DNA of 64,000 bases from Bacteroidales bacterium (GTDB lineage: Bacteria; Bacteroidota; Bacteroidia; Bacteroidales; GCA-2748055): positions 144,331-208,330 of the forward strand of contig JACJXF010000002.1 in the NCBI GenBank assembly GCA_020636775.1. The letters are read 5' to 3'. Numbering within the stretch: the stretch's first letter is position 1; every line of letters starts with the position of its first letter. The notes below the pieces were generated by a model. It was given only the letters and a program-made list of their open reading frames with translations, was not told where the DNA came from and did no database searches. Shown here piece by piece: positions 1-64,000 of this stretch. The translations under genes were made by a program, and so were the position numbers.

Positions 1-269
1 TGCCATACCACATTAGTTCCTGTATCATCAAGCTTATTTTCAATAATAACAAGTCCCCCATCTTTGTCAATGGCAAGAATGTCGAGTCTTTCGTTGGTTT
101 CACTGAACCCTCGAAACTCTTTTTGAATGATCAACAGTTCTTCACCGAGCATTTCCGGATTCTTCGCAATCCATTCCTGTAAGTGTTCCCTTTCCCTAAT
201 GTGAAGTTCTTTGAACAGTCTCTGTTCAAGTTTAATGACGTTATTAGCGGCTTTATTGATTCGGTACAT
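1..269 (-). CDS. PD-(D/E)xK nuclease-like protein (NucS/DUF4268-like), N-terminal part; continues past the left edge
   Basis: Absent from the ORF track because it runs off the window. My own reverse-strand translation from ATG 269..267 gives MYRINKAANNVIKLEQRLFKELHIREREHLQEWIAKNPEMLGEELLIIQKEFRGFSETNERLDILAIDKDGGLVIIENKLDDTG... It has a D..D...ExK pattern (DILAID / IIENK). It starts 13 nt after the hsdS stop on the same strand. Confidence 0.6.
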   Translation of the reverse strand, partial: MYRINKAANNVIKLEQRLFKELHIREREHLQEWIAKNPEMLGEELLIIQKEFRGFSETNERLDILAIDKDGGLVIIENKLDDTGTNVVW

Positions 270-281
270 GATGCTATATTT

Positions 282-1505
282 TTAAACAAACATTTGTTGT
301 AACAGACCTTTCTTCCACTGCTCTGTTTTTTCAATCTGGGTGCTGCAATGGTTTATTTTATCATCGAGGGAGGAGAGGAAATTAGAGATTTTGGTTTGCT
401 CAGAGCCACTGGGAAGAGATATCGTCAACTTCATTAATTGAACCTTGGACATATTATACCTCGTACTACCCTGTGCTAATTTTATAATGTCATTCCTAAA
501 TCCTTCACTTCTAAATAAATAACGCGCAAAGAATGGACTGAGTATTTCAAAAGAATTAGGACGATATCCGAAACAAAAACTATTTAAATATAATTCATCC
601 ACATGGTCAAGAAGAACTGAAGCTGTGCCTATTTCATCTGGGGTTTCAGAAGAAACTGTAAAGAAAACATCCCCAAAACGGACTTGGTTGTGACTTTCAT
701 TTTCACCAATTTCGACATATTCAAATCTTGAGATATCTATTTTTGAATCGTCAAAGATTTGTTTGTACTGTATATAAGGTTTCCCCTGACCGAAATTTTC
801 TTTTGTTTTACCGGTTAGTCCATTATAGGTTTGCCCTACTTCTGCAAGCGTTTTCTTCTCCCACTCCGGAAACTCCTTCCCCTCATCATCCTTAAACCTG
901 ATTTCCTGCGAAAATATCTTCTGGATCACTCCTTTTTTGTATTGTTCCAGGAGGTTTTTCTTTTGTTTGAGCTGGGTGAGTTTGGTGTCGACGGAGGTGA
1001 GGAAAGAGGCAATTTTTTGTTGCTCGGGGAGGGAAGGTAATTTGATTGAGATCCTATAGAAATCACTATGATTTAAGTCGGGTATAGTGGATGTCCCTGC
1101 ATATTGCATTATAACTTTTTGAGTATTAGGCAATTTTAAAAAATAGAATAAAAACCATTTATGAATCTCCCCTGAATATTTAATTTTAAAGAAATTATTA
1201 TGAAAAGCACCATTGACACCAGTAACAATTTGACCAGTATTGCCTGTTCTTGTCATTAAAATATCATCTTCAACACATAATACTGAATCAGTGGGATTTT
1301 TAATGTAAAACTTCTTTAGAGAACCCGCTTTAATAAATTCATTCGTAATATAGAAATAACTGTTTTCAACAGGTTCAAGAAATCTTTCAGAAATTGGAAT
1401 TTGTAATCCTTGATTAATCTTTGTTATATCTCCCAATTTTTTCTCTGCAAAGTCGCTTGAAAACTCAGGAAATCGCAATACTGGAATATATTTTTGATTT
1501 ATCAT
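282..1505 (-). CDS. hsdS: Type I restriction-modification specificity subunit HsdS (two target-recognition domains)
   Basis: 407 aa. Two variable halves are each followed by a conserved coiled spacer (LPSLPEQQKIASFLTSVDTKLTQLKQKK... and LPSGSEQTKISNFLSSLDDKI...). The ATG lies 3 nt after the hsdM stop. Confidence 0.9.
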   Translation of the reverse strand: MINQKYIPVLRFPEFSSDFAEKKLGDITKINQGLQIPISERFLEPVENSYFYITNEFIKAGSLKKFYIKNPTDSVLCVEDDILMTRTGNTGQIVTGVNGAFHNNFFKIKYSGEIHKWFLFYFLKLPNTQKVIMQYAGTSTIPDLNHSDFYRISIKLPSLPEQQKIASFLTSVDTKLTQLKQKKNLLEQYKKGVIQKIFSQEIRFKDDEGKEFPEWEKKTLAEVGQTYNGLTGKTKENFGQGKPYIQYKQIFDDSKIDISRFEYVEIGENESHNQVRFGDVFFTVSSETPDEIGTASVLLDHVDELYLNSFCFGYRPNSFEILSPFFARYLFRSEGFRNDIIKLAQGSTRYNMSKVQLMKLTISLPSGSEQTKISNFLSSLDDKINHCSTQIEKTEQWKKGLLQQMFV

Positions 1506-1508
1506 AAC

Positions 1509-3080
1509 TTAAAAAGGAGATGATATATTAAGCTCATTACAATATCCTGCGATTAACTTATCTGATTCTTTCATTTGCTTATCGAGTTCTACCAGTTCTT
1601 TTGCCAACTGGTTAATATCAATATTATCCTCTGCTTCAAAAGTATCCACATACCTGGGAATATTAAGGTTGTAATCATTTACAATAACATCCACCAGCTT
1701 TATTCGTTTGCTGTATTTATCTTCCTCCGTACGATTACGGTACGCTTCCACAATCTTACTTATGTCTTCATCCCTCAGATGATTTTGGGTTTTTATTTTC
1801 TCAAAATGTTGGCTGGCATCAATAAACAAAATATCCTCAGGATTCTCACGACATTTTTTAAAAACGAGTATACATGCAGGAATGCTCGTACCATAAAAGA
1901 TGTTAGCCGGTAATCCGATAACCGCATCCAAATAATTCCGATCTTCAATAAGATATTTGCGTATATGCTGTTCTGCTCCCCCGCGAAACAAAGCTCCATG
2001 AGGAAGTACAATTGCCATGGTTCCATTTTCCGTGAGCTGGTAAATCATATGCTGCACGAATGCAAAATCTGCTTTGCTGGAAGGTGCGAGCTTACCGTAC
2101 TGGCTGAACCGGTCATCGCTCATAAAGAGTGGACTTGCACTCCATTGTGCGGAGAACGGAGGATTGGCTACAATAGCTTCAAACCTTTTATCAATATGTT
2201 GGGGATGTTCCAGTGTATCTTCCTGCTTTAGATCGAACCTCCGATAATGCACGCCATGCAAGATCATATTCATTCGTGCCAGGTTATATGTGGTACGGTT
2301 TAATTCCTGTCCGTAAAAGTTGCTTACATCCTGAACTTCCTTTGCAACTCGTAGCAAAAGAGATCCCGATCCGCATGTGGGATCATAAACCGTTTTGAGT
2401 TTGCTTTTCCCAGTGGTAACTAATTTCGCCAACACTTTACTTACAGCCTGGGGGGTATAGAATTCACCTGCTTTTTTACCAGCACCGCTGGCGAACTGCC
2501 CTATAAGGTATTCATAAGCATCACCCAATACATCCGCATCAGCATTTTCGAGCTGGAAGTCAATTTTATCCAAGTGGGAGAGAACCTTTGCAATGAGTTC
2601 GTTTTTGGCGGATTCGGTTCTTCCGAGTTTGGTACTGGTAAGGTCGAGGTCTTCGAAAAGGTTGTCGAAATCGTCCTCGCTGGCGGTTCCCATAGTACTT
2701 TGCTCTATACTGATGAGGATTTTGGCAAGGTCTTCAAGTATAAAATTGTTTTCGCCTTCCTTATCACTATTCCCTCGCTTGGCAACTTCACTGAACAGTT
2801 CAGCAGGGCGAAGGAAGTATCCCAGGGTGGCAAGGGACTCTTCTTTTATCGCTTCTATGTATTGCTTCCCTTTTGAAGTATCCTCCTTTATATCGCGGTA
2901 TTTGATCCCGTCCTGCTTCAGGATAGAATCGGCATACCGGTACATTTTCTCAGAGAGGTACTTATAAAAGACAAAACCCAGGATGTAATCGCGAAACTCA
3001 TCGGCATTCATTTTACCACGGAGGGTGTTGGCAATGTTCCAGAGCTGTTGTTCGAGTTGTTTTTTTTGGTCTTCGGACAT
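1509..3080 (-). CDS. hsdM: Type I restriction-modification N6-adenine DNA methyltransferase HsdM
   Basis: 523 aa. It has the SAM motif DPTCGSGSLL, the catalytic NPPF motif (IVANPPFSAQW) and an HsdM N-terminal domain (QLWNIANTLRG). Confidence 0.93.
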   Translation of the reverse strand: MSEDQKKQLEQQLWNIANTLRGKMNADEFRDYILGFVFYKYLSEKMYRYADSILKQDGIKYRDIKEDTSKGKQYIEAIKEESLATLGYFLRPAELFSEVAKRGNSDKEGENNFILEDLAKILISIEQSTMGTASEDDFDNLFEDLDLTSTKLGRTESAKNELIAKVLSHLDKIDFQLENADADVLGDAYEYLIGQFASGAGKKAGEFYTPQAVSKVLAKLVTTGKSKLKTVYDPTCGSGSLLLRVAKEVQDVSNFYGQELNRTTYNLARMNMILHGVHYRRFDLKQEDTLEHPQHIDKRFEAIVANPPFSAQWSASPLFMSDDRFSQYGKLAPSSKADFAFVQHMIYQLTENGTMAIVLPHGALFRGGAEQHIRKYLIEDRNYLDAVIGLPANIFYGTSIPACILVFKKCRENPEDILFIDASQHFEKIKTQNHLRDEDISKIVEAYRNRTEEDKYSKRIKLVDVIVNDYNLNIPRYVDTFEAEDNIDINQLAKELVELDKQMKESDKLIAGYCNELNISSPF

Positions 3081-3267
3081 TTAGGTATAAGTTAATTCAC
3101 TATATCATGGGAAGTTAATAATAATAGCTAACCTTGAATAATCAATTTTATTACAAACGAAATCTACCCAATCTGGATTTCTCTATATTTTAAAAGTAGT
3201 ATTTTTTTTACGATAACCCAATGAGGGTCTATAATATTGATCGAATATTAATTATCTATATCCACCC

Positions 3268-4506
3268 TCATTTGAAAAAAGAATGATCGGCTAATAATAG
3301 TGCGTTTTCCTGTTCGCTTACTTTTATGTACTGCATAAATGCTTTTTCATTAGTATGACCTGTGATACGCATTATTGCTATCGTATGTATATCCGACGAA
3401 AATGCATTAGTAGCAAAGGATCTTCTGGCAATATGGGAAGAAATAAGTTCATATTTATGAAGGCTGCGTTTATAACTTATTCCTTTTCTATTTTCTCTTA
3501 TAATTACAGTTTCCTCAATACCTGCAAGCTTTCCGATATGCTTCAGGGTACGATTCATTGCTTGGTTTGAGTCAGGTTTAGGGATATTTCCTTCATATTT
3601 TTCTAGAATTTCTATTATGGTTTGGTTTAGAGGAATTACCACCCTTGAACTGGTTTTAATAGTTCTAAGTGATATAAATTGATTTTCTTCAATAGTTTGA
3701 AAATTTGCTTTTTTAATCTGACTAAAATCTGAAAAGCGTAAACCGGTAAAACAACCAATCAGGAACAAATCGCGAACCTTTTCCATTCCTGGTTTAGCTG
3801 AAAGATCCAGCTCTCTGATTCGCTTTATCTCGTCCAACCGTAAATAAATTGCATCTGCCTCCTGAAATACTACTTTGAATTTTCTTTGTTTATAATCCAG
3901 ATTAGAATTTAATCCTCTGAATTTAGCTTCATTTAAAACAGCTTTTAAATTCTTAATATGCAATCCGATTGTGTTTTCACGCATACCATATACTTTTTGC
4001 ATATGGTCAATAAAAGCATAATAAAAATCCATATTAATATCTTCAAACCTGAGTTTTGGTTTGAAACTTTTTAGAGCACCAAGGGTTCTTAAATAGGTTT
4101 TGACAGTACCAGCCGTCTTCGTGGATCTCGATTCCTTTATGAATTGCTCAAAGAAATCATAAAGAGATTTAGGCTCCTTGACCAGAATTTCCTTAACCCT
4201 TCTCTTTCTATTAAGATAATTTTCCAGTTTATCCTTTACTTCTTTGGATTTTAGGTTAGGTTCTGCAACCATTTGTCTATTGACTAAAGAAAGGATTGCG
4301 GATTCGAGAGCTGCGATAGATTTGTTTAATTCTCCGGAAGCTGGAACACCTTTCTTTATACGTAAATCCTTTGTCCAGCAATGGGAATCCAATCGAATTC
4401 CAAAGGAATAGTCAATACGCCAGTTTTTCGAATTCCGGATTACAAGTACAAGCAGACGTTTATTAGAAGTTTTTCTGCCAAGGAGTCGTTTTGTTATAGT
4501 TGCCAT
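3268..4506 (-). CDS. Tyrosine site-specific integrase (Bacteroidota phage-integrase type)
   Basis: 412 aa. The C-terminal catalytic signature is HIARRSFAT (HxxR) and GHTNEKAFMQYI (nucleophile Tyr). It lies immediately downstream of the 3' end of tRNA-Cys. Confidence 0.88.
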   Translation of the reverse strand: MATITKRLLGRKTSNKRLLVLVIRNSKNWRIDYSFGIRLDSHCWTKDLRIKKGVPASGELNKSIAALESAILSLVNRQMVAEPNLKSKEVKDKLENYLNRKRRVKEILVKEPKSLYDFFEQFIKESRSTKTAGTVKTYLRTLGALKSFKPKLRFEDINMDFYYAFIDHMQKVYGMRENTIGLHIKNLKAVLNEAKFRGLNSNLDYKQRKFKVVFQEADAIYLRLDEIKRIRELDLSAKPGMEKVRDLFLIGCFTGLRFSDFSQIKKANFQTIEENQFISLRTIKTSSRVVIPLNQTIIEILEKYEGNIPKPDSNQAMNRTLKHIGKLAGIEETVIIRENRKGISYKRSLHKYELISSHIARRSFATNAFSSDIHTIAIMRITGHTNEKAFMQYIKVSEQENALLLADHSFFK

Positions 4507-4565
4507 TGATTTTGGTTTTAACCCAAATCGAACAACTGTATTAACCGTGTAAATGTGTTGTTACC

Positions 4566-4606
4566 AAAAAAAGAAACCCCTGTATGTTTTGCAATACAGG
4601 GGTTTC
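4566..4606 (-). terminator. Rho-independent terminator downstream of tRNA-Cys
   Basis: A perfect 13-bp stem, GAAACCCCTGTAT (4573-4585) / ATACAGGGGTTTC (4594-4606), with an 8-nt loop. It is followed on the minus strand by a 7-U run (A-run 4566-4572). Confidence 0.8.
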
Positions 4607-4609
4607 AGG

Positions 4610-4680
4610 AGGTCGGTAGCGGACTCGAACCGCTGTAACTGGTTTTGCAGACCAGGGCCTAACCACTCGGCTAACCGACC
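4610..4680 (-). tRNA. tRNA-Cys (anticodon GCA)
   Basis: The reverse complement folds as a cloverleaf: acceptor GGTCGGT/ACCGACC, 3-bp D stem GCC/GGC, anticodon stem CTGGT/ACCAG with loop CTGCAAA (GCA), T arm AGCGG-TTCGAGT-CCGCT. No CCA is encoded. Confidence 0.9.
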
Positions 4681-4928
4681 CAGACTATTGTTCTAAATAA
4701 CTCTTATCGAGTCTAGCAGCTCTCAATAAACTAACTTGCTTTTTGAATTCAAAACTTCAAAGCTGTGCAAAGATAAGAATTTTCTTTTTTAATTCGAAAG
4801 AAGTAATACGATCTGAAAATAAGGGTAAAATTTGAATATTATTTCATCTGCTTAATCAAAAAATGGCAGACCTTTTGAAATTGATTATACAATTTGTATA
4901 TTGCAAAATGTAAATTACAATTTGCGCA

Positions 4929-6065
4929 ATGAATATAAAACCACAAACACCATTTCCGGCAACCGGATATTTTGGCCCCGAGTACTTTTGTGATAGGGAG
5001 GAAGAGCTGGCTCAACTGATCAGAAATATAAAAGGTGGCAATTCAACAACATTGATCGCCCTTAGAAGACTTGGTAAAACCGCGCTGATTCAGCATCTGT
5101 TTTATACTCTGCAATCAAAATACCTGACGATTTACCTCGATATACTGGCAACCGAATCCTTAAGTGAACTGTTAAATCAGCTCTCTACTTCTATTGCGAA
5201 TCAATATTCAGAAAAGAGCCCTGTTGGAAAAAAGTTATGGCAAACCATCAGGTCATTTCGACCGGTAGTTAGTTATGATGCGCTTAACGGATCACCACTG
5301 ATAAGTATTAAATCCAGTCCGGAGGAAAGTAAAAAGAGCATTGCCGAAATATTTTCCGTTCTTGAGAAGCATTCGAAACGGGTAGTAATTGCCATTGACG
5401 AATTTCAACAAATACTTGAGTATCCTGAAAAAGCCACAGATGCCTGGTTGAGATCTCTTATCCAGCAATTAAAAAATGTCAGCTTTATTTTTTCTGGCAG
5501 TCAGCAGCATATAATGAAGGAAATTTTTGCTAATCCTTCCCGGCCTTTTTACAGAAGTTCCCAATTTATTAAAATCGGAAAACTAAAAGAGGAAAGATAC
5601 AGAAGCTTTATTATTTCGAAATTTAAGGAACATTCGAAATCCATTTCAGAAGAAACAGTATCCGAAATACTAAAATGGACTGATTTACATACCTATTATG
5701 TTCAGCTCTTATGCAACCGTGTATTTCTGGCTTCCAAAAAAGTGATAACTACTGAGATATGGAAAGAAGAAGCTGCCAAAATTTTAAAAGAGCAGGAATT
5801 TGTTTTTTATGGTTACAGGGAAATGCTTACGCGTCCGCAATGGGATTTTCTCAAAGCGGTGGCTGTTGAGGGAGCTGTTTATCAGCCAACATCATCAGAT
5901 TTTATTTCCCGTTATGGGCTCGGGAATTCCGCCACGGTTCAGCGTTCATTGATGTCCCTTCAGAGGATGGAGCTGATATATAAGGAGAATGACCAGGATG
6001 GCAGAAATTATTACGGGATTTATGACCTTCTTTTCTCACGATGGGTGAGACGATTTTTTGAATAA
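4929..6065 (+). CDS. AAA+ ATPase (archaeal-ATPase/DUF234-type ATP-binding protein)
   Basis: 378 aa. Walker A is LRRLGKTALI and Walker B is VVIAIDEFQ. The C-terminal region looks like a winged helix, as in ATPase+DUF234 proteins. Confidence 0.7.
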   Translation: MNIKPQTPFPATGYFGPEYFCDREEELAQLIRNIKGGNSTTLIALRRLGKTALIQHLFYTLQSKYLTIYLDILATESLSELLNQLSTSIANQYSEKSPVGKKLWQTIRSFRPVVSYDALNGSPLISIKSSPEESKKSIAEIFSVLEKHSKRVVIAIDEFQQILEYPEKATDAWLRSLIQQLKNVSFIFSGSQQHIMKEIFANPSRPFYRSSQFIKIGKLKEERYRSFIISKFKEHSKSISEETVSEILKWTDLHTYYVQLLCNRVFLASKKVITTEIWKEEAAKILKEQEFVFYGYREMLTRPQWDFLKAVAVEGAVYQPTSSDFISRYGLGNSATVQRSLMSLQRMELIYKENDQDGRNYYGIYDLLFSRWVRRFFE

Positions 6066-6069
6066 CTTT

Positions 6070-6612
6070 CTATTGTCTGGTAAGTGTCATCTCAAAATTC
6101 TGAAACCAGCTTACCCCATCCCGGGAATATTCTCCCTTTTCATTCCATTTATCATCCTCTGTATGCTTTAGCGTATACCTGATCTTTCCCCATTCACCTT
6201 CCATCCCCCAGGAATAGCTTCCGTCGGGATTTGAACTGAAATCGCTGTCGATATAGTTACCTCCCCTGTATGCCCTCATAACAAATTTTGAGTTTTGCTG
6301 ATCATAAGTGAGAATCCCGAATGCCTCAAACTGTATTTTTGCCTCCTCTCCCGCATCCGGAATATCAAAACCTCTTCCTTCCATAGTGATAATAGTACCT
6401 TCCACACGACTTACTAAATGCTCCTTTTGCAGCAGTGTGGTTTTTAACTGGTCTCTTCCAATATACCAGGCCTCCCCCTGCCAGTCTCCTACCATCCAAT
6501 TAAAATTTTTCATTTTTTCAATTACTGCTGCAGGTCTGGGCTGAGCGGAAATAATGCTTCCAAAACTAAGTCCTGCCAAAATGACTATTATTACAAATCT
6601 TGTTTTTTTCAT
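6070..6612 (-). CDS. Secreted hypothetical protein (lipocalin/DUF1579-like beta protein)
   Basis: 180 aa with an N-terminal signal peptide (MKKTRFVIIVILAGLSFGSIISAQ). No catalytic motif was recognised. Confidence 0.5.
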   Translation of the reverse strand: MKKTRFVIIVILAGLSFGSIISAQPRPAAVIEKMKNFNWMVGDWQGEAWYIGRDQLKTTLLQKEHLVSRVEGTIITMEGRGFDIPDAGEEAKIQFEAFGILTYDQQNSKFVMRAYRGGNYIDSDFSSNPDGSYSWGMEGEWGKIRYTLKHTEDDKWNEKGEYSRDGVSWFQNFEMTLTRQ

Positions 6613-6658
6613 GCTTGTTTTTTAAATAATGATTTTTATTACATTCAGAATTCCCCCC

Positions 6659-6964
6659 TTAATCGGGAGAAGATCCTTTTTCCCCCGATAAATACCCTGA
6701 TAAAGCCTTCACATAGTTCTCAAAAGCCCTGGCTCCTTTTTTTGTGATGGAGCAGCTTGTCAGGGGATAGTTATTCCGGAAGCTTTTTTTTATATCAATG
6801 TATCCCTCTTCCTTAAGCCTGGATAATTGAATACTGAGATTTCCCTTGGTAGCACCGGTTTTTTCAAGAAGGTAGGTAAATTCAGCCGACTCCATTCCAA
6901 CCAGCAGTGACATGATTGCGAGCCGTAATTGTGAATGCAGGACCGGATCAAGTGGTTCAAACAT
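6659..6964 (-). CDS. Winged-helix transcriptional regulator (HTH_34/ArsR-MarR-like)
   Basis: 101 aa. The sequence LHSQLRLAIMSLL...FTYLLEKTGATKGNLSIQLSRLKEEGYI is typical of small wHTH regulators. It overlaps the upstream membrane-protein gene by 8 nt. Confidence 0.7.
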   Translation of the reverse strand: MFEPLDPVLHSQLRLAIMSLLVGMESAEFTYLLEKTGATKGNLSIQLSRLKEEGYIDIKKSFRNNYPLTSCSITKKGARAFENYVKALSGYLSGEKGSSPD

Positions 6965-7544
6965 AGCTTTCTTTTGTATAATTAAGTATTATTCCGGGAA
7001 TAAGATAACTGATTAATATAGCTGCAGCCACCAGTATCATCTGAATACCGTAATCCTGAAAACTGCAGATGATCGCAATTATCCAGGCAGCAATAGCACC
7101 TGCTATCATCCATTTAAATCTGAGCATCCCACCGGAAATAAAGGTAGTAAAGCCATACATCATAATTATCAGTGGATTTATCTGGGTTTCAGATAATAAT
7201 CGCTGAGATGCCAGGAAAGCAATAAAAATAATACTGATCACAAAACCTGTCCATAAATAAGTATTTACTCTGCCTACATAAGTCTTAACCTGAGGCTTTT
7301 TTTTCTTTCCTGATAGTACAAAAATATTCAGAACTATTGCCAGTGCACCTGCCACCGCCCAGCTTAACCAGTGCAGTTCACTGTTAAACACCGCATATAA
7401 AACGTACTGGGCTATGGCCGCTGCAAAAAATAATGAACCCCAGACGATATAATAAAATCCACCATTTCTGAAATTCTGTCTTGAGATATTAATCATCGAT
7501 TGTATCATTTCAAAACTTTCTTCCTGTGATAATTGCTTTTCCAT
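6957..7544 (-). CDS. Integral membrane protein (about 5 TM segments), co-transcribed with the wHTH regulator
   Basis: 195 aa with strongly hydrophobic segments. Its stop overlaps the start of the regulator gene. Confidence 0.55.
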   Translation of the reverse strand: MEKQLSQEESFEMIQSMINISRQNFRNGGFYYIVWGSLFFAAAIAQYVLYAVFNSELHWLSWAVAGALAIVLNIFVLSGKKKKPQVKTYVGRVNTYLWTGFVISIIFIAFLASQRLLSETQINPLIIMMYGFTTFISGGMLRFKWMIAGAIAAWIIAIICSFQDYGIQMILVAAAILISYLIPGIILNYTKESYV

Positions 7545-7733
7545 TTTAGTTTTTATTTATAATTAGGTTACAAATATAAAACATGTTTATAATATAAACC
7601 AAATATAAATGAAAATATTTTTCTCATGGGGTTTCTGAACATAATTGTCTGGTAATTTATATATAATGGATACGAGGGAAAATAAGTGATCACATATGCG
7701 AATTGAAAACTCGGGAAAAATGAAAATGCTTTT

Positions 7734-8405
7734 TCACTCAGGTAATCTGCCAATAAATCGATCCTTCTCTTCGGGACTTAGATTCTTAAATTCTTCCATA
7801 TAATGAAGTTCTTCTGTGGTTTTATGTTTATTAAGATTTACAAAGACAATCTTACCCTGTCCCTTTCCAAATTCTCCCCTGAAATCATAAAAACCTGCCA
7901 GTATGGTTAGTTTACCGGCCTTCACCAGTTCCCGGTACTTTTTATAGGCAATGCTCACCTGGTAGTCGAGATTTTTCTCAATAACATGTGAATGCAGACT
8001 ATCAAAATCGTCAGTTTCTCCAAACTCATGTATTATGGGCCTCAGAAAATCCAACTCATGTTTAATTCCCTCGCTCTCCTCATCAAATCCCTTTAAATAG
8101 GCCTTAATTGCTCCACAATCGGAGTGCCCCAGAAACATTAAAACCGGTGTCTTCAGATGGTAAATCCCATAATCAACCGAGCCCTCAGTTGATAATATCT
8201 GGTTTCCGATATTCTGAATGGAGAAAATTTTATTGGAAGTATCAGGCATCAGCGCCCGGAGCGGTACTCTCGAATCGGAACAGGTCACCAGGGTAATAAA
8301 AGGTTCCTGCTTCAGCTTAAAGCTTTCGAAGAACGCACGGTCGTGTGTGGAGGTAAACAAGGTGTTTCCTTCAACAATTCGGGAGATTATTTCGGGAACG
8401 GTCAT
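7734..8405 (-). CDS. Beta-class carbonic anhydrase
   Basis: It has the zinc-ligand motifs CSDSRVP and GHSDCGA. The ORF in the track runs to 8519, but the internal start MTVPEIISRIVEGN (ATG 8405) gives a typical ~223 aa beta-CA. Confidence 0.8.
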   Translation of the reverse strand: MTVPEIISRIVEGNTLFTSTHDRAFFESFKLKQEPFITLVTCSDSRVPLRALMPDTSNKIFSIQNIGNQILSTEGSVDYGIYHLKTPVLMFLGHSDCGAIKAYLKGFDEESEGIKHELDFLRPIIHEFGETDDFDSLHSHVIEKNLDYQVSIAYKKYRELVKAGKLTILAGFYDFRGEFGKGQGKIVFVNLNKHKTTEELHYMEEFKNLSPEEKDRFIGRLPE

Positions 8406-8738
8406 GGGGAGGAGGTTTATTTTACTCTTCAGTCGGTAAATATACTCAGATAAAGTTATGGAATTCTGCGGAATGTGAATATATGGTTCCGGAAAACCCC
8501 CCAGACAGCCTGTGCTCATCCCTCGTCTTCAGAAGAACGCCAGATCACTTTTATTCGGTTTTTTTTACTAAATTCCGTTTTCAAATAACAATAACAGGAT
8601 TAATCGACTTTTTTGAGTGTTATTATGTAATATTTCCAAACATATATTGTGAAATTTGAATGTTTTGGCTAATAGATAAAATGAGATAGGAGAGGTGTGT
8701 GTGGATGATATCAGGCATATAAAATAGTTACCAACCAT

Positions 8739-9665
8739 ATGATGAGAGCAATTAGTTACATATTAGCAATATTTTTATTGAGTTCTTGTGCTTCGATAAT
8801 GAATCAGCCAACAACAAAAATTAAAATATACTCAGATAATTCTACTGAAATAGTTGTCGGTAATAACACTTATAAAATTGAACATGAAGAAAAGGTTCAT
8901 GTTAAAAGACAGAAAGATTCTCTGATATTAATTGCAAAACAAGATTCCTTGACTAAAACGTTTATTTTGAAACCCAAAAATTCTTTTAATTATTATGCAA
9001 ATGTACTTTCATATGGACTTGGATTTATTTGGGATTCAAAATCGGAGAAACGATACACTTATCAAGGAAACTTATACATTGATTTTAGTTCACAAAACTT
9101 GAGGAAATTTAAACCAAATAAAAAAGGACAAATAGATATTCAATTTTCACTTCCTCATATTAATTCTCTCTACTTACGACCTCTAAATGAATCTTCAAAA
9201 GCAAATATTGGATTTTGGGGCATAACAGGTGGACTTGAATATTATTATAAAGACAACAAATCATTAGGATTATCAATTAGTGCAGTCTCTGACTTTTTTG
9301 TTCCATTTCCAGCAGCAGTTGACATTAGTGGTGAATATGAATTAATGAGTTCAACGTATATAAGCCTGACAGATAATTTGAAAATAAGGGACTTTAGCAT
9401 TGGTTATGGGATAAATTATTCAAAAAATAATTGGGACTTAAGATATTATGATGCGTTTGACCCTGCACCTCCATCAAGAGAACCTGTTTTTAAATCATCA
9501 CAATCATTTGGCTTGACATTAAATAGTTATTATAGATTAGGAAAGCATTTCAATATCGGCGTAATTTATAGACCGACTTTTTTAAGAGTCAAACCAAGTA
9601 CTGAGTTTGTATATGAACATTTGATAAGTGTTGACTTTGCTTGGAAATGGAAAATAAAGAAATGA
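8739..9665 (+). CDS. Hypothetical lipoprotein (cassette 1)
   Basis: 308 aa with a lipoprotein signal (ILAIFLLSSC) and an aromatic-rich, beta-strand-like composition. The ATG lies 2 nt after the GTTACCAACC core. Confidence 0.6.
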   Translation: MMRAISYILAIFLLSSCASIMNQPTTKIKIYSDNSTEIVVGNNTYKIEHEEKVHVKRQKDSLILIAKQDSLTKTFILKPKNSFNYYANVLSYGLGFIWDSKSEKRYTYQGNLYIDFSSQNLRKFKPNKKGQIDIQFSLPHINSLYLRPLNESSKANIGFWGITGGLEYYYKDNKSLGLSISAVSDFFVPFPAAVDISGEYELMSSTYISLTDNLKIRDFSIGYGINYSKNNWDLRYYDAFDPAPPSREPVFKSSQSFGLTLNSYYRLGKHFNIGVIYRPTFLRVKPSTEFVYEHLISVDFAWKWKIKK

Positions 9666-9674
9666 ATTAAATAC

Positions 9675-9807
9675 GGTTGGTAACAATGTATATACAAAAT
9701 AGGCGTAATAGTAGTAATTTCAAGGGCTGTAACCCGCTCAAAAATTCTAACGGTTTGATAAGTTTGAAGCCCGCAATCGCCTACTTTGCATATACTAACC
9801 GTTGTAT
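9675..9807 (+). repeat. attC-like recombination site 1
   Basis: It starts GGTTGGTAAC and ends AACC-GTTGTAT. L-box-like arms GTATATACAAAATAGGCG (9688-9705) and CGCCTACTTTGCATATAC (9778-9795) pair with 2 mismatches. It is about 87% identical to site 2 over the same length, by my hand alignment. Confidence 0.75.
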
Positions 9808-9873
9808 TCAAGTGTGTAGACATTCCTGCAATTAATTTTATATCCAAATCACATAAAATATCAATTTAGTGTT

Positions 9874-9881
9874 TATATTTG
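9874..9881 (+). promoter_or_regulatory. Candidate Bacteroidota -7 promoter box (TATATTTG) for cassette 2
   Basis: An exact TAnnTTTG match 28 nt upstream of ATG 9910. I saw no clean -33 TTTG at the expected spacing. Confidence 0.35.
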
Positions 9882-9909
9882 TAAAATATTTACATAAATA
9901 GATGATAAA

Positions 9910-11169
9910 ATGGTATTAGAGATTCGCCTTAGTAATTTTTTTTCAATAAAAGATGAAGTTGTATTAGACTTCAGGGCAGCCAATATAAAATCAGCAAATG
10001 CAAAAGCATTAAAGAATAATTTATTTGAACAAGATAAAACAGGTATATTAAAAACACTGATTATATATGGAGCCAACGCTTCTGGGAAAAGTAATATAAT
10101 AAAAGCTATACGTTTTTGTAATGCAATGGTTTTTGAGTCACATAATCATAATGAAAATACTATTTATAATTTTATTCCTTTTAAGTTTGAAAACTACAAC
10201 AATAAACCAAGTACATACTTTATACGATTTGTTTTAGGTGAAATTGAGTATGAATATTCTTTCTCATTGACACGTACTTCAATAATTACTGAAAGTTTAT
10301 ATTATTATCCAAAAGGTCGGATTAAGGAGATATTTACACGTGATGAGCGAAAAGGAAAAAGTAAGAAAGAAAAATACACATTTACGGATGTGATTAAAAG
10401 ACCATTTGATGTTGCTGAAAATACATCTGATAAAACATTATACATTTCCCGAGCAAGTCAAATGGATAGAGACTTAGCAAAAGAAATTTTTAATTATTTC
10501 AACAAAACTTTTATTTTAAATTATTTAGGTTTTGGAATTTCTGCGATAGAAAACATCACAAATCTTAATAAACAACAATTAATAGATGCTTTAAAAATAG
10601 CGGATAGCGATATTGAAGAAGTAAAAATTAAAGTGCTGAAAAAATCGGGTAAAAATATTCATGCCGATTTGACAAGTATGACTTTAAAAGTGGAAGATGT
10701 TGTGCAAGACCATTTGCAGATTAAAACATATCATAAAACAAATCCGGGTGTAGCTTTTGATTTTCTCACAGAGGAGTCACAGGGAACTATAAAACTTTTT
10801 TTTATAATGCTTACTCTTTTAGATGTTATCAAGAATAACAAAGTATTACTAATTGATGAAATTGAAGAAAGTCTTCACCCTAAGATTATTGAATATATTT
10901 TTAATCTGTTTAGAGCTGGAGAAAAAGCTCAACTACTTTGCACAACACATAACACACAATTTCTTGACCTTAAAAAATTTCGTAAAGACCAGATTTGTTT
11001 TGTCAATAAAAGTATGACTGGTGCTACTGACTTATATTCTCTTTATGATTATAGTGACTTCCGAGATACTATGGATTTGGAGAAAGCATATATGCAAGGA
11101 CGTTTCGATGCAATTCCAATAGTTAATGATTCTTTTGACGAGCTAAAAAGTTTATTGCATGAAAAGTAA
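9910..11169 (+). CDS. AAA_15/AAA_21-type ABC-like ATPase (OLD/AriA/AbiLi/RloA-like), cassette 2
   Basis: 419 aa. Walker A is GANASGKSN, Walker B is VLLIDEIEESLHP, and the H-loop is CTTHN. The N-terminus (LSNFFSIKDEVVLDF) is typical of this defence-ATPase family. Confidence 0.8.
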   Translation: MVLEIRLSNFFSIKDEVVLDFRAANIKSANAKALKNNLFEQDKTGILKTLIIYGANASGKSNIIKAIRFCNAMVFESHNHNENTIYNFIPFKFENYNNKPSTYFIRFVLGEIEYEYSFSLTRTSIITESLYYYPKGRIKEIFTRDERKGKSKKEKYTFTDVIKRPFDVAENTSDKTLYISRASQMDRDLAKEIFNYFNKTFILNYLGFGISAIENITNLNKQQLIDALKIADSDIEEVKIKVLKKSGKNIHADLTSMTLKVEDVVQDHLQIKTYHKTNPGVAFDFLTEESQGTIKLFFIMLTLLDVIKNNKVLLIDEIEESLHPKIIEYIFNLFRAGEKAQLLCTTHNTQFLDLKKFRKDQICFVNKSMTGATDLYSLYDYSDFRDTMDLEKAYMQGRFDAIPIVNDSFDELKSLLHEK

Positions 11170-11722
11170 ACGACAGGCATCAAAAGGAAAAAAAATTAAT
11201 CCGCATTTTTGGGTTTTCTGTGAAGGAGAAACAGAAGAAGCATATGTCAGGTTTTTACGCTCTGAATATAGGTTGCCAGTAGAAATAATACCCAAAGTTA
11301 CTGGTTCTAGTATAAATGAACGTTTTATTAATTCATATAAAAAAGGAAAACCTATTCACGAGAAAGATAAAGATTTTCTAATATATGATGCGGATGTTCC
11401 AGAGGTTCTTGAGAAACTTAAAAAAATTAATAAAGCTATTCTTTTGGTTTCTAACCCTACAATTGAGCTGTGGTTTTTGCTTCATTATAAAAATCAGACA
11501 GCGGCATTGTCAGGAGATGATTGTGTTAGAGAATTGAGTAATCGAAATAGAAACAATTACATGAAGGGAATAATTGATAATCCTTTAAAAGTAAAATTAA
11601 AGGAAAAGTGTAGTGATGCATGTAACCGTTCTAAACAACTTGAATTATTAGAAAATCCTTCGACTAATTTGTATGTTTTCATTGAATCACTTGAAGAAGT
11701 AAAAAAAGAAAAAATGCAATAA
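11159..11722 (+). CDS. RloB-like (TOPRIM-related) protein, partner of the ATPase, cassette 2
   Basis: 187 aa. It has FWVFCEGETEEAYV (a conserved Glu) and LIYDADVP (DxD-like). It overlaps the ATPase gene by 11 nt. Confidence 0.7.
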   Translation: MKSKRQASKGKKINPHFWVFCEGETEEAYVRFLRSEYRLPVEIIPKVTGSSINERFINSYKKGKPIHEKDKDFLIYDADVPEVLEKLKKINKAILLVSNPTIELWFLLHYKNQTAALSGDDCVRELSNRNRNNYMKGIIDNPLKVKLKEKCSDACNRSKQLELLENPSTNLYVFIESLEEVKKEKMQ

Positions 11723-11726
11723 ACAC

Positions 11727-11860
11727 CTGTATACAACAATGTATATACAAAATAGGCGTGATATTAGTAAATTCAACGGTTGTAGCCCGCTTCAACTTCT
11801 CAACGGTTTGATAATTTTGAAGCCCGCAATCGCCTACTTTGCATATACCAAACGTTAGCG
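11727..11860 (+). repeat. attC-like recombination site 2
   Basis: It starts CTGTATACAAC and ends AAAC-GTTAGCG. Its inverted arms are the same as in site 1. It begins 5 nt after the RloB-like stop. Confidence 0.75.
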
Positions 11861-11897
11861 GTCATATAACTTCACATCTCAATTTAACTATTAATTT

Positions 11898-11928
11898 TTT
11901 GCATAGAATTAATTAAGTGCTAACTTTG
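11898..11928 (+). promoter_or_regulatory. Bacteroidota sigma-A type promoter for the mazEF cassette
   Basis: The -33 TTTG (11898-11901), a 19-nt spacer and the -7 TAACTTTG (11921-11928) match the TTTG-N19-21-TAnnTTTG consensus exactly. The ATG is at 11948. Confidence 0.6.
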
Positions 11929-11947
11929 TAATTACAAAACAAAGATT

Positions 11948-12193
11948 ATGGAACTCTCAATTGTTCAAATAGGAAATTCAAAAGGTATAAGGTTAAGTAA
12001 AACCATCCTTGAGAAATATGATATCAAAGATACTGTCGAAGTTATCCTTGAAAAAGGCTTTATTGTGTTAAAGCCAAAACCCTCTCCCAGGAAAGGCTGG
12101 GATAAAGCCTTTAAAAAGATGCACGAAAAAGGTGATGACAATCTTTTAATGAACGATGTTTTTGAAGACGAAAATCTTGAAGAATGGAGCTAA
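11948..12193 (+). CDS. mazE: AbrB/MazE/SpoVT-family antitoxin (cassette 3)
   Basis: 81 aa. The N-terminus IVQIGNSKGIRLSKTILEKY is a swapped-hairpin AbrB-type fold motif. It overlaps the toxin gene by 10 nt. Confidence 0.8.
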   Translation: MELSIVQIGNSKGIRLSKTILEKYDIKDTVEVILEKGFIVLKPKPSPRKGWDKAFKKMHEKGDDNLLMNDVFEDENLEEWS

Positions 12194-12507
12194 ATCAATA
12201 TTCCGTTGTATTAGTTAATCTTGATCCTACGTTAGGAAGTGAGATTAAAAAGACAAGACCTTGCGTTATAATCTCTCCGGACGAAATGAACCATTATTTA
12301 AGAACGATAGTTATTGCTCCAATGACAAGTAAATCAAAAGATTATCCAACAAGAGTTAAGATTAAACAGAATAATAAGGAGGGCTGGATTGTACTTGACC
12401 AGATTCGCACCATAGATAAGCAAAGAATAATAAAAGTTTTTGAGAATTTGAATAAGAAAGAAATTGAAAAAGTAAAGCTTGTTATTAAAGAAACTTTTGT
12501 CGATTAA
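12184..12507 (+). CDS. mazF: PemK/MazF-family endoribonuclease toxin (cassette 3)
   Basis: 107 aa. The sequence VVLVNLDPTLGSEIKKTRPCVIISPD...IVIAPMTS...LDQIRTIDKQR is the classic MazF/PemK pattern. Confidence 0.85.
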   Translation: MELNQYSVVLVNLDPTLGSEIKKTRPCVIISPDEMNHYLRTIVIAPMTSKSKDYPTRVKIKQNNKEGWIVLDQIRTIDKQRIIKVFENLNKKEIEKVKLVIKETFVD

Positions 12508-12512
12508 AAATA

Positions 12513-12643
12513 CGCCACTAACAGCGTGTAAATGTCATTGCCACTTTTCTCTTCCCTACTGGCTTTAATTCAAAATTATTACATAACTTTATTTAAAGAT
12601 GTTCGTCTATGTGGCAACGCCACTTACACGCGGAACGTTGCAA
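12513..12643 (+). repeat. attC-like recombination site 3 (sequence family differs from sites 1/2)
   Basis: It starts CGCCACTAAC and ends GGAAC-GTTGCAA. Arms CGTGTAAATGTCATTGCCAC (12525-12544) and GTGGCAACGCCACTTACACG (12611-12630) form an imperfect inverted repeat (GTGGCAA and TTACACG blocks perfect). It starts 6 nt after the mazF stop. Confidence 0.7.
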
Positions 12644-12890
12644 GCAATTTTGACCCGTCCTAATAATGACCTTACATTATAATTAAAAATCATTATGTGC
12701 CTGATACACGCAAAATTGAAAAATTCCAGCCCCTGAAAGACACTTAAACTATTAGCCCAAAGCGCTTATTTTAAGGGCGTTACACATAATAAACTTTGCA
12801 AAGGCCTGTCGGGAAACCGCTTCAAAATGCCCGAAGTTTCAATCCCTAAACGTCCCCCGTTCCTCTCGCCTCACCCCTCGCAACTCCTTT

Positions 12891-13847
12891 TCACCCAATC
12901 CCATTCCATACCATCAGCCAAAACGGAATCGCAAACAAACACACAATATAGCTCACGAAAATAATGCCACCTACTTTCCCGATATCACCTCCATAGGTTC
13001 TTACCATCAGGATGTGTGCGGTGGCGGGTGCGGTGGCCGACTGGAGAATTAATACCTGGGCGAGCAGCGGATAGCTCTGACCGGTTTTTAAAAAGTATAA
13101 GGCAGCTACAGTAGCAGCAGGAAGAATGATGAATTTCACAAAAACAATACGAAAGGTATCCCAGAAAGGAGGAATCTTTCGCATCGACATGGCCAGGGTG
13201 GAGCCCAGGACAAAGGTGGCGACAGGCACCGTGGCATTCCCCAGCATGCGACTTGCATCCACTAAAATTTCGGGAACAAAGCGCTTTCCTCCCGTGAGAA
13301 CAAGAAGAATACCCAGCAAACTGGCGATAAACGGAGGAGTCACTATTTTCTTAAACAGACTGCCGTTTTTACCATCCTTTGTTATCAGAATTTTTCCAAC
13401 CGACCACATAATTGGATTCAGTCCCATGAGCACTAGAAAGCAAATCAGTGAAAACTCAGGAAACTGATCCTTAAAAGCAAATTCGCCAATGGGCAGGGCC
13501 AGGTAAACAGCATTCTGCATTCCGGACAGGGGAAAGAGAGATTTCTTTTCTTTAATGTTCCTGGCAAATAAAAGACCGGAGAAAATAAGTCCCCCAAATG
13601 CCAGCGCCATGGCTACCAGAGGGGCGTACCACCAATACGTCTGTGCAGCGGGATCAAAACTCTTCATGATGGTGGCAAAAATCTGAAGAGGAAGAAAAAC
13701 CCTGACGACCAGGACCGACAATCCATCAATAAACTCCTCAGTAAACACCTTTTTATAACTCATATATCCGGCCAGGGATGCAATAAGAAACACTTTGAAT
13801 ATTGCCTGGAAGATGCTGAAAAAGGTCCCTGTGAAGAAGCTTTCCAT
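12891..13847 (-). CDS. AEC-family (auxin efflux carrier-type) membrane transporter
   Basis: A polytopic membrane protein. I place the start at MESFFTGTFFSIF (ATG 13847). The longer track ORF (to 13994) only adds a His/Val/Leu low-complexity translation of the 9-bp repeat array. Confidence 0.75.
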   Translation of the reverse strand: MESFFTGTFFSIFQAIFKVFLIASLAGYMSYKKVFTEEFIDGLSVLVVRVFLPLQIFATIMKSFDPAAQTYWWYAPLVAMALAFGGLIFSGLLFARNIKEKKSLFPLSGMQNAVYLALPIGEFAFKDQFPEFSLICFLVLMGLNPIMWSVGKILITKDGKNGSLFKKIVTPPFIASLLGILLVLTGGKRFVPEILVDASRMLGNATVPVATFVLGSTLAMSMRKIPPFWDTFRIVFVKFIILPAATVAALYFLKTGQSYPLLAQVLILQSATAPATAHILMVRTYGGDIGKVGGIIFVSYIVCLFAIPFWLMVWNGIG

Positions 13848-13903
13848 GATAGGATTGTGGGTGTTGTTGAAGGGAGCAAAAGTAGGGAAATTTTTTGGAA
13901 CAT

Positions 13904-14112
13904 GGTGGGCGTGAAGGGCGTGAAGGACGTGAAGGACGTGAAGGGCGTAAAGGACGTAACGACCGTAACAACTGTGATGGACGTGATGGACCAACCGTAA
14001 CGACCGTAACGACCGTTACGTCCGTAACGACTGTGATGGTAACAACCGTAACGACCGTAACGACCGTAACGTCCGTTACGTCCGTGATGGTAACGACCCC
14101 AACTACCGTGAC
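13904..14112. repeat. About 23 tandem units of a 9-bp repeat (GTGAAGGRC / CGTAACGAC / GTGATGG variants)
   Basis: Read directly: ggtgggcgt gaagggcgt gaaggacgt gaaggacgt gaagggcgt aaaggacgt aacgaccgt ... gtaacgacc gtaacgacc gtaacgtcc gttacgtcc. It lies between the divergent AEC transporter and ccsBA genes. Confidence 0.9.
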
Positions 14113-14217
14113 TTTTTTCATTCCCAATAAATAAATACCTTTGAGTCTTAAATAAAAGTTGCCATCTTTGCGTTTCGTAATCTGACTACAATTCAATCTT
14201 AAAACTGAATCTTCCAA

Positions 14218-17200
14218 ATGAAAAAATATATCAACTTTCTTTTCTCGATGCGGTTTACCGCGATACTATTTGTCGTGTTTGGACTTTCAATTGCAACAGC
14301 GACATTTATTGAAAATGACTTCGGAACCGACTCGGCCAGGGCAGTAATTTATAATACCAAATGGTTTGAGCTGGTTCTTTTTCTGGGAATGATCAATCTG
14401 ATCGTTAATATTTTCAGGGCGAAACTGTATAAAAAGGAAAAACTTCCCATGTTTATTTTCCATATCGCTTTTGTGGTAATCATTCTGGGTGCCGGTATTA
14501 CCCGCTATATCGGATTTGAAGGCTCTATTGGTATTCGCGAGGGAGCATCCTCCAATACCGTGGTTTCTGATAAGGCATATATTCAGATCGAAGCAAAGCA
14601 GGGGGAGAATGTTTATAAACAAGAGGATTATGTTCTCTTTTCCCCCTTAAGGAACTCCCGGTATTCTTCCAGGCTTGGCTCGGGCGACAAGAAGATTGAA
14701 GTAAAGCTTGCTGAATTTATACCGAATGCTTCTGAAACACTGGCTCCTGCAGGTGACGGGGAGCAAGGCTTTACCATGCAGGAAATGGTGATCTCAGGCG
14801 ATAACGGTCGCGAAACAGTTATAATGAAGGAAGGGGATGAGAGAAGATTTAAATCCATCTGGATTAGTTTTAGCGGATCTCAGCACCAGGACGGTGTACG
14901 CATCACAAATAATGGTGGTCGTGCCATGATCTCTGCCTCCTTCGATTTTACGGTAATGAGCATGGCCGATCAGTCGACCGTGACCTTTAAAGCCGACAGT
15001 ATCTATCCTTTTCTTCCCATGCACCTCTATAACTTCAACGGGGTGATGGTGGTACCCCAGTCATTTATGGAGAATGCCATTATCAGGCCCATGAAAAATC
15101 CGGGAGCTGAAAAAAATATGTTTATGGATGCTCTTGTATTCAATGTAAGCTCCCAGGGACAGAGCAAACAACTCACGGTTTGGGGCAAGAAAGGAGTAAT
15201 AGGGGAAGCCGCAAGCACAGAAATAGCAGGTTCCAGAGTGGATATTTCATACGGATCCATGGCTGTCAGCATTCCTTTTTCCTTGCGACTTGAGGACTTT
15301 TTCCTTGAGCGTTATCCTGGATCAAATTCCCCATCCTGGTTTGAAAGTAAGGTAACTCTTTTTGATCCTGTGAAAAAGATCTCTGAGCCTCACCGCATTT
15401 TTATGAATAACGTTCTTATTTATCAGGGATACCGTTTCTACCAGTCCTCCTACGATAACGACGAACACGGAACCATACTCTCCGTGAATAAGGATTTCTG
15501 GGGAACCTGGGTTAGTTATATTGGTTACCTGCTGATGGGACTGGGAATGGCCATGACCCTTTTCAACCCTAACAGCAGATTCACCCTGCTTTCACGTAAG
15601 ATTAAAGAAGTTCGCGAGAGTCGCAAATTACTGACGGCATTACTATTCGGACTCTTCATGATGGCCGCTCCTGCCAATGCGCAGATGAGCAGCCTGCCTC
15701 ATTTTATTGATCCGGCACACGCCAAATCCTTTGGTGAGCTTCTGGTTCAGGATCACGGGGGAAGGATAGAGCCGATCAACACGATGAGTTCAGACATTGT
15801 AAGAAAAGTTGCCCGGAAAACGGAAATCAATGGATTAAATCCTGATCAGGTTATTCTCGGAATGCTCCAGGATCCCGGATACTGGCAAACGGTAAGAATG
15901 ATCAGGGTTTCAAATGACCAGCTTGCCCGCGAGTTAAATCTGGATTCGAAATATGCTGCCTTCCAGGATTTTCTGAATAACGAGGGCTATGTTTTACAAT
16001 CGGCTGTTGAACAGGCTTACAGAAAGAAGCCTGCGTACAGAAGCAAGTACGATAATGAGCTGATGAAGGTGGATGAGAGAGTAAACATATGCTACATGAT
16101 CTATTCGCAGGGACTTTTAAAAGTATTACCCAAAAAAGATGATGTTACCGGCAAATGGTATACTCCGGTTGAGGCCGGTCAGGCATTTACCTCTGATGAC
16201 ACAGTTTTCACACGGACCATTTTCCCTGTTTACCTTCAGTCGCTTGATCAGGCTGTTCATTCCGGTGATTATACACAAGCCAATGAATATCTTACGTATC
16301 TGAAATCCTATCAGCAGAAATATGGTGCCAGTCTCCTTCCGTCTGAAAATACCAGAAAGCTGGAGCTATACTACAATAAACTTGGTATTTTTGGCCGTCT
16401 GTCGGGAATTTACGGACTAATTGGCTTTGTTTTGCTCATGCTTCATTTTGTTCAGATATTTATGACCCGACTGAAGCTGGATAAGATCATTACAGTAGCC
16501 AGCTGGCTGGTAATCCTTACATTTATTGCACACACTGCAGGTCTGGCCATGCGCTGGTATATTTCCGGTCATGCTCCATGGAGTAACGGATATGAGGCGC
16601 TGGTTTATATTTCCTGGGCAACCATTCTGGCCGGACTTATCTTTTCCCGGAAATCAAAAATTACACTGGCTGCCACCGCAATACTTGCATACCTTATTCT
16701 TTTTGTGGCTCACCTCAGCTGGATGGATCCGGAAATCACCAATCTGGTTCCGGTGCTTAAATCCTACTGGCTCGTAATCCACGTGGCCATTATCACTGCC
16801 AGCTATGGCTTCCTTGCCCTGGGTGCTGTTATGGCTGCCATCAACCTGTTCCTCATGATTCTTAAATCGGAAAAGAGCATGAAGCGTGTGGATCTGGTTA
16901 TTCAGGAACTGAGCTATATTATTGAAATGACGCTTATCGTAGGGCTTTTCATGGTTTCAATAGGAACTTTTCTTGGTGGCGTCTGGGCCAATGAATCCTG
17001 GGGTCGCTACTGGGGATGGGATGCGAAGGAAACCTGGGCACTGGTAACGGTTATTGTCTACAGCTTTATTGCCCATATGAGGATGGTTCCCGGCCTGAAG
17101 GATATTTATAAATTCAACCTGGCGGCTTTGGTGGGCTTCAGTTCGGTAATCATGACCTACTTCGGGGTAAATTATTATTTATCGGGATTGCATTCCTATG

Positions 17201-17325
17201 CTGCCGGTGATCCTTTACCAGTACCAAGATTTGTGTATTACACCATTGTAATTGTAACCGTAGTGGCACTGGCAGCTTATTTCAACCAGCGAAAGCTGGA
17301 GAAGCTGGAGCAAAAGCCGGAGTAA
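14218..17325 (+). CDS. ccsBA: Cytochrome c biogenesis system II protein, fused ResB(CcsB)-CcsA
   Basis: 1035 aa. The N-terminal ResB-like part has TM segments. The C-terminal CcsA part has the Trp-rich haem-handling motif WANESWGRYWGWDAKETW and conserved His residues. Confidence 0.88.
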   Translation: MKKYINFLFSMRFTAILFVVFGLSIATATFIENDFGTDSARAVIYNTKWFELVLFLGMINLIVNIFRAKLYKKEKLPMFIFHIAFVVIILGAGITRYIGFEGSIGIREGASSNTVVSDKAYIQIEAKQGENVYKQEDYVLFSPLRNSRYSSRLGSGDKKIEVKLAEFIPNASETLAPAGDGEQGFTMQEMVISGDNGRETVIMKEGDERRFKSIWISFSGSQHQDGVRITNNGGRAMISASFDFTVMSMADQSTVTFKADSIYPFLPMHLYNFNGVMVVPQSFMENAIIRPMKNPGAEKNMFMDALVFNVSSQGQSKQLTVWGKKGVIGEAASTEIAGSRVDISYGSMAVSIPFSLRLEDFFLERYPGSNSPSWFESKVTLFDPVKKISEPHRIFMNNVLIYQGYRFYQSSYDNDEHGTILSVNKDFWGTWVSYIGYLLMGLGMAMTLFNPNSRFTLLSRKIKEVRESRKLLTALLFGLFMMAAPANAQMSSLPHFIDPAHAKSFGELLVQDHGGRIEPINTMSSDIVRKVARKTEINGLNPDQVILGMLQDPGYWQTVRMIRVSNDQLARELNLDSKYAAFQDFLNNEGYVLQSAVEQAYRKKPAYRSKYDNELMKVDERVNICYMIYSQGLLKVLPKKDDVTGKWYTPVEAGQAFTSDDTVFTRTIFPVYLQSLDQAVHSGDYTQANEYLTYLKSYQQKYGASLLPSENTRKLELYYNKLGIFGRLSGIYGLIGFVLLMLHFVQIFMTRLKLDKIITVASWLVILTFIAHTAGLAMRWYISGHAPWSNGYEALVYISWATILAGLIFSRKSKITLAATAILAYLILFVAHLSWMDPEITNLVPVLKSYWLVIHVAIITASYGFLALGAVMAAINLFLMILKSEKSMKRVDLVIQELSYIIEMTLIVGLFMVSIGTFLGGVWANESWGRYWGWDAKETWALVTVIVYSFIAHMRMVPGLKDIYKFNLAALVGFSSVIMTYFGVNYYLSGLHSYAAGDPLPVPRFVYYTIVIVTVVALAAYFNQRKLEKLEQKPE

Positions 17326-17328
17326 ATA

Positions 17329-18393
17329 TTATTCGGGATCAAACCCAAGTCCCGGTAATTCGGTGGTGCGTAGCACCCCGTTTTCCAGGACTACGGCTCC
17401 CTTGCAGGGATCGTCAAGAAGATCGTAATGTCCATCGAGATCGGCATAGCTGATATTGGGTTTTGACAGAGCAAAGTGCAGGCCTGCTGCAATTGAGATG
17501 GCCGATTCATCCATGCAACCTACCATTGACTCCACACCGGCTGCCCGGGCGATGGAGTTAATGCGTATGGCTTCATTGATTCCACCAACCTTCATAAGTT
17601 TGATATTGATCAGGTCGGTGAGATCATTATGGGTGAGGTTTAATACATCGGAAATATTCATCATGCTCTCGTCAGCCATCACAGGTATATGAACGCTTTT
17701 AACCACCTGACCAAGCAGGTCAAGCTGCTCGCGCGGGGTTGGCTGTTCAATCAGGGAAACGTTTGCTGAGCGCGTCTTTTCCACGAAAAATATTGCATCT
17801 TTAAGAGAATAGCCCTGGTTGGCGTCAAAGCGCAATTCGACATCCTCCCCCAGAAGTTCTCTTAGTTTGAGAATCTTTTCGACGTCCTCTTCCGGCTGCA
17901 ATCCCCCTTTTATTTTAAAAATGAAAAATCCCTGATTCCGGAGTTCAGAGGCTCTTTTCAGTGTGTCTTCAACCGACATTATACTGATGGTAATGCTTGT
18001 AGGGATAGAAGTTCTGTATCCCCCTAAATATTTGTATAGCGGAATTCCTGCCGATTTGGAAACCAGATCGAAAAGAAGCATATCGGTCATAGCCAGGGCA
18101 GCCGGATGTTTGATGAGTGAGGACCGAAGTTCTTCAAGTATGCGTGCATAACGATGAGGGTCAGCACCACGAAGGGCCGGCTCTATATGGAAAGTATAAT
18201 TTTCCATCACTGAATCGGCCGTCTCTCCTGTAACCCCGGCATCGGGAGCACCACAACCCAATCCGCGGATTCCCGAATCAGTTTCAGCGATAAGAAAGAG
18301 GTTTGAGCAGGAATGAATCGTTTCATAAGCAATAACGTAGGGCTCGCTAAGCTTCATCTCATGGATACGACATTCGGTGCGGAGAATTTTCAT
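17329..18393 (-). CDS. Dipeptide epimerase (enolase superfamily, MLE subgroup; L-Ala-D/L-Glu epimerase-like)
   Basis: 354 aa. It has the KxK motif (FKIKGG) and metal ligands in RFDANQGY, IEQP and MADES. Confidence 0.8.
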   Translation of the reverse strand: MKILRTECRIHEMKLSEPYVIAYETIHSCSNLFLIAETDSGIRGLGCGAPDAGVTGETADSVMENYTFHIEPALRGADPHRYARILEELRSSLIKHPAALAMTDMLLFDLVSKSAGIPLYKYLGGYRTSIPTSITISIMSVEDTLKRASELRNQGFFIFKIKGGLQPEEDVEKILKLRELLGEDVELRFDANQGYSLKDAIFFVEKTRSANVSLIEQPTPREQLDLLGQVVKSVHIPVMADESMMNISDVLNLTHNDLTDLINIKLMKVGGINEAIRINSIARAAGVESMVGCMDESAISIAAGLHFALSKPNISYADLDGHYDLLDDPCKGAVVLENGVLRTTELPGLGFDPE

Positions 18394-18518
18394 GAAAATT
18401 TACTCTGGGTTTTCCAGCCCGAAGGTACAAGGATTCGCGGTAATAACTGAGTTATGCTCTTCGAAATTTTAAATTCTCCCGGGCTGATATTTTAAATGTG
18501 AGCTAAAAATATGCAGAT

Positions 18519-19598
18519 TCAGGATTTTTTCAGAAGGGGCAGGATTACTTTCATAAGTCCTTCGGGTCCGTGTTTGAGCACATCGAAAGCAGGGATTCCG
18601 GTTTCCTTCAGGATATTTTCACATGCCGGAAGGATCTCTTCATCTTTCATGTTTTCATGATTCAGGGTTATCGCGATTACCTTTTTTCCTGATATCATTT
18701 CAATAGCATCAATTTGTTTTTTAAGGGGATGGAGGGGAATGCCCGGAAACCCGTCGTATTCAACTCTTTTGGGGGCATGCTGGAGGATGACGAAATCGGG
18801 TCTTCCGGCCGCCAGTAATTCAAATCCCCCGGGGTATGCGGGATTTAAAAGGCTGCCCTGACCTTCCAGGACAACAGCATCCGGTGATTCATTTTTCCAG
18901 GCTTCCACAACAGCATGTTCAATCTCCCCCGAAACAAAATCGTTTATCAATGAATCCAGGATGAAGCTGTATTTTGCGCCCTGCATCCAGGCTGTTTGCC
19001 CGGTGCCAATTAATTCAGCTTTTTTTCCGGCATTCCGGAATCCATGCACGATGATCCATGCGGTGGTGCGCTTTCCTATGGCCGAATCGGTTCCCAGCAC
19101 TGCCAGTTTCAGACATGTAACCTTATCGATATCGCCCGTGAAAAAATGAAGATCATTCCGGTTGGGAGTTTTTCGAATGTCGCGTATGCGCAATCCCTTA
19201 TAATCTGCCAGTTTTCCAAATTCGGGATCATCGCCCAGAAAATCGTGTAGGCCGGAGTCGATATTGAGTCCTATTTCCAGGGCCGTGAGAATGTCTTTTC
19301 GCTGGGATTTCTCAAAACGTCCGCCATCCGGGGCAATTCCTATTACCATGGTTTTTATTTCGATTCCCTTTGACAGTGCTGTGACAACAGCATCTTCAAC
19401 GGATTTTACAACAGGGATACCGTTTTTTCTTCCGTCCAGAACTTCTCCTGCATCCTGTCCGGCATATCCGGAATCGATTACAGCAATTACATTATACCGG
19501 CTTGTGAAACGGACGAGTCCGTGAGCGGTTTTTCCGTTGGGAGTGTTGAATGCTCCCTGGCAGTAAACTATGGCGGGGCCGTCGATTGTTTGGTTCAT
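18519..19598 (-). CDS. DUF1611-family protein (DgcN-like)
   Basis: 359 aa. It has an N-terminal Rossmann-like domain and a P-loop-like LGTDSAIGKRTT. The pairing with a dipeptide-epimerase gene is characteristic of the family. Confidence 0.65.
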   Translation of the reverse strand: MNQTIDGPAIVYCQGAFNTPNGKTAHGLVRFTSRYNVIAVIDSGYAGQDAGEVLDGRKNGIPVVKSVEDAVVTALSKGIEIKTMVIGIAPDGGRFEKSQRKDILTALEIGLNIDSGLHDFLGDDPEFGKLADYKGLRIRDIRKTPNRNDLHFFTGDIDKVTCLKLAVLGTDSAIGKRTTAWIIVHGFRNAGKKAELIGTGQTAWMQGAKYSFILDSLINDFVSGEIEHAVVEAWKNESPDAVVLEGQGSLLNPAYPGGFELLAAGRPDFVILQHAPKRVEYDGFPGIPLHPLKKQIDAIEMISGKKVIAITLNHENMKDEEILPACENILKETGIPAFDVLKHGPEGLMKVILPLLKKS

Positions 19599-19609
19599 GG
19601 TTTTTGAAG

Positions 19610-19712
19610 GTTAAGCGCAATGGCGCAGAGGCGCAATGATTACGCGGTTTTTTTATTCAATATTTTAAATCTTTTTGCGCTTACTTTGCGCCATAGCGCC
19701 TTTGCGCTTAAC
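19610..19712. repeat. Imperfect inverted repeat built from 9-bp GGCGCAAnG units (about 38-bp arms, AT-rich 25-nt spacer)
   Basis: The left arm is GTTAAGCGCAATGGCGCAGAGGCGCAATGATTACGCGG. The reverse complement of the right arm is GTTAAGCGCAAAGGCGCTATGGCGCAAAGTAAGCGCAAAA. It fills the gap between the PLP-enzyme stop (19714) and the DUF1611 start (19598). Confidence 0.85.
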
Positions 19713-19713
19713 T

Positions 19714-20811
19714 TTATTTCCTCCCGGTAAGCACCGCCACAAAGCGATCGTTATTAAAATCCTCCTTTTTATGCATCTCCAGCAGGGCAATCAGACCGGC
19801 CGTTGAGGCAGGCAGAACGCTCAATCCCTCTTTATCCTTTAATAATTTTGAAACGTAGCTTAAGCGCGAATCAGAAACATCATCGGCCCAACCCTCGCTT
19901 GAGTATATAGAGTTGAGGGCAATATCCCCGTCGAAGGAATGCCAGTTTATGAGGGCCTCATTGACTTTGGTTTCACGTATTGTTTCAGGAGAAAGGTCGG
20001 CGCAATAGTCGAGGCCTTTTTTAAATGACAAAATAATGGGATTCTTTTTAAAGGATGATCCGGCAACAATTCTGGGGATTCTTGAGGTTTTACCTCTTTT
20101 AAAAAGGGTTGCAAAGCCCCGGTGAATGCCTGCCAGCATGGTGCCATTTGATACGGGTGCAGCTACAATTTTTGGAGCGTCGTGGAGGACATCGTAAATT
20201 TCAAAAGCGATTTCCGCATAAGAAATCAGTTGCAAATGCGTGTTGGCTCCTCCGGGATTCGCATCGTAATATTCGCGATCCAGAGCAACCTGCTTGGAAT
20301 GCTCCACAGCGTCTTCGTAATTTCCCGGAGTACGTACAATGGTGGCTCCCATTTTTTCCATTTCAATGATCCGCCTGGTATGATAGGTTTCGGGGATGAA
20401 AATGAAACATTTAAGTCCGGCCAGATGAGCCGCCAGAGCAACGGCAACACCGTAATTGCCGCAGGTTGCCAGTGTAATGGAATCAAAATTACGCCTCAGG
20501 GCATCGTGGCACTGGGCAAAGGCAATCCGGTCTTTTTGTGTGCCGGTTGGATTCCCTCCCTCGAATTTAATATATAGCTGTCGCAATCCTGTTTCCCGCT
20601 CAAGGTTACGGGCCCGTCCCAGACTGGTATCACCAATATCAATGTTTATGATATCCTCAAAAGCTTCCAGTCGTTCGTTAATGTCGTTGTCGAGGTTGGT
20701 AACAATTTTACTTAATTCCTCACTCTCATGGGATACGGATAATCCAAATCCGGATGCACCATCGATCAGGGAGAAAGGGGAGTTGTTGGTTTGATTGCTT
20801 TGAGAATCCAA
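19714..20811 (-). CDS. PLP-dependent enzyme, tryptophan-synthase-beta (PALP) fold, threonine synthase/cysteine synthase-like
   Basis: 365 aa. The PLP-lysine motif is KFEGGNPTGTQKDR, and a glycine-rich phosphate loop is present. Confidence 0.7.
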   Translation of the reverse strand: MDSQSNQTNNSPFSLIDGASGFGLSVSHESEELSKIVTNLDNDINERLEAFEDIINIDIGDTSLGRARNLERETGLRQLYIKFEGGNPTGTQKDRIAFAQCHDALRRNFDSITLATCGNYGVAVALAAHLAGLKCFIFIPETYHTRRIIEMEKMGATIVRTPGNYEDAVEHSKQVALDREYYDANPGGANTHLQLISYAEIAFEIYDVLHDAPKIVAAPVSNGTMLAGIHRGFATLFKRGKTSRIPRIVAGSSFKKNPIILSFKKGLDYCADLSPETIRETKVNEALINWHSFDGDIALNSIYSSEGWADDVSDSRLSYVSKLLKDKEGLSVLPASTAGLIALLEMHKKEDFNNDRFVAVLTGRK

Positions 20812-21025
20812 TTTAATTTGGGGGTATTAAATTTTAGAATGTAACAAATTGTATCCGGAAGGGTTTATTTTTTTGGAATATATTTTATCAATTTTTTACT
20901 TGAAGGAATAGTATAAGCCATATAATATAGAACACAGCTTAAGATACAATTTTCTTCCTCACAAAACACTTTTTTTAATACCAATCTTTTAGTAATTTGC
21001 TTTACTAATTCTAAAGAAATTAAAA

Positions 21026-21547
21026 ATGAAAAAACAAGCTTTTATTTTCCTCGCCATCCTGTCGTTTACATCGGTTTCGCTATTCGCACAGACCCTGCAG
21101 GAGCAGGCAAAGGCTCTTCCCAGACCTGCCGATTGCGGGGTGGCTGATTATGATGCCTTTAAAAACTCTTCTTTCACTTTGAAGGACGATGTTGTAAAAA
21201 CAGATAAGAACTATGAAGAAGTAACCACAGATATTGCCAAATATTCAACTTCTGAAAAGCCGGTTACGGTTGCGAATGTAAAATCAGATATTTCCCGTGT
21301 GAAGTCTGTGAAATCCTCCCTTCAGACCTTCGATGACAAAGTTGTAAAACTTACCGACGATGGGAAGTCGCTAACGGAGAATGTTACCAAGGTAAAACCC
21401 GTAACCAAAATCAAGCCGGCTACCTCGAATACCAAAGATTCCGTAAAGGCTGTGGATCTGAGCCGGGATATGTTAAAGGAACTAGGAACCAAGGTGGATG
21501 CGGATCTGGAGACGCTGAATGGGCTGCTTTCGAAGGCGGAAGAGTAG
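21026..21547 (+). CDS. Secreted hypothetical protein
   Basis: 173 aa with a signal peptide (MKKQAFIFLAILSFTSVSLFAQ) and a Lys/Val/Thr-rich, probably helical body. Confidence 0.5.
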   Translation: MKKQAFIFLAILSFTSVSLFAQTLQEQAKALPRPADCGVADYDAFKNSSFTLKDDVVKTDKNYEEVTTDIAKYSTSEKPVTVANVKSDISRVKSVKSSLQTFDDKVVKLTDDGKSLTENVTKVKPVTKIKPATSNTKDSVKAVDLSRDMLKELGTKVDADLETLNGLLSKAEE

Positions 21548-21552
21548 ATTTA

Positions 21553-21693
21553 GGGTAACGAAGTAACGAGGTAACGGGGTAACGGGGTAAGGAGGTAACG
21601 AGGTAACGGGGTAACGAAGTTACGGGGTAACGGAGTAACAGGGTTAAGGGGTTATGGAGTTACGGGTGAAAAGGAAGTAAGGGGTGTAACGAA
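21553..21693. repeat. About 16-17 tandem units of the 8-bp repeat RRGTAACG (G-rich on the + strand)
   Basis: Read directly: gggtaacg aagtaacg aggtaacg gggtaacg gggtaagg aggtaacg aggtaacg gggtaacg aagttacg gggtaacg ..., degenerating toward the 3' end. Confidence 0.9.
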
Positions 21694-21720
21694 CCCTGAA
21701 TATTTTTAAATCGGAAACCA

Positions 21721-22392
21721 ATGAAATCCGGATATTTGCTTAAGCAGGTTTTGGGCACATTATTTTTCTTTTCCCTGATATTTATTAGTGCCGGGAAAAT
21801 TAACTATTGGCAGGGGCTTGTATATGTTGTCGCAGGTTTAAGTATGATGCTTTTGAATTTTACTGTATTTCAGGTAGATGCAGAACTATTGAAAGAGCGC
21901 TCAAAACCGGGAGAGAACACAAAACAATGGGATAAGAATATATTGGGATTATCGTTACTCGTTACCGTTTCAATGTATATAATTGCGGGATTGGATTCCG
22001 GTCGTTATCACTGGTCTCCACTATTCCCACCCGGATTATACATTTGCGGCTTCCTGTTTACCGTCGCGGGTCAGCTTATATTCCTGATCGCTCAAAAGCA
22101 GAACAGATTTTTTTCCAGTACTGTCAGGATACAAACAGACAGGGGTCATACTGTGTGTGAAACTGGATTATACCGTTTTGTAAGGCATCCTGCTTATATG
22201 GGTTCAATACTCCAGGCAGTTGGTTTCCCCTTGCTTTTTGGTTCAGTCTGGAGCATTTTACCTGTAACTCTGTCGGTTATTCTGTTTCTGGTAAGAACCA
22301 GTCTTGAAGACAAAACCTTAATCGCTGAGCTGAAGGGATACAAGGAATATACGCAAACAACTCCCTATAAAATTATACCCTATCTATGGTGA
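21721..22392 (+). CDS. Isoprenylcysteine carboxyl methyltransferase (ICMT)/phospholipid methyltransferase-family membrane protein
   Basis: 223 aa, multi-TM. The C-terminal motif GLYRFVRHPAYMG is typical of the ICMT/PEMT family. Confidence 0.75.
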   Translation: MKSGYLLKQVLGTLFFFSLIFISAGKINYWQGLVYVVAGLSMMLLNFTVFQVDAELLKERSKPGENTKQWDKNILGLSLLVTVSMYIIAGLDSGRYHWSPLFPPGLYICGFLFTVAGQLIFLIAQKQNRFFSSTVRIQTDRGHTVCETGLYRFVRHPAYMGSILQAVGFPLLFGSVWSILPVTLSVILFLVRTSLEDKTLIAELKGYKEYTQTTPYKIIPYLW

Positions 22393-22443
22393 TGCCGGAC
22401 CTTTAAATTAAAAATACATCATATTCCCACGCCAAATCCCATT

Positions 22444-22515
22444 CGTTACCCCGTTACTTCGTAACCCTGTTACCTCGTTACTTCGTTACCTCGTTACCTC
22501 GTTACCCCGTTACCC
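22444..22515. repeat. 9 tandem units of CGTTACYY (reverse complement of the 21553-21693 unit)
   Basis: Read directly: cgttaccc cgttactt cgtaaccc tgttacct cgttactt cgttacct cgttacct cgttaccc cgttaccc. It is in inverted orientation relative to the upstream array. Confidence 0.9.
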
Positions 22516-22525
22516 CACTGCTCCC

Positions 22526-22693
22526 CTACTTCTCCGCAAACTCCCCCAGACACCGAGGACACAAACAATCAGTATACAAACCAATAATCCTGAGCATATC
22601 CTTCTTATGGATTTGCACCGATTCGCACCAGCAGTCTTCCTCCCCGGTGCATTCAAAGCTTGCGGAGCATTTCGGACATGTTTTTTTTGACAT
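22526..22693 (-). CDS. Cysteine-rich CWC-family small protein (55 aa)
   Basis: Below the ORF-track size cutoff. My own translation is MSKKTCPKCSASFECTGEEDCWCESVQIHKKDMLRIIGLYTDCLCPRCLGEFAEK*. It has CxxC...CWC...CxCPRC cysteine spacing. The ATG lies 1 nt after the folB stop. Confidence 0.65.
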   Translation of the reverse strand: MSKKTCPKCSASFECTGEEDCWCESVQIHKKDMLRIIGLYTDCLCPRCLGEFAEK

Positions 22694-22694
22694 A

Positions 22695-23045
22695 TTAACG
22701 ACTGAGGCTTACGTTTACACTTCTCATCTTTCCACCCATGGGGGGATTCATTTTGCGAACGGTTACTTTGGCGTGGGTAACTCCGGGCAGCTCATTATAT
22801 ACGGCATCAAGGATGCGGCTGGCAATATTTTCCAGAAGTTTTGATTTTGTCTCCATTTCTCTCTTAACCAGTTTATAGGCTATCTGGTAGTTTACGGCAT
22901 CATGAAGATCGTCGGTTTCTGCAGCGCGCTTCATATCGGTTTCGAGGAAGAGGTCAACCAGAAACTTGTTTCCCACGATCTGCTCTTCCTTATAATGCCC
23001 GTGAAAGGCATAAAATTCCATTGCTTCGATATGAATTGTACCCAT
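22695..23045 (-). CDS. folB: Dihydroneopterin aldolase
   Basis: I place the start at MGTIHIEAMEFYAFHGHYKEEQIVGNKFLVDL (ATG 23045). This gives 116 aa with typical FolB sequence and length. Confidence 0.85.
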   Translation of the reverse strand: MGTIHIEAMEFYAFHGHYKEEQIVGNKFLVDLFLETDMKRAAETDDLHDAVNYQIAYKLVKREMETKSKLLENIASRILDAVYNELPGVTHAKVTVRKMNPPMGGKMRSVNVSLSR

Positions 23046-23163
23046 GCTTTTTTTTGTAAAGTTAGTTTTTTTTGAACTTTTCAGAACAATCCACCTGCTG
23101 AACAAGATTTATTATCGAATGTTTATTAATAGGTTCTTTACTCAACTTATTAAACACAGTCAT

Positions 23164-23601
23164 ATGAAAGAGCAGAATAAATCAGTCATAAATGTTCAGG
23201 TAATTGTTAATGCAGGAATTGAAAAAGTCTGGGAATGCTTTACCCTCCCTGAGCATATCATACACTGGAACTTTGCCAGCGATACCTGGCACTCACCCCG
23301 CGCAGAAAATGATTTGAAGGTTGGAGGAAAGTTCAGCTGGCGTATGGAGGCAAAGGATAAGAGTTTTGGATTCGATTTCTCAGGAACCTTTACAAAAATC
23401 ACCCTGAATAAAGAAATTGCATATATACTGGATGACGGAAGAGAAGTAAGTATTGAATTTATTCGGAAAGGCTCACAAACCCTTGTAAAAGAATTTTTTG
23501 AAGCGGAAGAGGTAAATTCACCGGAAATGCAAAAAGCCGGATGGCAGGCAATCCTGGATAATTTTAAAATATATACAGAGAGTGTTTCTTTAAAATCTTA
23601 A
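23164..23601 (+). CDS. SRPBCC/AHSA1-domain protein
   Basis: I place the start at MKEQNKSVINVQVIVNAGIEKVWECFTLPEHIIHWNF, which is typical of the Aha1/START-like family. Confidence 0.7.
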   Translation: MKEQNKSVINVQVIVNAGIEKVWECFTLPEHIIHWNFASDTWHSPRAENDLKVGGKFSWRMEAKDKSFGFDFSGTFTKITLNKEIAYILDDGREVSIEFIRKGSQTLVKEFFEAEEVNSPEMQKAGWQAILDNFKIYTESVSLKS

Positions 23602-23611
23602 AACCCAAATC

Positions 23612-24052
23612 ATGGCAAAAGTCAGCACTTATTTAAATTTCGCGCGGAATACCGAAGAGGCCTTTATTTTTTACAAATCCGTTTTTGGAGGCGATTTTAT
23701 TAATGGAATTATGCGGTTCAGCGACATCCCGCCATCAACAGAAATGCCAGCTATGGCTGATGAGGATAAAAATCTTGTAATGCATGTTGAATTGCTTATT
23801 CTTGGAGGGCACAAACTCATGGGAACCGATGCTCCTGAATCACTTGGTTTCAGGGTAAATCAGGGGAACAATGTTTATATTAACCTGGAACCTGATACAC
23901 GAGCTGAAACCAGAAGATTGTTTAATGCTCTTTCCGGAGGCGGGAAGGTTGAACAGGAATTACAGGACATGTTCTGGGGTGATTATTATGGCAGTTGTCA
24001 GGATAAATTTGGTGTGCACTGGATGTTTAATTGTTCGGAAAAGGCGAATTAG
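23612..24052 (+). CDS. VOC/glyoxalase-fold protein (PhnB-like)
   Basis: 146 aa. The pattern STYLNFARNTEEAFIFYKSVFGG ... MFWGDYYGSCQDKFGVHWMF is characteristic of PhnB/3-demethylubiquinone methyltransferase-domain proteins. Confidence 0.7.
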   Translation: MAKVSTYLNFARNTEEAFIFYKSVFGGDFINGIMRFSDIPPSTEMPAMADEDKNLVMHVELLILGGHKLMGTDAPESLGFRVNQGNNVYINLEPDTRAETRRLFNALSGGGKVEQELQDMFWGDYYGSCQDKFGVHWMFNCSEKAN

Positions 24053-24189
24053 AGTTTTTCCGAAGTCCTGATTTTAAATTGCATCAGTCATTTTCAAAGA
24101 GTCTGGCGAGTTATTTTTTTGCCTATCCTAACATAAAATGCAACCAAAGAAGGGAAATTGTATTATTGCATCAAATTGGCAATGTAATA

Positions 24190-24756
24190 ATGGATGAAAA
24201 AGAACTCCTTGAAAGAATAAAAGAAAATCCTTCACTCTTTTCAGAGTTATTTAAACTTTACTATAAATCAATATTCGGCTATATTCTGAGGCGGACAGGG
24301 AGTTTTGACGAAACTGCGGATATTGCTGCAGATACATTTTATAAGGCATTCCTTCATGTAAAAAACTTTTCATATCGGGGAATATCCATAAAAGTATGGC
24401 TATACAGGATTGCTACCAACGAGATAAATCTCCATTTCCGTAAACAAAGAAAAAGAAATTCCATTTTTGAAAGGTCCTTTGGAGTGAATAGAGAGAAATT
24501 TCAATTCTTCCTTAACGATGACCGGGAAGAAGCCGAAGCTGAGATGCAGAAGCATAAGCAATATCTGGAAGTGCTGCAGCAGTTGAGAATGCTTCCTGTC
24601 AAATATCAGGAGGTATTATCGCTAAGATATTTTGAAGGGAAAAGCAACCGGGAGATAGCTGAAATACTTGACATTCATGAAGGGACAGTTAAATCGATTC
24701 TTTCACGGGGACTTGTAAAACTTCGGGAAAAATGCAACCAAAACGAACTTTTGTAA
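24190..24756 (+). CDS. ECF-type RNA polymerase sigma-70 factor
   Basis: I place the start at MDEKELLERIKEN. Region 2 reads WLYRIATNE and region 4 reads LSLRYFEGKSNREIAEILDIHEGTVKSILSRG. Confidence 0.85.
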   Translation: MDEKELLERIKENPSLFSELFKLYYKSIFGYILRRTGSFDETADIAADTFYKAFLHVKNFSYRGISIKVWLYRIATNEINLHFRKQRKRNSIFERSFGVNREKFQFFLNDDREEAEAEMQKHKQYLEVLQQLRMLPVKYQEVLSLRYFEGKSNREIAEILDIHEGTVKSILSRGLVKLREKCNQNELL

Positions 24757-24759
24757 TTA

Positions 24760-25185
24760 TTGATTATGAAAATGAAAGACTTCGAAAATAAGTTGCTTGA
24801 TATGAGCAAGCCGGAAATTAAAAATCTAAAACATCAGGATATGTTATCAGAAGCGATCTCCAAAGCAAAGGATCATTCCGTTCTAAGTCTCTGGTGGTTG
24901 AGCATACCCCTTTATTTAATTGCGGCACTTATTATGAAAAGCTTATTTATGCCCGGGACAAGCCTTGCTTCAAACCTTCATGAACTGTCAGCCATGAGCC
25001 GGATTTCAAGTATTCTTTTTTTTCTGCTTACTCCCATGGTATTTATTATCATAAATATTTTTGTCATCCGAAAAGTTTATTTCCTTTCCGGAAGCCCGGA
25101 TGGTATAACTTTTCTTAAAGCTGTATGGTTTAATATTCTGATTATCATGTCAAGCATATTAATATTGATAATTTTTGCACTTTAA
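24760..25185 (+). CDS. Small membrane protein, candidate anti-sigma factor
   Basis: 141 aa. It starts 4 nt after the sigma-factor stop and has a cytoplasmic N-terminus followed by about 3 TM segments. Confidence 0.45.
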   Translation: MIMKMKDFENKLLDMSKPEIKNLKHQDMLSEAISKAKDHSVLSLWWLSIPLYLIAALIMKSLFMPGTSLASNLHELSAMSRISSILFFLLTPMVFIIINIFVIRKVYFLSGSPDGITFLKAVWFNILIIMSSILILIIFAL

Positions 25186-25195
25186 AAACAACACC

Positions 25196-25426
25196 ATGAA
25201 ATTCCCCTGGTTTAAAAGGTCCGGCATCCTGTTTTTACCTGTTTCATTAATGGGATGGCTTATTGCACTGGCGGCAGTTGTATATTCGGTTTATGTTTTT
25301 ATTGATATTGACTCGCATTCGCATTCCGTGAGCGATACCCTAATGAATTTTGTTTTTAATCTTCTGATCATTGCAGCTGTTTATTCATTGATAGCATTTC
25401 TCAGCAGCCGAAAAGCAAAGTCGTAG
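25196..25426 (+). CDS. Small membrane protein (2 TM)
   Basis: I place the start at MKFPWFKRSGILFLPV. There are two hydrophobic helices. It belongs to the same apparent operon. Confidence 0.4.
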   Translation: MKFPWFKRSGILFLPVSLMGWLIALAAVVYSVYVFIDIDSHSHSVSDTLMNFVFNLLIIAAVYSLIAFLSSRKAKS

Positions 25427-25505
25427 GACCTGGAGACTCTTATGTCTTTGACCTTATTAAACTCCCGTCTTTTTTTATTAGATTTATCGGCCTAAGATAA
25501 ATCGT

Positions 25506-26999
25506 ATGTCAATAGATAAGTCTGTAGATCAACGTTTCTCCTCCCGGCTGGGATTACTGCTGAGTGCTCTGGGCATTGCTGTAGGGACGGGAAATATATG
25601 GAGATTTCCCAGAATAGCGGCACAAAACGGGGGTGAGAATGGAGCGGGAGCACTCATTATAACATGGATTGTTTTTTTATTTCTGTGGAGTATCCCCCTG
25701 ATCATAACCGAATATATGCTGGGGGAGAAATACCGTAAAGGAGTTGTTGGCTCCTTTGCAGCGGTTTTGGGTAAAAAGTTTGCCTGGATGGGGAGCTTTG
25801 TGGGATTTGTAGCTGCAGGGATTTCCTTTTTCTATGCGGTGATTCTTGGCTGGGCCATGTACTTTCTGCTTCAGTCTGTTTTATTTCCCCTGCCTGTCGA
25901 TAATGCCTCCTCCCTTATGGTTTGGGAAAATTTCCAGTCGGGACCCATGCCATATCTCTTTCATTTTCTCGCAGTGGGATTTGGAGCACTGGCTATTTGG
26001 AAGGGCATACGTTCCATTGAACGAGTCAATATGATCCTTATTCCCATTCTGCTTCTGATCATTCTAATAACCTTCGTCAGGGCAATTACCCTGCCCGGAG
26101 CCATGGAAGGGATTTCATATCTGTTCCGGCCTCAATGGTCGCAGCTTGCCAATCCGGAGATTTGGCTTCAGGCATTGACCCAGAATGCTTGGGATACCGG
26201 AGCCGGCTGGGGACTCTTCCTTACCTATGCTGCCTATATGAAAAAGGAACACGGAACCGTAAAAAATGCCTTTATTACCGGAATTGGGAATAATACTGTT
26301 TCCCTGCTAATGGCCGTCATAATTTTTTCTACTGTCTTTTCCGTCCTTCAGCACGGTCAGGGATTCAGTGACCAGGAAGTTCTTGAGGTAATGAAAACCA
26401 GTGGTCCTGCTTCCACCGGCCTTACCTTTATATGGATACCGCAGCTATTCAGCAGCATGCATTACGGAAGAGTTCTTGCAATCATGTTTTTCCTGGGATT
26501 ATCTTTTGCCGGCTTTTCATCGATGATTTCCATGTTCGAGCTCTCAGCCAGGGTTTTTGTGGATAGGGGGATGAAAAGGAGCACAGCGCTCTGGATTATT
26601 ATTCCTGCAGTATATCTGCTGGGAATACCCTCAGTTATGAGTCTTGATTTTCTGAGTAACCAGGATTTTGTATGGGGACTTGGACTCATCATATCGGGCA
26701 TTTTCTTTGCCATTGTAATGGCTAAAGCCGGAATTATGCGTTTCAGAAAAGAATTGGAAACAGTTCCCTCCGACTGGGTACTTGGCAGGTGGTGGGAATT
26801 AACCATGCGTTATTTTGTTCCTGCGGCGGGCGTACTTCTGCTAGCCTGGTGGATGATGCTGGCAGCCACAAAGTTTGCACCGGGCGAATGGTATAATCCC
26901 TTTAAACCTTTCAGCCTTATGACCTGCCTGTTGCAGTGGTTTGTGGTGATAGCAATATTCGTTATCTGGAACAATAAAATTGCCGGGAAGAGCGAATAG
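25506..26999 (+). CDS. Sodium-dependent transporter, neurotransmitter:sodium symporter (SNF) family
   Basis: 497 aa. The TM1 motif is ALGIAVGTGNIWRFP, with about 11-12 TM segments. Confidence 0.88.
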   Translation: MSIDKSVDQRFSSRLGLLLSALGIAVGTGNIWRFPRIAAQNGGENGAGALIITWIVFLFLWSIPLIITEYMLGEKYRKGVVGSFAAVLGKKFAWMGSFVGFVAAGISFFYAVILGWAMYFLLQSVLFPLPVDNASSLMVWENFQSGPMPYLFHFLAVGFGALAIWKGIRSIERVNMILIPILLLIILITFVRAITLPGAMEGISYLFRPQWSQLANPEIWLQALTQNAWDTGAGWGLFLTYAAYMKKEHGTVKNAFITGIGNNTVSLLMAVIIFSTVFSVLQHGQGFSDQEVLEVMKTSGPASTGLTFIWIPQLFSSMHYGRVLAIMFFLGLSFAGFSSMISMFELSARVFVDRGMKRSTALWIIIPAVYLLGIPSVMSLDFLSNQDFVWGLGLIISGIFFAIVMAKAGIMRFRKELETVPSDWVLGRWWELTMRYFVPAAGVLLLAWWMMLAATKFAPGEWYNPFKPFSLMTCLLQWFVVIAIFVIWNNKIAGKSE

Positions 27000-27054
27000 T
27001 TTTAGGGAATTAATACGGCAGGCTGGTGCTAATTCTTTTATGGGATTTTAAAAA

Positions 27055-27068
27055 GCTGTTTAAACAGC
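27055..27068. terminator. Candidate bidirectional terminator hairpin between convergent genes
   Basis: The palindrome GCTGTTTAAACAGC is flanked by A/T runs. It lies between the SNF transporter stop and the sulfatase-like stop. Confidence 0.35.
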
Positions 27069-27070
27069 CA

Positions 27071-29071
27071 TTATTTTTCAATCGGAAAATAATCTTTAGT
27101 CTTAGCCATTCTGCTTTCCAGGTTTGAACGGAGCAGTTCCTTTATTTCCGAGAAGTTCGGATTGCCTGCAAGGTTAACCGTTTCGCCGGGATCATTCTGC
27201 AGATCAAAAAGCTGCTCATTGGATATGCCATAGGAATACAGCACATATTTAAAGCTCCGGTAACGTATCATCCTGCCCATTCTTTCAGGTTTTGACGGAT
27301 CGGATGCAATCTCTGTAATCAAAAACTCCCTGAAGGAGGTGTCGGGCTTCTCAATAATGGGTTTCAGGCTTCTTCCGTTTACTCCTTGCGGTTCGGTAAT
27401 GCCTGCATAATCAAGAATGGTTGGCAGAATATCCATTCCAGAAACAAGATGATAAGAATCGACTTGTTTTTTAAAATCTTTTCCGAACCAGCTGATAATT
27501 AGAGGAACCTGCACGGCTTCCTGATAAGCTGACAATCCGCCCGCCCAGCGGTGGGATGCATTTCCGTCACCCTGATCGCTGGTAAGGATAATCAGTGTAT
27601 TCTGGTCATAACCGGTAGTTTCAAGCATGGTAAGTATCTTGCCTATTTCGGCATCGACTTTTTCAACAAGCTTGTAATATTGGAAAATATAGTTCCTCCA
27701 TTGAGCGGGATTGTATTTCTGAACAATGGACAGTGTATTATCATATGTAATTTCTCTCCTGCAATCGAGAAGAAACAGGGGTTCATTCTCATTGCTGTTA
27801 AAATTCTGTGGCAGAGGGGGAGCGCTCTCCGGATTCACTGCGGGCAGATATATATCAGGTTTGGCCGGCAGGAGCGCAATATCATGAGGATTCAGGTAAG
27901 AAACCACCATCAGCCAGGGTTCTGTCGGACGTCGCTGCAATTGCTTGGTCATGGCTTCAGTAAGCGGACTGTCTGAGTCAATGGCTCTGCCGGTTGCTCT
28001 TTCAGGATTTATGAAATTGATCATTCGAAAACCTGTCGAACTATCCTGTACTGAGGTATTAGGGAAAGCTTCAGGTAAATCCCATTTCCCTCCCCAGATG
28101 CTCTCATAACCCCCTGCCCGCATTATATGGCCAAGGTTCATCCAGAGACTGTCGGGCTTATCTCCTGTATAATTCACACCAGTCAGGTGAGGATATTTTC
28201 CCGTAAGAATGGAAGAAAGCGCCGGCCCAATGGCTGGTGAACTGCAATATGACTGAGTAAAGCGGATTCCTGCCTGAGCCAAAGCGTCCATATTCGGGGT
28301 TTTGAGATAAGGATTTCCATAGGCACTCATGGCGTTAATCGTCTGCTGGCTGGTAAGAATCAGAAGTACATTTGGTTTCCCTGAAAGCTCCGGATTGGCT
28401 CTGCGATTTGGCTTGTCCTCCTTAGGGAGTGTAATGGTTTCGAAGTTTGCAGGACTCGACCAGTTATCAGCCTTTCCTCTCCACATCATTTGTGTTTCAC
28501 GGTTTAATGAATCAGCATCGTTTATTGCGATATCAATTCCGAAGCTGTTTCTGGGCCAGTAATGATTTCTCCTTAAATTGGAATAGGGGAAGAAAACCTG
28601 AACAACATAACCGCTGTCATTTAACTGAGTAATGGCTCTGGCTCCCGTAAGTTCAGAGTGATAATTCTTAGGAAACCATTCAATGGGAGCTACATTTTTT
28701 TTGCCGGGTAAGGGAATTACTACTGCCTGAAATACTCCTTTCTCATAAATATTCCGTTTGCGCAGCCGGGGTGGACGAAGATCCATATAAATTTCAACCC
28801 CGTCGTTCATGTAGGAGGATTCGTTACCTGTTCGCACGGAGTCGTCTGTAACCCTTATAGTCAGAAGAAGGCCGGTTTCCAGTCTGTTCAGGTAGGCAAC
28901 AGCCGAACAGTCTTCCGGTCCTTTGCGATTTTCTGCGCCCAATACAACCTGGGAGGAATCGTTTATGTGAAATACAAATGAATTTTCCTTATTAAAATCG
29001 TGGTAAGTTGTACAGGAACTTACTACAATCAAACCGAACAGGAACAGAAAAAGTGTCAGTTTCATTTTCAC
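27071..29071 (-). CDS. Sulfatase-family (alkaline-phosphatase superfamily) protein with an N-terminal CBM9-like domain
   Basis: 666 aa with a lipoprotein-type signal (LIVVSSC). The N-terminal ~200 aa are CBM9/DOMON-like (GVEIYMD...IAINDAD...MMWRG). The C-terminal sulfatase core includes NVLLILTSQQ and LIILTSDQGD. The expected C/S-x-P-x-R motif is not intact (YCSSPAIGPALSSILTG). Confidence 0.7.
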   Translation of the reverse strand: MKMKLTLFLFLFGLIVVSSCTTYHDFNKENSFVFHINDSSQVVLGAENRKGPEDCSAVAYLNRLETGLLLTIRVTDDSVRTGNESSYMNDGVEIYMDLRPPRLRKRNIYEKGVFQAVVIPLPGKKNVAPIEWFPKNYHSELTGARAITQLNDSGYVVQVFFPYSNLRRNHYWPRNSFGIDIAINDADSLNRETQMMWRGKADNWSSPANFETITLPKEDKPNRRANPELSGKPNVLLILTSQQTINAMSAYGNPYLKTPNMDALAQAGIRFTQSYCSSPAIGPALSSILTGKYPHLTGVNYTGDKPDSLWMNLGHIMRAGGYESIWGGKWDLPEAFPNTSVQDSSTGFRMINFINPERATGRAIDSDSPLTEAMTKQLQRRPTEPWLMVVSYLNPHDIALLPAKPDIYLPAVNPESAPPLPQNFNSNENEPLFLLDCRREITYDNTLSIVQKYNPAQWRNYIFQYYKLVEKVDAEIGKILTMLETTGYDQNTLIILTSDQGDGNASHRWAGGLSAYQEAVQVPLIISWFGKDFKKQVDSYHLVSGMDILPTILDYAGITEPQGVNGRSLKPIIEKPDTSFREFLITEIASDPSKPERMGRMIRYRSFKYVLYSYGISNEQLFDLQNDPGETVNLAGNPNFSEIKELLRSNLESRMAKTKDYFPIEK

Positions 29072-29091
29072 AGTTTAGGTTTTCAGATGAT

Positions 29092-30978
29092 CTACCAGTG
29101 TCCCTCTTCCATTATTGGAATCAGCGCAAACAGACCACTCCAGGAATAGAAGCTGTTGGAGTTTTTAACGTCTCCCCCGACACCGGTAACGGCATTATAG
29201 TTTTCGTAGATTCTATGATTTTCCGTCCACTCCTTCATAAACAGTTTGAGGGATTTATCAGACATAATTTTCCTGGCATCAGGAAGATCGTAATTCCGGA
29301 GTCCGAGATACACCAGGAAATTCATGGGAGCCCATATTCGTCCTCTCCAGTATGAATTGTCGGGGAATGCCGGATCATTCCTGGCAATAGACGGTAGAAT
29401 ATAATCGCCAAAAAATTCAGCAGGATTCATAAAGTGTTCATCAATCATTCTGCGAGCCTGTTCCTGGCTTGGAACACCTGCCAGCAGCGGGTAGAAATTG
29501 GTTGGGGCAAGATGCTTGCTGAATTTTCCGGTGGTAAGATCCTTATCACGGTAGATGCCGCTTTTCTCATCCCAGAGCTCGTTCAATTTTGCACTGTACA
29601 CGGATGCCCTGTTGAGCAGTTCATCCTTTTCGCTGTTTTTGCCAAGCTCATTTGCAATGAAGGCAAGGGCCTTGCAATCGGCTATATATAAGCTCAGCAG
29701 ATCAACGCTTGCAAGCTCGAGCATGTGAGTTGAATCGTTAAAAACAGCTTCGTCGAAGAGTGGAGAATTATCGAGTCCTGACTCCCACATAGCCGCCTGT
29801 TTTGTATTTGCCTGATCGGTATTTTCTGCCGGATCAGATCCCCATGAGAGAAAACCCTGGTTGTTCCGGCTCTTATCCCACCAGCGGTTCCATGTCAGGA
29901 GATTGTCGAAAACCTCTGCCAGATACCATTTATCCTGGTACTTCTCATAAATCAGCTTTGAAATAATGCTTCCAACCGGTGGCTGGGAACGGTCGAATGA
30001 GGATTTATTATCCAGGGCCGCTGTAAAGTTGGGTATAAAACCAGCCGGGGTGATGGATTTTGTAATGGCAATTGCATTTGAATAGGCCAGGTATTTATCG
30101 TTGGTTGCGAAAAGGGCTGCAGTAAAATAAGTATCCCAGTCGAACAATACATAACCGCCCCAGTCTTCACTCCAGGCTCTTGAAACGGGCGCAATAGCCC
30201 TGTTATTGAAGGCGTCGTAAATAATGTTGTTACCAAGCAGGGTACGCATGGCATTATAGGGTTCCGATAAATCGCCATAAACCTTAAGCTGATCCTCGTA
30301 AATTTCCCTTCGCTTCAGCATATATTTTTTTATCGATTCCAGGTTCCTTCCATAACCTGTGAAGAATGCTGTTTCAACATTGGAATTTACGCTGATGTAT
30401 GGACTCGATAAGGCCAGAGGTATGTTTAATTCAGGCGCTGAAGACTGAATGGAAAAAGTCTTCTGACTCACATCGGCCTGGATAATACTCTTTTTTTTCT
30501 CCACGCGACCCGGTCTGTTATAGAGAATACCTGCTTCCAGAATCATTATGTGAGGATGATCGGGGACAACAATGGGAGTGTAAAGAATCATAACGTCTCT
30601 TTTTTCCCTTGCCACTTGTATTCTCGCCTTCATTCCCTTCCAGGTGAGGATCATATCGATATACCTGCCGTCGTATGAATGGGCTACAGGAGTTATAACC
30701 CCGGTTGATCCGTTCCCCGGAGTATTCACGGTGGTCTGTTCCAGAAAATAAGGAAAATCCCCTCTTAAGGTTGTTCTGAAACTCAGTCGTAAAGACAAAC
30801 CTTCGGGTAAATAAACCAGATTCAAAAGATCGGAATTGTCCCAGGTATTCCAGCCCTGTAGGAGATATTCCTGAAGCTTTTCGTTATTATTAAGCTTGTT
30901 TCCTTCATTTCCCGAATTGTTCAGACATGCAGTAAATGCAAATGGAATGACAAGAAGAAAGAGTATTTTTTTTATCAT
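29092..30978 (-). CDS. (alpha/alpha)6-barrel glycoside hydrolase, GH63/GH37 (MGH1/trehalase)-like lipoprotein
   Basis: 628 aa with a lipoprotein signal (FAFTAC). The C-terminal half carries motifs typical of this clan (WDTYF, GLDNSP, YWRGRIWAPMN, YENYNAVTG...FYSWSG). Confidence 0.65.
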   Translation of the reverse strand: MIKKILFLLVIPFAFTACLNNSGNEGNKLNNNEKLQEYLLQGWNTWDNSDLLNLVYLPEGLSLRLSFRTTLRGDFPYFLEQTTVNTPGNGSTGVITPVAHSYDGRYIDMILTWKGMKARIQVAREKRDVMILYTPIVVPDHPHIMILEAGILYNRPGRVEKKKSIIQADVSQKTFSIQSSAPELNIPLALSSPYISVNSNVETAFFTGYGRNLESIKKYMLKRREIYEDQLKVYGDLSEPYNAMRTLLGNNIIYDAFNNRAIAPVSRAWSEDWGGYVLFDWDTYFTAALFATNDKYLAYSNAIAITKSITPAGFIPNFTAALDNKSSFDRSQPPVGSIISKLIYEKYQDKWYLAEVFDNLLTWNRWWDKSRNNQGFLSWGSDPAENTDQANTKQAAMWESGLDNSPLFDEAVFNDSTHMLELASVDLLSLYIADCKALAFIANELGKNSEKDELLNRASVYSAKLNELWDEKSGIYRDKDLTTGKFSKHLAPTNFYPLLAGVPSQEQARRMIDEHFMNPAEFFGDYILPSIARNDPAFPDNSYWRGRIWAPMNFLVYLGLRNYDLPDARKIMSDKSLKLFMKEWTENHRIYENYNAVTGVGGDVKNSNSFYSWSGLFALIPIMEEGHW

Positions 30979-30989
30979 GGCTGCATGTT

Positions 30990-31493
30990 TTAGTTATGCA
31001 TTGGATAGTTAAAGCCCAGCTTATTGGATTCCGGCTGATCAAGAAATTTTTCCATATCATTCTGGTAAAAGTCGACCAGAAATTCATATAATGACTTATT
31101 GAATTCGTAGTAGAACCATTTTCCGTTTTGAAAGGGTATCTGTATACTGGGATCATTTCCCAGCTTCATGATAAAATTGCCTTTATATTTTTTAAAGAGC
31201 ATTTCGAAAACCAGAACCTGTTCGGGCAAATCAACCCTGGGTACTTTGAGGATCATGCCCATTCTGACATGCCAGAAGGAATCGGTCATAAGCTTCATGG
31301 CTTTTAATGGGTCCCGGGTGGGTGCGGGTGGCTCATCCCAGGAATAGATTATGGCGTTTTTAGGCTTAAGGCTGAAGAATTCAAGGTAAGAATCAAGGTA
31401 TCCCATCAGGAATTTTAAGCTTTCTTCCTGATAAGAATTGAACTCTTCAATATTTTTCCGATAGATTTCAAAAAGTACCTGAAAACGATCCAT
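30990..31493 (-). CDS. Hypothetical cytoplasmic protein
   Basis: 167 aa with no signal peptide and no recognised motif. It lies 12 nt upstream of the GH gene on the same strand. Confidence 0.4.
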   Translation of the reverse strand: MDRFQVLFEIYRKNIEEFNSYQEESLKFLMGYLDSYLEFFSLKPKNAIIYSWDEPPAPTRDPLKAMKLMTDSFWHVRMGMILKVPRVDLPEQVLVFEMLFKKYKGNFIMKLGNDPSIQIPFQNGKWFYYEFNKSLYEFLVDFYQNDMEKFLDQPESNKLGFNYPMHN

Positions 31494-31652
31494 GTCAGAA
31501 AAAATGTAAAATAATTTTCAGCAAGATAATGAAATCTTGAGTTCACTCCTAAAAGTCAGTAAATATACTTGAAATCTATTTTACAGTAATATGTAAGCCG
31601 GCAGACGGAAGTATCAGGCTAAAAACCGAAAAACCATTGTGAAGAACCAACT

Positions 31653-32387
31653 TTACTCCAGACTGATATGAATATTCTTTGCAATATCCAGAGCCGTAGT
31701 CATGGTGCTCAGGTCCGTATCAAGATCTCCATTCAGACCCGAATAATGAGAATGGCCAATAACAGTCATATCATAATCCTTTATTCCCGATTTCAGATCA
31801 ATATCGGCCATATAAACCAGTGCCGGTTGTGAAGATGTTTTGTAATCGTAGTCGTCGGGATATTTGTTATTCGTCCAGTATTCGTTCCAGTCCCAGGGCT
31901 GATTGATTTCAAAATACACCGAAAATTTACGAAGAGTTGTATCTTCTATCCGTGTATGAAGAATGAAATTACCGGAAGGGGTAGCCCCGGTATATGCATC
32001 TGCAACCGGATTTTCCTGATCAGGAAGGTACAATCCGTGTGAATTTTTTATCCCTCTTCGGTGCGACCAGTATGGAAGTGCGGCCGGTCTTGAAATAGGA
32101 CCCGGAAGCCATTTACCGGTTGTGGCATCACCATGTTTGAAAACCCCTTTTCCGATTGACTCCGCGACAAAAAGAGTTTGTACAAATCTGCCCATTTCAT
32201 CTTCGACCCAAATGGCCATAAGAGGATGGTTAAAGCTTTCACCTCTGGTAAATTCAATTGTAATGGGGATTCCTGTTGTATCTCTGTTGTATGTCAGAGA
32301 CTCAGGAGGTGATTGTATTCTGGAGCTGGTGCACGACAGGTATGATATAATGACTGCCGTGAAAACAAATGCTGCTGTTATTTTCAT
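31653..32387 (-). CDS. Hypothetical lipoprotein (possibly DUF2271-like) downstream of a TonB-dependent receptor
   Basis: 244 aa with a lipoprotein signal (VIISYLSC). The segment PLMAIWVEDEMGRFVQTLFV resembles DUF2271 proteins. It starts 11 nt after the receptor stop. Confidence 0.45.
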   Translation of the reverse strand: MKITAAFVFTAVIISYLSCTSSRIQSPPESLTYNRDTTGIPITIEFTRGESFNHPLMAIWVEDEMGRFVQTLFVAESIGKGVFKHGDATTGKWLPGPISRPAALPYWSHRRGIKNSHGLYLPDQENPVADAYTGATPSGNFILHTRIEDTTLRKFSVYFEINQPWDWNEYWTNNKYPDDYDYKTSSQPALVYMADIDLKSGIKDYDMTVIGHSHYSGLNGDLDTDLSTMTTALDIAKNIHISLE

Positions 32388-32397
32388 ACGGAGCTGT

Positions 32398-34809
32398 TTA
32401 AAATTGAAAGATAATACCTACAGTTGGCAACACTGTTCCACCGGTGGTACTTATTTCCTTCAGCGCATAGCGCTGCTGTGGAAGTGGGTCGCCCGGGTTG
32501 ATTACAGAATTGCCATCCAAAAGCAGAACTTTCTGCTGATCTGCCTTAAAGTTATAAACATTCTGAACATCAAGATAGAGGTTGAGCGAAAAACGATTGA
32601 AAAACCATTCCTTGTCAAGCCTCAGATCAAGCTGATGAAATGCAGAAAGTCTTTGCTGATTGAAACGTGAATAATCAAGAATCCCCTGTCCGTTTACATC
32701 CCAGGCTAATTTATAACTGGAGCCTAATTTGTCATAAGGAGTATAGGGAACTCCACCTACAAAACGCCATTTTAATCCCAGTCGCCAGTTCTTTTTGAAT
32801 TCCTTTATGCCGGTAATATTTATTATGTGCCGGTTATCCCAGACTGTTGGAACCCATTTTCCCAATGCAAGTATCTCGGATCTGAATGCCTGTGATTCGC
32901 TTCTTACAAGAGTGTAGGAAGCCACAAGGTTTCCTCCAAGGAAATCTTTGTTCCGGTAAAGAATTTCCATACCAAAAGCCCTTCCGTCGGCGATGGACTT
33001 TACTGCTTCATTTCCGAAGGTGCCAAAATCAGCTCCTTTACTGGCAAGAGAAATGGAATCGTTGACACTGTAGGGATAGTTCTGATAGTACTTATAGAAA
33101 CCCTCTACTGTGAGTCTTGACTGATCGGTAGGTTGCCATTCAATTCCTCCAACAATATGATCGGAGCTAATATATGAAATTCCGTTTTCCTTATTTACCA
33201 GATCACCCGCAGTATTCCTGTAGCCCAGCATGGTATAGGGTGGTACCTGGTAATACCTGCCCAGATTGAAGTTCAGGAAGAACTTCTGTGCCAGCATATA
33301 GGATGCCGAAAATCGGGGCGACAGCTGTTTGAGCGGGTTCAACATTTCGCTGGAATAACTGTTCCCGTCGGCTCTTACACCGAGCGACAGACTTAGCCTG
33401 TCTTTGAGTACTTTTTTACTGGTCTGAGCAAAGATTCCGTATTTATACATATCCAGAGTGCTGGAAAAATCAATGGTAACAGGACTTCCATTGATATAGG
33501 TCTTATTAAAAGTATAATTATCATAGTATGCATACTCCAGATTTGCACCGTAGTTAATACTGAGTCCGGAACCCAGACGGGAATTGTGCTCGTACCTGAG
33601 TTTGTTTTCAATTTCATTGGAATGGTAGTTCAATGTTAAACTATCATTTTCATCATTATTCCGGTATTTATAGCTTGTATTATTCAGATGATTTCTGCTG
33701 ACGGTCCAGGTATCGTATCCATTTTCCTTATAATGCTTGTAAACCATTCCGACAGTATAACTCCATTGTTCATTTACAGGGAGGTATCCCAGGATGAACC
33801 GCTGCTCTTCCGTTTCATTGGCTTTCAGGTTGAGGGCAAACTGGTCAATGGCCCCCAGACCGATTACGGTAATTTCGTTTTTCTCATCAATCCGGGTTTT
33901 GGTTTTAAACTGGAAGTCGTTGTATGTAGGGAGAAAGGGAAGCCCAATCAGGGAAAAAAGGAACTGAAGGTAAGAACGCCTTGCTGACATTATATAAGAA
34001 GTGTTTTTACCTAAAGGTCCGTCGAGGGTAAGAGCAATATCTGATGCCCCGACAGATCCCTTCACTTTAAGTTTGTCTTTGTTTCCATCAACTTGTTTTA
34101 GCTCAAGCACTGAACTCAGTGCATTTCCCCGGTCAGCAGGGAATGCCCCAGAATAAAAATCCACTTCCCTGATAAAATCCACATTAATGATTCCCACAGG
34201 ACCTCCGGAAGCTCCCTGGGTTGCAAAATGGTTTATGTTGGGAATCTCCACCCCATCGAGGTAAAACCTGTTTTCCGCAGCTCCCCCGCCACGAACAATG
34301 ATATCGTTTCTGAATGATGGAGTTGATGCAACACCCGGATATGATTGAATCACTTTTGAAATGTCGCGGTTACCACCCGGGTTTTTTTCAATTTCAACCA
34401 GGTCAATTCTTCTGAGAGAAACAGGACTTTCCTCGTTTTTACGAAACGGGGAGGCTTTGACGGTTATCTCATCCAGGGCAATATTTGATTCCTTCATGGG
34501 GATATCAATAAATACCTTGTTTGCATTTGTAACAAGTATTGGTTCAGAAACATAAGGTTCATAGCCCACTGAGCTTGCCCGGATTTCAACATATCCCGGT
34601 TTCAGACCGGTAAACAGAAATTTACCATCCAGATCGCTGATGGATCCGATGCTGGTACCATAAATAGCTATGGTTGCAAACTCGAGTGGCTGGTTATTTT
34701 TAGAATTATATATACGGCCTTCCAGAACTCCCCTGTCCTGCCCAAAGGCGCTTACCTGGAGGGAAAGAATCAGAATAAAACTTATACTAAGTGAATAAAA
34801 GGATTTCAT
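32398..34809 (-). CDS. TonB-dependent outer-membrane receptor with an N-terminal carboxypeptidase-regulatory-like domain
   Basis: 803 aa. It has a signal peptide, a CarboxypepD_reg-like N-terminus (GVLEGRIYNSKNNQPLEFATIAIYGT), a plug region, and a beta-barrel ending in the terminal aromatic ...GIIFQF. Confidence 0.85.
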   Translation of the reverse strand: MKSFYSLSISFILILSLQVSAFGQDRGVLEGRIYNSKNNQPLEFATIAIYGTSIGSISDLDGKFLFTGLKPGYVEIRASSVGYEPYVSEPILVTNANKVFIDIPMKESNIALDEITVKASPFRKNEESPVSLRRIDLVEIEKNPGGNRDISKVIQSYPGVASTPSFRNDIIVRGGGAAENRFYLDGVEIPNINHFATQGASGGPVGIINVDFIREVDFYSGAFPADRGNALSSVLELKQVDGNKDKLKVKGSVGASDIALTLDGPLGKNTSYIMSARRSYLQFLFSLIGLPFLPTYNDFQFKTKTRIDEKNEITVIGLGAIDQFALNLKANETEEQRFILGYLPVNEQWSYTVGMVYKHYKENGYDTWTVSRNHLNNTSYKYRNNDENDSLTLNYHSNEIENKLRYEHNSRLGSGLSINYGANLEYAYYDNYTFNKTYINGSPVTIDFSSTLDMYKYGIFAQTSKKVLKDRLSLSLGVRADGNSYSSEMLNPLKQLSPRFSASYMLAQKFFLNFNLGRYYQVPPYTMLGYRNTAGDLVNKENGISYISSDHIVGGIEWQPTDQSRLTVEGFYKYYQNYPYSVNDSISLASKGADFGTFGNEAVKSIADGRAFGMEILYRNKDFLGGNLVASYTLVRSESQAFRSEILALGKWVPTVWDNRHIINITGIKEFKKNWRLGLKWRFVGGVPYTPYDKLGSSYKLAWDVNGQGILDYSRFNQQRLSAFHQLDLRLDKEWFFNRFSLNLYLDVQNVYNFKADQQKVLLLDGNSVINPGDPLPQQRYALKEISTTGGTVLPTVGIIFQF

Positions 34810-35060
34810 ACTGGTTTATAATCAATTTTTGGTTTCAGATTCACTAATAACAAATGCAGGCAGGGATTGTTCAATTTATGTTTAACAAAATACTTAAAAG
34901 ATTAGACAAAACAGGATTGCTGATATAAGTTGGGAGAGTTTTTATATTTCTTACTTCTAAAGCTCCATATTATCTGATGATAGATCTCTTTTTTGGAAGC
35001 CCCTCCCTTTTGTGGGAGAGCTTATCCCGTCTCATGCGGGAGGTTGGGGTGGGATAAACG

Positions 35061-36014
35061 TCAAAAATCAATATAAGGATAATCCTTCTTAAACTTTTTT
35101 ATCCGTTCTGCCAGTTTCTCGCTGAATTTGCGGTAGGCATCGGTTTCTTTATTAAAAACCCTGTGATTCTTTGCCTGTAGAATAGCGGTAAGTTCTTTGT
35201 TGATTTCAATAGTTTCTTTTTTGAAATAGGCTTTTTCAAATTTTTCCCAGATATAATTTACCGCAATGGAATTGGGATGAAACATATCCTCTGCGTAAAA
35301 ACGGTAATCCCTGAGATCATCCATCAGAATTTCGTAGGCCGGGAAATACTCTGTATTATCAGGAAACATTTTGCAAATTTGGTCTGTTGCCAGCAAAAGT
35401 GAAGCTTTGCTAAGCTGGTTTCCATGAGCTCCGTCCTTCCAGTGTCGCACCGGGCTGATGGTGAAAATAATTTTCATGGCCGGGTTTTTCTTCAGCAATT
35501 CAGGGATAAAGGAAGACCATGCACGAACAATAGACTCAGGCTCCAGGAAGATACGATCGAATTCTTTTTCCGGCAGTTTATGGCAATTGGAAACTATTCT
35601 TCCGTTCTTTTTAAGTCGATAAACGAAGGCAGTTCCAAAAGTCAGCAGCAGAACATCGGTTTTTTTAAGATGTTTAGAAGCGGATTTGATCTCCCCGTTG
35701 ATGTGTTTCAGACACTCGTCTTTATTGGCATTCGAGAAGCTGCTGTGATGGTCCCAGGAAAACCAGAGCTCATTAAAACATTCAATATCATCCTCTGTGT
35801 ATTCGTCATTATCGAGAATGATGCCAAGGCTGTTCAGTGCACTCAGCGGGTTATAGACAACACCAAAGGGATTAATTATTACAGGAAAGTGCAGATCCTT
35901 CAGCTTTTGCCCGATATTATCGGTAAAGCAGGACCCGTGAAAAAAAACCCGGCCCCGGTGATCTATCCTGATTGAGGAGGCCTGCAAATCTATTTCACTT
36001 CGGAAGGTGGACAT
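35061..36014 (-). CDS. GSCFA-domain protein
   Basis: 317 aa carrying the family-naming motif FFHGSCFTDNIG near the N-terminus. Confidence 0.75.
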   Translation of the reverse strand: MSTFRSEIDLQASSIRIDHRGRVFFHGSCFTDNIGQKLKDLHFPVIINPFGVVYNPLSALNSLGIILDNDEYTEDDIECFNELWFSWDHHSSFSNANKDECLKHINGEIKSASKHLKKTDVLLLTFGTAFVYRLKKNGRIVSNCHKLPEKEFDRIFLEPESIVRAWSSFIPELLKKNPAMKIIFTISPVRHWKDGAHGNQLSKASLLLATDQICKMFPDNTEYFPAYEILMDDLRDYRFYAEDMFHPNSIAVNYIWEKFEKAYFKKETIEINKELTAILQAKNHRVFNKETDAYRKFSEKLAERIKKFKKDYPYIDF

Positions 36015-36019
36015 CAGAA

Positions 36020-36853
36020 TCAGATTTTGTTTTTGACAAGCCAGTCGACAATATAGGCATGTACATCCTCTTTTATAAATTCGTTATGCAGCTCGTGGTA
36101 TTGATTTTCCCACATTTTAAGGTGTGTTCTTTTACTGGTGTTCAGAACATAATCCTGACTCGCCTTTGGAGAGCAAATAGTATCAGCGGTTCCATGCATA
36201 ATCAGAAAAGGACAGTTAATCTTGTAAACATTTCTGAGTGCATGATATCCGGCCTGGTATATTTCGTGAAACATTTTCAGGGAGATACGGTCGTGGTTAA
36301 GTGGGTCGCGCTCGTAATCCCTCACAATCTCCGGGTCATGGGATATCTGTTCAGCTTTAAGCTGGTTGGATATACTTAGGGATGGAAAAACTTTTTTCAG
36401 GAAACCCGTCAGTTTCAAAAGAAATTCAGAGGGTTCATTATAAAGTTTAAGCCATGGGGAGGTAACAATGAGTGCCTTGAGGGGCCTGTTTCTTCTAATG
36501 ACGTGATTTAAAACCAGAGTTCCGCCCATGGAATGTCCATACAGAATTTTACTGTAATCCGGAAAGATCTCTGAGCTCTTGTCATACAGCAGATCAATGT
36601 CGTCCAACAGGACATCCAGCGATTTTACATGTCCGCGTTTACCTTCCGACTTCCCGTGCCCGTGAAGGTCCAGGGCAATCATGGAGTATCCTTTGCGGTT
36701 AAAGAATTCTGCCCAATGCTCGTATCGGCTGCAATGTTCTCCCAGTCCATGAACGAGCATGATAAGCTTTTTTTCGTCCTGTTCTGCTTTCCAGCTTTGG
36801 GCAAAGATTTTTCTACCATCCTTTGCAGTCCATGTATAAGTCTGATTATTCAT
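36020..36853 (-). CDS. Alpha/beta hydrolase (lysophospholipase/monoacylglycerol lipase-like)
   Basis: 277 aa. It has HGLGEH and the nucleophile elbow GHSMGG, plus the C-terminal His region HELHNE. Confidence 0.8.
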   Translation of the reverse strand: MNNQTYTWTAKDGRKIFAQSWKAEQDEKKLIMLVHGLGEHCSRYEHWAEFFNRKGYSMIALDLHGHGKSEGKRGHVKSLDVLLDDIDLLYDKSSEIFPDYSKILYGHSMGGTLVLNHVIRRNRPLKALIVTSPWLKLYNEPSEFLLKLTGFLKKVFPSLSISNQLKAEQISHDPEIVRDYERDPLNHDRISLKMFHEIYQAGYHALRNVYKINCPFLIMHGTADTICSPKASQDYVLNTSKRTHLKMWENQYHELHNEFIKEDVHAYIVDWLVKNKI

Positions 36854-37098
36854 TTAGAGGATTAATTTTCAGGTCGATCAGGTTATCATTTGAGAATTTA
36901 AAGTTAATTAAATTTCCTGATGCCTGCCTACTTAAACAGGATGCCTTAAATCAGGGTTTCGCAAATTTTATAAAGGGAATTTCCCTGAAGGTTAAGAATG
37001 CATTTTTGTTGACAGGAGGGCGTATTTAGTACTTTCGATAATTTCTGCAGATGAATATATTTGAAGAATCTTTCAGTAACTTCCTTTTAAGCCTTGTT

Positions 37099-38028
37099 TC
37101 ATGAGGGTTTCAGGAATTCGAGATTTCTTTTCAGTCCTTCATATTTTGCGCGTTTAACTGCTGAATCCCTGAAAAGAGTATTAAAAACTCCTCTGTCCAT
37201 TTCATGCCATTCCTTTGCATTCATTGACAGGAGGCCCGGAGCAGGGGAGAAATCCGGTACTTCATGAGGACTGATTTTTTTATTCCATGGGCAAACGTCC
37301 TGGCAGATATCACATCCAAAGACCCGGTTTTTGAATTTATCTTTCAGGTCAGCTGGCATTTCTGAGCCTTTATTTTCTATGGTGTGGTAGGAAATACATT
37401 TTCCGGCATCAACCACCCTGTCGGCCACAATAGCCCCCGTAGGACAGGAGGTAATACAATTGCGGCAGCTTCCGCACATATCATTTACGGCTTTGTCGTA
37501 CTCAAGCCCGGCTGTAACAATCATCTCCCCGATAAATACGAATGATCCGAATCGTTCACTCAGGAGGAGAGAATTCTTGCCTATCCATCCCAGCCCCGAC
37601 CGGCTGGCCCAGGCATGTTCCAGAACGGGAGCTGAATCAGTAAACACACGGCCTTCACAGCCGGGGATTAGCTTTCTGGTATATTCAAGAAGTTGTTTTA
37701 GCTTGTCCCTCACCACATCATGGTAATCCTGTCCGTATGCATATTTAGCCAGCACAGGAGCATTGGGATCGGATTGCTTTTCTGCGGGGTAATAATTCAG
37801 GATGACCGACACAACCGATTTGGCACCCTCAACCAGCAGGCGGGGGTCACAGCGTTTGTCGAAATGATTCTCCATGTATTTGAGGCTTGCATTCCTGCCT
37901 TTACTCAGCCAGTCTTTCAGACGTGATGCATCCGTTTCGAGATAATCTGCTGCTGAGATTCCACAATCGCTGAATCCGAGGCGCAGGGCTTCGGATTTTA
38001 TTTCTTGCGAATGTGATGGGGAGGCCAT
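37099..38028 (-). CDS. queG: tRNA epoxyqueuosine(34) reductase
   Basis: 309 aa. The two 4Fe-4S motifs are CGSCRNCITSCPTGA and CDICQDVCPWN, and the N-terminus is QueG-type. Confidence 0.88.
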   Translation of the reverse strand: MASPSHSQEIKSEALRLGFSDCGISAADYLETDASRLKDWLSKGRNASLKYMENHFDKRCDPRLLVEGAKSVVSVILNYYPAEKQSDPNAPVLAKYAYGQDYHDVVRDKLKQLLEYTRKLIPGCEGRVFTDSAPVLEHAWASRSGLGWIGKNSLLLSERFGSFVFIGEMIVTAGLEYDKAVNDMCGSCRNCITSCPTGAIVADRVVDAGKCISYHTIENKGSEMPADLKDKFKNRVFGCDICQDVCPWNKKISPHEVPDFSPAPGLLSMNAKEWHEMDRGVFNTLFRDSAVKRAKYEGLKRNLEFLKPS

Positions 38029-38351
38029 TACATCAGGCCAAGGTCAAGCTTCGCCTCATCGCTGAGATTGGATTCATCCCAGGGAGGGTCGAAGGTCAGG
38101 TTAACTTTTGCATCGGTAACCCCATCAATGCCTCTTACCTTTTCGCGCACTTCTTCAAGTAGTGAATCGGCCACCGGACAATTAGGAGCTGTAAGCGTCA
38201 TGGTGATTTCCACCTTGTTGCTGTCGTCCACATCGATCGCGTAAATAAGTCCCAGGTCGTATATATTAACCGGGATTTCCGGATCAAAGATATTCTTGAG
38301 TACCTGCACGATCTCAGTTTCAATCTGCAGGAAATTTTTTACTTCTGCCAT
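38028..38351 (-). CDS. DUF59/MIP18-family Fe-S assembly protein (SufT-like)
   Basis: I place the start at MAEVKNFLQIETEIV. The motif is ITMTLTAPNCPVADSL. Confidence 0.75.
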   Translation of the reverse strand: MAEVKNFLQIETEIVQVLKNIFDPEIPVNIYDLGLIYAIDVDDSNKVEITMTLTAPNCPVADSLLEEVREKVRGIDGVTDAKVNLTFDPPWDESNLSDEAKLDLGLM

Positions 38352-38382
38352 GTTTTTATCCCTCTCTAAATCACAAACAAAT

Positions 38383-38811
38383 TTATTGCCCTGAATGTTT
38401 AGCCTGATAAGCAAGAGAATACATTTTCATCTTTTTTACCATGGATACCAGTCCGTTGCTTCGGGTTGGAGAAAGGTTTTCCTTGAGACCGATCTTATCA
38501 ATAAAATACAAATCTGCATTCATAATTTCCGAAGCATCCTGATGGTTCAGGGCCCGAATCAGCAAGGCAACAATTCCTTTTACAATAATCGCATCACTGT
38601 CGGCTGTAAAACTCATTTTACCATTCTCATATTCCGCATGCAGCCATACTTTCGACTGACAACCGTTGATAAGATACTCATCAGTCCTGTATTTCGGATC
38701 AATAGCAGGCAACTCGTGTCCCAGTTCGATCAGGTAATTGTAACGGTCCATCCAGTCATCAAAAGAAGAAAATTCTTCCACTATCTGGTCCTGTATTTCA
38801 GTAAGCGACAT
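38383..38811 (-). CDS. sufE: Cysteine desulfuration (sulfur acceptor) protein SufE
   Basis: 142 aa carrying the SufE active-site motif NGCQSKVWL. Confidence 0.85.
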   Translation of the reverse strand: MSLTEIQDQIVEEFSSFDDWMDRYNYLIELGHELPAIDPKYRTDEYLINGCQSKVWLHAEYENGKMSFTADSDAIIVKGIVALLIRALNHQDASEIMNADLYFIDKIGLKENLSPTRSNGLVSMVKKMKMYSLAYQAKHSGQ

Positions 38812-38996
38812 GTTTGGAATAAGTCTAAATTAAGTGACAAAGGTATAAAAAAATGCAGATATCGAAGGGAGGAGTTTAGGTCAAAACTAATAATTATGGG
38901 CGAAAAAAATTGAGGATAACTGACTTCCACAGGCCAGCCGGAAAACAGATTATGGAAATTTATTCATCCCTTGAACATATGAATCGGGGTCAGTTA

Positions 38997-41900
38997 TCAT
39001 GATTTTAAATTTTTTCCGGATTTAACCTCCTTAAAACTTTTCCTGAATTCGGAAGGGGTTTTTCCAAATTCCTGTCTGAAACATTTCCGGAAATACTTTT
39101 CGTCATTAAAACCGGTCATATAGGCAACCTCAGTTACATTGTATTCCAGCGATTCGAGCAGGCGGCAGGCAATCTTAAGCCTCATTAGCCTTAGAAACTC
39201 AACCGGTGTGAGGCTGGTAAGACCTTTAATTTTATTGTAAAATACCGTTCTCCCAACCTCAGAAATGCTCACCATTTTTTCAACATTAAAATCAGGATCG
39301 GAATAATTTTCATCAATAATTTTTACGATTTTTTTCAGAAACTCCTCGTCACGGGAGTTAATTTTGATGTTCCCCGGCTCAATTTCAGGTTTTCCTGAAT
39401 ACCGCTCAAAAATCAATTGCCTTTGCTTTAGCAGGCTTGAAATTATTGCATTCAGGTATCTGGAATTAAAGGGTTTCAGAATATATGCCTCCGCACCGCT
39501 CTCAAAGCCATCAATCTGGTTGTCAATGCCTGATTTTGCAGTCAGCATGATTACCGGCAAATGGCAGGTATCAAAATTTTCTTTCACCTTTCTGGTGAAT
39601 TCTATTCCATCCATAACGGGCATCATGACATCAGTAATTATCAGGTCAGGATGAAACTCCGAAATGATCTTAAGTCCTTCCAGTCCATTAGTTGCCGTAA
39701 TAATGGTATACCTGTCGAATAGCCCCTGAGTAATGTATTTCAGGATTTCAGCATTATCTTCAATTACCAGAAGTTTGAATCTCTTTTCATCCGGATTAGT
39801 CTCTTTGTCATCCTCAGGTTCTTCAGGCTGACTGATATCCTGTATGAAGAACTTATGTGAATCGTCACTCACATATTCTTTATCAGCCATTTGTTCCTGA
39901 GAGAAGTGGTCCTTTCCAATGGGTAACTGTAAAGTAAAAGTACTGCCTTTTTGAGCTTCACTCTGAACGAAAATGTCTCCTTTGTGAAGGCGCACCAGCT
40001 CGCGGGAAAGAGATAGTCCTATGCCCGTTCCCGAAAAACCACGGGCGTCGAATGACAGATTGGTGTAACGGTCGAAGAGGAGTGAGATTTTATCCTGAGA
40101 TATCCCTTTTCCTTCATCTTTAACCTGTATTTCCACATATTTTTCAATCTCATTAACAAGAATCTTAAGTTCAATACTTCTGTTATCGGGCGTAAACTTG
40201 AATGCATTTGAAAGCAGATTGAACATAACGATATCCAGCTTTTCAGGATCTGCCCACAACAGGAATTCCTTTTTATTGGTTGAAAATGTGTAGTTGATAT
40301 GGTTTTGCAGGGCCAGGTACTGGAAATTTTCAAATATTTGCCTGCTGAATTCAACGATTTCAATTTCCTGAACTCTCAGCTTCATTTTATTATTCTGAAT
40401 TTTCCTGAAATCAAGTAACTGGTTAATAAGCCTGAGCATCTTTCTGCCATTTCGGTTTATGATCTCCAGAGGTTTAATGGCTGAGGGCGGGAGGTCTTTC
40501 ACTTTCATCAGATCATCCAGAGGACCCAGAATCAGGGTCAAAGGAGTTCTGATCTCATGTGAAATATTAGTGAAAAACTGAAGCTTAATTTCGTTGATTC
40601 TCCTTTCAAGCCTGAGGTCGTTCCTCATATGGTAATATTTTGTAAAAATCCTTCTGGAGATTTCAAAAAGCAAAATCAGTAAAATGGCATAGATTCCGTA
40701 AGCAAGATTTGTTCTCCAGATCGGGGGGAGGATTTTAATCTTAATGGATCTGGGCATTTGATTCCATGTACCATCCCAGTTGGCGGCTTTAACCTGAAAG
40801 ACATAGCTGCCTGGCGGAATATTGGTATAGGTCGCTTTTCTTTGATTCCCGACTTCATTCCAGCTTTTCTCAAATCCCTCTAAAATGAAAGAGTATTTAT
40901 TTTTAAGAGGATCGAAATAGCTCAGCGCAGTATATTCAAAACTAAAACTATTTTGATTATACGACAGGGTGATCTCGTCGAGGAATTCAATATTCTTTTT
41001 TATGGGAGAGTCAGGATCGCGGATATTAACATCCTTATTGTAAAGCTGGAAGTTTGCCAATACAATCGGCGGATCATACTCAGGCTTAATTAATTTCTCA
41101 GGGTTGATAACCAGGGCTCCGTTAATTGTCCCGAAAACCAGCAATCCAAGGTGAGTTTTGAGACAGGTGTTTTCCGAAAAGTTAGATGATACAAGTCCGT
41201 TGTCCTTATCATAATTTTCGAATGATTCTTTCTCCGGATCAAACCTGGAAATTCCATTCTCTGTGCTGAACCAGAGAAATCCTTCATTATCCTCAAGAAT
41301 ACCGAATACAGCATCATTCACCAGTCCCTTCTGTGTATTGAAGTGAGTGTAATTAAATCCATCATCCTTAAACTTAAGTTTATTTACCCCTCCGCCAAAA
41401 GTGCCAAACCAAAGATTGTGTGCCTTATCTTCAAATATGTGAATTACATCATTGTAGCTGATGGTAGAGGTATCGGCGGGATTGTAATTAAAAGCTCTGA
41501 ATATAGAAGAATCATTTTGGCCGGAGATGGATTCTTTCAGGTCCAGTCCGAAGGTCGTGGCAAGCCAGAATCTGTTTTGGCTGTCTATAAATATTTGTCT
41601 TATTTCATTGCTGGATAAATTGGTATTCGACTGATTGAATCTTTTGCAAATCAACTTTTCAGGAGTCTTTCTTTCCACCAGAACCAGTCCTTCACCATAA
41701 GTGCCTATCCAGATGTTACCTGCAATATCTTCTCTTATCGAATAAACGAAATTACTGCTCAATGAGCCTGTATCATTAGGATCATTTACATAATGGTAAA
41801 ATCGTAAATCACCATAATCACGGTTATATTCCCTGAGCGGCCTGGTGCTGATAGATACGCCTCCGCCTTTGGATCCCAGCCACAGGTAGCCTTTACTGTC

Positions 41901-43418
41901 CTGCATCATACAATAAACATTAAAACCCTGCAGATTTTCTTTAATCAGGGAAAGCTTTTCAATAGAGGCCTTTATAGAAAGTGTACTGTCATAGATATAG
42001 ATATTTCCTGATTTGGTTGCCATCCATATATTGGACCGGTCATCTTCGAGAATTGACCTTACAACGTTTTCAGATTTATCATCAATTTTTTTTCTGGGGA
42101 TAAGTTGCCGAAACGACGGGTTGGTAAAAATTACCTTATTTATCCCCCCGTTAAACTGCCCGGTTCCAACCCAGAGCAGGCCTGATTTATCTTCGGTTAT
42201 GCAGTGGACAAAATTTGAACTAATGGTATTTGGGTCATCCGGGTTATTTCTAAAAAACTCAAAAGATTCTGTTTCCGGATTGTATAGGGCAAGTCCGGCA
42301 CCGTGCAATCCGATCCATATCCTGTCGCTCTTATCCTGATATATATATTGTCTTTCATCATCAACCAGACTCTCAATTTCGGCGGGTGTCAGCTTGAAAT
42401 ATTTCTCGGTTTTGTTTTTTGGATCAATACGGCTTATTCCAAACCGGACCGTGTTTACCCACAACATTCCAGAGCGGTCTTCAAAAACCGATTTTATGGA
42501 AGGATTTTTGGCCATAAAAGATGAGAAATTGCCTGTTTCCGGATCATAAAGGCTTAAACCGGAATTCTCTGTGCCAATAATCAGTATGTTATTTTTACCT
42601 GATTTTACTATATTGATTTCGTTTCCCGGCAGTCCTCCCGGTCTGGCAGAAATGGTGGCAAAGACTCTCTTGTTTAAATTATATACAATTAAACCTTTTT
42701 TTCCTGTCCCGAAATAAACTTCATCGCCAAGCTGACTGGCTGCAGTGAATCCGGATTCGACAAAAAAATGCTGGAAATTATAATTCTCACTTTGGTTATC
42801 TTTCGATTCAAGCAGGTTTAAGCCTTGCTGGGTGCCAATCCACAAATCATCATTCGAGTCCTTCAATATCCAGTTTACTTTATTATTTGAGATCTGATTG
42901 ACTCCCCTGCTAATAAAGTGACTCACCCGGTAATCATTTATTGCAGAATCATATTTCAATTTATAAACTCCTGAATTACTGGTTCCCAGCCAGATTTCAT
43001 TTTTATTGAACTGGCAGAATCCGGTAATCTCGCTGTTTTTCTCCTCGTCAGAATCCTGATACTTAGGAAAGCTGGTAAACTTGTCTATACTCTCATCGAG
43101 ATAATGAAGATATCCATCATGAGTCTTGACCCACAGAAAGCCTCGGAGGTCTTCCCAGATATTCACTATACGGTTATTGGTCAATACATTTTTTTCACCA
43201 GGTGCAGCCTTATAGATTTTAAAGGAATAGCCATCATAACGATTAAGACCATCCATGGTTCCAAGCCACAAATAGCCTTTTTTATCGCAATAAATCGACA
43301 GAACAGAGTTTTGAGATAATCCATTCCTCGTGTCAAGATGCTCAAATCTTTCAATATCCAGTGCGAAAAGCCTGAATGTTGCAGAAATGAATAATATGGA
43401 CAGGAAAAGATTCTTCAT
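38997..43418 (-). CDS. Hybrid two-component system sensor kinase/response regulator (HTCS) with beta-propeller/Y_Y_Y sensor and AraC-type HTH
   Basis: It has periplasmic repeated propeller blades, a TM segment, the HisKA H-box FTNISHEIRTPLTLI, an HATPase domain, a REC domain (LLVIEDN...ITDVMMPVMDG) and a C-terminal AraC HTH. The track ORF extends to 43496. I prefer the start MKNLFLSILF (43418), which gives a signal peptide. Confidence 0.9.
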   Translation of the reverse strand: MKNLFLSILFISATFRLFALDIERFEHLDTRNGLSQNSVLSIYCDKKGYLWLGTMDGLNRYDGYSFKIYKAAPGEKNVLTNNRIVNIWEDLRGFLWVKTHDGYLHYLDESIDKFTSFPKYQDSDEEKNSEITGFCQFNKNEIWLGTSNSGVYKLKYDSAINDYRVSHFISRGVNQISNNKVNWILKDSNDDLWIGTQQGLNLLESKDNQSENYNFQHFFVESGFTAASQLGDEVYFGTGKKGLIVYNLNKRVFATISARPGGLPGNEINIVKSGKNNILIIGTENSGLSLYDPETGNFSSFMAKNPSIKSVFEDRSGMLWVNTVRFGISRIDPKNKTEKYFKLTPAEIESLVDDERQYIYQDKSDRIWIGLHGAGLALYNPETESFEFFRNNPDDPNTISSNFVHCITEDKSGLLWVGTGQFNGGINKVIFTNPSFRQLIPRKKIDDKSENVVRSILEDDRSNIWMATKSGNIYIYDSTLSIKASIEKLSLIKENLQGFNVYCMMQDSKGYLWLGSKGGGVSISTRPLREYNRDYGDLRFYHYVNDPNDTGSLSSNFVYSIREDIAGNIWIGTYGEGLVLVERKTPEKLICKRFNQSNTNLSSNEIRQIFIDSQNRFWLATTFGLDLKESISGQNDSSIFRAFNYNPADTSTISYNDVIHIFEDKAHNLWFGTFGGGVNKLKFKDDGFNYTHFNTQKGLVNDAVFGILEDNEGFLWFSTENGISRFDPEKESFENYDKDNGLVSSNFSENTCLKTHLGLLVFGTINGALVINPEKLIKPEYDPPIVLANFQLYNKDVNIRDPDSPIKKNIEFLDEITLSYNQNSFSFEYTALSYFDPLKNKYSFILEGFEKSWNEVGNQRKATYTNIPPGSYVFQVKAANWDGTWNQMPRSIKIKILPPIWRTNLAYGIYAILLILLFEISRRIFTKYYHMRNDLRLERRINEIKLQFFTNISHEIRTPLTLILGPLDDLMKVKDLPPSAIKPLEIINRNGRKMLRLINQLLDFRKIQNNKMKLRVQEIEIVEFSRQIFENFQYLALQNHINYTFSTNKKEFLLWADPEKLDIVMFNLLSNAFKFTPDNRSIELKILVNEIEKYVEIQVKDEGKGISQDKISLLFDRYTNLSFDARGFSGTGIGLSLSRELVRLHKGDIFVQSEAQKGSTFTLQLPIGKDHFSQEQMADKEYVSDDSHKFFIQDISQPEEPEDDKETNPDEKRFKLLVIEDNAEILKYITQGLFDRYTIITATNGLEGLKIISEFHPDLIITDVMMPVMDGIEFTRKVKENFDTCHLPVIMLTAKSGIDNQIDGFESGAEAYILKPFNSRYLNAIISSLLKQRQLIFERYSGKPEIEPGNIKINSRDEEFLKKIVKIIDENYSDPDFNVEKMVSISEVGRTVFYNKIKGLTSLTPVEFLRLMRLKIACRLLESLEYNVTEVAYMTGFNDEKYFRKCFRQEFGKTPSEFRKSFKEVKSGKNLKS

Positions 43419-43769
43419 TCTTTTTAAACCGATCAATACTTTCGCTAAATATAGAATAATACGGATAAAGTTAGAATCTTTAATTTTGTAATTCAAACAC
43501 AGGCGGCTGAAATGACTTATTATCCCTTAAAATGACAGCATTGTTATTCCTGAGATATTAGTCTGAAAGCACTGTCTGTCAGGGGATTTTCTTTAATTTC
43601 AAGCAGGCCTGAAGTGCTTTACGGCATAATTAGTGATAAAATACCCCCATAAATGCGATTATTTTTCCCCTGTTTTCAGATTTCTGCATGATAATTTGCA
43701 TTTGTTTTAATAACCCTTTGAAATATGCTACAAAGGAATAAAGACATATACTACTAACTACTACCCGTC

Positions 43770-46700
43770 ATGATCACAAAATTCAAAACCCTGTTTTTCG
43801 TATTTTTTTTCATTGGCCAGATTGCAAACGGACAATCGACCGGTCTGATCGATTCCTGGGATTTCGGTGCTGAACAACTGAATTCTGAAGTTTACCGTAA
43901 CATGCTTACTGTCGACTCTATAAACGCCTGGTACCCGGGGACAGTTGTTGTCGGAAGCAATGGAAATATCCTTCCGAATTTCACATCAGGTATTTTAAGC
44001 TGGACTGGCGGAGGAAACGACCGGCTTAGAACTACAAATACAACCATTACCAGATTTGATGAGAATATTTCAAGCGTGACCGGTTTTACGGGACGCGTTT
44101 ACGTAAACTCAGCGGCCAAAATCACACGATTCTTAAGCCTTAATTTGGATGAGGATGATGAAGTAACTGTTTTTGCAAAAACGGATGCCGGAGGAATCAT
44201 TAATTTCGAATACCAGGCCAATCCGGTTGCACAGACAGATCAGGTAGCGGTAAGCACCAGCCTGATGGAGCTCCATTTTGTGGCAAAACAGGCAGGCACT
44301 TATCATATTTTCGATACTCAGGGGAAGCCCAGCTATTACCGGATTTACCGAAAGGATGCAAATTATGTTAATATTTCCGGGTCGGTTGACATTTCTGAAG
44401 CTGCTGACATCCCTAATGATTATGGTATCCGGTTTACTAACGATGCAGGAAAAACCTGGGAGGCCGCTGTTAATTCGGGTACTTACTCTGTGGACCTTCC
44501 GGCTGGATTTACCTATCATCTGAGTCTGACAGGAGCGAACGGGTATGTAATAAACAGTGCAACTTCTGTTCTGCTTTCAGATGTTCCTGCCATTTTAAAT
44601 GTTAATATCTTAAAAGTTACTTTATTTACTGTTAGCGGCTCTGTTACCGGTCTGGGTCCGGGAATCTCCAAACTTGAACTTATTTATACTCCAGATCCCG
44701 CAAAAGCTAAATTCTATATTCCAAAGCCGGAAATAGATACCGCATCAGCCAGTTATTCCGTTCAGCTTGAACCTGATTGTGAATATATTATTTCAGCCAA
44801 AGGCGTAAACGATTTTTATATTGCAGACAGCAGCCTTACTATTGGAAATGCTGATCAGACTGCCGATATAAGCTTTTTACCCAGGCCATTATACGGAGTG
44901 ACAATTGTAACTTCAGGACTGACAGCTGAACAACAGGCAAAGCTTGGGCTGAGTTTCAGGATGCTCTATGAAGATGGATATGTCTACCATTTTAATTCCG
45001 GGGATGTCATTAATCTAAGGGATGGAGTCTACTCAATTGAAGCAGATGGTCTAAATGATTATCCTTTGGAATTGGGACTCACATCAAACCTCCGGGTAAA
45101 CGGGGAGGCTGCCAGCAAAAATCTGGTGTTTAAGCAGGTTAAAAACTGGCCATTCAACGACCAGGTAATAACAAACAATACCCCCTCATATCTTGGGCTC
45201 CTGTTTTCAGGAAATATAGCCAACGAGATAGCAAAAGGGCATCTGACAGCCAAAGCCGGAGCCACAATACAGGTTCCTGTAAATCCCGGAACCAAAGTCA
45301 GGATTGCATACTACTATTCAGCCGATTTCTCTATTGACGGAGGTGCGGCCATTACAACCTCCAGTGGGAGTACCAGCACGGTTGAATATGCAGATTATAT
45401 CTATCCCGGAACAAATGCTGGATTTGTGACCATTACCATTGGTTCAGGCACATCTACCACCTACATTTCCAATATTTCAAGCGAAGATGTGGTTGATTAT
45501 TCGGCCGTTATTTATGTAGGTGCAGATAAAACCTATAAATCATTAAATGCAGCACTTGATGCTATTTCACATATGCCCAGGGAAAATAATGAAAGGGTAA
45601 AAGTTATGATCGACCCTGGTAATTATGAAGAGATGCTGGTAATCAATGTTCCGGATGTAAGCTTTGTTAATGCGGCCTCAAAACCCAGTACTGAACTTTC
45701 AAACAAGGGGGTTGACATTGACGCATCTGCTGTCAGAATCACCTCATACTACGGACATGGATACAGCTATTACAGTATGGGTGATAATCAGAAATGGGAT
45801 TCTGAGATACTAAGAGTCAACAAGGAAAACGGATACCTCTCCTATGAAAATAAAGGAGCCGGGACTACAAATGGTTCCTTCTGGAACGCAACAGTTGTTG
45901 TAAACGCTGATGGCTTTGAAGCAGAGAATATTATTTTTGAAAATTCCTTTAACCAGTATATCTCAAAAAAGGAATCTGAAGATGTAGTGGTAATGTGGGA
46001 AGTAGGAAACAAAGGCCTGAGACCAACAGAAACCGGTAGCGTACTTGTGCAGAACAAGAGTTTTGTTGAAAGGGCAGCTGCGCTGGCCATCAATAATGGA
46101 GTTGATAAAGTAGTACTGAAAAAATGCCGAGTCATTGGACGTCAGGATTCATTCTTTGGGGGATCAGGTGCCCGTGTCGTTGTTTATAAGGGAGCAATGA
46201 TGGGAGGTACTGATTTTCTTTTTGGCGGAATGAATGTGGTGTTCTACAAATCTGATCTGGTGATGAATACAAGTGATGAGAGCAACGACATCTCATATTT
46301 GACAGCTGCCCAGCAAAGCAGCGGCAGAGGTTTCCTTATGTATGAATGCAACATAAAATCGGCCGTTCCAGGAGTCGAAAACTCATCCTCCAGACAATCA
46401 AAACCCGGCTATTTTGGTCGCCCGTGGCTGGCAAATACCAGTGAGGTGGTTTTTTATAAAACGACTATTGACACCACCAATTTTCCGGGATCAGAAGGAT
46501 CCTCCCTGATATTACCCCTGGGCTGGTTAAATTCATTAGGTGGAGAATCAGCACTGATGTATGAATACGGAACGCTTGAAAAATCAGGTGTCGATAATTC
46601 AGCTGCCCGTGCTCCATGGTCAACCCTCCTGGCTACGCCTTCACTTTCGGATGGTACGGAAATATCCACCTTTAATTTTACCAAAGGAAATGACGACTGG

Positions 46701-46973
46701 GATCCAATCCCTGCTCTGGTCGCGGAGGATGTTACAGATGCGGTTCCACCTGCAAAAAAGACTTCCTCCGTGCTTATAAACTCCTGGGGTTCCAGAATCT
46801 TTGTCAGTAATGTGAAAGCAAATACGAAAGTAAGTATTTATAATCTGACAGGCTCACTGGTTCGGTCATTTGAAACTTCCAGTGATACCGATTTCGAGCT
46901 AAATACCGGACTTTGGATAGTGAAGGTTGGTTCGGGGGAAGGATATAAAACTGCAAAAGTATTTACCCCATGA
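43770..46973 (+). CDS. Pectin methylesterase (CE8) multidomain protein with a T9SS C-terminal sorting domain
   Basis: 1067 aa. The CE8 catalytic motifs are GRQDSFFGG, GGTDFLFGG and YFGRPW. The long N-terminus is Ig/CBM-like. The C-terminal ~80 aa form a beta-sandwich typical of T9SS cargo. Confidence 0.85.
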   Translation: MITKFKTLFFVFFFIGQIANGQSTGLIDSWDFGAEQLNSEVYRNMLTVDSINAWYPGTVVVGSNGNILPNFTSGILSWTGGGNDRLRTTNTTITRFDENISSVTGFTGRVYVNSAAKITRFLSLNLDEDDEVTVFAKTDAGGIINFEYQANPVAQTDQVAVSTSLMELHFVAKQAGTYHIFDTQGKPSYYRIYRKDANYVNISGSVDISEAADIPNDYGIRFTNDAGKTWEAAVNSGTYSVDLPAGFTYHLSLTGANGYVINSATSVLLSDVPAILNVNILKVTLFTVSGSVTGLGPGISKLELIYTPDPAKAKFYIPKPEIDTASASYSVQLEPDCEYIISAKGVNDFYIADSSLTIGNADQTADISFLPRPLYGVTIVTSGLTAEQQAKLGLSFRMLYEDGYVYHFNSGDVINLRDGVYSIEADGLNDYPLELGLTSNLRVNGEAASKNLVFKQVKNWPFNDQVITNNTPSYLGLLFSGNIANEIAKGHLTAKAGATIQVPVNPGTKVRIAYYYSADFSIDGGAAITTSSGSTSTVEYADYIYPGTNAGFVTITIGSGTSTTYISNISSEDVVDYSAVIYVGADKTYKSLNAALDAISHMPRENNERVKVMIDPGNYEEMLVINVPDVSFVNAASKPSTELSNKGVDIDASAVRITSYYGHGYSYYSMGDNQKWDSEILRVNKENGYLSYENKGAGTTNGSFWNATVVVNADGFEAENIIFENSFNQYISKKESEDVVVMWEVGNKGLRPTETGSVLVQNKSFVERAAALAINNGVDKVVLKKCRVIGRQDSFFGGSGARVVVYKGAMMGGTDFLFGGMNVVFYKSDLVMNTSDESNDISYLTAAQQSSGRGFLMYECNIKSAVPGVENSSSRQSKPGYFGRPWLANTSEVVFYKTTIDTTNFPGSEGSSLILPLGWLNSLGGESALMYEYGTLEKSGVDNSAARAPWSTLLATPSLSDGTEISTFNFTKGNDDWDPIPALVAEDVTDAVPPAKKTSSVLINSWGSRIFVSNVKANTKVSIYNLTGSLVRSFETSSDTDFELNTGLWIVKVGSGEGYKTAKVFTP

Positions 46974-47184
46974 ATTGAAAAAACCTGATTCACGCTCTGA
47001 AAAAGGCAATTTAGCCAGGTCCTAAACAAAATATTATGGAGGAAGGAAATAAATGCAAATATTATTGAAAAGAAAACATGTTTCAGGGACAGGATGATAA
47101 TATGTAACCCTTTTTATGGTGATTTTTCACCCTTTTTGCCTGAATCATTAAATAAATTTGAAATTCATTCCTCAGATACTAAAA

Positions 47185-48375
47185 ATGTCAAAATTCATCC
47201 TTTTAATATTTGCTCTGCTGTTTTCAGGCTCCTGCCTGCAAAAAAAGAGCAGTTTAACGAAGGATGCCGGCAATACAGAGAATCAATTTGCGATTAGCCT
47301 GGCTGATGCGGCCATGTTCCGGTTCGACAGCCTCATTAAATATAATAACCCAAAAACTTATAAATGGCAGTATGATGTTGCGCTGCTCGGACAGGCAATT
47401 GATAAACTGGGGTATATTGACGGGAAATATTCACGGTATTATGAGGACTATCTCAACTACTTTGTTCAGGAGGACGGGAATGTAAAAACATATAAGATAT
47501 CCGATTTTAATCTTGACAATTTAAATGGGGCGAAAGGTTTAATTACCCTTTATAAGCGCACGGGAGATCAGAAATACAGAAACGCCCTGAAATTATTTAT
47601 TTCACAGGTAAAGGAACAGCCTAAAACTCCTGAAGGAGGTTTCTGGCATAAGAAAATTTACCCGGAACAAATGTGGCTTGATGGAATTTATATGTGTACC
47701 CCTTTCCTGGCTCAGTACGCAAAAGAATTCAATGAGCCTGAATGGTTCGATGTTATTACCCGCCAGATTACTCTTATTTATGAAAAGACCAGGGATGAAA
47801 AGACCGGTCTGATTTATCATGCATGGGATTCATCCCATAAAGAGAGATGGAGCAATCCTCTTACCGGGACATCGCCGAATTTCTGGGGCAGGGCAACAGG
47901 CTGGTATATGATGGCTCTGGTGGATGTACTTGATTATTTCCCGCAAGATCACAAAGGCAGGAAGGAAATCATCAGAATCCTTAACGAAATTTGCAGTTCG
48001 GTTGACAATGTAAAAGATCCGGATACCGGATTATGGTATCAGGTATTGGATAAAGGAGGGGAACCGGATAATTATCTGGAAGCTTCTTCCTCCCTGATGT
48101 TCATATATGTTTTCGCAAAAGCTTCACATAAAGGATATATTCCTTCAAACTACCATGATATTGCTGAAAATTCATTCATCGCAGCCAAAAAACAATTCAT
48201 TGTTACAGGTGCAGATGGCTATCCCGTTCTTATAAATACCTGCGGGGGTTGCGGTCTCGGGGGAAATCCTTATCGCGATGGGAGCTATGAATATTATGTC
48301 ACTGAAAAAAGAGTTGAAAATGATCCAAAAGGAGTTGCCCCTTTTATTCTGGCAGCTATTGAATTGAAACACTAA
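47185..48375 (+). CDS. Unsaturated rhamnogalacturonyl hydrolase (GH105; GH88/105 clan)
   Basis: I place the start at MSKFILLIFALLFSGSC (lipoprotein). Motifs WQYDVALLG, MWLDGIYM and FWGRATGW are typical of YteR/GH105. Confidence 0.82.
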   Translation: MSKFILLIFALLFSGSCLQKKSSLTKDAGNTENQFAISLADAAMFRFDSLIKYNNPKTYKWQYDVALLGQAIDKLGYIDGKYSRYYEDYLNYFVQEDGNVKTYKISDFNLDNLNGAKGLITLYKRTGDQKYRNALKLFISQVKEQPKTPEGGFWHKKIYPEQMWLDGIYMCTPFLAQYAKEFNEPEWFDVITRQITLIYEKTRDEKTGLIYHAWDSSHKERWSNPLTGTSPNFWGRATGWYMMALVDVLDYFPQDHKGRKEIIRILNEICSSVDNVKDPDTGLWYQVLDKGGEPDNYLEASSSLMFIYVFAKASHKGYIPSNYHDIAENSFIAAKKQFIVTGADGYPVLINTCGGCGLGGNPYRDGSYEYYVTEKRVENDPKGVAPFILAAIELKH

Positions 48376-48409
48376 CATATTTTATGATTACTAACTAAAT
48401 TCCTTACTT

Positions 48410-50722
48410 ATGAAAAAAGTTTACCTAAGTTTAATTTTCCTTAGCCTCCTGATTGGCCTGAATGCCCAGGCTTGGAAGGTTTATGAGGCTCGCTACATGC
48501 CTGTGGTTAATAACCCTGCTTTTACTTCATCCAGCCCAGTTGGTGCTGCAATGGAGCTGATTGTAAATCCTGAAAATCCGAATGATTCCATCTATAAGTA
48601 TGTTTCATACCCGGATGGCTCAACCGGACAGTTATGGAAGTATACCTATCCCGAAGCAAGTGTTAACGCGGTTACCATTGTTGCGAGGGTAAAAGGTATA
48701 TCTACAGATCCGGACCGGGTTCTTGAATTCGATATCGATAATCTGGGCTGGAGGGAAAGAGTGTATATTAATACCGACAATACCTATAAGATGGAGTACT
48801 CTAAAGCCACAGGCAGCCTGCCGGGCAGTGCTCAGGACTGGCACATTTACAGGATGACAAAGGTGGATGACATTGTCAAACTGTATGTTGATGAGAATCC
48901 TGATCCACTTGTGGTTTCAACCATTCCGGCAACCTCAACTGTCCGAAATTATTTCAGGTTTGGTGATGGCTCCAGCTCTGTTACATATGGTGGAATGGTT
49001 GACTGGATTACCTGGGATGTTACAGGCGCATATGCTCCCGGTGAAGGTGCAGCCCTGCCGGATACCCTTGTTAAAACAGTACCTAAATTAAATGTTTATA
49101 ATGCTAACGAACTCCCTGATGCGTTTTCATCCAACTTTACTACCAGTAATGTTGGCGGTGATGCACCAACAATGAACATTATCGACGATCCTGATAATGT
49201 TGGAAATAAACTTTTTGAATATATTATCGGAGGCGCCTCTTCAAAGCATATGTGGAAATATGCATATACAAACCCTGATCAGCCCATTATTACCCTTGTT
49301 GCCCGTGTTAAAGCCACCTCTGGTGGATACGACAGGGCTATTGAACTGGACATGGAAAACGGTGGATGGCGTGACAGACTTTTTGTTAAGAATCCCAGTC
49401 AGTATGAGCTTAAGGAGTCAGCTACCAAGGGTGATATGCCAATTGGCACCATGGGCTGGCATATATACAGACTTACCAAAGAGGCTGACACAGTTAAGTT
49501 ATATTTGGATGAAAATCCCGTTCCTTTTCAGGTGGTAAAGACAAATACTACTTCAGCTAATAATTATTTCCGCTTTGGAGATGGGAACAGCAGCTCCTCT
49601 GTTGGAGGAATGATCGACTGGATTGTTTGGGATGAGACAGGAGCCTATGCACCTGACCGTGGAAATTTCCTGCCCGATTCTTTGGTTCAGACAGTTTCTT
49701 CCTCGGATGCAAAACTTGCTACCCTTACAGCATCACTTGGAGATTTGAGCCCGGCGTTCGATCCGGCAGTTATGAACTACGACCTTGTCCTTCCTGTGGG
49801 ATCATCCGCTGTGACTTTTACCGCCACTGCAAATGATGGGCTTGCAAGTCTTACAGGAGACGGCGAATTCACAGCCATACCCGGAACTGCAAATATCGTT
49901 GTAACCGCAGAAGACGGCTATGTTAATACATATTCAGTTAATGTAAGCGTTGCAGTAGCAGGTGATGCCAGTCTTTCAGCACTTACTGCATCGGCAGGAA
50001 CACTCGACCCTGTTTTCGATCCTGCTGTTATGTCGTACAGCCTCGAATTACCCGCAGGTTCAGGCTCTGTAACTTTTACCGCTACTCCAACTGATGGTCT
50101 CTCCACTGTTACCGGAGATGGTGAGTTTACAAATGTTCCTGGCACAGCCGAAATTACAGTTACAGCTCCGGAGGGGGCTCAGAAAACATATACCATTGTT
50201 GTTACTGTTGCAGCTTCAAACGATGCCAGTCTGCAATCGCTTACCAGCAGTTCAGGTGTACTTGATCCGGCATTTAGTTCAGGAGTATTTGCATATACCC
50301 TCGAACTGGACCCGGGCTCAACCAGCGTTACACTTACTGCAACCGCGACCGATGCGAATGCAAGCCTTACAGGTGACGGTCTTATATCAGCTCCCGGAAC
50401 GGCTACAATTACTGTAACGGCCGAAGATGGAACAACCACTCAGGATTATGTGGTTACCATTACGGTTTCAACAGTGGGTGTTGGTCAGCTTAACAATAAT
50501 AATCTTAGAATTTATCCTAATCCTGCCAGCGATCTTGTAACAATTGTTGCACCCGCAGGTTCTCATGTCTGGATCCTTAATTCACTTGGAAAGGATATAT
50601 CCGGAATAGTAATGAAAAGCTCTTCGGAAAATATTGACCTGTCTTCCTTTAAAGCAGGTATATACTTTGTGAAGATTCAGGATTCAGAAGGATTAATTGT
50701 TAAGAAACTTCTTGTTAAATAA
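48410..50722 (+). CDS. T9SS-secreted protein: 2 LamG/ConA-like domains + 3 cadherin-like beta-sandwich repeats + CTD
   Basis: 770 aa with a signal peptide. It has two paralogous ~200-aa domains (WHIYRMTK...YFRFGDG...VDWITWD, then WHIYRLTK...YFRFGDG...IDWIVWD). Three 86-aa repeats (L..LT.S.G.L.P.F......Y.L.L) follow. The C-terminus is RIYPNPASDLVTI...GIYFVKI. Confidence 0.75.
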   Translation: MKKVYLSLIFLSLLIGLNAQAWKVYEARYMPVVNNPAFTSSSPVGAAMELIVNPENPNDSIYKYVSYPDGSTGQLWKYTYPEASVNAVTIVARVKGISTDPDRVLEFDIDNLGWRERVYINTDNTYKMEYSKATGSLPGSAQDWHIYRMTKVDDIVKLYVDENPDPLVVSTIPATSTVRNYFRFGDGSSSVTYGGMVDWITWDVTGAYAPGEGAALPDTLVKTVPKLNVYNANELPDAFSSNFTTSNVGGDAPTMNIIDDPDNVGNKLFEYIIGGASSKHMWKYAYTNPDQPIITLVARVKATSGGYDRAIELDMENGGWRDRLFVKNPSQYELKESATKGDMPIGTMGWHIYRLTKEADTVKLYLDENPVPFQVVKTNTTSANNYFRFGDGNSSSSVGGMIDWIVWDETGAYAPDRGNFLPDSLVQTVSSSDAKLATLTASLGDLSPAFDPAVMNYDLVLPVGSSAVTFTATANDGLASLTGDGEFTAIPGTANIVVTAEDGYVNTYSVNVSVAVAGDASLSALTASAGTLDPVFDPAVMSYSLELPAGSGSVTFTATPTDGLSTVTGDGEFTNVPGTAEITVTAPEGAQKTYTIVVTVAASNDASLQSLTSSSGVLDPAFSSGVFAYTLELDPGSTSVTLTATATDANASLTGDGLISAPGTATITVTAEDGTTTQDYVVTITVSTVGVGQLNNNNLRIYPNPASDLVTIVAPAGSHVWILNSLGKDISGIVMKSSSENIDLSSFKAGIYFVKIQDSEGLIVKKLLVK
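49706..50470 (+). repeat. Three tandem 258-bp intragenic repeats (cadherin-like modules)
   Basis: Repeat starts GATGCAAAACTTGC (49706), GATGCCAGTCTTTC (49964) and GATGCCAGTCTGCA (50222) are exactly 258 bp apart. Confidence 0.8.
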
Positions 50723-50755
50723 CTTATAATCCATTAAATTTTATCGGTAGTATGA

Positions 50756-50792
50756 CCGGGAATTTTTCCTGATTTTCAGGAGAGATTCCCGG
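50756..50792 (+). terminator. Candidate intrinsic terminator/attenuator hairpin
   Basis: The outer stem is CCGGGAAT (50756-63)/ATTCCCGG (50785-92). The inner stem is TCCTGA/TCAGGA with a TTT loop. No U-run follows, and it lies 13 nt before ATG 50805. Confidence 0.4.
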
Positions 50793-50804
50793 AATACCGG
50801 TAAA

Positions 50805-52193
50805 ATGAACTTATTGAAATACTGCCTGCTAACTTTATGCTATCAAAGGATTATGAATTTATTCCCTTCAGTTATATTATTTTTTACTACCATGGGATGC
50901 ATTCCCTCGGGCAACTCAGGTCAAAACACTCCTTCTTTTCCGGGAGCTGAAGGCGCCGGTATGTATACAAGCGGAGGGAGAGGCGGAATAGTAGTTGAAG
51001 TAAGCAATCTGGAAGATAGCGGTGCAGGAAGTCTCAGGGCTGCATTAAATATGAAGGAATGCCGGACAGTTATATTTAAAATTTCCGGAACTATTGAACT
51101 TAAATCCCCTGTTGAAATAAAAAACGGAAACCTTACAATTGCAGGACAAACGGCACCCGGCGATGGCATTTGTGTCAGCCGCTATCCTGTCATAATCAAA
51201 AGCGGGAATGTTATAATCCGCTATATGCGTTTCAGGCTCGGAGATACCTCGGGTGAAGGATTCGATGCCATTAACTGTAAAGATCAGGAAGATGTGATCA
51301 TCGATCATTGCAGCATGAGCTGGTCGGTTGATGAGACGGCATCTTTTTACGACAATAAAAATTTTACGCTGCAGTGGTGCATTATAAGCGAAAGTCTTAA
51401 TAATTCAGTTCATAAAAAAGGTGAACATGGATATGGGGGTATATGGGGAGGGATGAATGCAAGCTTTCATCATAACCTTCTGGCTAATCATGCCAGCAGA
51501 AACCCGCGATTTCAGGGTAGTCGCTACCATAAAATGCCGGATAAGGAAATGGCTGAATTTACAAACAATGTAATCTATAACTGGGGACATAAAAGCTCCT
51601 ATGGAGGCGAAGAAGGACATTACAATATGATCGCCAATTATTATAAACCCGGACCGGCAACTAAAAAGTCACAACGAACAGTTATACTGGAGCCGTTTTC
51701 ACCCTTGGGAAGTTTTTATCTGGAGGGGAATATATTAGAAGGATCACTGGAAATAAGTCAAAACAACAGCCTTGGAATTGAGATTAATGAAAACGCTCTT
51801 GATTCGGTTCTTTCAAAAGTAAGATTTATCATTACTCCGGCTGTAAAAGCACAGACTGCCTCAGAAGCATTTTCTTCTGTAACAGCATTGGCCGGAGCCA
51901 GTCTGAAACGTGATATAACAGACCAGCGGATTATTGATGAAGTCATAAATGGAAGCTGCCATTTTGGAGATAACGGAATAATTAACAGCCAGCAGGATGT
52001 GGGTGGCTGGCCCCAGCTTGAAACAATGGAAGCCCCTGCCGATTCCGATCACGATGGAATGCCCGATTTATGGGAGAAAAACATGAATCTGGATCCTACA
52101 GATCCCACTGACGGGAAATTATATCAGCCTGATAATATTTACACAAACCTCGAATTATATCTGAACAGTTTAACACTGCATGAAAAAAGCTAA
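50805..52193 (+). CDS. Pectate lyase (PL1)
   Basis: 462 aa. It has FPGAEGAGMYTSGGRGG, VIIDHCSMSW and SRNPRFQGSR (PL1 vWiDH and RxPxxR motifs) and a C-terminal Ca-binding DSDHDGMPDLWE. Confidence 0.85.
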   Translation: MNLLKYCLLTLCYQRIMNLFPSVILFFTTMGCIPSGNSGQNTPSFPGAEGAGMYTSGGRGGIVVEVSNLEDSGAGSLRAALNMKECRTVIFKISGTIELKSPVEIKNGNLTIAGQTAPGDGICVSRYPVIIKSGNVIIRYMRFRLGDTSGEGFDAINCKDQEDVIIDHCSMSWSVDETASFYDNKNFTLQWCIISESLNNSVHKKGEHGYGGIWGGMNASFHHNLLANHASRNPRFQGSRYHKMPDKEMAEFTNNVIYNWGHKSSYGGEEGHYNMIANYYKPGPATKKSQRTVILEPFSPLGSFYLEGNILEGSLEISQNNSLGIEINENALDSVLSKVRFIITPAVKAQTASEAFSSVTALAGASLKRDITDQRIIDEVINGSCHFGDNGIINSQQDVGGWPQLETMEAPADSDHDGMPDLWEKNMNLDPTDPTDGKLYQPDNIYTNLELYLNSLTLHEKS

Positions 52194-52204
52194 ATAACTG
52201 AACT

Positions 52205-55200
52205 ATGAACTCATTTTACCGAAATTTAAAAATAGCACTGAGTATGGCATTCCTGCTGTTTTTCTTTCATGAAATTTCAGCACAGACCGTCACGGGTAAA
52301 ATTACCGATGAGAACGGTGCTCCATTACCAGGTGTCGGGATATTGATAGAAGGGACAACTACGGGTTCAATTTCTGACCTGCAGGGTATGTACACTATTA
52401 ATGTTAACAACATACAGAAGGATGTACTTGTATTCTCATTTGTGGGAATGGAAAAAATTCAGGTGCCGCTTAATGGAAGAGATAAAGTGGATGTTCAGAT
52501 GAAAGCCGAGGCAGAATCGCTGGATGAGATTGTGGTTATTGGTTATGGTACCATGAAAAAAAGAGATCTTACCGGTTCAGTTTCTTCGGTTAATGCCCAG
52601 CAACTTAAAGATATTCCTGTTACCTCAGCAGCACAGGCTATTACCGGCCGGCTTGCAGGAGTTCAGATAACTACTTCGGAAGGTTCCCCGGATGCAGAAG
52701 TTAAAATCAGGGTAAGGGGTGGTGGATCCATTACTCAGGATAACTCCCCACTGTATATAGTGGATGGCTTCCCGGTTGAAAATCTAAACTCGGTTCCTCC
52801 CTCCGATATAGAAAGTATCGATGTTCTTAAGGATGCATCCTCAACAGCTATTTATGGAGCCAGAGGGGCAAACGGAGTTGTTATAATTACTACTAAATCG
52901 GGTGAAAAAGGGGTTACAAAAGTCAGCTATAACGGATATTACGGTGTAAAACAAATATCCAATACCCTCGATGTTCTGGATCCTTATGAATTTGTTCTCT
53001 TTCAGTATGAGAGAAATCAGGGAAGTTTCCAGGACAGAAAGGCTTTTTTAAACGGATACGGAGCATGGGCTGACCTGGATAGTCTTTATTCCAATATTCC
53101 CGGTGAAAACTGGCAAAATGATGTTTTTGGACGAAAAGCCCCGACATCCTACCATAATCTTAGTATACAGGGCGGCGGAGACAGAAGTTCGTACAATTTA
53201 AGTTTTACAAATAATGCCGACCAGGGCATTATGATAGAATCAGGTTACACCCGTAATAATCTGAATTTCAGATTTGATACCAAAGCAAGTGATAAGCTGA
53301 ACTTTAGTTTCGATGTGAAACTGGCAGACACCAAGGTTAGCGGGGCAGGTACTTCTGATCCGGGTTCATCCACCACCAACCGCCTTAAGAATTCGGTTAT
53401 TTATATGCCTACCAGCGGATTGTATGATTTCGGAGCAGTCCAGGATCTTCTTTTTACCGATGACGAATATTATACGCTGACGGGTTTAACCGACCCTGTA
53501 ACCCTTGCAGGAGACGAATACCGCCGCAAAAATACAGGAAGCTATAATTTCAACGGTGCATTGAGTTATTCCATTCTTAAGAATTTGATTTTCAGAACAG
53601 AAATTGGATATAATCTGAGAGAGGAAAAGCGGAATGAGTATGACGGACTGTCGACTCCCAATGCCAGAAAATATGGAGATAAACCTATCGCAAGTATCGA
53701 GGACCGGATTTACACTACCATGAGGATTGCCAATACCCTGACATTAAATCTGACTCCCGAAGGTGATGTGCATTCAATTAATGCCATGCTGGGTCAGGAA
53801 ATGGTAAACACAAATTACAATGAATTGATTAACCTTTCCCGCGGTTTTCCGGTAGGGATTACCCCCGAGCTGGCCCTGGGTTCAATGGGCCTGGGAGAAG
53901 ATAACCAAAAACCGGAAACATTCGAATCCTCATCCAAACTGCTTTCCTATTTCGGAAGGGTAAACTATTCTTTTAAAAATAAATTTCTGGTTTCATCAAC
54001 AATTCGTGCAGACGGATCTTCGAAGTTTGGACCCAACAATCGCTGGGCAATATTCCCTTCGGTTTCTGCCGGTTGGAGAATTTCGGAAGAAGAATTTATG
54101 CAAAACCTGGATTTCCTTTCTAACATGAAAATCAGAGGTAGCTATGGTCAGGCAGGTAATGACCGGATTGATGACCAGCTCTGGAGAACTGCTTTTAAAG
54201 TTGGAACAGATAAAGCCTATTATATTAACGAAGTTCCACTTACCTTTTTCTACCCGGATCCATCAAATATCCCAAATCCAAACCTGAAATGGGAAACTAC
54301 AGTAACCAGGAACCTGGGCCTTGATATGGGTTTCCTTCACAACAGATTAAACGCTAATATCGACTTATATAAAAATACCGGGAAAGAACTTCTCCTGCAG
54401 TCAGATGTCCCGCCTGAAACCGGCTACACAAAACAAATGACCAACATTGGAGCCACCTCAAACAAAGGTATTGAATTTGTTATTGATGCTGTACCTGTGC
54501 AAAAAAATGATTTAAAAATTACCTTCAACTTCAATATCAGCTTTAACAAAAACACTATTGATGACCTTGGGTCTGTTAATTCATTCCTCTATCAATCGGA
54601 CTGGAACAACGATATTGGTGCAGACTATTATGTTAAAGTAGGCCAGCCGGTTGGAATGATGTATGGATATGTTACAGATGGATTTTATACCGTTGATGAT
54701 TTCGAAGTTGACGCTGTAACAGGTCAGTTAATGAAGGACTCAAAGGGAGTATATATTCTTAAACCTGGAATTGCTGATAATTCAGGTATTTTGTATGCAG
54801 GATTCGGACCCGGTGCCGTGAAATTTAAAAATCTCGGAGATCCTGTGGATGCAAATGGTAATCCGGTTCCCGACGGAAATAAGGTAACTGCTGATGCAGA
54901 CCGTACCATAATTGGGAATTCAAATCCTAAGCATGTGGGAGGGGTTAATTTGTCTGTTATGTTTAAGGGATTCGATGCCAGTGTATTCCTGAACTGGGTT
55001 TATGGAAACAATATTTATAATGCCAATAAAATTGAATTCACCAGTGCATACAGAAAATATACCAACCTTCTTTCAGATATGTCCTCTGATAAAAGGTGGA
55101 CGAATATCAATGATGCCGGAGTAGTAATTACCAATGCTGACGAACTTGCTGAAAGAAACAAGGACGCAACAATCTGGTCGCCAAACACAGGAAGGTATCT

Positions 55201-55471
55201 CTTCCATTCATGGGCTGTTGAGGACGGCTCATTTTTGAGGGTAAGCAATATTACCATTGGTTATACATTGCCGTCAACGCTGACTAAAAAAGTATTCATC
55301 CGTAATCTAAGAATTTATGCCACAGGAAATAACCTGTTTACGTTTACGAAATATTCCGGTTTTGATCCCGAGGTAGATACGAGAAGATCAACACCTCTTA
55401 CACCAGGCGTGGACTATTCTGCCTATCCCAGGAGCCGTATGTATTTGATGGGCATTAATGTAACTTTTTAA
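52205..55471 (+). CDS. susC: SusC/RagA-family TonB-linked outer-membrane transporter
   Basis: 1088 aa. It has a CarboxypepD_reg N-terminus (VTGKITDENGAPLPGVGILIEGT), the plug motifs IVVIGYGTMKKRDLTGSV and DASSTAIYGARGANGVVIITTK, and the terminal ...INVTF. Confidence 0.93.
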   Translation: MNSFYRNLKIALSMAFLLFFFHEISAQTVTGKITDENGAPLPGVGILIEGTTTGSISDLQGMYTINVNNIQKDVLVFSFVGMEKIQVPLNGRDKVDVQMKAEAESLDEIVVIGYGTMKKRDLTGSVSSVNAQQLKDIPVTSAAQAITGRLAGVQITTSEGSPDAEVKIRVRGGGSITQDNSPLYIVDGFPVENLNSVPPSDIESIDVLKDASSTAIYGARGANGVVIITTKSGEKGVTKVSYNGYYGVKQISNTLDVLDPYEFVLFQYERNQGSFQDRKAFLNGYGAWADLDSLYSNIPGENWQNDVFGRKAPTSYHNLSIQGGGDRSSYNLSFTNNADQGIMIESGYTRNNLNFRFDTKASDKLNFSFDVKLADTKVSGAGTSDPGSSTTNRLKNSVIYMPTSGLYDFGAVQDLLFTDDEYYTLTGLTDPVTLAGDEYRRKNTGSYNFNGALSYSILKNLIFRTEIGYNLREEKRNEYDGLSTPNARKYGDKPIASIEDRIYTTMRIANTLTLNLTPEGDVHSINAMLGQEMVNTNYNELINLSRGFPVGITPELALGSMGLGEDNQKPETFESSSKLLSYFGRVNYSFKNKFLVSSTIRADGSSKFGPNNRWAIFPSVSAGWRISEEEFMQNLDFLSNMKIRGSYGQAGNDRIDDQLWRTAFKVGTDKAYYINEVPLTFFYPDPSNIPNPNLKWETTVTRNLGLDMGFLHNRLNANIDLYKNTGKELLLQSDVPPETGYTKQMTNIGATSNKGIEFVIDAVPVQKNDLKITFNFNISFNKNTIDDLGSVNSFLYQSDWNNDIGADYYVKVGQPVGMMYGYVTDGFYTVDDFEVDAVTGQLMKDSKGVYILKPGIADNSGILYAGFGPGAVKFKNLGDPVDANGNPVPDGNKVTADADRTIIGNSNPKHVGGVNLSVMFKGFDASVFLNWVYGNNIYNANKIEFTSAYRKYTNLLSDMSSDKRWTNINDAGVVITNADELAERNKDATIWSPNTGRYLFHSWAVEDGSFLRVSNITIGYTLPSTLTKKVFIRNLRIYATGNNLFTFTKYSGFDPEVDTRRSTPLTPGVDYSAYPRSRMYLMGINVTF

Positions 55472-55481
55472 ACACAGAGCT

Positions 55482-57257
55482 ATGAGTAAGTATAATGTAT
55501 CACTCAGTATAAAAATTGGTTTTCTCAGTTTGCTGTTTCTTTTACCCCTGCAATCCTGCGAGGATTATTTTACAATAGAACCGGTTTCACTTTATTCCCA
55601 GGAGAATGTGTTTACCACAGTCGATTTTACTCTCCAGGCTATATTGGGTGTGTACCAGGTTACTACCCTGGATGAAGGATTCTCCAAGCGACTCAGTATG
55701 TATTATGCCTGCGATAATGATGCTGAAATGTGCAGCGGGACAACCCTTGACAATGGCCGCCGTGATATAGCCCGCTATTCGGCTAATTCAGGAAATACAG
55801 AGATTGAAAAACCCTGGATAAACTTATATAAGGGAATCAACCGTGCAAATATCTGCATCGAAAATATTCCTAAAAGCCCGGTCTATACATCAGGTTCAGA
55901 TCAGGATATCGTAAAGATGAACAGGATGCTGGGAGAAGCAATTACCCTAAGAGCCCTGTTTTATTATGAGCTGATTATAAACTGGGGAGATGTCCCCTTC
56001 AACGATACTCCAACAAGGTCGGGTGATAATTATTTCCTGCCCAAAACGGATAGGGATGTGATTTATGATTTTATTATCAATGATCTTAAAAAGGCGGTAG
56101 ATCTTGTCCCCTGGCGATCAGAGGTCTCCCTTGATGAAAGAATTACCAAGGGAGCTGTAAAAGGATTTCTGGCCCGCGTTGCCCTGGCCCGTGGTGGGTA
56201 TTCCTTAAGGAAATCAGGAGGTAACCAGCGGGGTTCAAATTATCTGGATTATTATACCATTGCCCGCGACCAGTGTGCTGAAATAATTGCAAGCGGGGAA
56301 CATAAGTTAAATCCCGATTTCTCAAATATCTTTCATACTATGTGCGAATGGAAACTCGACTCTAAATACGGAGAAAGTATGTGGGAGCTGGGAATGGGTC
56401 AATTCCGGAGTGGTGAAGTGGGATATTATGTCGGAAGCCGTTCGGATGGAAACTCGAGGTACGGAAAAGCAGATGGAGGGATAAACCCGCTGCCAACCTA
56501 TTACCTGTCGTTCGACAGTCTGGATACACGAAGGGATGTAACCATCGCCTTGTATGAGATTGATGGAGACAACAACCGCTTATTACGCAAATTTACAGAG
56601 ACATATATTGCCAAATGGAGGAGGGAGTGGATGAATCCGCTGTTTCCCGGAACCGATAAATATAACGGTATTAACTGGGTGCTTCTGAGATATTCTGATG
56701 TATTGCTCATGTTTGCTGAAGCCGATAATGAACTCAATAACGGGCCGTCTGCTGCAGCAATCGATGCCTTCCGGCTGGTAAGGGAGAGGGCTTTTAAAGG
56801 GAATGTCGGTAAAATGCCGGCCATACCTACCGATTATCAGGGCTTTTTCAATGAAATAGTAAAGGAAAGGGAATGGGAGTTTGGAGGTGAATGTATACGG
56901 AAATTTGACCTTATACGTTGGAACCTCCTGGGAACCAAAATCGCGGAAACTAAAGAAAACCTGGCAAAACTTTATAACGGGGAACCACCCTATGATAAGG
57001 TGCCGAGGAAACTGGTGTGGAGGAACGAAGGGGAAAATCTTAAGATTCTCAATCTGAATACACCAATGGACTCAGCACAAATAGCCGACAGGGATTCCAT
57101 TTTGTGGCCGAATGTCTACGATTGGGCCGATAATGTTACTCCTACCTACACAAGTATTTTTGCCGGATATTTTGAGCCGGACAAAAAAGAACTGTTACCA
57201 ATTCATCAATCCATAATAGATAAAAATCCGAATCTGACACCTGACTTTGGTAATTAA
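55482..57257 (+). CDS. susD: SusD/RagB-family glycan-binding lipoprotein
   Basis: 591 aa with a lipoprotein signal (LLPLQSC) and TPR-like SusD motifs (RALFYYELIINWGDVPF, LLRYSDVLLMFAEA, ERxWEF). It starts 10 nt after susC. Confidence 0.92.
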   Translation: MSKYNVSLSIKIGFLSLLFLLPLQSCEDYFTIEPVSLYSQENVFTTVDFTLQAILGVYQVTTLDEGFSKRLSMYYACDNDAEMCSGTTLDNGRRDIARYSANSGNTEIEKPWINLYKGINRANICIENIPKSPVYTSGSDQDIVKMNRMLGEAITLRALFYYELIINWGDVPFNDTPTRSGDNYFLPKTDRDVIYDFIINDLKKAVDLVPWRSEVSLDERITKGAVKGFLARVALARGGYSLRKSGGNQRGSNYLDYYTIARDQCAEIIASGEHKLNPDFSNIFHTMCEWKLDSKYGESMWELGMGQFRSGEVGYYVGSRSDGNSRYGKADGGINPLPTYYLSFDSLDTRRDVTIALYEIDGDNNRLLRKFTETYIAKWRREWMNPLFPGTDKYNGINWVLLRYSDVLLMFAEADNELNNGPSAAAIDAFRLVRERAFKGNVGKMPAIPTDYQGFFNEIVKEREWEFGGECIRKFDLIRWNLLGTKIAETKENLAKLYNGEPPYDKVPRKLVWRNEGENLKILNLNTPMDSAQIADRDSILWPNVYDWADNVTPTYTSIFAGYFEPDKKELLPIHQSIIDKNPNLTPDFGN

Positions 57258-57306
57258 CAAGGTCAGTATTAACCATAAGTATTATTGTTTAACTAAAATT
57301 TATATT

Positions 57307-58605
57307 ATGAAAAAAGTTGTTTACTTGATTATTGCATTATTTCTGACAGCATCTTTTGGTTTAAATGCACAGCAGCGCATTACTCTTAACCAGGGTGATG
57401 ATCTGATTGCTGCAATCGCCAGTGCTGCCAGTGGAGACACTATTGCCATAGGGCCTGGTTTTCATAAACTAAGCTATGCTACCCCTGTAATTGATAAATC
57501 ATTGTCGTTTATTGCAGTTGATCCTGCTGTAAAACCAAAGATTTTTATTAAGCAGATGGATATTCAGGGAACCGACCTGAAACTCTATTTTCACGGTTTA
57601 AATATTTCTACAGCAACGGTTGATTCATTAACCGGAGTTGAGGATACTGTTAATCTGGTATCTGCGGATTCTTATATTCTAAACCTAACATCTTCCCATA
57701 TTTCTCTTACCAGCCTCATCCTGGATGACTGTGTATTCAGGAACATTGGCCGTGCTGTATTAAGAGGCGACAGAGCAGCCAATACTATCGGGGATCTGAT
57801 GGTAAATAATTGTGTTATTTATGATCACAGGGGAGCTGGGGATTATGGTCCTTTCAGGGTAAAATCCAATTGCACCATTACAAATTTCACCATCCAGAAT
57901 TCCACATTCTATAATATTTCCAATCGTGTAGTTGAAATGGAATCCGCTCCGGGATCGCCCGCAATACTTATTAAGAATTGTACATTCAACAACTTTGGTG
58001 GCGGGAAATCAGGTCAGTATATATTCGATCTTAAAACGAATACTACTGCCAGCCTGGTAATTCAAAACTGTATACTTGGAAAAACCAACCAGACTGATCT
58101 GGTAGTGGTAAACGGATGGAGAGTTCCCCTGGAAAGCACCAATGAGATGAATAATACTGCCATGACTCCCGATTTTATTGTTACAGATAGTTCCTATTCT
58201 GTAGTTAACTGGGATAAAATTGAGTACAACCTCGAAAGCTTTGATCCGGAATGGGAAGATCCGGCAAATGGAAATTTCAGATTACCTGAAAATTCCGCAC
58301 TCCTGGAAGCCAGTCCAGAAGGCACAATTATCGGTGACCCCAGATGGGCTCCAATATCCAATGTAGCTGTCAGTAACAGCCTTGTATCGGATATAAATGT
58401 ATATCCAAATCCTGCTTCTGATATCCTTTATATTAAATCAAAAGGGCTTAGCTCAATTTCAATTTATAATAGTCTGGGTGTAAGAGTAAAAGTTGTTACT
58501 CAACCTGAAAATGTTACCAGCGTAAATATTTCTGAGCTTGTACCCGGATTATATTTCGTAAAAACAAACGACCCTGCTTTAGTAAGCAAATTTATAGTGA
58601 AGTAG
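57307..58605 (+). CDS. DUF4957/DUF5123-like right-handed beta-helix protein with a T9SS C-terminal domain
   Basis: I place the start at MKKVVYLIIALF. Repeated beta-helix turns are present (NCVIYD, IQNSTFYN, IKNCTFNN, IQNCILG). The C-terminus is VYPNPASDILYI...GLYFVKT. Its position after SusD is typical of pectin PULs. Confidence 0.7.
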   Translation: MKKVVYLIIALFLTASFGLNAQQRITLNQGDDLIAAIASAASGDTIAIGPGFHKLSYATPVIDKSLSFIAVDPAVKPKIFIKQMDIQGTDLKLYFHGLNISTATVDSLTGVEDTVNLVSADSYILNLTSSHISLTSLILDDCVFRNIGRAVLRGDRAANTIGDLMVNNCVIYDHRGAGDYGPFRVKSNCTITNFTIQNSTFYNISNRVVEMESAPGSPAILIKNCTFNNFGGGKSGQYIFDLKTNTTASLVIQNCILGKTNQTDLVVVNGWRVPLESTNEMNNTAMTPDFIVTDSSYSVVNWDKIEYNLESFDPEWEDPANGNFRLPENSALLEASPEGTIIGDPRWAPISNVAVSNSLVSDINVYPNPASDILYIKSKGLSSISIYNSLGVRVKVVTQPENVTSVNISELVPGLYFVKTNDPALVSKFIVK

Positions 58606-58638
58606 TAATCGTTAATTGATATTTGAGGAATAATTAAT

Positions 58639-58670
58639 GGGCGAATCCGGTGCGTCCGGGTTTGCCCTTT
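58639..58670 (+). terminator. Rho-independent terminator
   Basis: The stem is GGGCGAATCCGG / CCGGGTTTGCCC (12 pairs including 2 G-U), with a 5-nt loop, followed by TTTGATT. Confidence 0.65.
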
Positions 58671-58738
58671 GATTATCCTTTGCTTGAAAAAATATTTAAC
58701 TCCGCAGGAATTATCCCTGTCGGAACCATATATTAATT

Positions 58739-60160
58739 ATGAACAGAAAAATAATATTCACCTCTGTTGCCATAATAATCCTAGTTTCACTTGGTGCAGC
58801 CAGGATGCTTAGGGTTAATAAACCAAATTATTGGAAACAAGCTGAGGAAATACTAAAGGATATTCATGAACCCGAATTTGGAACCAGGGTCTTTAACATA
58901 TCCGATTATGGCGCAAAAAATGACAGCTCACTGTCCACTAACGCCATTCATAAAGCAATTGCCGCATGCGTGCAGAGCGGAGGCGGGACTGTTTTGGTAC
59001 CTGATGGGATTTTTTATACCGGAGCTATTCATCTGGAAAGCAATGTGAATCTTCACCTATCTGATGGTGCGGTTCTTAAATTTTCAACCGACCCAAAAGA
59101 TTATCTGCCATTGGTTAAAACACGGTGGGAAGGGATTGACTGCTACAACTATTCATCCTTAATTTATGCAGCAGATGCAGTTAATGTCGGTGTTACAGGA
59201 AAAGGAATACTGGATGGTCAGGCTGATGAATCCAACTGGTGGACATGGAAGGGAAGGACCGAATATGGGTGGAAGGAAGGGATGCCTTCACAAAACATAG
59301 AAGGAGCCAGGGAAAAACTGGCTATGTTTGAGGAAAAACAGGTTCCTCTCGAAGAAAGAATTATGGGAGAGGGATGTTATTTGAGACCCCAGTTCATCGT
59401 GATGTACAATTGTAAAAATGTAATTCTCTCTGATATTACAATTCAACGAGCACCTTTCTGGCTCATACATCCCGTTTTTACAGAAAATCTTATTGTAAGA
59501 GGAGTAAGAGCTGACAGTCAGGGACCAAATAATGACGGATGTGATCCTGAATCCTGTAATAATGTATTAATTGAAAACTGCTATTTCAGCACAGGGGATG
59601 ATTGTATAGCAATTAAATCGGGCCGGAATAATGATGGAAGGAATAGCAAAAAACCTTCGGAAAATATAATTATCCGGAATTGTAATATGGAAAACGGACA
59701 TGGCGGCGTTGTAATTGGAAGTGAAATTTCAGGAGGATGTAAAAATGTTTTCGCTGAGAACTGCACCATGAACAGCCCTGAACTGGAGAGAGCCATAAGG
59801 ATAAAAACTAACTCACTCAGGGGAGGAGTAATTGAAAACCTTTACTTCAGAAATATTGATGTAGGGCAGGTAAAAGAAGCGGTCCTTAAAATTAATTGCA
59901 TGTATGAAATAAAGAATAATGAAACAGGCGACCACATACCACTGGTAAGAAACATACATTTTGAGGGGATAAAAAGTAAAAAAAGTAAGTATGCCCTGTT
60001 TTTTATAGGGGTACCCGGACAAAATAATATTTCAAATATTATGATTGAGGATTGCAGTTTTTTGGGAGTACAAAAGGAAAACTCACTTCAGGACGTAAGG
60101 AAACTTAGTATGCAGAATGTAAGTATAAATGGGGAAATGGTTACCGCAACCATCCATTGA
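58739..60160 (+). CDS. Glycoside hydrolase family 28 (polygalacturonase/exo-galacturonosidase)
   Basis: 473 aa. The GH28 motifs are NNDGCDPESC, GDDCIAIKSG, GHGGVVIGSE and RAIRIKT. Confidence 0.9.
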   Translation: MNRKIIFTSVAIIILVSLGAARMLRVNKPNYWKQAEEILKDIHEPEFGTRVFNISDYGAKNDSSLSTNAIHKAIAACVQSGGGTVLVPDGIFYTGAIHLESNVNLHLSDGAVLKFSTDPKDYLPLVKTRWEGIDCYNYSSLIYAADAVNVGVTGKGILDGQADESNWWTWKGRTEYGWKEGMPSQNIEGAREKLAMFEEKQVPLEERIMGEGCYLRPQFIVMYNCKNVILSDITIQRAPFWLIHPVFTENLIVRGVRADSQGPNNDGCDPESCNNVLIENCYFSTGDDCIAIKSGRNNDGRNSKKPSENIIIRNCNMENGHGGVVIGSEISGGCKNVFAENCTMNSPELERAIRIKTNSLRGGVIENLYFRNIDVGQVKEAVLKINCMYEIKNNETGDHIPLVRNIHFEGIKSKKSKYALFFIGVPGQNNISNIMIEDCSFLGVQKENSLQDVRKLSMQNVSINGEMVTATIH

Positions 60161-60221
60161 TAATCTGTAAAAGATCAAAAAATTCTATTAATAAAAAGAC
60201 CATTACCTCAATACCAAAATA

Positions 60222-63122
60222 ATGACCCGTAAAATTTTACTGTTTATTTTTGTAGTGCTACTGCTGGATTCAAGTCTATATGCCCAGCAGCTGGCTTTTC
60301 CCGGTGCCGACGGATTCGGAAAATACACCACAGGCGGCCGGGGCGGGGCTGTAATTGAGGTAACGACCCTTGCCGATAGCGGACCCGGAAGCTTGCGTGA
60401 AGCCATTTCTACCACGGGCGCCAGAACAATTATTTTCAAAGTCTCAGGAACAATTTACCTTAAATCAACATTGAAAATCAGCAAACCCGACATAACCATT
60501 GCCGGGCAAACAGCCCCGGGCGAAGGAATAACCATTGCCAACTACAATTTTGATGTAAATGCCACCAATGTCATTATCCGATACATTCGTTGCCGGCTCG
60601 GAGATGTCTCAAAACAGGAGGCTGACGCTTTCAGTTGCAACTCATCCACTAATGTTATCATTGATCATTGTTCATTTAGCTGGAGCGTAGATGAGGTTGC
60701 GTCCTGCTACTCAAACAAAAATTTCACCATGCAATGGTGCATTATTTCTGAAAGCATGTACAATTCAGTGCATAGTAAAGGTGAACATGGATACGGCGGA
60801 ATCTGGGGAGGAAGCAGAGCAAGCTTTCATCATAACCTGATTGCCCACAATACAAGCAGAAATCCCAGATTTAACGGCGCAAGATATAATACCTACCCCT
60901 GGGATGAGCTGGTTGATCATCGCAATAATGTTATTTATAACTGGGGATTTAATTCAGCCTATGGCGGTGAGCCCAGCGACCTGGATGGCACACCTGCTCA
61001 TATAAACATGGTTGCAAATTATTATCAGGCCGGACCCGCCACCAAAACTGGTGAAGTTCAATACCGGGTGTTGTCACCTGATGCAATGCCGGGTTATGGC
61101 TATAGTTTCTGGCATATCGACAGCAATGTAGTGGATCTGCATCCTGAAGTTTTCACCGACAACTGGTTATACGGGGTTCAGGGTGTAAGTGCCGCGGATA
61201 AACTTGTCATGAAATCCGACACTTCTTTTCCTTATGAAATGGCAAACACTCAGACTGCAGAAGAGGCATTCCTGGATGTTACCAGATATGCGGGCTGTAA
61301 TCTGCCCAGAACCGATACTGTGGATAAACGAATTCTCTGGGAAACAATTAACAAACAGGCAACCTATGGCGGAGCAACCTGGGGAGCCGGAACAGGTATT
61401 ATTGATTCACAAAATGACGTAGGTGGATGGCCAGCCCTTTTCCAGGGAAGAGCTCCCCTTGATACAGATCACGATGGTATGCCCGATGAATGGGAAATTG
61501 ATCACGGACTGAGTATCTCAGATCCGTCTGACCGGAATGGAGATGAAAACCTAAATGGCTATACTAACCTTGAGGATTACCTTAATTCAATTACTGAATA
61601 CCCGTATTTTATTTATCCCCCAACGAATCTGAATGCAAAACTGATTGATCTGAAAATAGTAAATCTAAGCTGGATTGATAATTCAATTGATGAGGATGGA
61701 TTTTATCTGGAACGAAAATCCGGAACTGTCTTTGAAAGAATTGATACACTCGGGTCAGACACAAACTTTTACACAGATACCGTCCCTGACTTTTCCACAT
61801 CTTATGTTTACAGGATATTGGCTTTCAATGCCTCAGATTCCTCAATTTTCAGCGTTTCAAACATTATATCAACTCCGGGTGAAAACGATAAACCGCTGGT
61901 TGCAGTGAATCCCAATCCGGCTAATAATTCAAAACTTATTGATGTTAATACCATTCTTTCATGGGAAAAGGGATTGGGAGCTGTCAGCCATTTACTTTAC
62001 CTGGGAAAAACCAGCAATCCCGATTTCGTAGCGGAACTTTCAGATACCAGCTATATCCCGGCTGAACTTGAACATGGAACCACATATTTCTGGAGAGTTG
62101 ACGAAAAAAACTCCAATGGGATTACAACTGGAACATTGTGGACTTTTCAGACGAACGTAATCCCCGGGGATTTACTGGTTGGTCACTGGGCTATGGAAAG
62201 TGTTTCGCGGGCGGCAGATTCATCCTTTTTTGCAAATAATGGTGCATTTACAGGCTTCTATGCATTCTCCACCACCGTTCCGGGGGCAGTAAACAAGGCT
62301 GTTTTGTTCAACGGATCTAATCAATATGCCACAATTCCGCATCATGAAATTTTTAATTTTAACACAAATAGCTTTTCAATAGCGTTCTGGCTGAAACAGG
62401 ATGCTTCCACTATTAACGGTCCGAAGGATTTCCCGGTTTTAACAAAGGGATCCCATATTGCAAATATAGCTGCCGCACGATCAGGAAAGCGGTATGAAAT
62501 TTATTACGATGGAGGGACCGGCAAAATGAGATTTGAAATTGATGATAATGTCAAATCAAGCTATGTAGCTGCAGATGGCAGTGGTTTTCTGACGGGAAAA
62601 TGGATGCACGGAACGGTAGTTCGCGATTCAGTCAATAAACAACTCAGGATTTATCTGAATGGTCAGCTTCAGAATACCGCCACTGATGCAACAGGCGATA
62701 TTTCAGAAACGGAAGATCTCTATTTTGCTTTCGGGAATGATGCTGCCAGTTACCTTCCCGGTGCCCTCGATGATATCCGGATGTACAATTATGTTCTTGC
62801 AGATGAGGAGATAGCACAGCTTGTAGCCATGGGTCCGGATTACACTTCCGTTAAGACTGATTTATACGATATGGATATAAAGGTTTATCCTAATCCGGCA
62901 TCTGAACATGCCAACCTGAGCTTCAGAGTAAATAAAACGGAGAAAATAAGCATTGAGCTGTATACCATATCCGGGAAAAAGATTCGCGGGTTTGCGGGTA
63001 AAACATTCATGCCCGGATATGTTAACATGTCACTTCCCCTGGAAAATATAAATAAGGGAGAATACATTCTGATAATCAGATCTGATGAAGGTTATAAGGG
63101 ATACCCTCTGCTGGTAAAATAA
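60222..63122 (+). CDS. Pectate lyase (PL1) fused to Fn3-like, LamG/ConA-like and T9SS C-terminal domains
   Basis: 966 aa. The N-terminal ~430 aa are paralogous to the 50805 gene (FPGADGFGKYTTGGRGG, VIIDHCSFSW, SRNPRFNGAR, DTDHDGMPDEWE). Next come Fn3-like modules, a LamG-like region (LDDIRMYN) and the CTD (VYPNPASEHANL...GEYILII). Confidence 0.85.
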   Translation: MTRKILLFIFVVLLLDSSLYAQQLAFPGADGFGKYTTGGRGGAVIEVTTLADSGPGSLREAISTTGARTIIFKVSGTIYLKSTLKISKPDITIAGQTAPGEGITIANYNFDVNATNVIIRYIRCRLGDVSKQEADAFSCNSSTNVIIDHCSFSWSVDEVASCYSNKNFTMQWCIISESMYNSVHSKGEHGYGGIWGGSRASFHHNLIAHNTSRNPRFNGARYNTYPWDELVDHRNNVIYNWGFNSAYGGEPSDLDGTPAHINMVANYYQAGPATKTGEVQYRVLSPDAMPGYGYSFWHIDSNVVDLHPEVFTDNWLYGVQGVSAADKLVMKSDTSFPYEMANTQTAEEAFLDVTRYAGCNLPRTDTVDKRILWETINKQATYGGATWGAGTGIIDSQNDVGGWPALFQGRAPLDTDHDGMPDEWEIDHGLSISDPSDRNGDENLNGYTNLEDYLNSITEYPYFIYPPTNLNAKLIDLKIVNLSWIDNSIDEDGFYLERKSGTVFERIDTLGSDTNFYTDTVPDFSTSYVYRILAFNASDSSIFSVSNIISTPGENDKPLVAVNPNPANNSKLIDVNTILSWEKGLGAVSHLLYLGKTSNPDFVAELSDTSYIPAELEHGTTYFWRVDEKNSNGITTGTLWTFQTNVIPGDLLVGHWAMESVSRAADSSFFANNGAFTGFYAFSTTVPGAVNKAVLFNGSNQYATIPHHEIFNFNTNSFSIAFWLKQDASTINGPKDFPVLTKGSHIANIAAARSGKRYEIYYDGGTGKMRFEIDDNVKSSYVAADGSGFLTGKWMHGTVVRDSVNKQLRIYLNGQLQNTATDATGDISETEDLYFAFGNDAASYLPGALDDIRMYNYVLADEEIAQLVAMGPDYTSVKTDLYDMDIKVYPNPASEHANLSFRVNKTEKISIELYTISGKKIRGFAGKTFMPGYVNMSLPLENINKGEYILIIRSDEGYKGYPLLVK

Positions 63123-63210
63123 TTTATGCTTTCTGGTTTTTGAATTATAAAAGGGATACAAACCGGCAGAATGGTTTTGTTATAATGTTATAACGAATTA
63201 GCCGGCCATT

Positions 63211-64000
63211 CTATGATAACATCTCTTTTGCCTTTACCAGACCTTCAACCAGTCGGTCAAGCTCTTCAAAAGTATTATAGAATACCATAGAGGCCCGTAT
63301 GGTTCCTGCAATCTTAAAATGATCCATAACCGGCTGGGTGCAGTGTGTGCCGGTGCGCACGGCGATCCCCATCTTATCCAGTATCATTCCGGTATCGTAT
63401 GGATGCAGGCCCTGAATCAGAAAGGATAAAACAGAAATCTTATTTTCGGCAGTTCCGTAAATGTCAAGCCCTTCAATCTTTTTCAGTTTTTCTTCGGCAT
63501 AGCTGAGTAGGGATTTTTCGTACTTCACTATGGCATCAATTCCAATCGAATCGACATACTGAAGCGCAGTTCCTAATGCAATGGCTCCGGTATAATTTGA
63601 GGTACCGGCTTCAAATTTGAAGGGGAGAATGTTGTAGGTAGTCTTTTCAAACTTAACGCAATCGACCATGTCGCCACCGCCCTGGTATGGAGGAAGAACA
63701 TCGAGCATGGCTTCTTTGCCATACAATACGCCGATTCCAGTAGGTCCGAACACTTTATGACCTGAAAACACATAAAAGTCGCAGTTCAGATCCTGCACAT
63801 CCACATGCCCGTGCTGAATAGCCTGAGCCCCGTCGATCATAACCGGTACCTCATGATCGTGGGCAAAGCGTATCATTTCTTTCACGGGATTAAGGGTTCC
63901 CAATGAATTGGAGGCTTGTGTAAGGGCCAGGAGGCGGGTTTTTTTTGTAAAGAGGAGCTCAAATTCATGCTGCATCAGCTCACCGTTTTCATCGAAGGGG
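63211..64000 (-). CDS. sufS: Cysteine desulfurase SufS (C-terminal ~260 codons; continues past the right edge)
   Basis: The PLP-lysine motif is FSGHKVFGPTGIGVLYG and the catalytic Cys loop is RTGTHCTQP. The reading frame stays open to position 64000. Confidence 0.88.
   Translation of the reverse strand, partial: PFDENGELMQHEFELLFTKKTRLLALTQASNSLGTLNPVKEMIRFAHDHEVPVMIDGAQAIQHGHVDVQDLNCDFYVFSGHKVFGPTGIGVLYGKEAMLDVLPPYQGGGDMVDCVKFEKTTYNILPFKFEAGTSNYTGAIALGTALQYVDSIGIDAIVKYEKSLLSYAEEKLKKIEGLDIYGTAENKISVLSFLIQGLHPYDTGMILDKMGIAVRTGTHCTQPVMDHFKIAGTIRASMVFYNTFEELDRLVEGLVKAKEMLS

Follow-up and report, generated by a model that had tools for sequence, protein, structure and literature searches.

A three-cassette, integron-type array in a Bacteroidales chromosome, with attC-type hairpin sites and an IS91-linked tyrosine recombinase as candidate driver

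In a Bacteroidales chromosome, three gene units of low GC content (29–32%, vs. 38–46% in the flanks), each ending in a long hairpin element, separate the core genes for a beta-carbonic anhydrase and an AEC transporter. The locus raises the question of whether these units are integron-type gene cassettes and, if so, which enzyme might move them. A first-pass annotation of the 64-kb window (the whole stretch of DNA analyzed) had read them as such a cassette array; the three-cassette observation is real, every element described is present in the sequence, and the integron-type reading proves largely right and is supported by the comparisons below. We describe the array as integron-type and of the CALIN kind, a CALIN being a group of clustered attC sites that has no integron integrase (Cury et al., 2016; Neron et al., 2022, PMC9024848); its recombinase is probably nonclassical.

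Organization of the array

The array spans positions 8728–12637 and comprises cassettes of 1074, 2053, and 783 bp, each with an AAC...GTT hairpin element of 122–131 nt at its 3′ end. Cassette 1 (8728–9801, + strand; 30.5% GC) carries one ORF for a predicted lipoprotein of 308 aa (8739–9665, +; beginning MMRAISYILAIFLLSSC), whose start codon lies 12 nt past the junction GTT and for which Pfam and PADLOC returned no family match. Cassette 2 (9802–11854, +; 29.3% GC) encodes an AbiLi–AbiLii defence pair, consisting of an abiLi-like ATPase of 419 aa (9910–11169, +; PADLOC AbiLi 1.3e-80, Pfam AAA_21 1.1e-40) and an abiLii-like/RloB protein of 187 aa (11159–11722, +; PADLOC AbiLii 9.6e-20, Pfam RloB 2.2e-21). 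Cassette 3 (11855–12637, +; 32.2% GC) encodes MazEF: a mazE-like antitoxin of 81 aa (11948–12193, +; Pfam MazE_antitoxin 2.7e-4, below the gathering score) overlaps by 10 nt a mazF/pemK-like toxin of 107 aa (12184–12507, +; Pfam PemK_toxin 5.5e-31). The plus-strand coding units and cargo assignments first proposed (AbiL, MazEF, and a lipoprotein without family match) are upheld by these results. The −7 promoter consensus of Bacteroidota is TAnnTTTG; a pattern scan recovered putative motifs fitting it 29 nt 5′ of the abiLi start codon (TATATTTG, 9874–9881, +) and 20 nt 5′ of mazE (TAACTTTG, 11921–11928, +).

The left junction is a GTT at 8727–8729 (+), read as ...GGCATATAAAATAG|TT, and may represent an attI-like or secondary insertion point. 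A covariance model scan of the 64-kb window identified no attC-type site 5′ of this junction, and neither a recognizable attI nor an attC at it. Comparison with a sister genome (L126, GCA_020636705.1), whose flanks are 99.7% and 98.9% identical to those of the window, revealed that it lacks exactly 3127 bp, corresponding to cassettes 1 and 2, and carries cassette 3 alone. The GTT at 8727 there runs straight into the start of cassette 3, and a metagenome contig (L001) has the same junction; a break at GTT in a near-identical genome, anticipated for mobile cassettes, is thus observed. The left junction has a GCATATA...GTT motif in common with the end of site 2.

The first-pass annotation proposed that every cassette begins with the complement of the inverse core in the site that closes it. 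For cassette 1, GTTACCAACCATAT at 8727 matches the reverse complement of 9671–9684 at 13 of 14 positions; for cassette 2, GTTGTATTCAAGTG at 9801 matches that of 11724–11737 at 12 of 14, a longer agreement than the 7/7 originally noted. Counting only bases past the GTT, the matches are 10/11 and 9/11, for which the background of all GTT/AAC pairs in the window gives P(≥10/11) of 5e-5 and P(≥9/11) of 3e-4, and comparisons with the wrong partner reach 0–6/11. For cassette 3, the 7/8 match stands over the 8-mer first compared; the ungapped agreement past GTT is 5/11 (P ~0.14), not significant alone, but the start fits its own R″ with one gap (GTTAGCGGTCATAT vs. GTTAGTGG-CGTAT), giving 13 aligned positions plus the gap and two mismatches, one of which is the usual A/G position of the site family.

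Structure of the attC-type sites

Site 1 (9671–9803, +; AAC at 9682, following the stop codon, and GTT at 9801–9803) includes an R″ extension at 9671–9684 and the arms of an 18-bp stem at 9688–9705 and 9779–9796, as delimited by folding and the family alignment. Site 2 (11724–11856, +; AAC at 11735, GTT at 11854–11856) has the same length of 122 nt from AAC to GTT and, as first described, is 87% identical to site 1 (106/122). Covariance model R1, trained solely on relatives of these two sites from other genomes, scores them at 148 and 150 bits, respectively. Site 3 (12509–12639, +; AAC at 12520, GTT at 12637–12639), an inverted repeat with arms at 12524–12544 and 12611–12631, has the same architecture in a different sequence; R1 recovers it at 12511–12643, oriented like sites 1 and 2 and covering the whole model (21.9 bits, E 0.008 in the 64-kb window). 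Further R1 matches in the window were limited to the opposite strand at sites 1 and 2 (E 0.04–0.06) and two short low-GC matches with E >2, and no element copies besides the array sites were identified there.

All three sites form hairpins when folded as the first-pass annotation had suggested, and the bottom strand is favored: −18.9 vs. −15.9 kcal/mol for the bottom and top strands of site 1, −22.8 vs. −18.8 for site 2, and −20.3 vs. −13.1 for site 3. In the family that includes sites 1 and 2, 95% of the 18-bp stem is paired, with compensatory changes at 12 pairs, and the bottom strand is the more stable in 89 of 99 sites. It folds better because the stem holds two conserved G·T wobbles, present in 92/99 and 99/99 sequences. 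Classical IntI needs extrahelical bases for strand choice; such bases had been expected here as well, but the alignment of the main family contains none, and the two wobbles mark the strand instead.

Distribution of the site family

The family to which sites 1 and 2 belong is 90–96% identical over at least 240 loci, at least 120 from genomes and at least 120 from metagenomes, in many orders of Bacteroidota as well as in Ignavibacteria, Kapabacteria, Calditrichia, and Chlorobi. The family is common to the FCB group (Fibrobacterota–Chlorobiota–Bacteroidota) and not species-specific. The initial comparison with the homogeneous sites of sedentary integrons is contradicted by site 2, which shares 94–96% identity with copies from other orders and phyla vs. 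only 87% with site 1. A same-strand ORF precedes 104 of 121 copies in other genomes, its stop codon mostly 5–40 nt upstream, and this tie to preceding genes argues against a dispersed repeat unrelated to gene boundaries. A search of the window plus 121 loci showed that 38 of these 122 sequences contain two to five copies, invariably on the same strand, and several genomes contain more than one separate array (L037/L042, L034/L073, L039/L076). Identity between sites ends exactly at AAC and GTT. Among 36 independent consecutive pairs, the match of the cassette start to its own R″ averages 6.6/11, as compared with 2.9/11 when the flank of that site serves as control, and 15 pairs reach at least 9/11.

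Candidate recombinases and alternative explanations

We consider it probable that the locus consists of three independently mobile cassettes, inserted at one GTT and carrying attC-type hairpin sites, for which an IS91-linked tyrosine recombinase acting in trans is the best candidate enzyme. Under this model, a cassette would be an ORF or operon plus its 3′ attC-type site, and the array would have been inserted at the single GTT between the beta-carbonic-anhydrase and AEC-transporter genes. The bottom strand of a site, when single-stranded, would form a long hairpin with an R box (ending in AAC/GTT), an unpaired spacer (3 nt vs. 5 nt), and an 18–21-bp stem. A tyrosine recombinase would then exchange strands at the GTT of two sites; because of this exchange, cassettes could exit as circles and re-enter at another GTT, and the start of a cassette would therefore complement the inverse core of its own site. 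The anatomy, the split-core rule, a polymorphism that coincides with whole cassettes, the structural conservation, and the strand asymmetry are observed directly, whereas we infer first and foremost which enzyme acts, and also that the substrate is single-stranded and where exactly GTT is cleaved. The recombinase would be encoded away from the array, the best candidate being an Xer/IntI-group enzyme without the IntI insertion that resides on IS91-family elements, which in other genomes lie within such arrays and have the same kind of site as their boundary.

As the first-pass annotation stated, no IntI adjoins the array: an IntI-type integrase is absent from the 64-kb window and from ~1.3 Mb around 240 family loci (~0.8 Mb of genome and 0.53 Mb of metagenome loci, centered on family sites; the IntI1 query used scored 799 bits against the integron-integrase model). 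Because this absence extends to all of these loci, it is probably not a local accident. The tyrosine recombinases recovered near family loci lack the IntI insertion, and within the arrays themselves IS91-linked enzymes are the sole recombinases. The embedded elements carry a gene pair, PF13495+PF00589 followed by Zn_Tnp_IS91+Y2_Tnp, in which the recombinase gene is always accompanied by the IS91 Y2 transposase. They are located at the GTT of attC-type sites and occur as tandem units of 2463 bp with a 62-nt attC-like site in between, the R box of which is made up of the elements' terminal repeats; the element ends read TTTA-GTTC-AAC. These elements themselves behave as cassettes, and their recombinases may drive cassette movement more generally. 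The 64-kb window contains no recombinase of this type.

We regard as unlikely that the locus is an ordinary CALIN, in which a classical IntI with its IntI-specific domain, encoded elsewhere in the genome or supplied by past donors, acts on a divergent attC family. Classical attC sites do share the anatomy and the split-core rule, the view of this genome is limited to 64 kb, and In0 elements (IntI genes with no detected attC sites) are reported from Bacteroidetes, as are complete integrons from Chlorobi and Ignavibacteriae (PMC9024848). However, if the arrays usually lay beside intI, many family loci should include one, whereas none does; the lack of extrahelical bases in the main family and the several genomes with more than one array also count against this explanation.

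Movement of the cassettes by the IS91-family HUH (Y2) transposase, by peel-and-paste or rolling-circle transfer, seems distinctly improbable. A nick beside one hairpin and termination at the next would yield single-stranded circles that re-insert beside a hairpin, and such nick-to-nick excision would leave an identical circular-permutation signature; a single well-folding strand, as observed here, is expected of a single-strand enzyme, and the Y2_Tnp gene is the constant companion of the recombinase. The reported IS91 target tetranucleotide is GTTC, which is contained in the element ends; however, GTTA or GTTG, not GTTC, follows the crossover point in 93% of cargo cassettes. IS91 ends are also absent from cargo cassettes, and the succession of R box, spacer, and L box, whose two halves resemble binding sites, is the core-site layout of a tyrosine recombinase. 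Points counted against the model of trans-acting IS91-linked recombination include the missing extrahelical bases, the HUH transposase as another enzyme that might produce the same junctions, the absence of a candidate-type recombinase from the 64-kb window, and the left junction, which is no recognizable attI or attC.

Terminator-like or REP-like gene-end repeats, with homologous or illegitimate deletion rather than cassette mobility separating the sister genomes, would fit hairpins close behind stop codons and the shared GCATATA...GTT, but the stretch common to both breakpoints is just ~16 nt with mismatches, and the complementarity of starts to their own sites (in the window and at least 15 independent pairs elsewhere), the exact end of identity at AAC/GTT, and the conserved wobble positions go unexplained, so that this explanation is already disfavoured and highly implausible.

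Comparison with known systems

Cassettes of described CALINs resemble those reported here in having one 3′ hairpin site each in uniform orientation, ends of the form ...YAAC and GTTR..., imperfect inverted-repeat arms with an unpaired spacer and a favored bottom strand, and crossover at GTT, from which follows the complementarity of a cassette start to its own inverse core. They also share toxin–antitoxin, defence, and small unknown-function proteins as cargo, and neither has an integrase beside it. In contrast, the R box here is ~11–14 bp and recurrently has an A/G mismatch at its position 11, the stem of the main family is uninterrupted, with wobbles replacing extrahelical bases, the entire 122-nt site, center included, is conserved across phyla, and IntI is missing near all ~240 family loci. 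The Vibrio cholerae superintegron likewise has long (~120–130 nt), sequence-conserved sites (VCR) in chromosomal arrays, and sedentary chromosomal integrons carry toxin–antitoxin and anti-phage cassettes (bioRxiv 10.1101/2024.07.02.601686). However, the arrays here are short (3 cassettes; 2–5 per 8 kb elsewhere) and scattered, several per genome, with no intI–attI platform, and their sites are not lineage-specific, site 2 resembling copies in Calditrichia or Flavobacteriales more closely than it does site 1.

ISfinder lists IS91-family members in which the Y2 HUH transposase gene is preceded by one for a tyrosine recombinase, exactly the pair found in elements inside related arrays, though not within the 64-kb window. 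In the literature, as far as we found, IS91-family elements have not been described as attC-bounded, cassette-like tandems, nor has their insertion at cassette-site GTTs. Insertion specific to attC is also known for IS1111-attC insertion sequences and group IIC-attC introns; their enzymes, however, are an IS110-type transposase or an intron-encoded reverse transcriptase, and they are passengers of IntI-driven integrons, whereas here the inserted element holds the only integrase-like gene in the arrays. The pdif (Xer) modules of Acinetobacter plasmids are similar in that sites of Xer-type tyrosine recombinases flank small gene modules, including toxin–antitoxin pairs, which need no dedicated adjacent integrase. 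Whereas pdif sites are 28-bp, double-stranded, and arranged in inverted pairs, those described here are hairpins of 122–131 nt in direct orientation with a circular-permutation signature.

Organization of the cassette array

Integrons are the textbook system for the capture of genes as cassettes, and knowledge of them comes almost entirely from Proteobacteria. The window carries three plus-strand cassettes, flanked on the left by a minus-strand beta-carbonic-anhydrase gene (7734-8405) and on the right by a minus-strand AEC-family transporter gene (12891-13847); each cassette ends in a hairpin element that begins a few bases past the stop codon and runs from AAC to GTT. Cassette 1 encodes a lipoprotein of 308 aa that matches no protein family (8739-9665; AAC at 9682, GTT at 9801); cassette 2 encodes AbiLi (9910-11169) and AbiLii (11159-11722), identified by PADLOC at 1.3e-80 and 9.6e-20, respectively (AAC at 11735, GTT at 11854); and cassette 3 encodes MazE (11948-12193) and MazF (12184-12507; AAC at 12520, GTT at 12637). 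One site per cassette, 3' of the ORF and in the same orientation, is found in 3/3 cassettes, and the GC content of the three units is 29-32%, as compared with 38% in the left flank and 46% in the right. Layout and behaviour alike make the array an integron-type one, of the CALIN kind (a cluster of attC sites lacking an integron-integrase). The sites, their split core, and a polymorphism in a near-identical sister genome establish that the array proposed in the first-pass annotation is real and was interpreted correctly in kind; its calls of a defence pair, a toxin-antitoxin module, and an orphan lipoprotein as cargo were also borne out. A SusC/SusD pair and a T9SS sorting domain are encoded elsewhere in the window and identify the host as belonging to Bacteroidota.

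Sequence and folding of the sites

From AAC to GTT, sites 1 and 2 each span 122 nt and agree at 106 of 122 positions (87%), with identity starting at AAC and stopping at GTT. A covariance model built from 99 relatives of these two sites (the main family) recovered site 3 at full model length and in matching orientation (E 0.008), in agreement with the earlier description of this site as having the same architecture but an unrelated sequence; besides the three sites, the model matched in the 64 kb only sites 1 and 2 read on the reverse strand and a further two stretches at E > 2. Rfam searches at gathering and permissive thresholds returned no match at the three sites. AAC and GTT are invariant by construction in the family statistics; the base next to AAC is Y in 97% of sequences, and that next to GTT is R in 93%. 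Further end positions follow SMY-AAC and GTT-RKS, meeting the classical RYYYAAC/GTTRRRY consensus only partly.

Spacers of 3 nt and 5 nt separate the R box (the AAC/GTT ends) from an 18-bp stem, in which 95% of cells are paired on the bottom strand and 12 pairs show compensatory change; the observed pairing and covariation were reached by 0/500 shuffles. The bottom strand is more stable than the top at all three window sites; it outperforms shuffled sequences at site 2 (z -3.6, 0/200) and does so less markedly at site 1 (z -2.6, 1/200) and site 3 (z -2.6, 4/200). Of the features that the first-pass annotation suggested looking for, the bottom-strand hairpin and unpaired spacer were recovered and the extrahelical bases were not: bulged stem bases are absent from sites 1 and 2 and from the main family. 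The site 3 stem contains one 1x1 mismatch, and one extra stem base occurs in some diverged subtypes and in a short IS-linked site. Unlike classical attC sites, the main family derives its strand asymmetry from G·T wobbles. At two stem positions a G·T pair is kept (92/99 and 99/99 sequences), including in subtypes with a changed stem sequence; because both become A·C mismatches on the top strand, the bottom strand is the more stable in 89/99 sites, by a mean of 2 kcal/mol. An A/G asymmetry of similar kind recurs at position 11, in the extended R box.

The centre of the long sites contains TAAGTTTG (9759-9766) or TAATTTTG (11812-11819), matching TAnnTTTG, the Bacteroidota -7 promoter consensus, and pointing to the next cassette; across the family the match is kept as TAAGTTTG or TAGGTTTG. 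Judged from the motif, it could serve as an outward promoter, which, if real, would help explain the sequence conservation of the centre. A pattern scan upstream of the first cassette (8400-8739) found no TAnnTTTG.

Some sites at four further loci (L011, L087, L026, and L102) join the 5' arm of one subtype (GTATAAAAATAATAGCCG) to a main-type 3' arm (CGCCTACTTTGCATATAC). With unlike arms, these hybrid sites have poorly paired stems, and exchange at GTT would not create them.

Split-core relationships

The first-pass annotation took as decisive that each unit begins with bases complementary to the inverse core in the element downstream of that same unit. This relationship was confirmed for cassette 1 at 13/14 positions (10/11 past GTT), for cassette 2 at 12/14 (9/11 past GTT), and for cassette 3 at 7/8 over an 8-mer, or as a gapped match over ~13 positions; wrong partners agree at 0-6/11. 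Among window GTT/AAC pairs, the chance of a match is 5e-5 at 10/11 and 3e-4 at 9/11. The same pattern extends to other arrays, where 36 independent consecutive pairs average 6.6/11 to the downstream inverse core, as compared with 2.9/11 in the control, and 15 of the 36 reach at least 9/11. Pairs that fail are mostly long intervals, where sites of other types are probably present. The sequence places the crossover within GTT, and no more finely than this triplet.

Cassette presence and absence in near-identical genomes

A sister contig (JACJXG010000018.1, from GCA_020636705.1; here L126), found via the exact MazE protein, is 99.7% identical to window positions 1-8730 and 98.9% identical to 11841-15010. 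In this genome MazEF comes directly after the carbonic-anhydrase gene, across the junction AAAATAGTT|AGCCGTCATATAAC. The window is accordingly longer by 3127 bp, the exact combined length of cassettes 1 (1074 bp) and 2 (2053 bp), with GTT on both sides; the comparison of relatives for cassette breakpoints, proposed with the original observation, therefore yielded just such a case. A metagenome contig (L001) has a junction identical to that of L126 and likewise lacks cassettes 1 and 2. The difference between L126 and the window supports cassette-wise gain or loss.

The left junction of the array is a single GTT, used in two genomes, at which the family covariance model detected no decayed attC. 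The sequence at 8713-8729, GCATATAAAATAGTT, is similar to the family's L'-spacer-R' end, GCATATACTAAACGTT; this may be a decayed half-site or chance. Exact-protein searches returned no match for the long carbonic-anhydrase ORF or the AEC transporter; the shorter carbonic-anhydrase start was matched. No ancestral empty site was recovered in related species searched via carbonic-anhydrase homologues: one of these species has a PDDEXK_3 gene in the corresponding intergenic region (see below), and in another synteny at the locus is lost.

Two metagenome contigs carrying cassette 2 (L002 1-1958 and L003 1-1880, compared with window 9776-11761) break at or near the cassette boundary and inside site 2, and one of them begins at 9804, immediately past GTT. 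Repeated sites in the community assembly graph would be expected to give such breaks.

Distribution of the site family

A 20-mer of the 3' arm, searched in one-genome-per-species contigs, occurs in at least 120 genome stretches, and a 24-mer of the 5' arm in at least 120 metagenome stretches. Hosts among the 20-mer matches listed include Bacteroidales/Marinilabiliales, Flavobacteriales, Cytophagales, Saprospirales, Ignavibacteria, Kapabacteria, Calditrichia, Chloroherpeton, and Neomarinimicrobiota, together with a few short contigs in odd bins. The element is conserved throughout from AAC to GTT, and its flanks vary. A profile search identified 178 copies, with 2-5 copies, always on one strand, in 38/122 sequences searched. 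A same-strand ORF precedes 104/121 copies, its stop mostly 5-40 nt and most often 10-19 nt upstream, which counters the possibility, raised with the first observation, of a dispersed repeat unrelated to gene boundaries.

Site 2 is 90-96% identical to copies in other phyla (94-96% for copies in other orders/phyla), as compared with 87% to site 1. The earlier statement that sites 1 and 2 are equal in length and about 87% identical thus stands; however, its reading as the homogeneity of a sedentary chromosomal integron does not. That the site differs so little among several phyla suggests a single cassette pool, moving defence and toxin-antitoxin genes and common to a large part of the FCB group (Fibrobacterota-Chlorobiota-Bacteroidota).

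Candidate recombinases

What is least certain is the enzyme. Integrase-like genes were seen in the arrays only as parts of IS91-linked elements. Several of their recombinase genes lie ~70 nt from a small GC hairpin, beyond which come TTTA-GTTCAAC and an attC-type site, in at least 7 places at five genome loci (L010, L080, L089, L103, and L112). The next gene encodes an IS91-type Y2 transposase. The family of these recombinases is very large, numbering >7600 relatives at E<1e-30, mostly on ~2.5-kb contigs. On long contigs (L128 5538-10023; L129 8001-16630), a 297-aa tyrosine recombinase and a 380-aa Y2 transposase form IS91-family units arranged head to tail with a 2463-bp period, and a 62-nt attC-like hairpin site lies between units; the repeats at the element's termini, GTTGAACTAAAC and GTTTAGTTCAAC, make up the R box of this site. 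For the recombinases beside attC, an integron platform (integrase plus attI) was considered and dropped, given the IS91 Y2 neighbour and the tandem 2.46-kb elements.

At L103, an IS91-type unit sits between two attC-type sites like any other cassette, and at L130 such a unit seems to have come between a cassette ORF and the site belonging to it. These placements, together with the adjacency to attC-type sites and the tandem units, indicate that IS91-linked elements share GTT with the cassettes. We infer that these elements move the cargo cassettes in trans. It is also possible that cassettes are moved by the HUH transposase of these elements, and our broader reading allows for either protein. 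Tentatively, and with a confidence that falls somewhat short of probable, we propose that the FCB group has its own integron-like cassette system without IntI, built on a phylum-spanning conserved 122-nt hairpin site; IS91-family elements would supply the mover, either their tyrosine recombinase, which lacks the IntI insertion, or their HUH transposase, and the driver would itself be a cassette at the same GTT, with no fixed intI-attI platform.

A distant classical IntI is another possible mover. All ORFs of 120 genome and 120 metagenome loci (~1.3 Mb) were screened with IntI1, a query validated at 799 bits against the integron-integrase model. The screen gave 17 matches, several of which are the attC-adjacent, IS91-linked recombinases described above. 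The IntI-specific segment is absent from every match closely examined (4 + 5 aligned); they score under the TIGR02249 cut-off and align to that model in two pieces. No IntI-type protein was found in the 64-kb window, consistent with the initial report of none beside the array, or in the ~1.3 Mb of family loci.

The only tyrosine recombinase in the window (3268-4506) has Phage_int_SAM_5 and Phage_integrase domains, a pair typical of Bacteroidota integrative-element integrases, and adjoins tRNA-Cys and a type I restriction-modification system. It belongs to an island separate from the cassette array (282-4680), which comprises HsdS (282-1505), HsdM (1509-3080), and this integrase beside tRNA-Cys (4608-4680, minus strand). 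The sister L126 has this island as well, with HsdR and a DUF4268 gene beyond it.

Comparison with known systems

The array resembles integron cassettes and their attC sites in its AAC/GTT ends, imperfect inverted repeats, unpaired spacer, 3' site per ORF, split core, and cassette presence/absence. Of the classical integron features tested, three are absent: an adjacent IntI with the extra domain, which sets the array apart from a complete integron; extrahelical bases in the main family; and lineage-specific sites. With three sites within 3 kb, called by the family covariance model, and no IntI in 64 kb, it is like a CALIN; with only three cassettes, sites that are not lineage-specific, and no intI, it is unlike a sedentary chromosomal integron. 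Its 122-131-nt direct-orientation hairpins also differ from pdif/Xer modules, which have 28-bp XerC/XerD sites in inverted pairs. MITE, IS200/IS605, and pdif origins were rejected on anatomy, as each unit has one direct-orientation hairpin, no target duplication, and no transposase.

These are cassettes following integron rules, polymorphic between near-identical genomes, in a Bacteroidales chromosome. To our knowledge, no function has been assigned to the recombinase of IS91-type elements. If the recombinase acting on the cassettes is not IntI, that protein would gain a function, and the integron principle would have evolved, or been kept, with another enzyme and another strand mark. Complete-genome surveys of Bacteroidetes report only isolated intI genes (In0, without detected attC sites) and one complete integron, in Salinibacter (PMC9024848); other literature names Bacteroidota only in general lists. 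In the literature searched, neither this site family nor an association of IS91-linked recombinases with attC was described; coverage was incomplete, which makes this weak evidence of novelty. The interest lies less in a Bacteroidota integron per se than in the phylum-spanning conserved site, the wobble-pair strand mark, and the absent IntI. The family model would allow such arrays to be detected in genomes and metagenomes.

Other features of the locus

In a species with an 84%-identical carbonic anhydrase (L135 5230-6001; also L136-L139), the intergenic region separating the carbonic-anhydrase gene from the transporter gene holds a PDDEXK_3 gene with CTCGCAAAGCCGCAAAG-type inverted repeats on either side and no attC-type site. 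More than one type of insertion seems to favour this region. Between the transporter and ResB-like genes, the window is repeat-rich (13753-14217), with ORFs on both strands that translate to VTVVT... and GREGRE... runs.

Follow-up and report, generated by a model that had tools for sequence, protein, structure and literature searches.

An AbiL-family ATPase and putative nuclease gene pair on an attC-bounded cassette in a Bacteroidales bacterium

The stretch of DNA analysed here (64,000 nucleotides of a Bacteroidales genome, referred to as the window) contains two overlapping genes that, judged from their sequences, belong to the known AbiL (RloA/RloB-type) family, of which they are an ordinary example. 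The pair forms a single attC-bounded cassette within a three-cassette cluster, in the order lipoprotein-like ORF, AbiL, MazEF. We consider it probable that the cassette carries a two-gene anti-phage module of the AbiL family, in which an ATPase and a minimal nuclease are specified by coupled genes under their own promoter; the defence function and the mechanism proposed for the pair are drawn by analogy with related systems.

Results

Two overlapping genes of the AbiL family

A reading made from the letters of this DNA alone (the sequence-only reading) had described an AAA_15/21-type ATPase carrying GANASGKSN, LLIDEIEESLHP and TTHN, overlapped by 11 nt by an RloB-like protein carrying FCEGETEE and LIYDADVP. 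Both ORFs, the 11-nt overlap (ATGAAAAGTAA) and all of the motifs are present:

9910-11169, forward strand: abiLi, 419 aa, ABC-type (AAA_21, Rad50/SMC-like) ATPase
10069-10095, forward strand: Walker A GANASGKSN of abiLi, aa 54-62, containing K60
10777-10788, forward strand: signature-like SQGT of abiLi
10846-10881, forward strand: Walker B/D-loop LLIDEIEESLHP of abiLi, aa 313-324
10942-10953, forward strand: H-loop TTHN of abiLi, aa 345-348
11159-11722, forward strand: abiLii, 187 aa, RloB-family, TOPRIM-like putative nuclease
11216-11239, forward strand: Glu motif FCEGETEE of abiLii, aa 20-27
11378-11401, forward strand: DxD motif LIYDADVP of abiLii, aa 74-81
11453-11476, forward strand: NPTIELWF of abiLii, containing E103

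Both products were compared with profile libraries and the HMM matches of both lie far beyond chance. The product of abiLi matches Pfam AAA_21 over residues 51-353 (1.1e-40, on a model of 304 positions), and its ATPase motifs are conserved. Among the PADLOC models AbiLi is the best of 70 (1.3e-80, 269 bits, residues 1-412), with AriA a weaker second match (7e-37). For abiLii, the HMM placement of the product had been named as a point on which the RloB assignment could fail; the protein lies inside RloB, with a full-length match (2.2e-21; 77.4 bits against a cut-off of 31.5), as do all of the diverse relatives that were scanned (57/57). AbiLii is the sole PADLOC model that it matches (9.6e-20), and no AriB (DUF4435) or OLD match was obtained in PADLOC at E ≤ 1.

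The sequence-only reading had left the exact subfamily open, as not assignable by eye and perhaps divergent. It can be assigned, the best PADLOC models being AbiLi and AbiLii, and the pair is not notably divergent: a search gave 805 relatives, of which the top 120 share at least 62% identity and several already bear the name RloB family protein. In every homologous locus examined (10-12-kb contexts L003-L008 and L129-L131; contigs of ~2 kb, L134-L136) the two genes are adjacent, co-oriented and overlapping by 8-26 nt. The gene-level features that define AbiL, an AbiLi-type ABC ATPase and an AbiLii-type (RloB) partner specified by adjacent, co-oriented genes, are all found here.

The putative nuclease

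Residues G23, E26, D79, P100 and E103 of the abiLii product are invariant in the 57 relatives, down to 31% identity, and E22, D77 and H109 are nearly invariant in the same set. The TOPRIM pattern consists of a glutamate after strand 1 and a DxD motif after strand 3 of a four-stranded alpha/beta core (PMC12065111). The AlphaFold2 model of the abiLii product (pLDDT 94.9) has a beta-alpha-beta-alpha-beta-alpha-beta core in which the Glu and DxD motifs are placed in this way; E22 and E26 follow the strand formed by residues 17-21, D77 is the last residue of strand 3 (71-77), with D79 just beyond it, and E103 follows the strand formed by residues 94-99.

The protein had been called RloB/TOPRIM-like, and the RloB match bears out the first part of this. 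The TOPRIM part of the description has profile evidence that is recurrent in family members and sub-threshold (DUF4276, Toprim and OLD-like_TOPRIM). Foldseek searches of the PDB, with a low- and then a high-confidence model of the abiLii product, gave no match below E = 0.02; the weak matches were to generic Rossmann-like or receiver folds and included a few TOPRIM proteins. When the RloB profile was aligned with P2 Old (hhalign), the EGxTE motif alone was matched (FCEGETEE with LVEGKTET), at 0.3% probability, and a PDB sequence search with both proteins found no solved relative. Taken with the RloB match, the placement of the acidic residues suggests that the abiLii product is a putative, minimal RloB/TOPRIM-like, metal-dependent nuclease.

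Relation to known systems

AbiL and RloB have been placed with the defence systems that pair an ABC ATPase with a TOPRIM protein (PMC11464382; PMC13064643), and the AbiL class is already known in this form. The sequence-only reading had likened the architecture to OLD, PARIS, AbiL and RloA/RloB together; AbiL proved the best fit, the effector lacks an AriB match, and the hsd linkage of RloA/RloB was not upheld in the loci examined. AbiL of Lactococcus lactis (as modelled in PADLOC/DefenseFinder) is likewise a two-gene operon, in which the gene for an ABC/Rad50-like ATPase precedes that for a small RloB/TOPRIM-like protein. The prototype lies on a Lactococcus plasmid, whereas the present pair, a predicted defence system, lies on an attC-bounded cassette in a Bacteroidales MAG. 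Plasmid-borne relatives show at most 34% identity for the ATPase (best 15 of 176 records) and at most 30% for the RloB protein (all 8 records), and no Lactococcus plasmid is found among these matches.

PARIS (AriA/AriB) shares the logic of an ABC ATPase sensor with a TOPRIM-type effector, and the AriA model does match the ATPase. However, the AbiLi model scores this ATPase far better than AriA does, and the effector, which has no AriB/DUF4435 match, is roughly half as large as AriB (35 kDa); according to a review, AbiLii superposes poorly on AriB. Membership of PARIS was rejected because the 187-aa protein has no AriB match. The OLD family and Gabija GajA combine an ABC ATPase with TOPRIM chemistry in one polypeptide, whereas in the AbiL pair the two are split. 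OLD TOPRIM structures (6nk8, 6njv, 6njw and 6njx) are among the weak Foldseek matches to the first abiLii model, and a few abiLii family members weakly match OLD-like_TOPRIM; neither the fold nor the profile comparisons reached significance.

The RloA/RloB genes of Campylobacter jejuni type I R-M loci (PF13707) resemble the pair in the full-length RloB match and the AAA_21-type ATPase partner. The pair could on this basis be an accessory of a type I R-M system, cooperating with the hsd genes found at the left end of the window, 6.8 kb upstream:

282-1505: hsdS
1509-3080: hsdM

The Pfam family takes its name from restriction-linked ORFs in the Campylobacter loci, which favours such a role, as does the presence of hsdS and hsdM in the window. 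The pair, however, lies outside the hsd operon; six unrelated genes intervene, among them those for an integrase, a STAND-type ATPase, a regulator and a carbonic anhydrase, and no hsd genes were found beside the pair in the homologous loci examined (L003-L008, L129-L131 and L134-L136). The R-M linkage was rejected since the proximity to hsd is not conserved in these loci, and cooperation with the hsd genes is very improbable.

The pair is packaged as a cassette

The AbiL unit lies between two imperfect palindromes of 130 nt, and a third site follows downstream:

9678-9807, forward strand: attC-like site a, 3' end of the preceding cassette; R'' TGGTAAC 9678-9684, R' GTTGTAT 9801-9807
9802-11854, forward strand: AbiL cassette, 2,053 nt, made up of a 5' leader that carries a promoter-like motif, the genes abiLi and abiLii, and an attC-like site of its own
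11731-11860, forward strand: attC-like site b, the AbiL cassette's own; R'' ATACAAC 11731-11737, R' GTTAGCG 11854-11860
12516-12643: third attC-like site, of the same architecture and unrelated in sequence

The unit is bounded by sites a and b as direct repeats, spaced 2,053 nt apart and 80% identical; a 32-mer taken from these repeats has exactly two occurrences in the window (0 expected). An alignment and consensus put the AAC and GTT boxes of both in canonical positions, giving the R''(..AAC)/L'' and L'/R'(GTT....) architecture at 9678-9807 and 11731-11860. Both match the profile of an 89-copy family of such sites (E = 6e-39 for site a and 5e-40 for site b). The cassette had been given as 9801-11860, about 2.05 kb, which is essentially right; the limits are refined to 9802-11854, from the G|TT crossover within GTTGTAT of site a (9801/9802), which sets the cassette start, to the G of GTTAGCG in site b. 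The R'' of site b begins 8 nt past the abiLii stop. The GC content of the cassette is 28-31%, against 37-47% in the flanks.

In an integron cassette, complementarity of R'' to the first bases of its own cassette is the signature of a circular intermediate. The R'' of site b (ATACAAC), when reverse-complemented, gives exactly GTTGTAT, the bases with which the AbiL cassette begins; in the first cassette R'' TGGTAAC pairs exactly with GTTACCA, and in the third the match is 6/7 positions. In other arrays R'' and R' are perfectly complementary in 7 of 12 neighbouring pairs, where 0.94 would be expected, and none of 2,000 shuffles reaches 7. Folding also favours the bottom strand, with z -2.6 (top strand -1.0) for site a and -22.3 kcal/mol, z -3.9 (top strand -3.5), for site b; this bias arises from the asymmetry between A.C and G.T. 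With the 89-copy alignment in top-strand orientation, RNAalifold gave only a trivial 4-bp helix, because of the A.C mismatches on that strand. No match to the attC-family profile was found at the left end of the first cassette or at the third site, neither of which is therefore of that sequence family, and no hairpin was found upstream of the first cassette. A scan of 8000-14000 against Rfam gave no match at E ≤ 1, which places the repeats outside the described RNA families.

Comparison with other genomes agrees with these limits. Nucleotide homology begins at 9801, the GTT crossover, in two other contexts (L006 and L131); it ends between 11713 and 11741 in the five other genomic contexts, and at or just before R'' in all six; contigs carrying the identical pair break off inside the repeats. 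In the other genomes examined the pair stands alone among housekeeping genes, and the 130-nt attC family is absent from its loci. Thus the earlier description of a single mobile cassette stands as to packaging, with attC-type flanks, R''/R' complementarity and homology breakpoints at the cassette ends. As to mobility, a tblastn search of the 64-kb window found no IntI-like ORF (with an approximate IntI1 query); with the integron integrase absent from the window, present-day mobility is a candidate property, and the locus groups attC sites with no integron integrase in the window and is not a complete integron.

Alternatively, the 130-nt repeats could be dispersed palindromes of another kind, MITE-like or acting in regulation or termination, and the pair a fixed chromosomal islet. 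The lack of an IntI-type integrase in the window favours this reading, and the recombinases found near the repeats elsewhere lack the IntI insertion and fall below the cut-off for integron integrases; the repeat is moreover unusually conserved in sequence for an attC, and the left end of the first cassette has no hairpin. Against it, the AAC/GTT boxes are canonical and the variable R'' bases match the start of their own cassette far beyond chance; the sites form same-orientation arrays spaced at 0.7-4.4 kb, with co-oriented ORFs and the site at their 3' end. Furthermore, folding is biased to the bottom strand, and the unrelated third site shares the architecture, with a 6/7 R''/R' match. We regard a fixed islet as decidedly unlikely.

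A promoter-like box within a conserved palindrome

Two elements lie in the leader:

9874-9881, forward strand: candidate Bacteroidetes-type -7 box TATATTTG, ending 28 nt before the ATG
9857-9917, forward strand: conserved inverted repeat that covers both the -7 box and the start codon

The box TATATTTG matches TAnnTTTG, which we take to be the Bacteroides -7 promoter consensus. TAnnTTTG is kept in all homologous loci (9/9), inside the conserved palindrome, and its spacing to the ATG is unchanged in L004, L006, L129, L130, L131, L134, L135 and L136. The motif is short and AT-rich and, with 58 occurrences in the window against 66 expected, shows no enrichment, so that the weight given to the box derives solely from its conservation across homologues. 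A scan for sigma-70 promoters showed no enrichment, as expected for Bacteroidota, and no intrinsic terminator was found between abiLii and the next cassette. The pair had been credited with its own promoter at this position; the exact box is present and conserved, and promoter activity is predicted from sequence. The pair is probably transcribed from a promoter inside the cassette.

The inverted repeat has arms of 29 nt, 72% complementary here, 79% in L004 and 78% in L006, around a core of TTTGTAAA-ATA-TTTACA (9878-9894), and the sequence of the palindrome is conserved in all of the homologous upstream regions. Possible roles are those of an operator or a 5'-leader element.

Discussion

Translation of abiLi and abiLii is probably coupled through the 11-nt overlap. 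By analogy with PARIS, OLD and Gabija, an oligomer of the ATPase would hold or control the nuclease and sense a phage cue; ATP-dependent activation or release would then allow AbiLii to cut nucleic acid, which might be tRNA or another RNA, as for AriB, or DNA, as for OLD. Such cutting would stop phage growth at the cost of the cell, that is, by abortive infection. The cassette form would allow the whole system, promoter included, to move by site-specific recombination at G|TT.

The same two proteins could instead work mainly as an addiction module of the toxin-antitoxin kind, AbiLii being the toxin and AbiLi its antitoxin; the module would stabilise the cassette cluster and would not be dedicated to defence. 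PARIS behaves like a type II TA pair, its TOPRIM toxin being neutralised by the ATPase; the adjoining cassette encodes a MazE/MazF pair, and a palindrome conserved across the promoter would be consistent with autoregulation of the TA type. TA-like behaviour and defence are, however, compatible in an AbiL-type family, and in the other genomes the pair sits singly among housekeeping genes, where there is no array for it to stabilise. A mainly stabilising role is therefore unlikely, and an anti-phage module remains the preferred reading.

The finding adds one AbiL/RloAB-type pair to a family of thousands. Its value is as a compact test case for work on phage sensing by ABC-ATPase plus TOPRIM systems: a 2-kb unit with its own candidate promoter and a minimal putative nuclease of 187 aa. 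It is already known that integron cassettes carry defence systems, some with their own promoters (BRiCs; Vibrio chromosomal integrons), and the AbiL cassette resembles these as a compact system in a single attC-bounded cassette; AbiL was not found in the text of the BRiC and Vibrio defence-cassette papers. It differs in that the integrase is absent from the window, the attC family is conserved in sequence, the recombinases found elsewhere lack the IntI-specific insertion, and the host phylum is one from whose complete genomes integrons have been reported to be nearly absent. The finding indicates that defence systems may travel as attC-bounded cassettes in the Bacteroidales, within this phylum.

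A wider family of 130-nt sites

The 130-nt site belongs to a sequence-conserved family present in at least 120 species representatives, mostly Bacteroidota, where it forms arrays of one orientation with a spacing of 0.7-4.4 kb; such conservation is unusual for an attC. At some loci the family lies near IntI-related recombinases without the IntI-specific insertion. Those beside it in L056, L013 and L110 reach 162-219 bits on TIGR02249, below its cut-off of 265, and lack ~41 residues matching the insertion of IntI1 (against an approximate IntI1 sequence).

We put forward tentatively, as a possibility that we rate below even, that the AbiL cassette is one of the cargoes of an integron-like cassette system, so far little described, that spans the phylum Bacteroidota and extends to related bacteria of the FCB group. 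It would be marked by three features: an attC-type site of 130 nt, whose sequence and length are kept across at least 120 species representatives; G.T wobbles in the stem where a canonical attC has bulged extrahelical bases; and nearby recombinases that are IntI-related and without the additional domain specific to IntI. If this is so, standard integron definitions would miss the system, and with it a large and so far unexploited store of cassettes for defence and other functions; the attC family and the unusual recombinases, if confirmed, would broaden the field in which cassette-based gene capture is sought. As a side observation, this family of sites may be more novel than the AbiL pair itself.

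The two genes and their protein families

The pair consists of an ABC-type ATPase gene followed by a smaller partner in the same orientation:

9910-11169, plus strand: abiLi, 419 aa
11159-11722, plus strand: abiLii, 187 aa

The two genes overlap by 11 bases (ATGAAAAGTAA), as the sequence-only reading had proposed, and the protein motifs quoted in that reading were all found where it had placed them. The abiLi protein aligns with the full length of Pfam AAA_21 (1.1e-40), and the PADLOC models that it matches are led by AbiLi (1.3e-80), with AriA (7e-37) next and other AAA_15/21 defence ATPases behind. The second protein, described earlier as RloB-like, is a member of the RloB family; it matches the entire Pfam RloB model (2.2e-21; 77 bits against a cut-off of 31.5), and AbiLii is the sole PADLOC model that it matches (9.6e-20). 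No specific NCBIfam model was found for either protein. An identical abiLii protein is already public, from a Bacteroidales MAG, as 'RloB domain-containing protein'. Database search found 805 relatives, the top 120 all at least 62% identical, and 1.8 billion cluster representatives yielded 2,498 family members at E <= 1e-3. Among the matches listed, the plasmid-borne relatives are remote (at most 34% and at most 30% identity); the ATPase-RloB adjacency is retained in them, for example in Clostridium beijerinckii.

The pair agrees with AbiL in every feature that could be tested. In contrast to PARIS it has no AriB-type effector, and in contrast to the restriction-linked RloAB type it is not embedded in hsd genes; both memberships were ruled out on these grounds. 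Integron cassettes that carry defence systems, in some cases with a promoter of their own, have been published before, and the AbiL pair on its cassette is therefore a further case of a known defence type.

The pair occupies an integron-like cassette

The pair is bracketed by direct repeats spaced 2,053 nt apart and 80% identical, a 32-mer of which occurs twice in the window against 0 expected. GC content is 28-31% in 8500-12500, compared with 37-47% in its flanks. Each repeat forms an imperfect palindrome of 130 nt, nnnnAAC-AAT-GTATATACAAAATAGGCG ... CGCCTACTTTGCATATAC-TnAAC-GTTnnnn, and judged by its sequence this layout is the R''/L''...L'/R' of integron attC sites. At two positions the arms are mismatched, A.C when read on the top strand and G.T on the bottom one, which folds better. 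Read as its reverse complement, the downstream R'' (ATACAAC, 11731-11737) is exactly the GTTGTAT (9801-9807) at the start of the AbiL cassette; the diagnostic property of a cassette, an R'' complementary to the cassette start, holds for this unit. Complementarity is also exact in the preceding cassette 1 (R'' TGGTAAC; start GTTACCA, 8727-8733) and extends to 6/7 positions in cassette 3. The three cassettes form a cluster at 8728-12643, between beta-carbonic anhydrase and AEC-type transporter genes:

8727-9801: cassette 1, one protein of 308 aa that carries a lipoprotein-type signal (…LLSSCAS) and matches nothing in Pfam
11855-12643: cassette 3, MazE-like antitoxin (11948-12193) and PemK/MazF toxin (12184-12507)
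12516-12643: third attC-like palindrome, of AAC...GTT architecture, unrelated in sequence to the conserved 130-nt family

There is no hairpin in the 140 nt upstream of cassette 1, and its left end therefore appears to be attI-like or a secondary site rather than an attC. No integron-type integrase was found by tblastn in the 64-kb window; the tyrosine recombinase encoded at 3268-4506 belongs to another type.

Homologues of the pair were found in other genomes. In two unrelated contexts (L003/L004 and L006) both proteins are 87-95% identical to those of the window, and in three further contexts (L129, L130 and L131) identity is 65-80% for the RloB-family partner. In L006 and L131 the GTT crossover (9801) is where nucleotide homology to the window sets in; the homology stops between 11713 and 11741, at or shortly before R''. 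Short contigs with an identical pair are broken inside the repeats, as is expected of a repeated recombination site. The 130-nt attC family was absent from all other contexts of the pair examined, so that among the loci seen here only the window has the pair in a cassette of this type that is still intact. The earlier description of a single mobile cassette of about 2.05 kb is supported by the attC layout, the R''/R' match and the homology ends; the window holds a cluster of attC-like sites and not a complete integron.

L003 and L004, otherwise identical, differ by a group II intron with an RVT_1 and GIIM ORF (L003 2961-4621; about 4640 in L004), inserted at the exact 5' boundary of the homologous AbiL unit, GTTA|CATGC.

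The 130-nt repeat family and its recombinases

An 18-mer of the 130-nt site matched at least 120 DNA stretches, nearly all from different species representatives. Among the matches listed most are Bacteroidota (Bacteroidales, Marinilabiliales, Flavobacteriales, Cytophagales, Saprospiraceae) and others are Ignavibacteria, Kapabacteria and Calditrichia, cultured isolates included. The 89 distinct copies share a length of about 131 nt, with a mean column identity of 85%, a value biased by the seed since every copy was retrieved via the exact 18-mer. A profile search gave at least two matches in 44/120 loci. In 10 of them the count comes only from weaker echoes of the palindrome on the opposite strand, which leaves about 34 with true arrays, in which 2-5 copies share one orientation at spacings of 0.7-4.4 kb. 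The variable R'/R'' bases of adjacent copies match perfectly in 7/12 testable pairs against 0.94 expected. The repeat has no match in Rfam, and a literature search found no description of the family.

Integrons of Chlorobi and Ignavibacteria are already known. Integrons as a whole are reported to be nearly absent from complete Bacteroidetes genomes (IntegronFinder 2 paper). Similarity to IntI1 was seen in 9 repeat loci, and the recombinase ORFs near the repeats include:

L013, 4264-5169
L110, 6795-7682 and 5-499
L056, 760-1650
L087, 623-1389

The recombinases near repeats score higher with NF040815 and TIGR02249 than with XerC/XerD and carry LPxVLS and NPLDKL motifs. The full-length ORFs of L056, L013 and L110 score nearer to integron integrases than to XerC/XerD, below the TIGR02249 cut-off, and in alignment with IntI1 about 41 residues are missing at the IntI-specific insertion. 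The divergently oriented recombinase genes of L013 and L110 each have a full copy of the repeat within about 40-130 nt, which is the expected attI position. The 130-nt sites and these recombinases may constitute an integron-like system outside standard definitions.

A conserved leader within the cassette

The octamer TATATTTG is indeed present at 9874-9881, where a -7 box had been proposed. This box is at a constant distance from the ATG in 9/9 homologous loci, some only about 70% identical in nucleotide sequence, and is enclosed by a conserved palindrome, TTTGyAAA-N3-TTTACAAA:

9857-9917 (core 9878-9894): palindrome TTTGTAAA-ATA-TTTACA, overlapping the -7 box and kept in 9/9 homologous loci

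Conservation of the box together with the palindrome therefore supports a functional leader carried inside the cassette. An own promoter had been claimed for the cassette; the box is kept in all nine loci, but its consensus (TAnnTTTG) is not enriched, with 58 occurrences in the window against 66 expected, and a sigma-70 promoter scan was uninformative. We infer that the leader is a promoter and the palindrome an operator, which may serve autoregulation.

The small protein as a putative TOPRIM-type nuclease

In an alignment of 57 relatives, the most distant at 31% identity, residues G23, E26, D79, P100 and E103 of the abiLii protein are invariant and E22, D77 and H109 nearly so. An AlphaFold2 model made with a diverse alignment as input (pLDDT 94.9, pTM 0.88) has a beta-alpha-beta-alpha-beta-alpha-beta core, in which strand 1 is followed by the EGETEE glutamates and strand 3 ends at the DxD motif; the same Glu/DxD strand pattern is given for TOPRIM and for RloB (PMC12065111). 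Foldseek of the models against the PDB gave no match better than E = 0.02, the weak matches being OLD TOPRIM structures, retron Eco2 (Ec67) and topoisomerases amid many generic alpha/beta folds, and a sequence search of the PDB gave no solved relative. With hhalign, RloB and P2 Old align only at FCEGETEE/LVEGKTET, below significance, and family members gave scattered sub-threshold matches to DUF4276, Toprim and OLD-like_TOPRIM. The assignment of the abiLii product as a putative TOPRIM-type nuclease is, through motifs, topology and literature, well supported, though not proved.

Possible mode of action

AbiL has been grouped with the ABC-ATPase plus TOPRIM defence systems (PMC11464382); according to PMC13064643, how it acts has yet to be established. 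By analogy with PARIS, the most likely model is one of control and release, in which the ATPase assembly would restrain or control the nuclease and sense a phage cue, and the nuclease, once released or activated, would cut RNA or DNA and so abort infection. The pair could also have a toxin-antitoxin-like stabilising role, which is inseparable here from the defence model and compatible with it.

A defence-island-like stretch (282-6065) lies 4-9 kb upstream of the pair; no hsdR was found in the window:

282-1505: hsdS, type I R-M
1509-3080: hsdM, type I R-M
3268-4506: Bacteroidetes-type tyrosine integrase
4929-6065: ATPase_2/STAND-like NTPase

It could be supposed that the pair depends on these hsd genes (282-3080), but the hsd linkage is not present in the other loci examined and such dependence is therefore unlikely.

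Other features of the window

Two tandem arrays were seen, one of an 8-nt, GGGTAACG-like unit in about 20 copies (21521-21680) and one of a 9-nt, CGTAACGAC-like unit (13933-14102), the latter overlapping the implausible His/Val-rich N-terminus of an ORF called at 12891-13994 (minus strand). Segments 51292-51610 and 60652-60970, 9,360 nt apart, are 73-74% identical over 226 nt and 47 nt and are probably paralogous genes.
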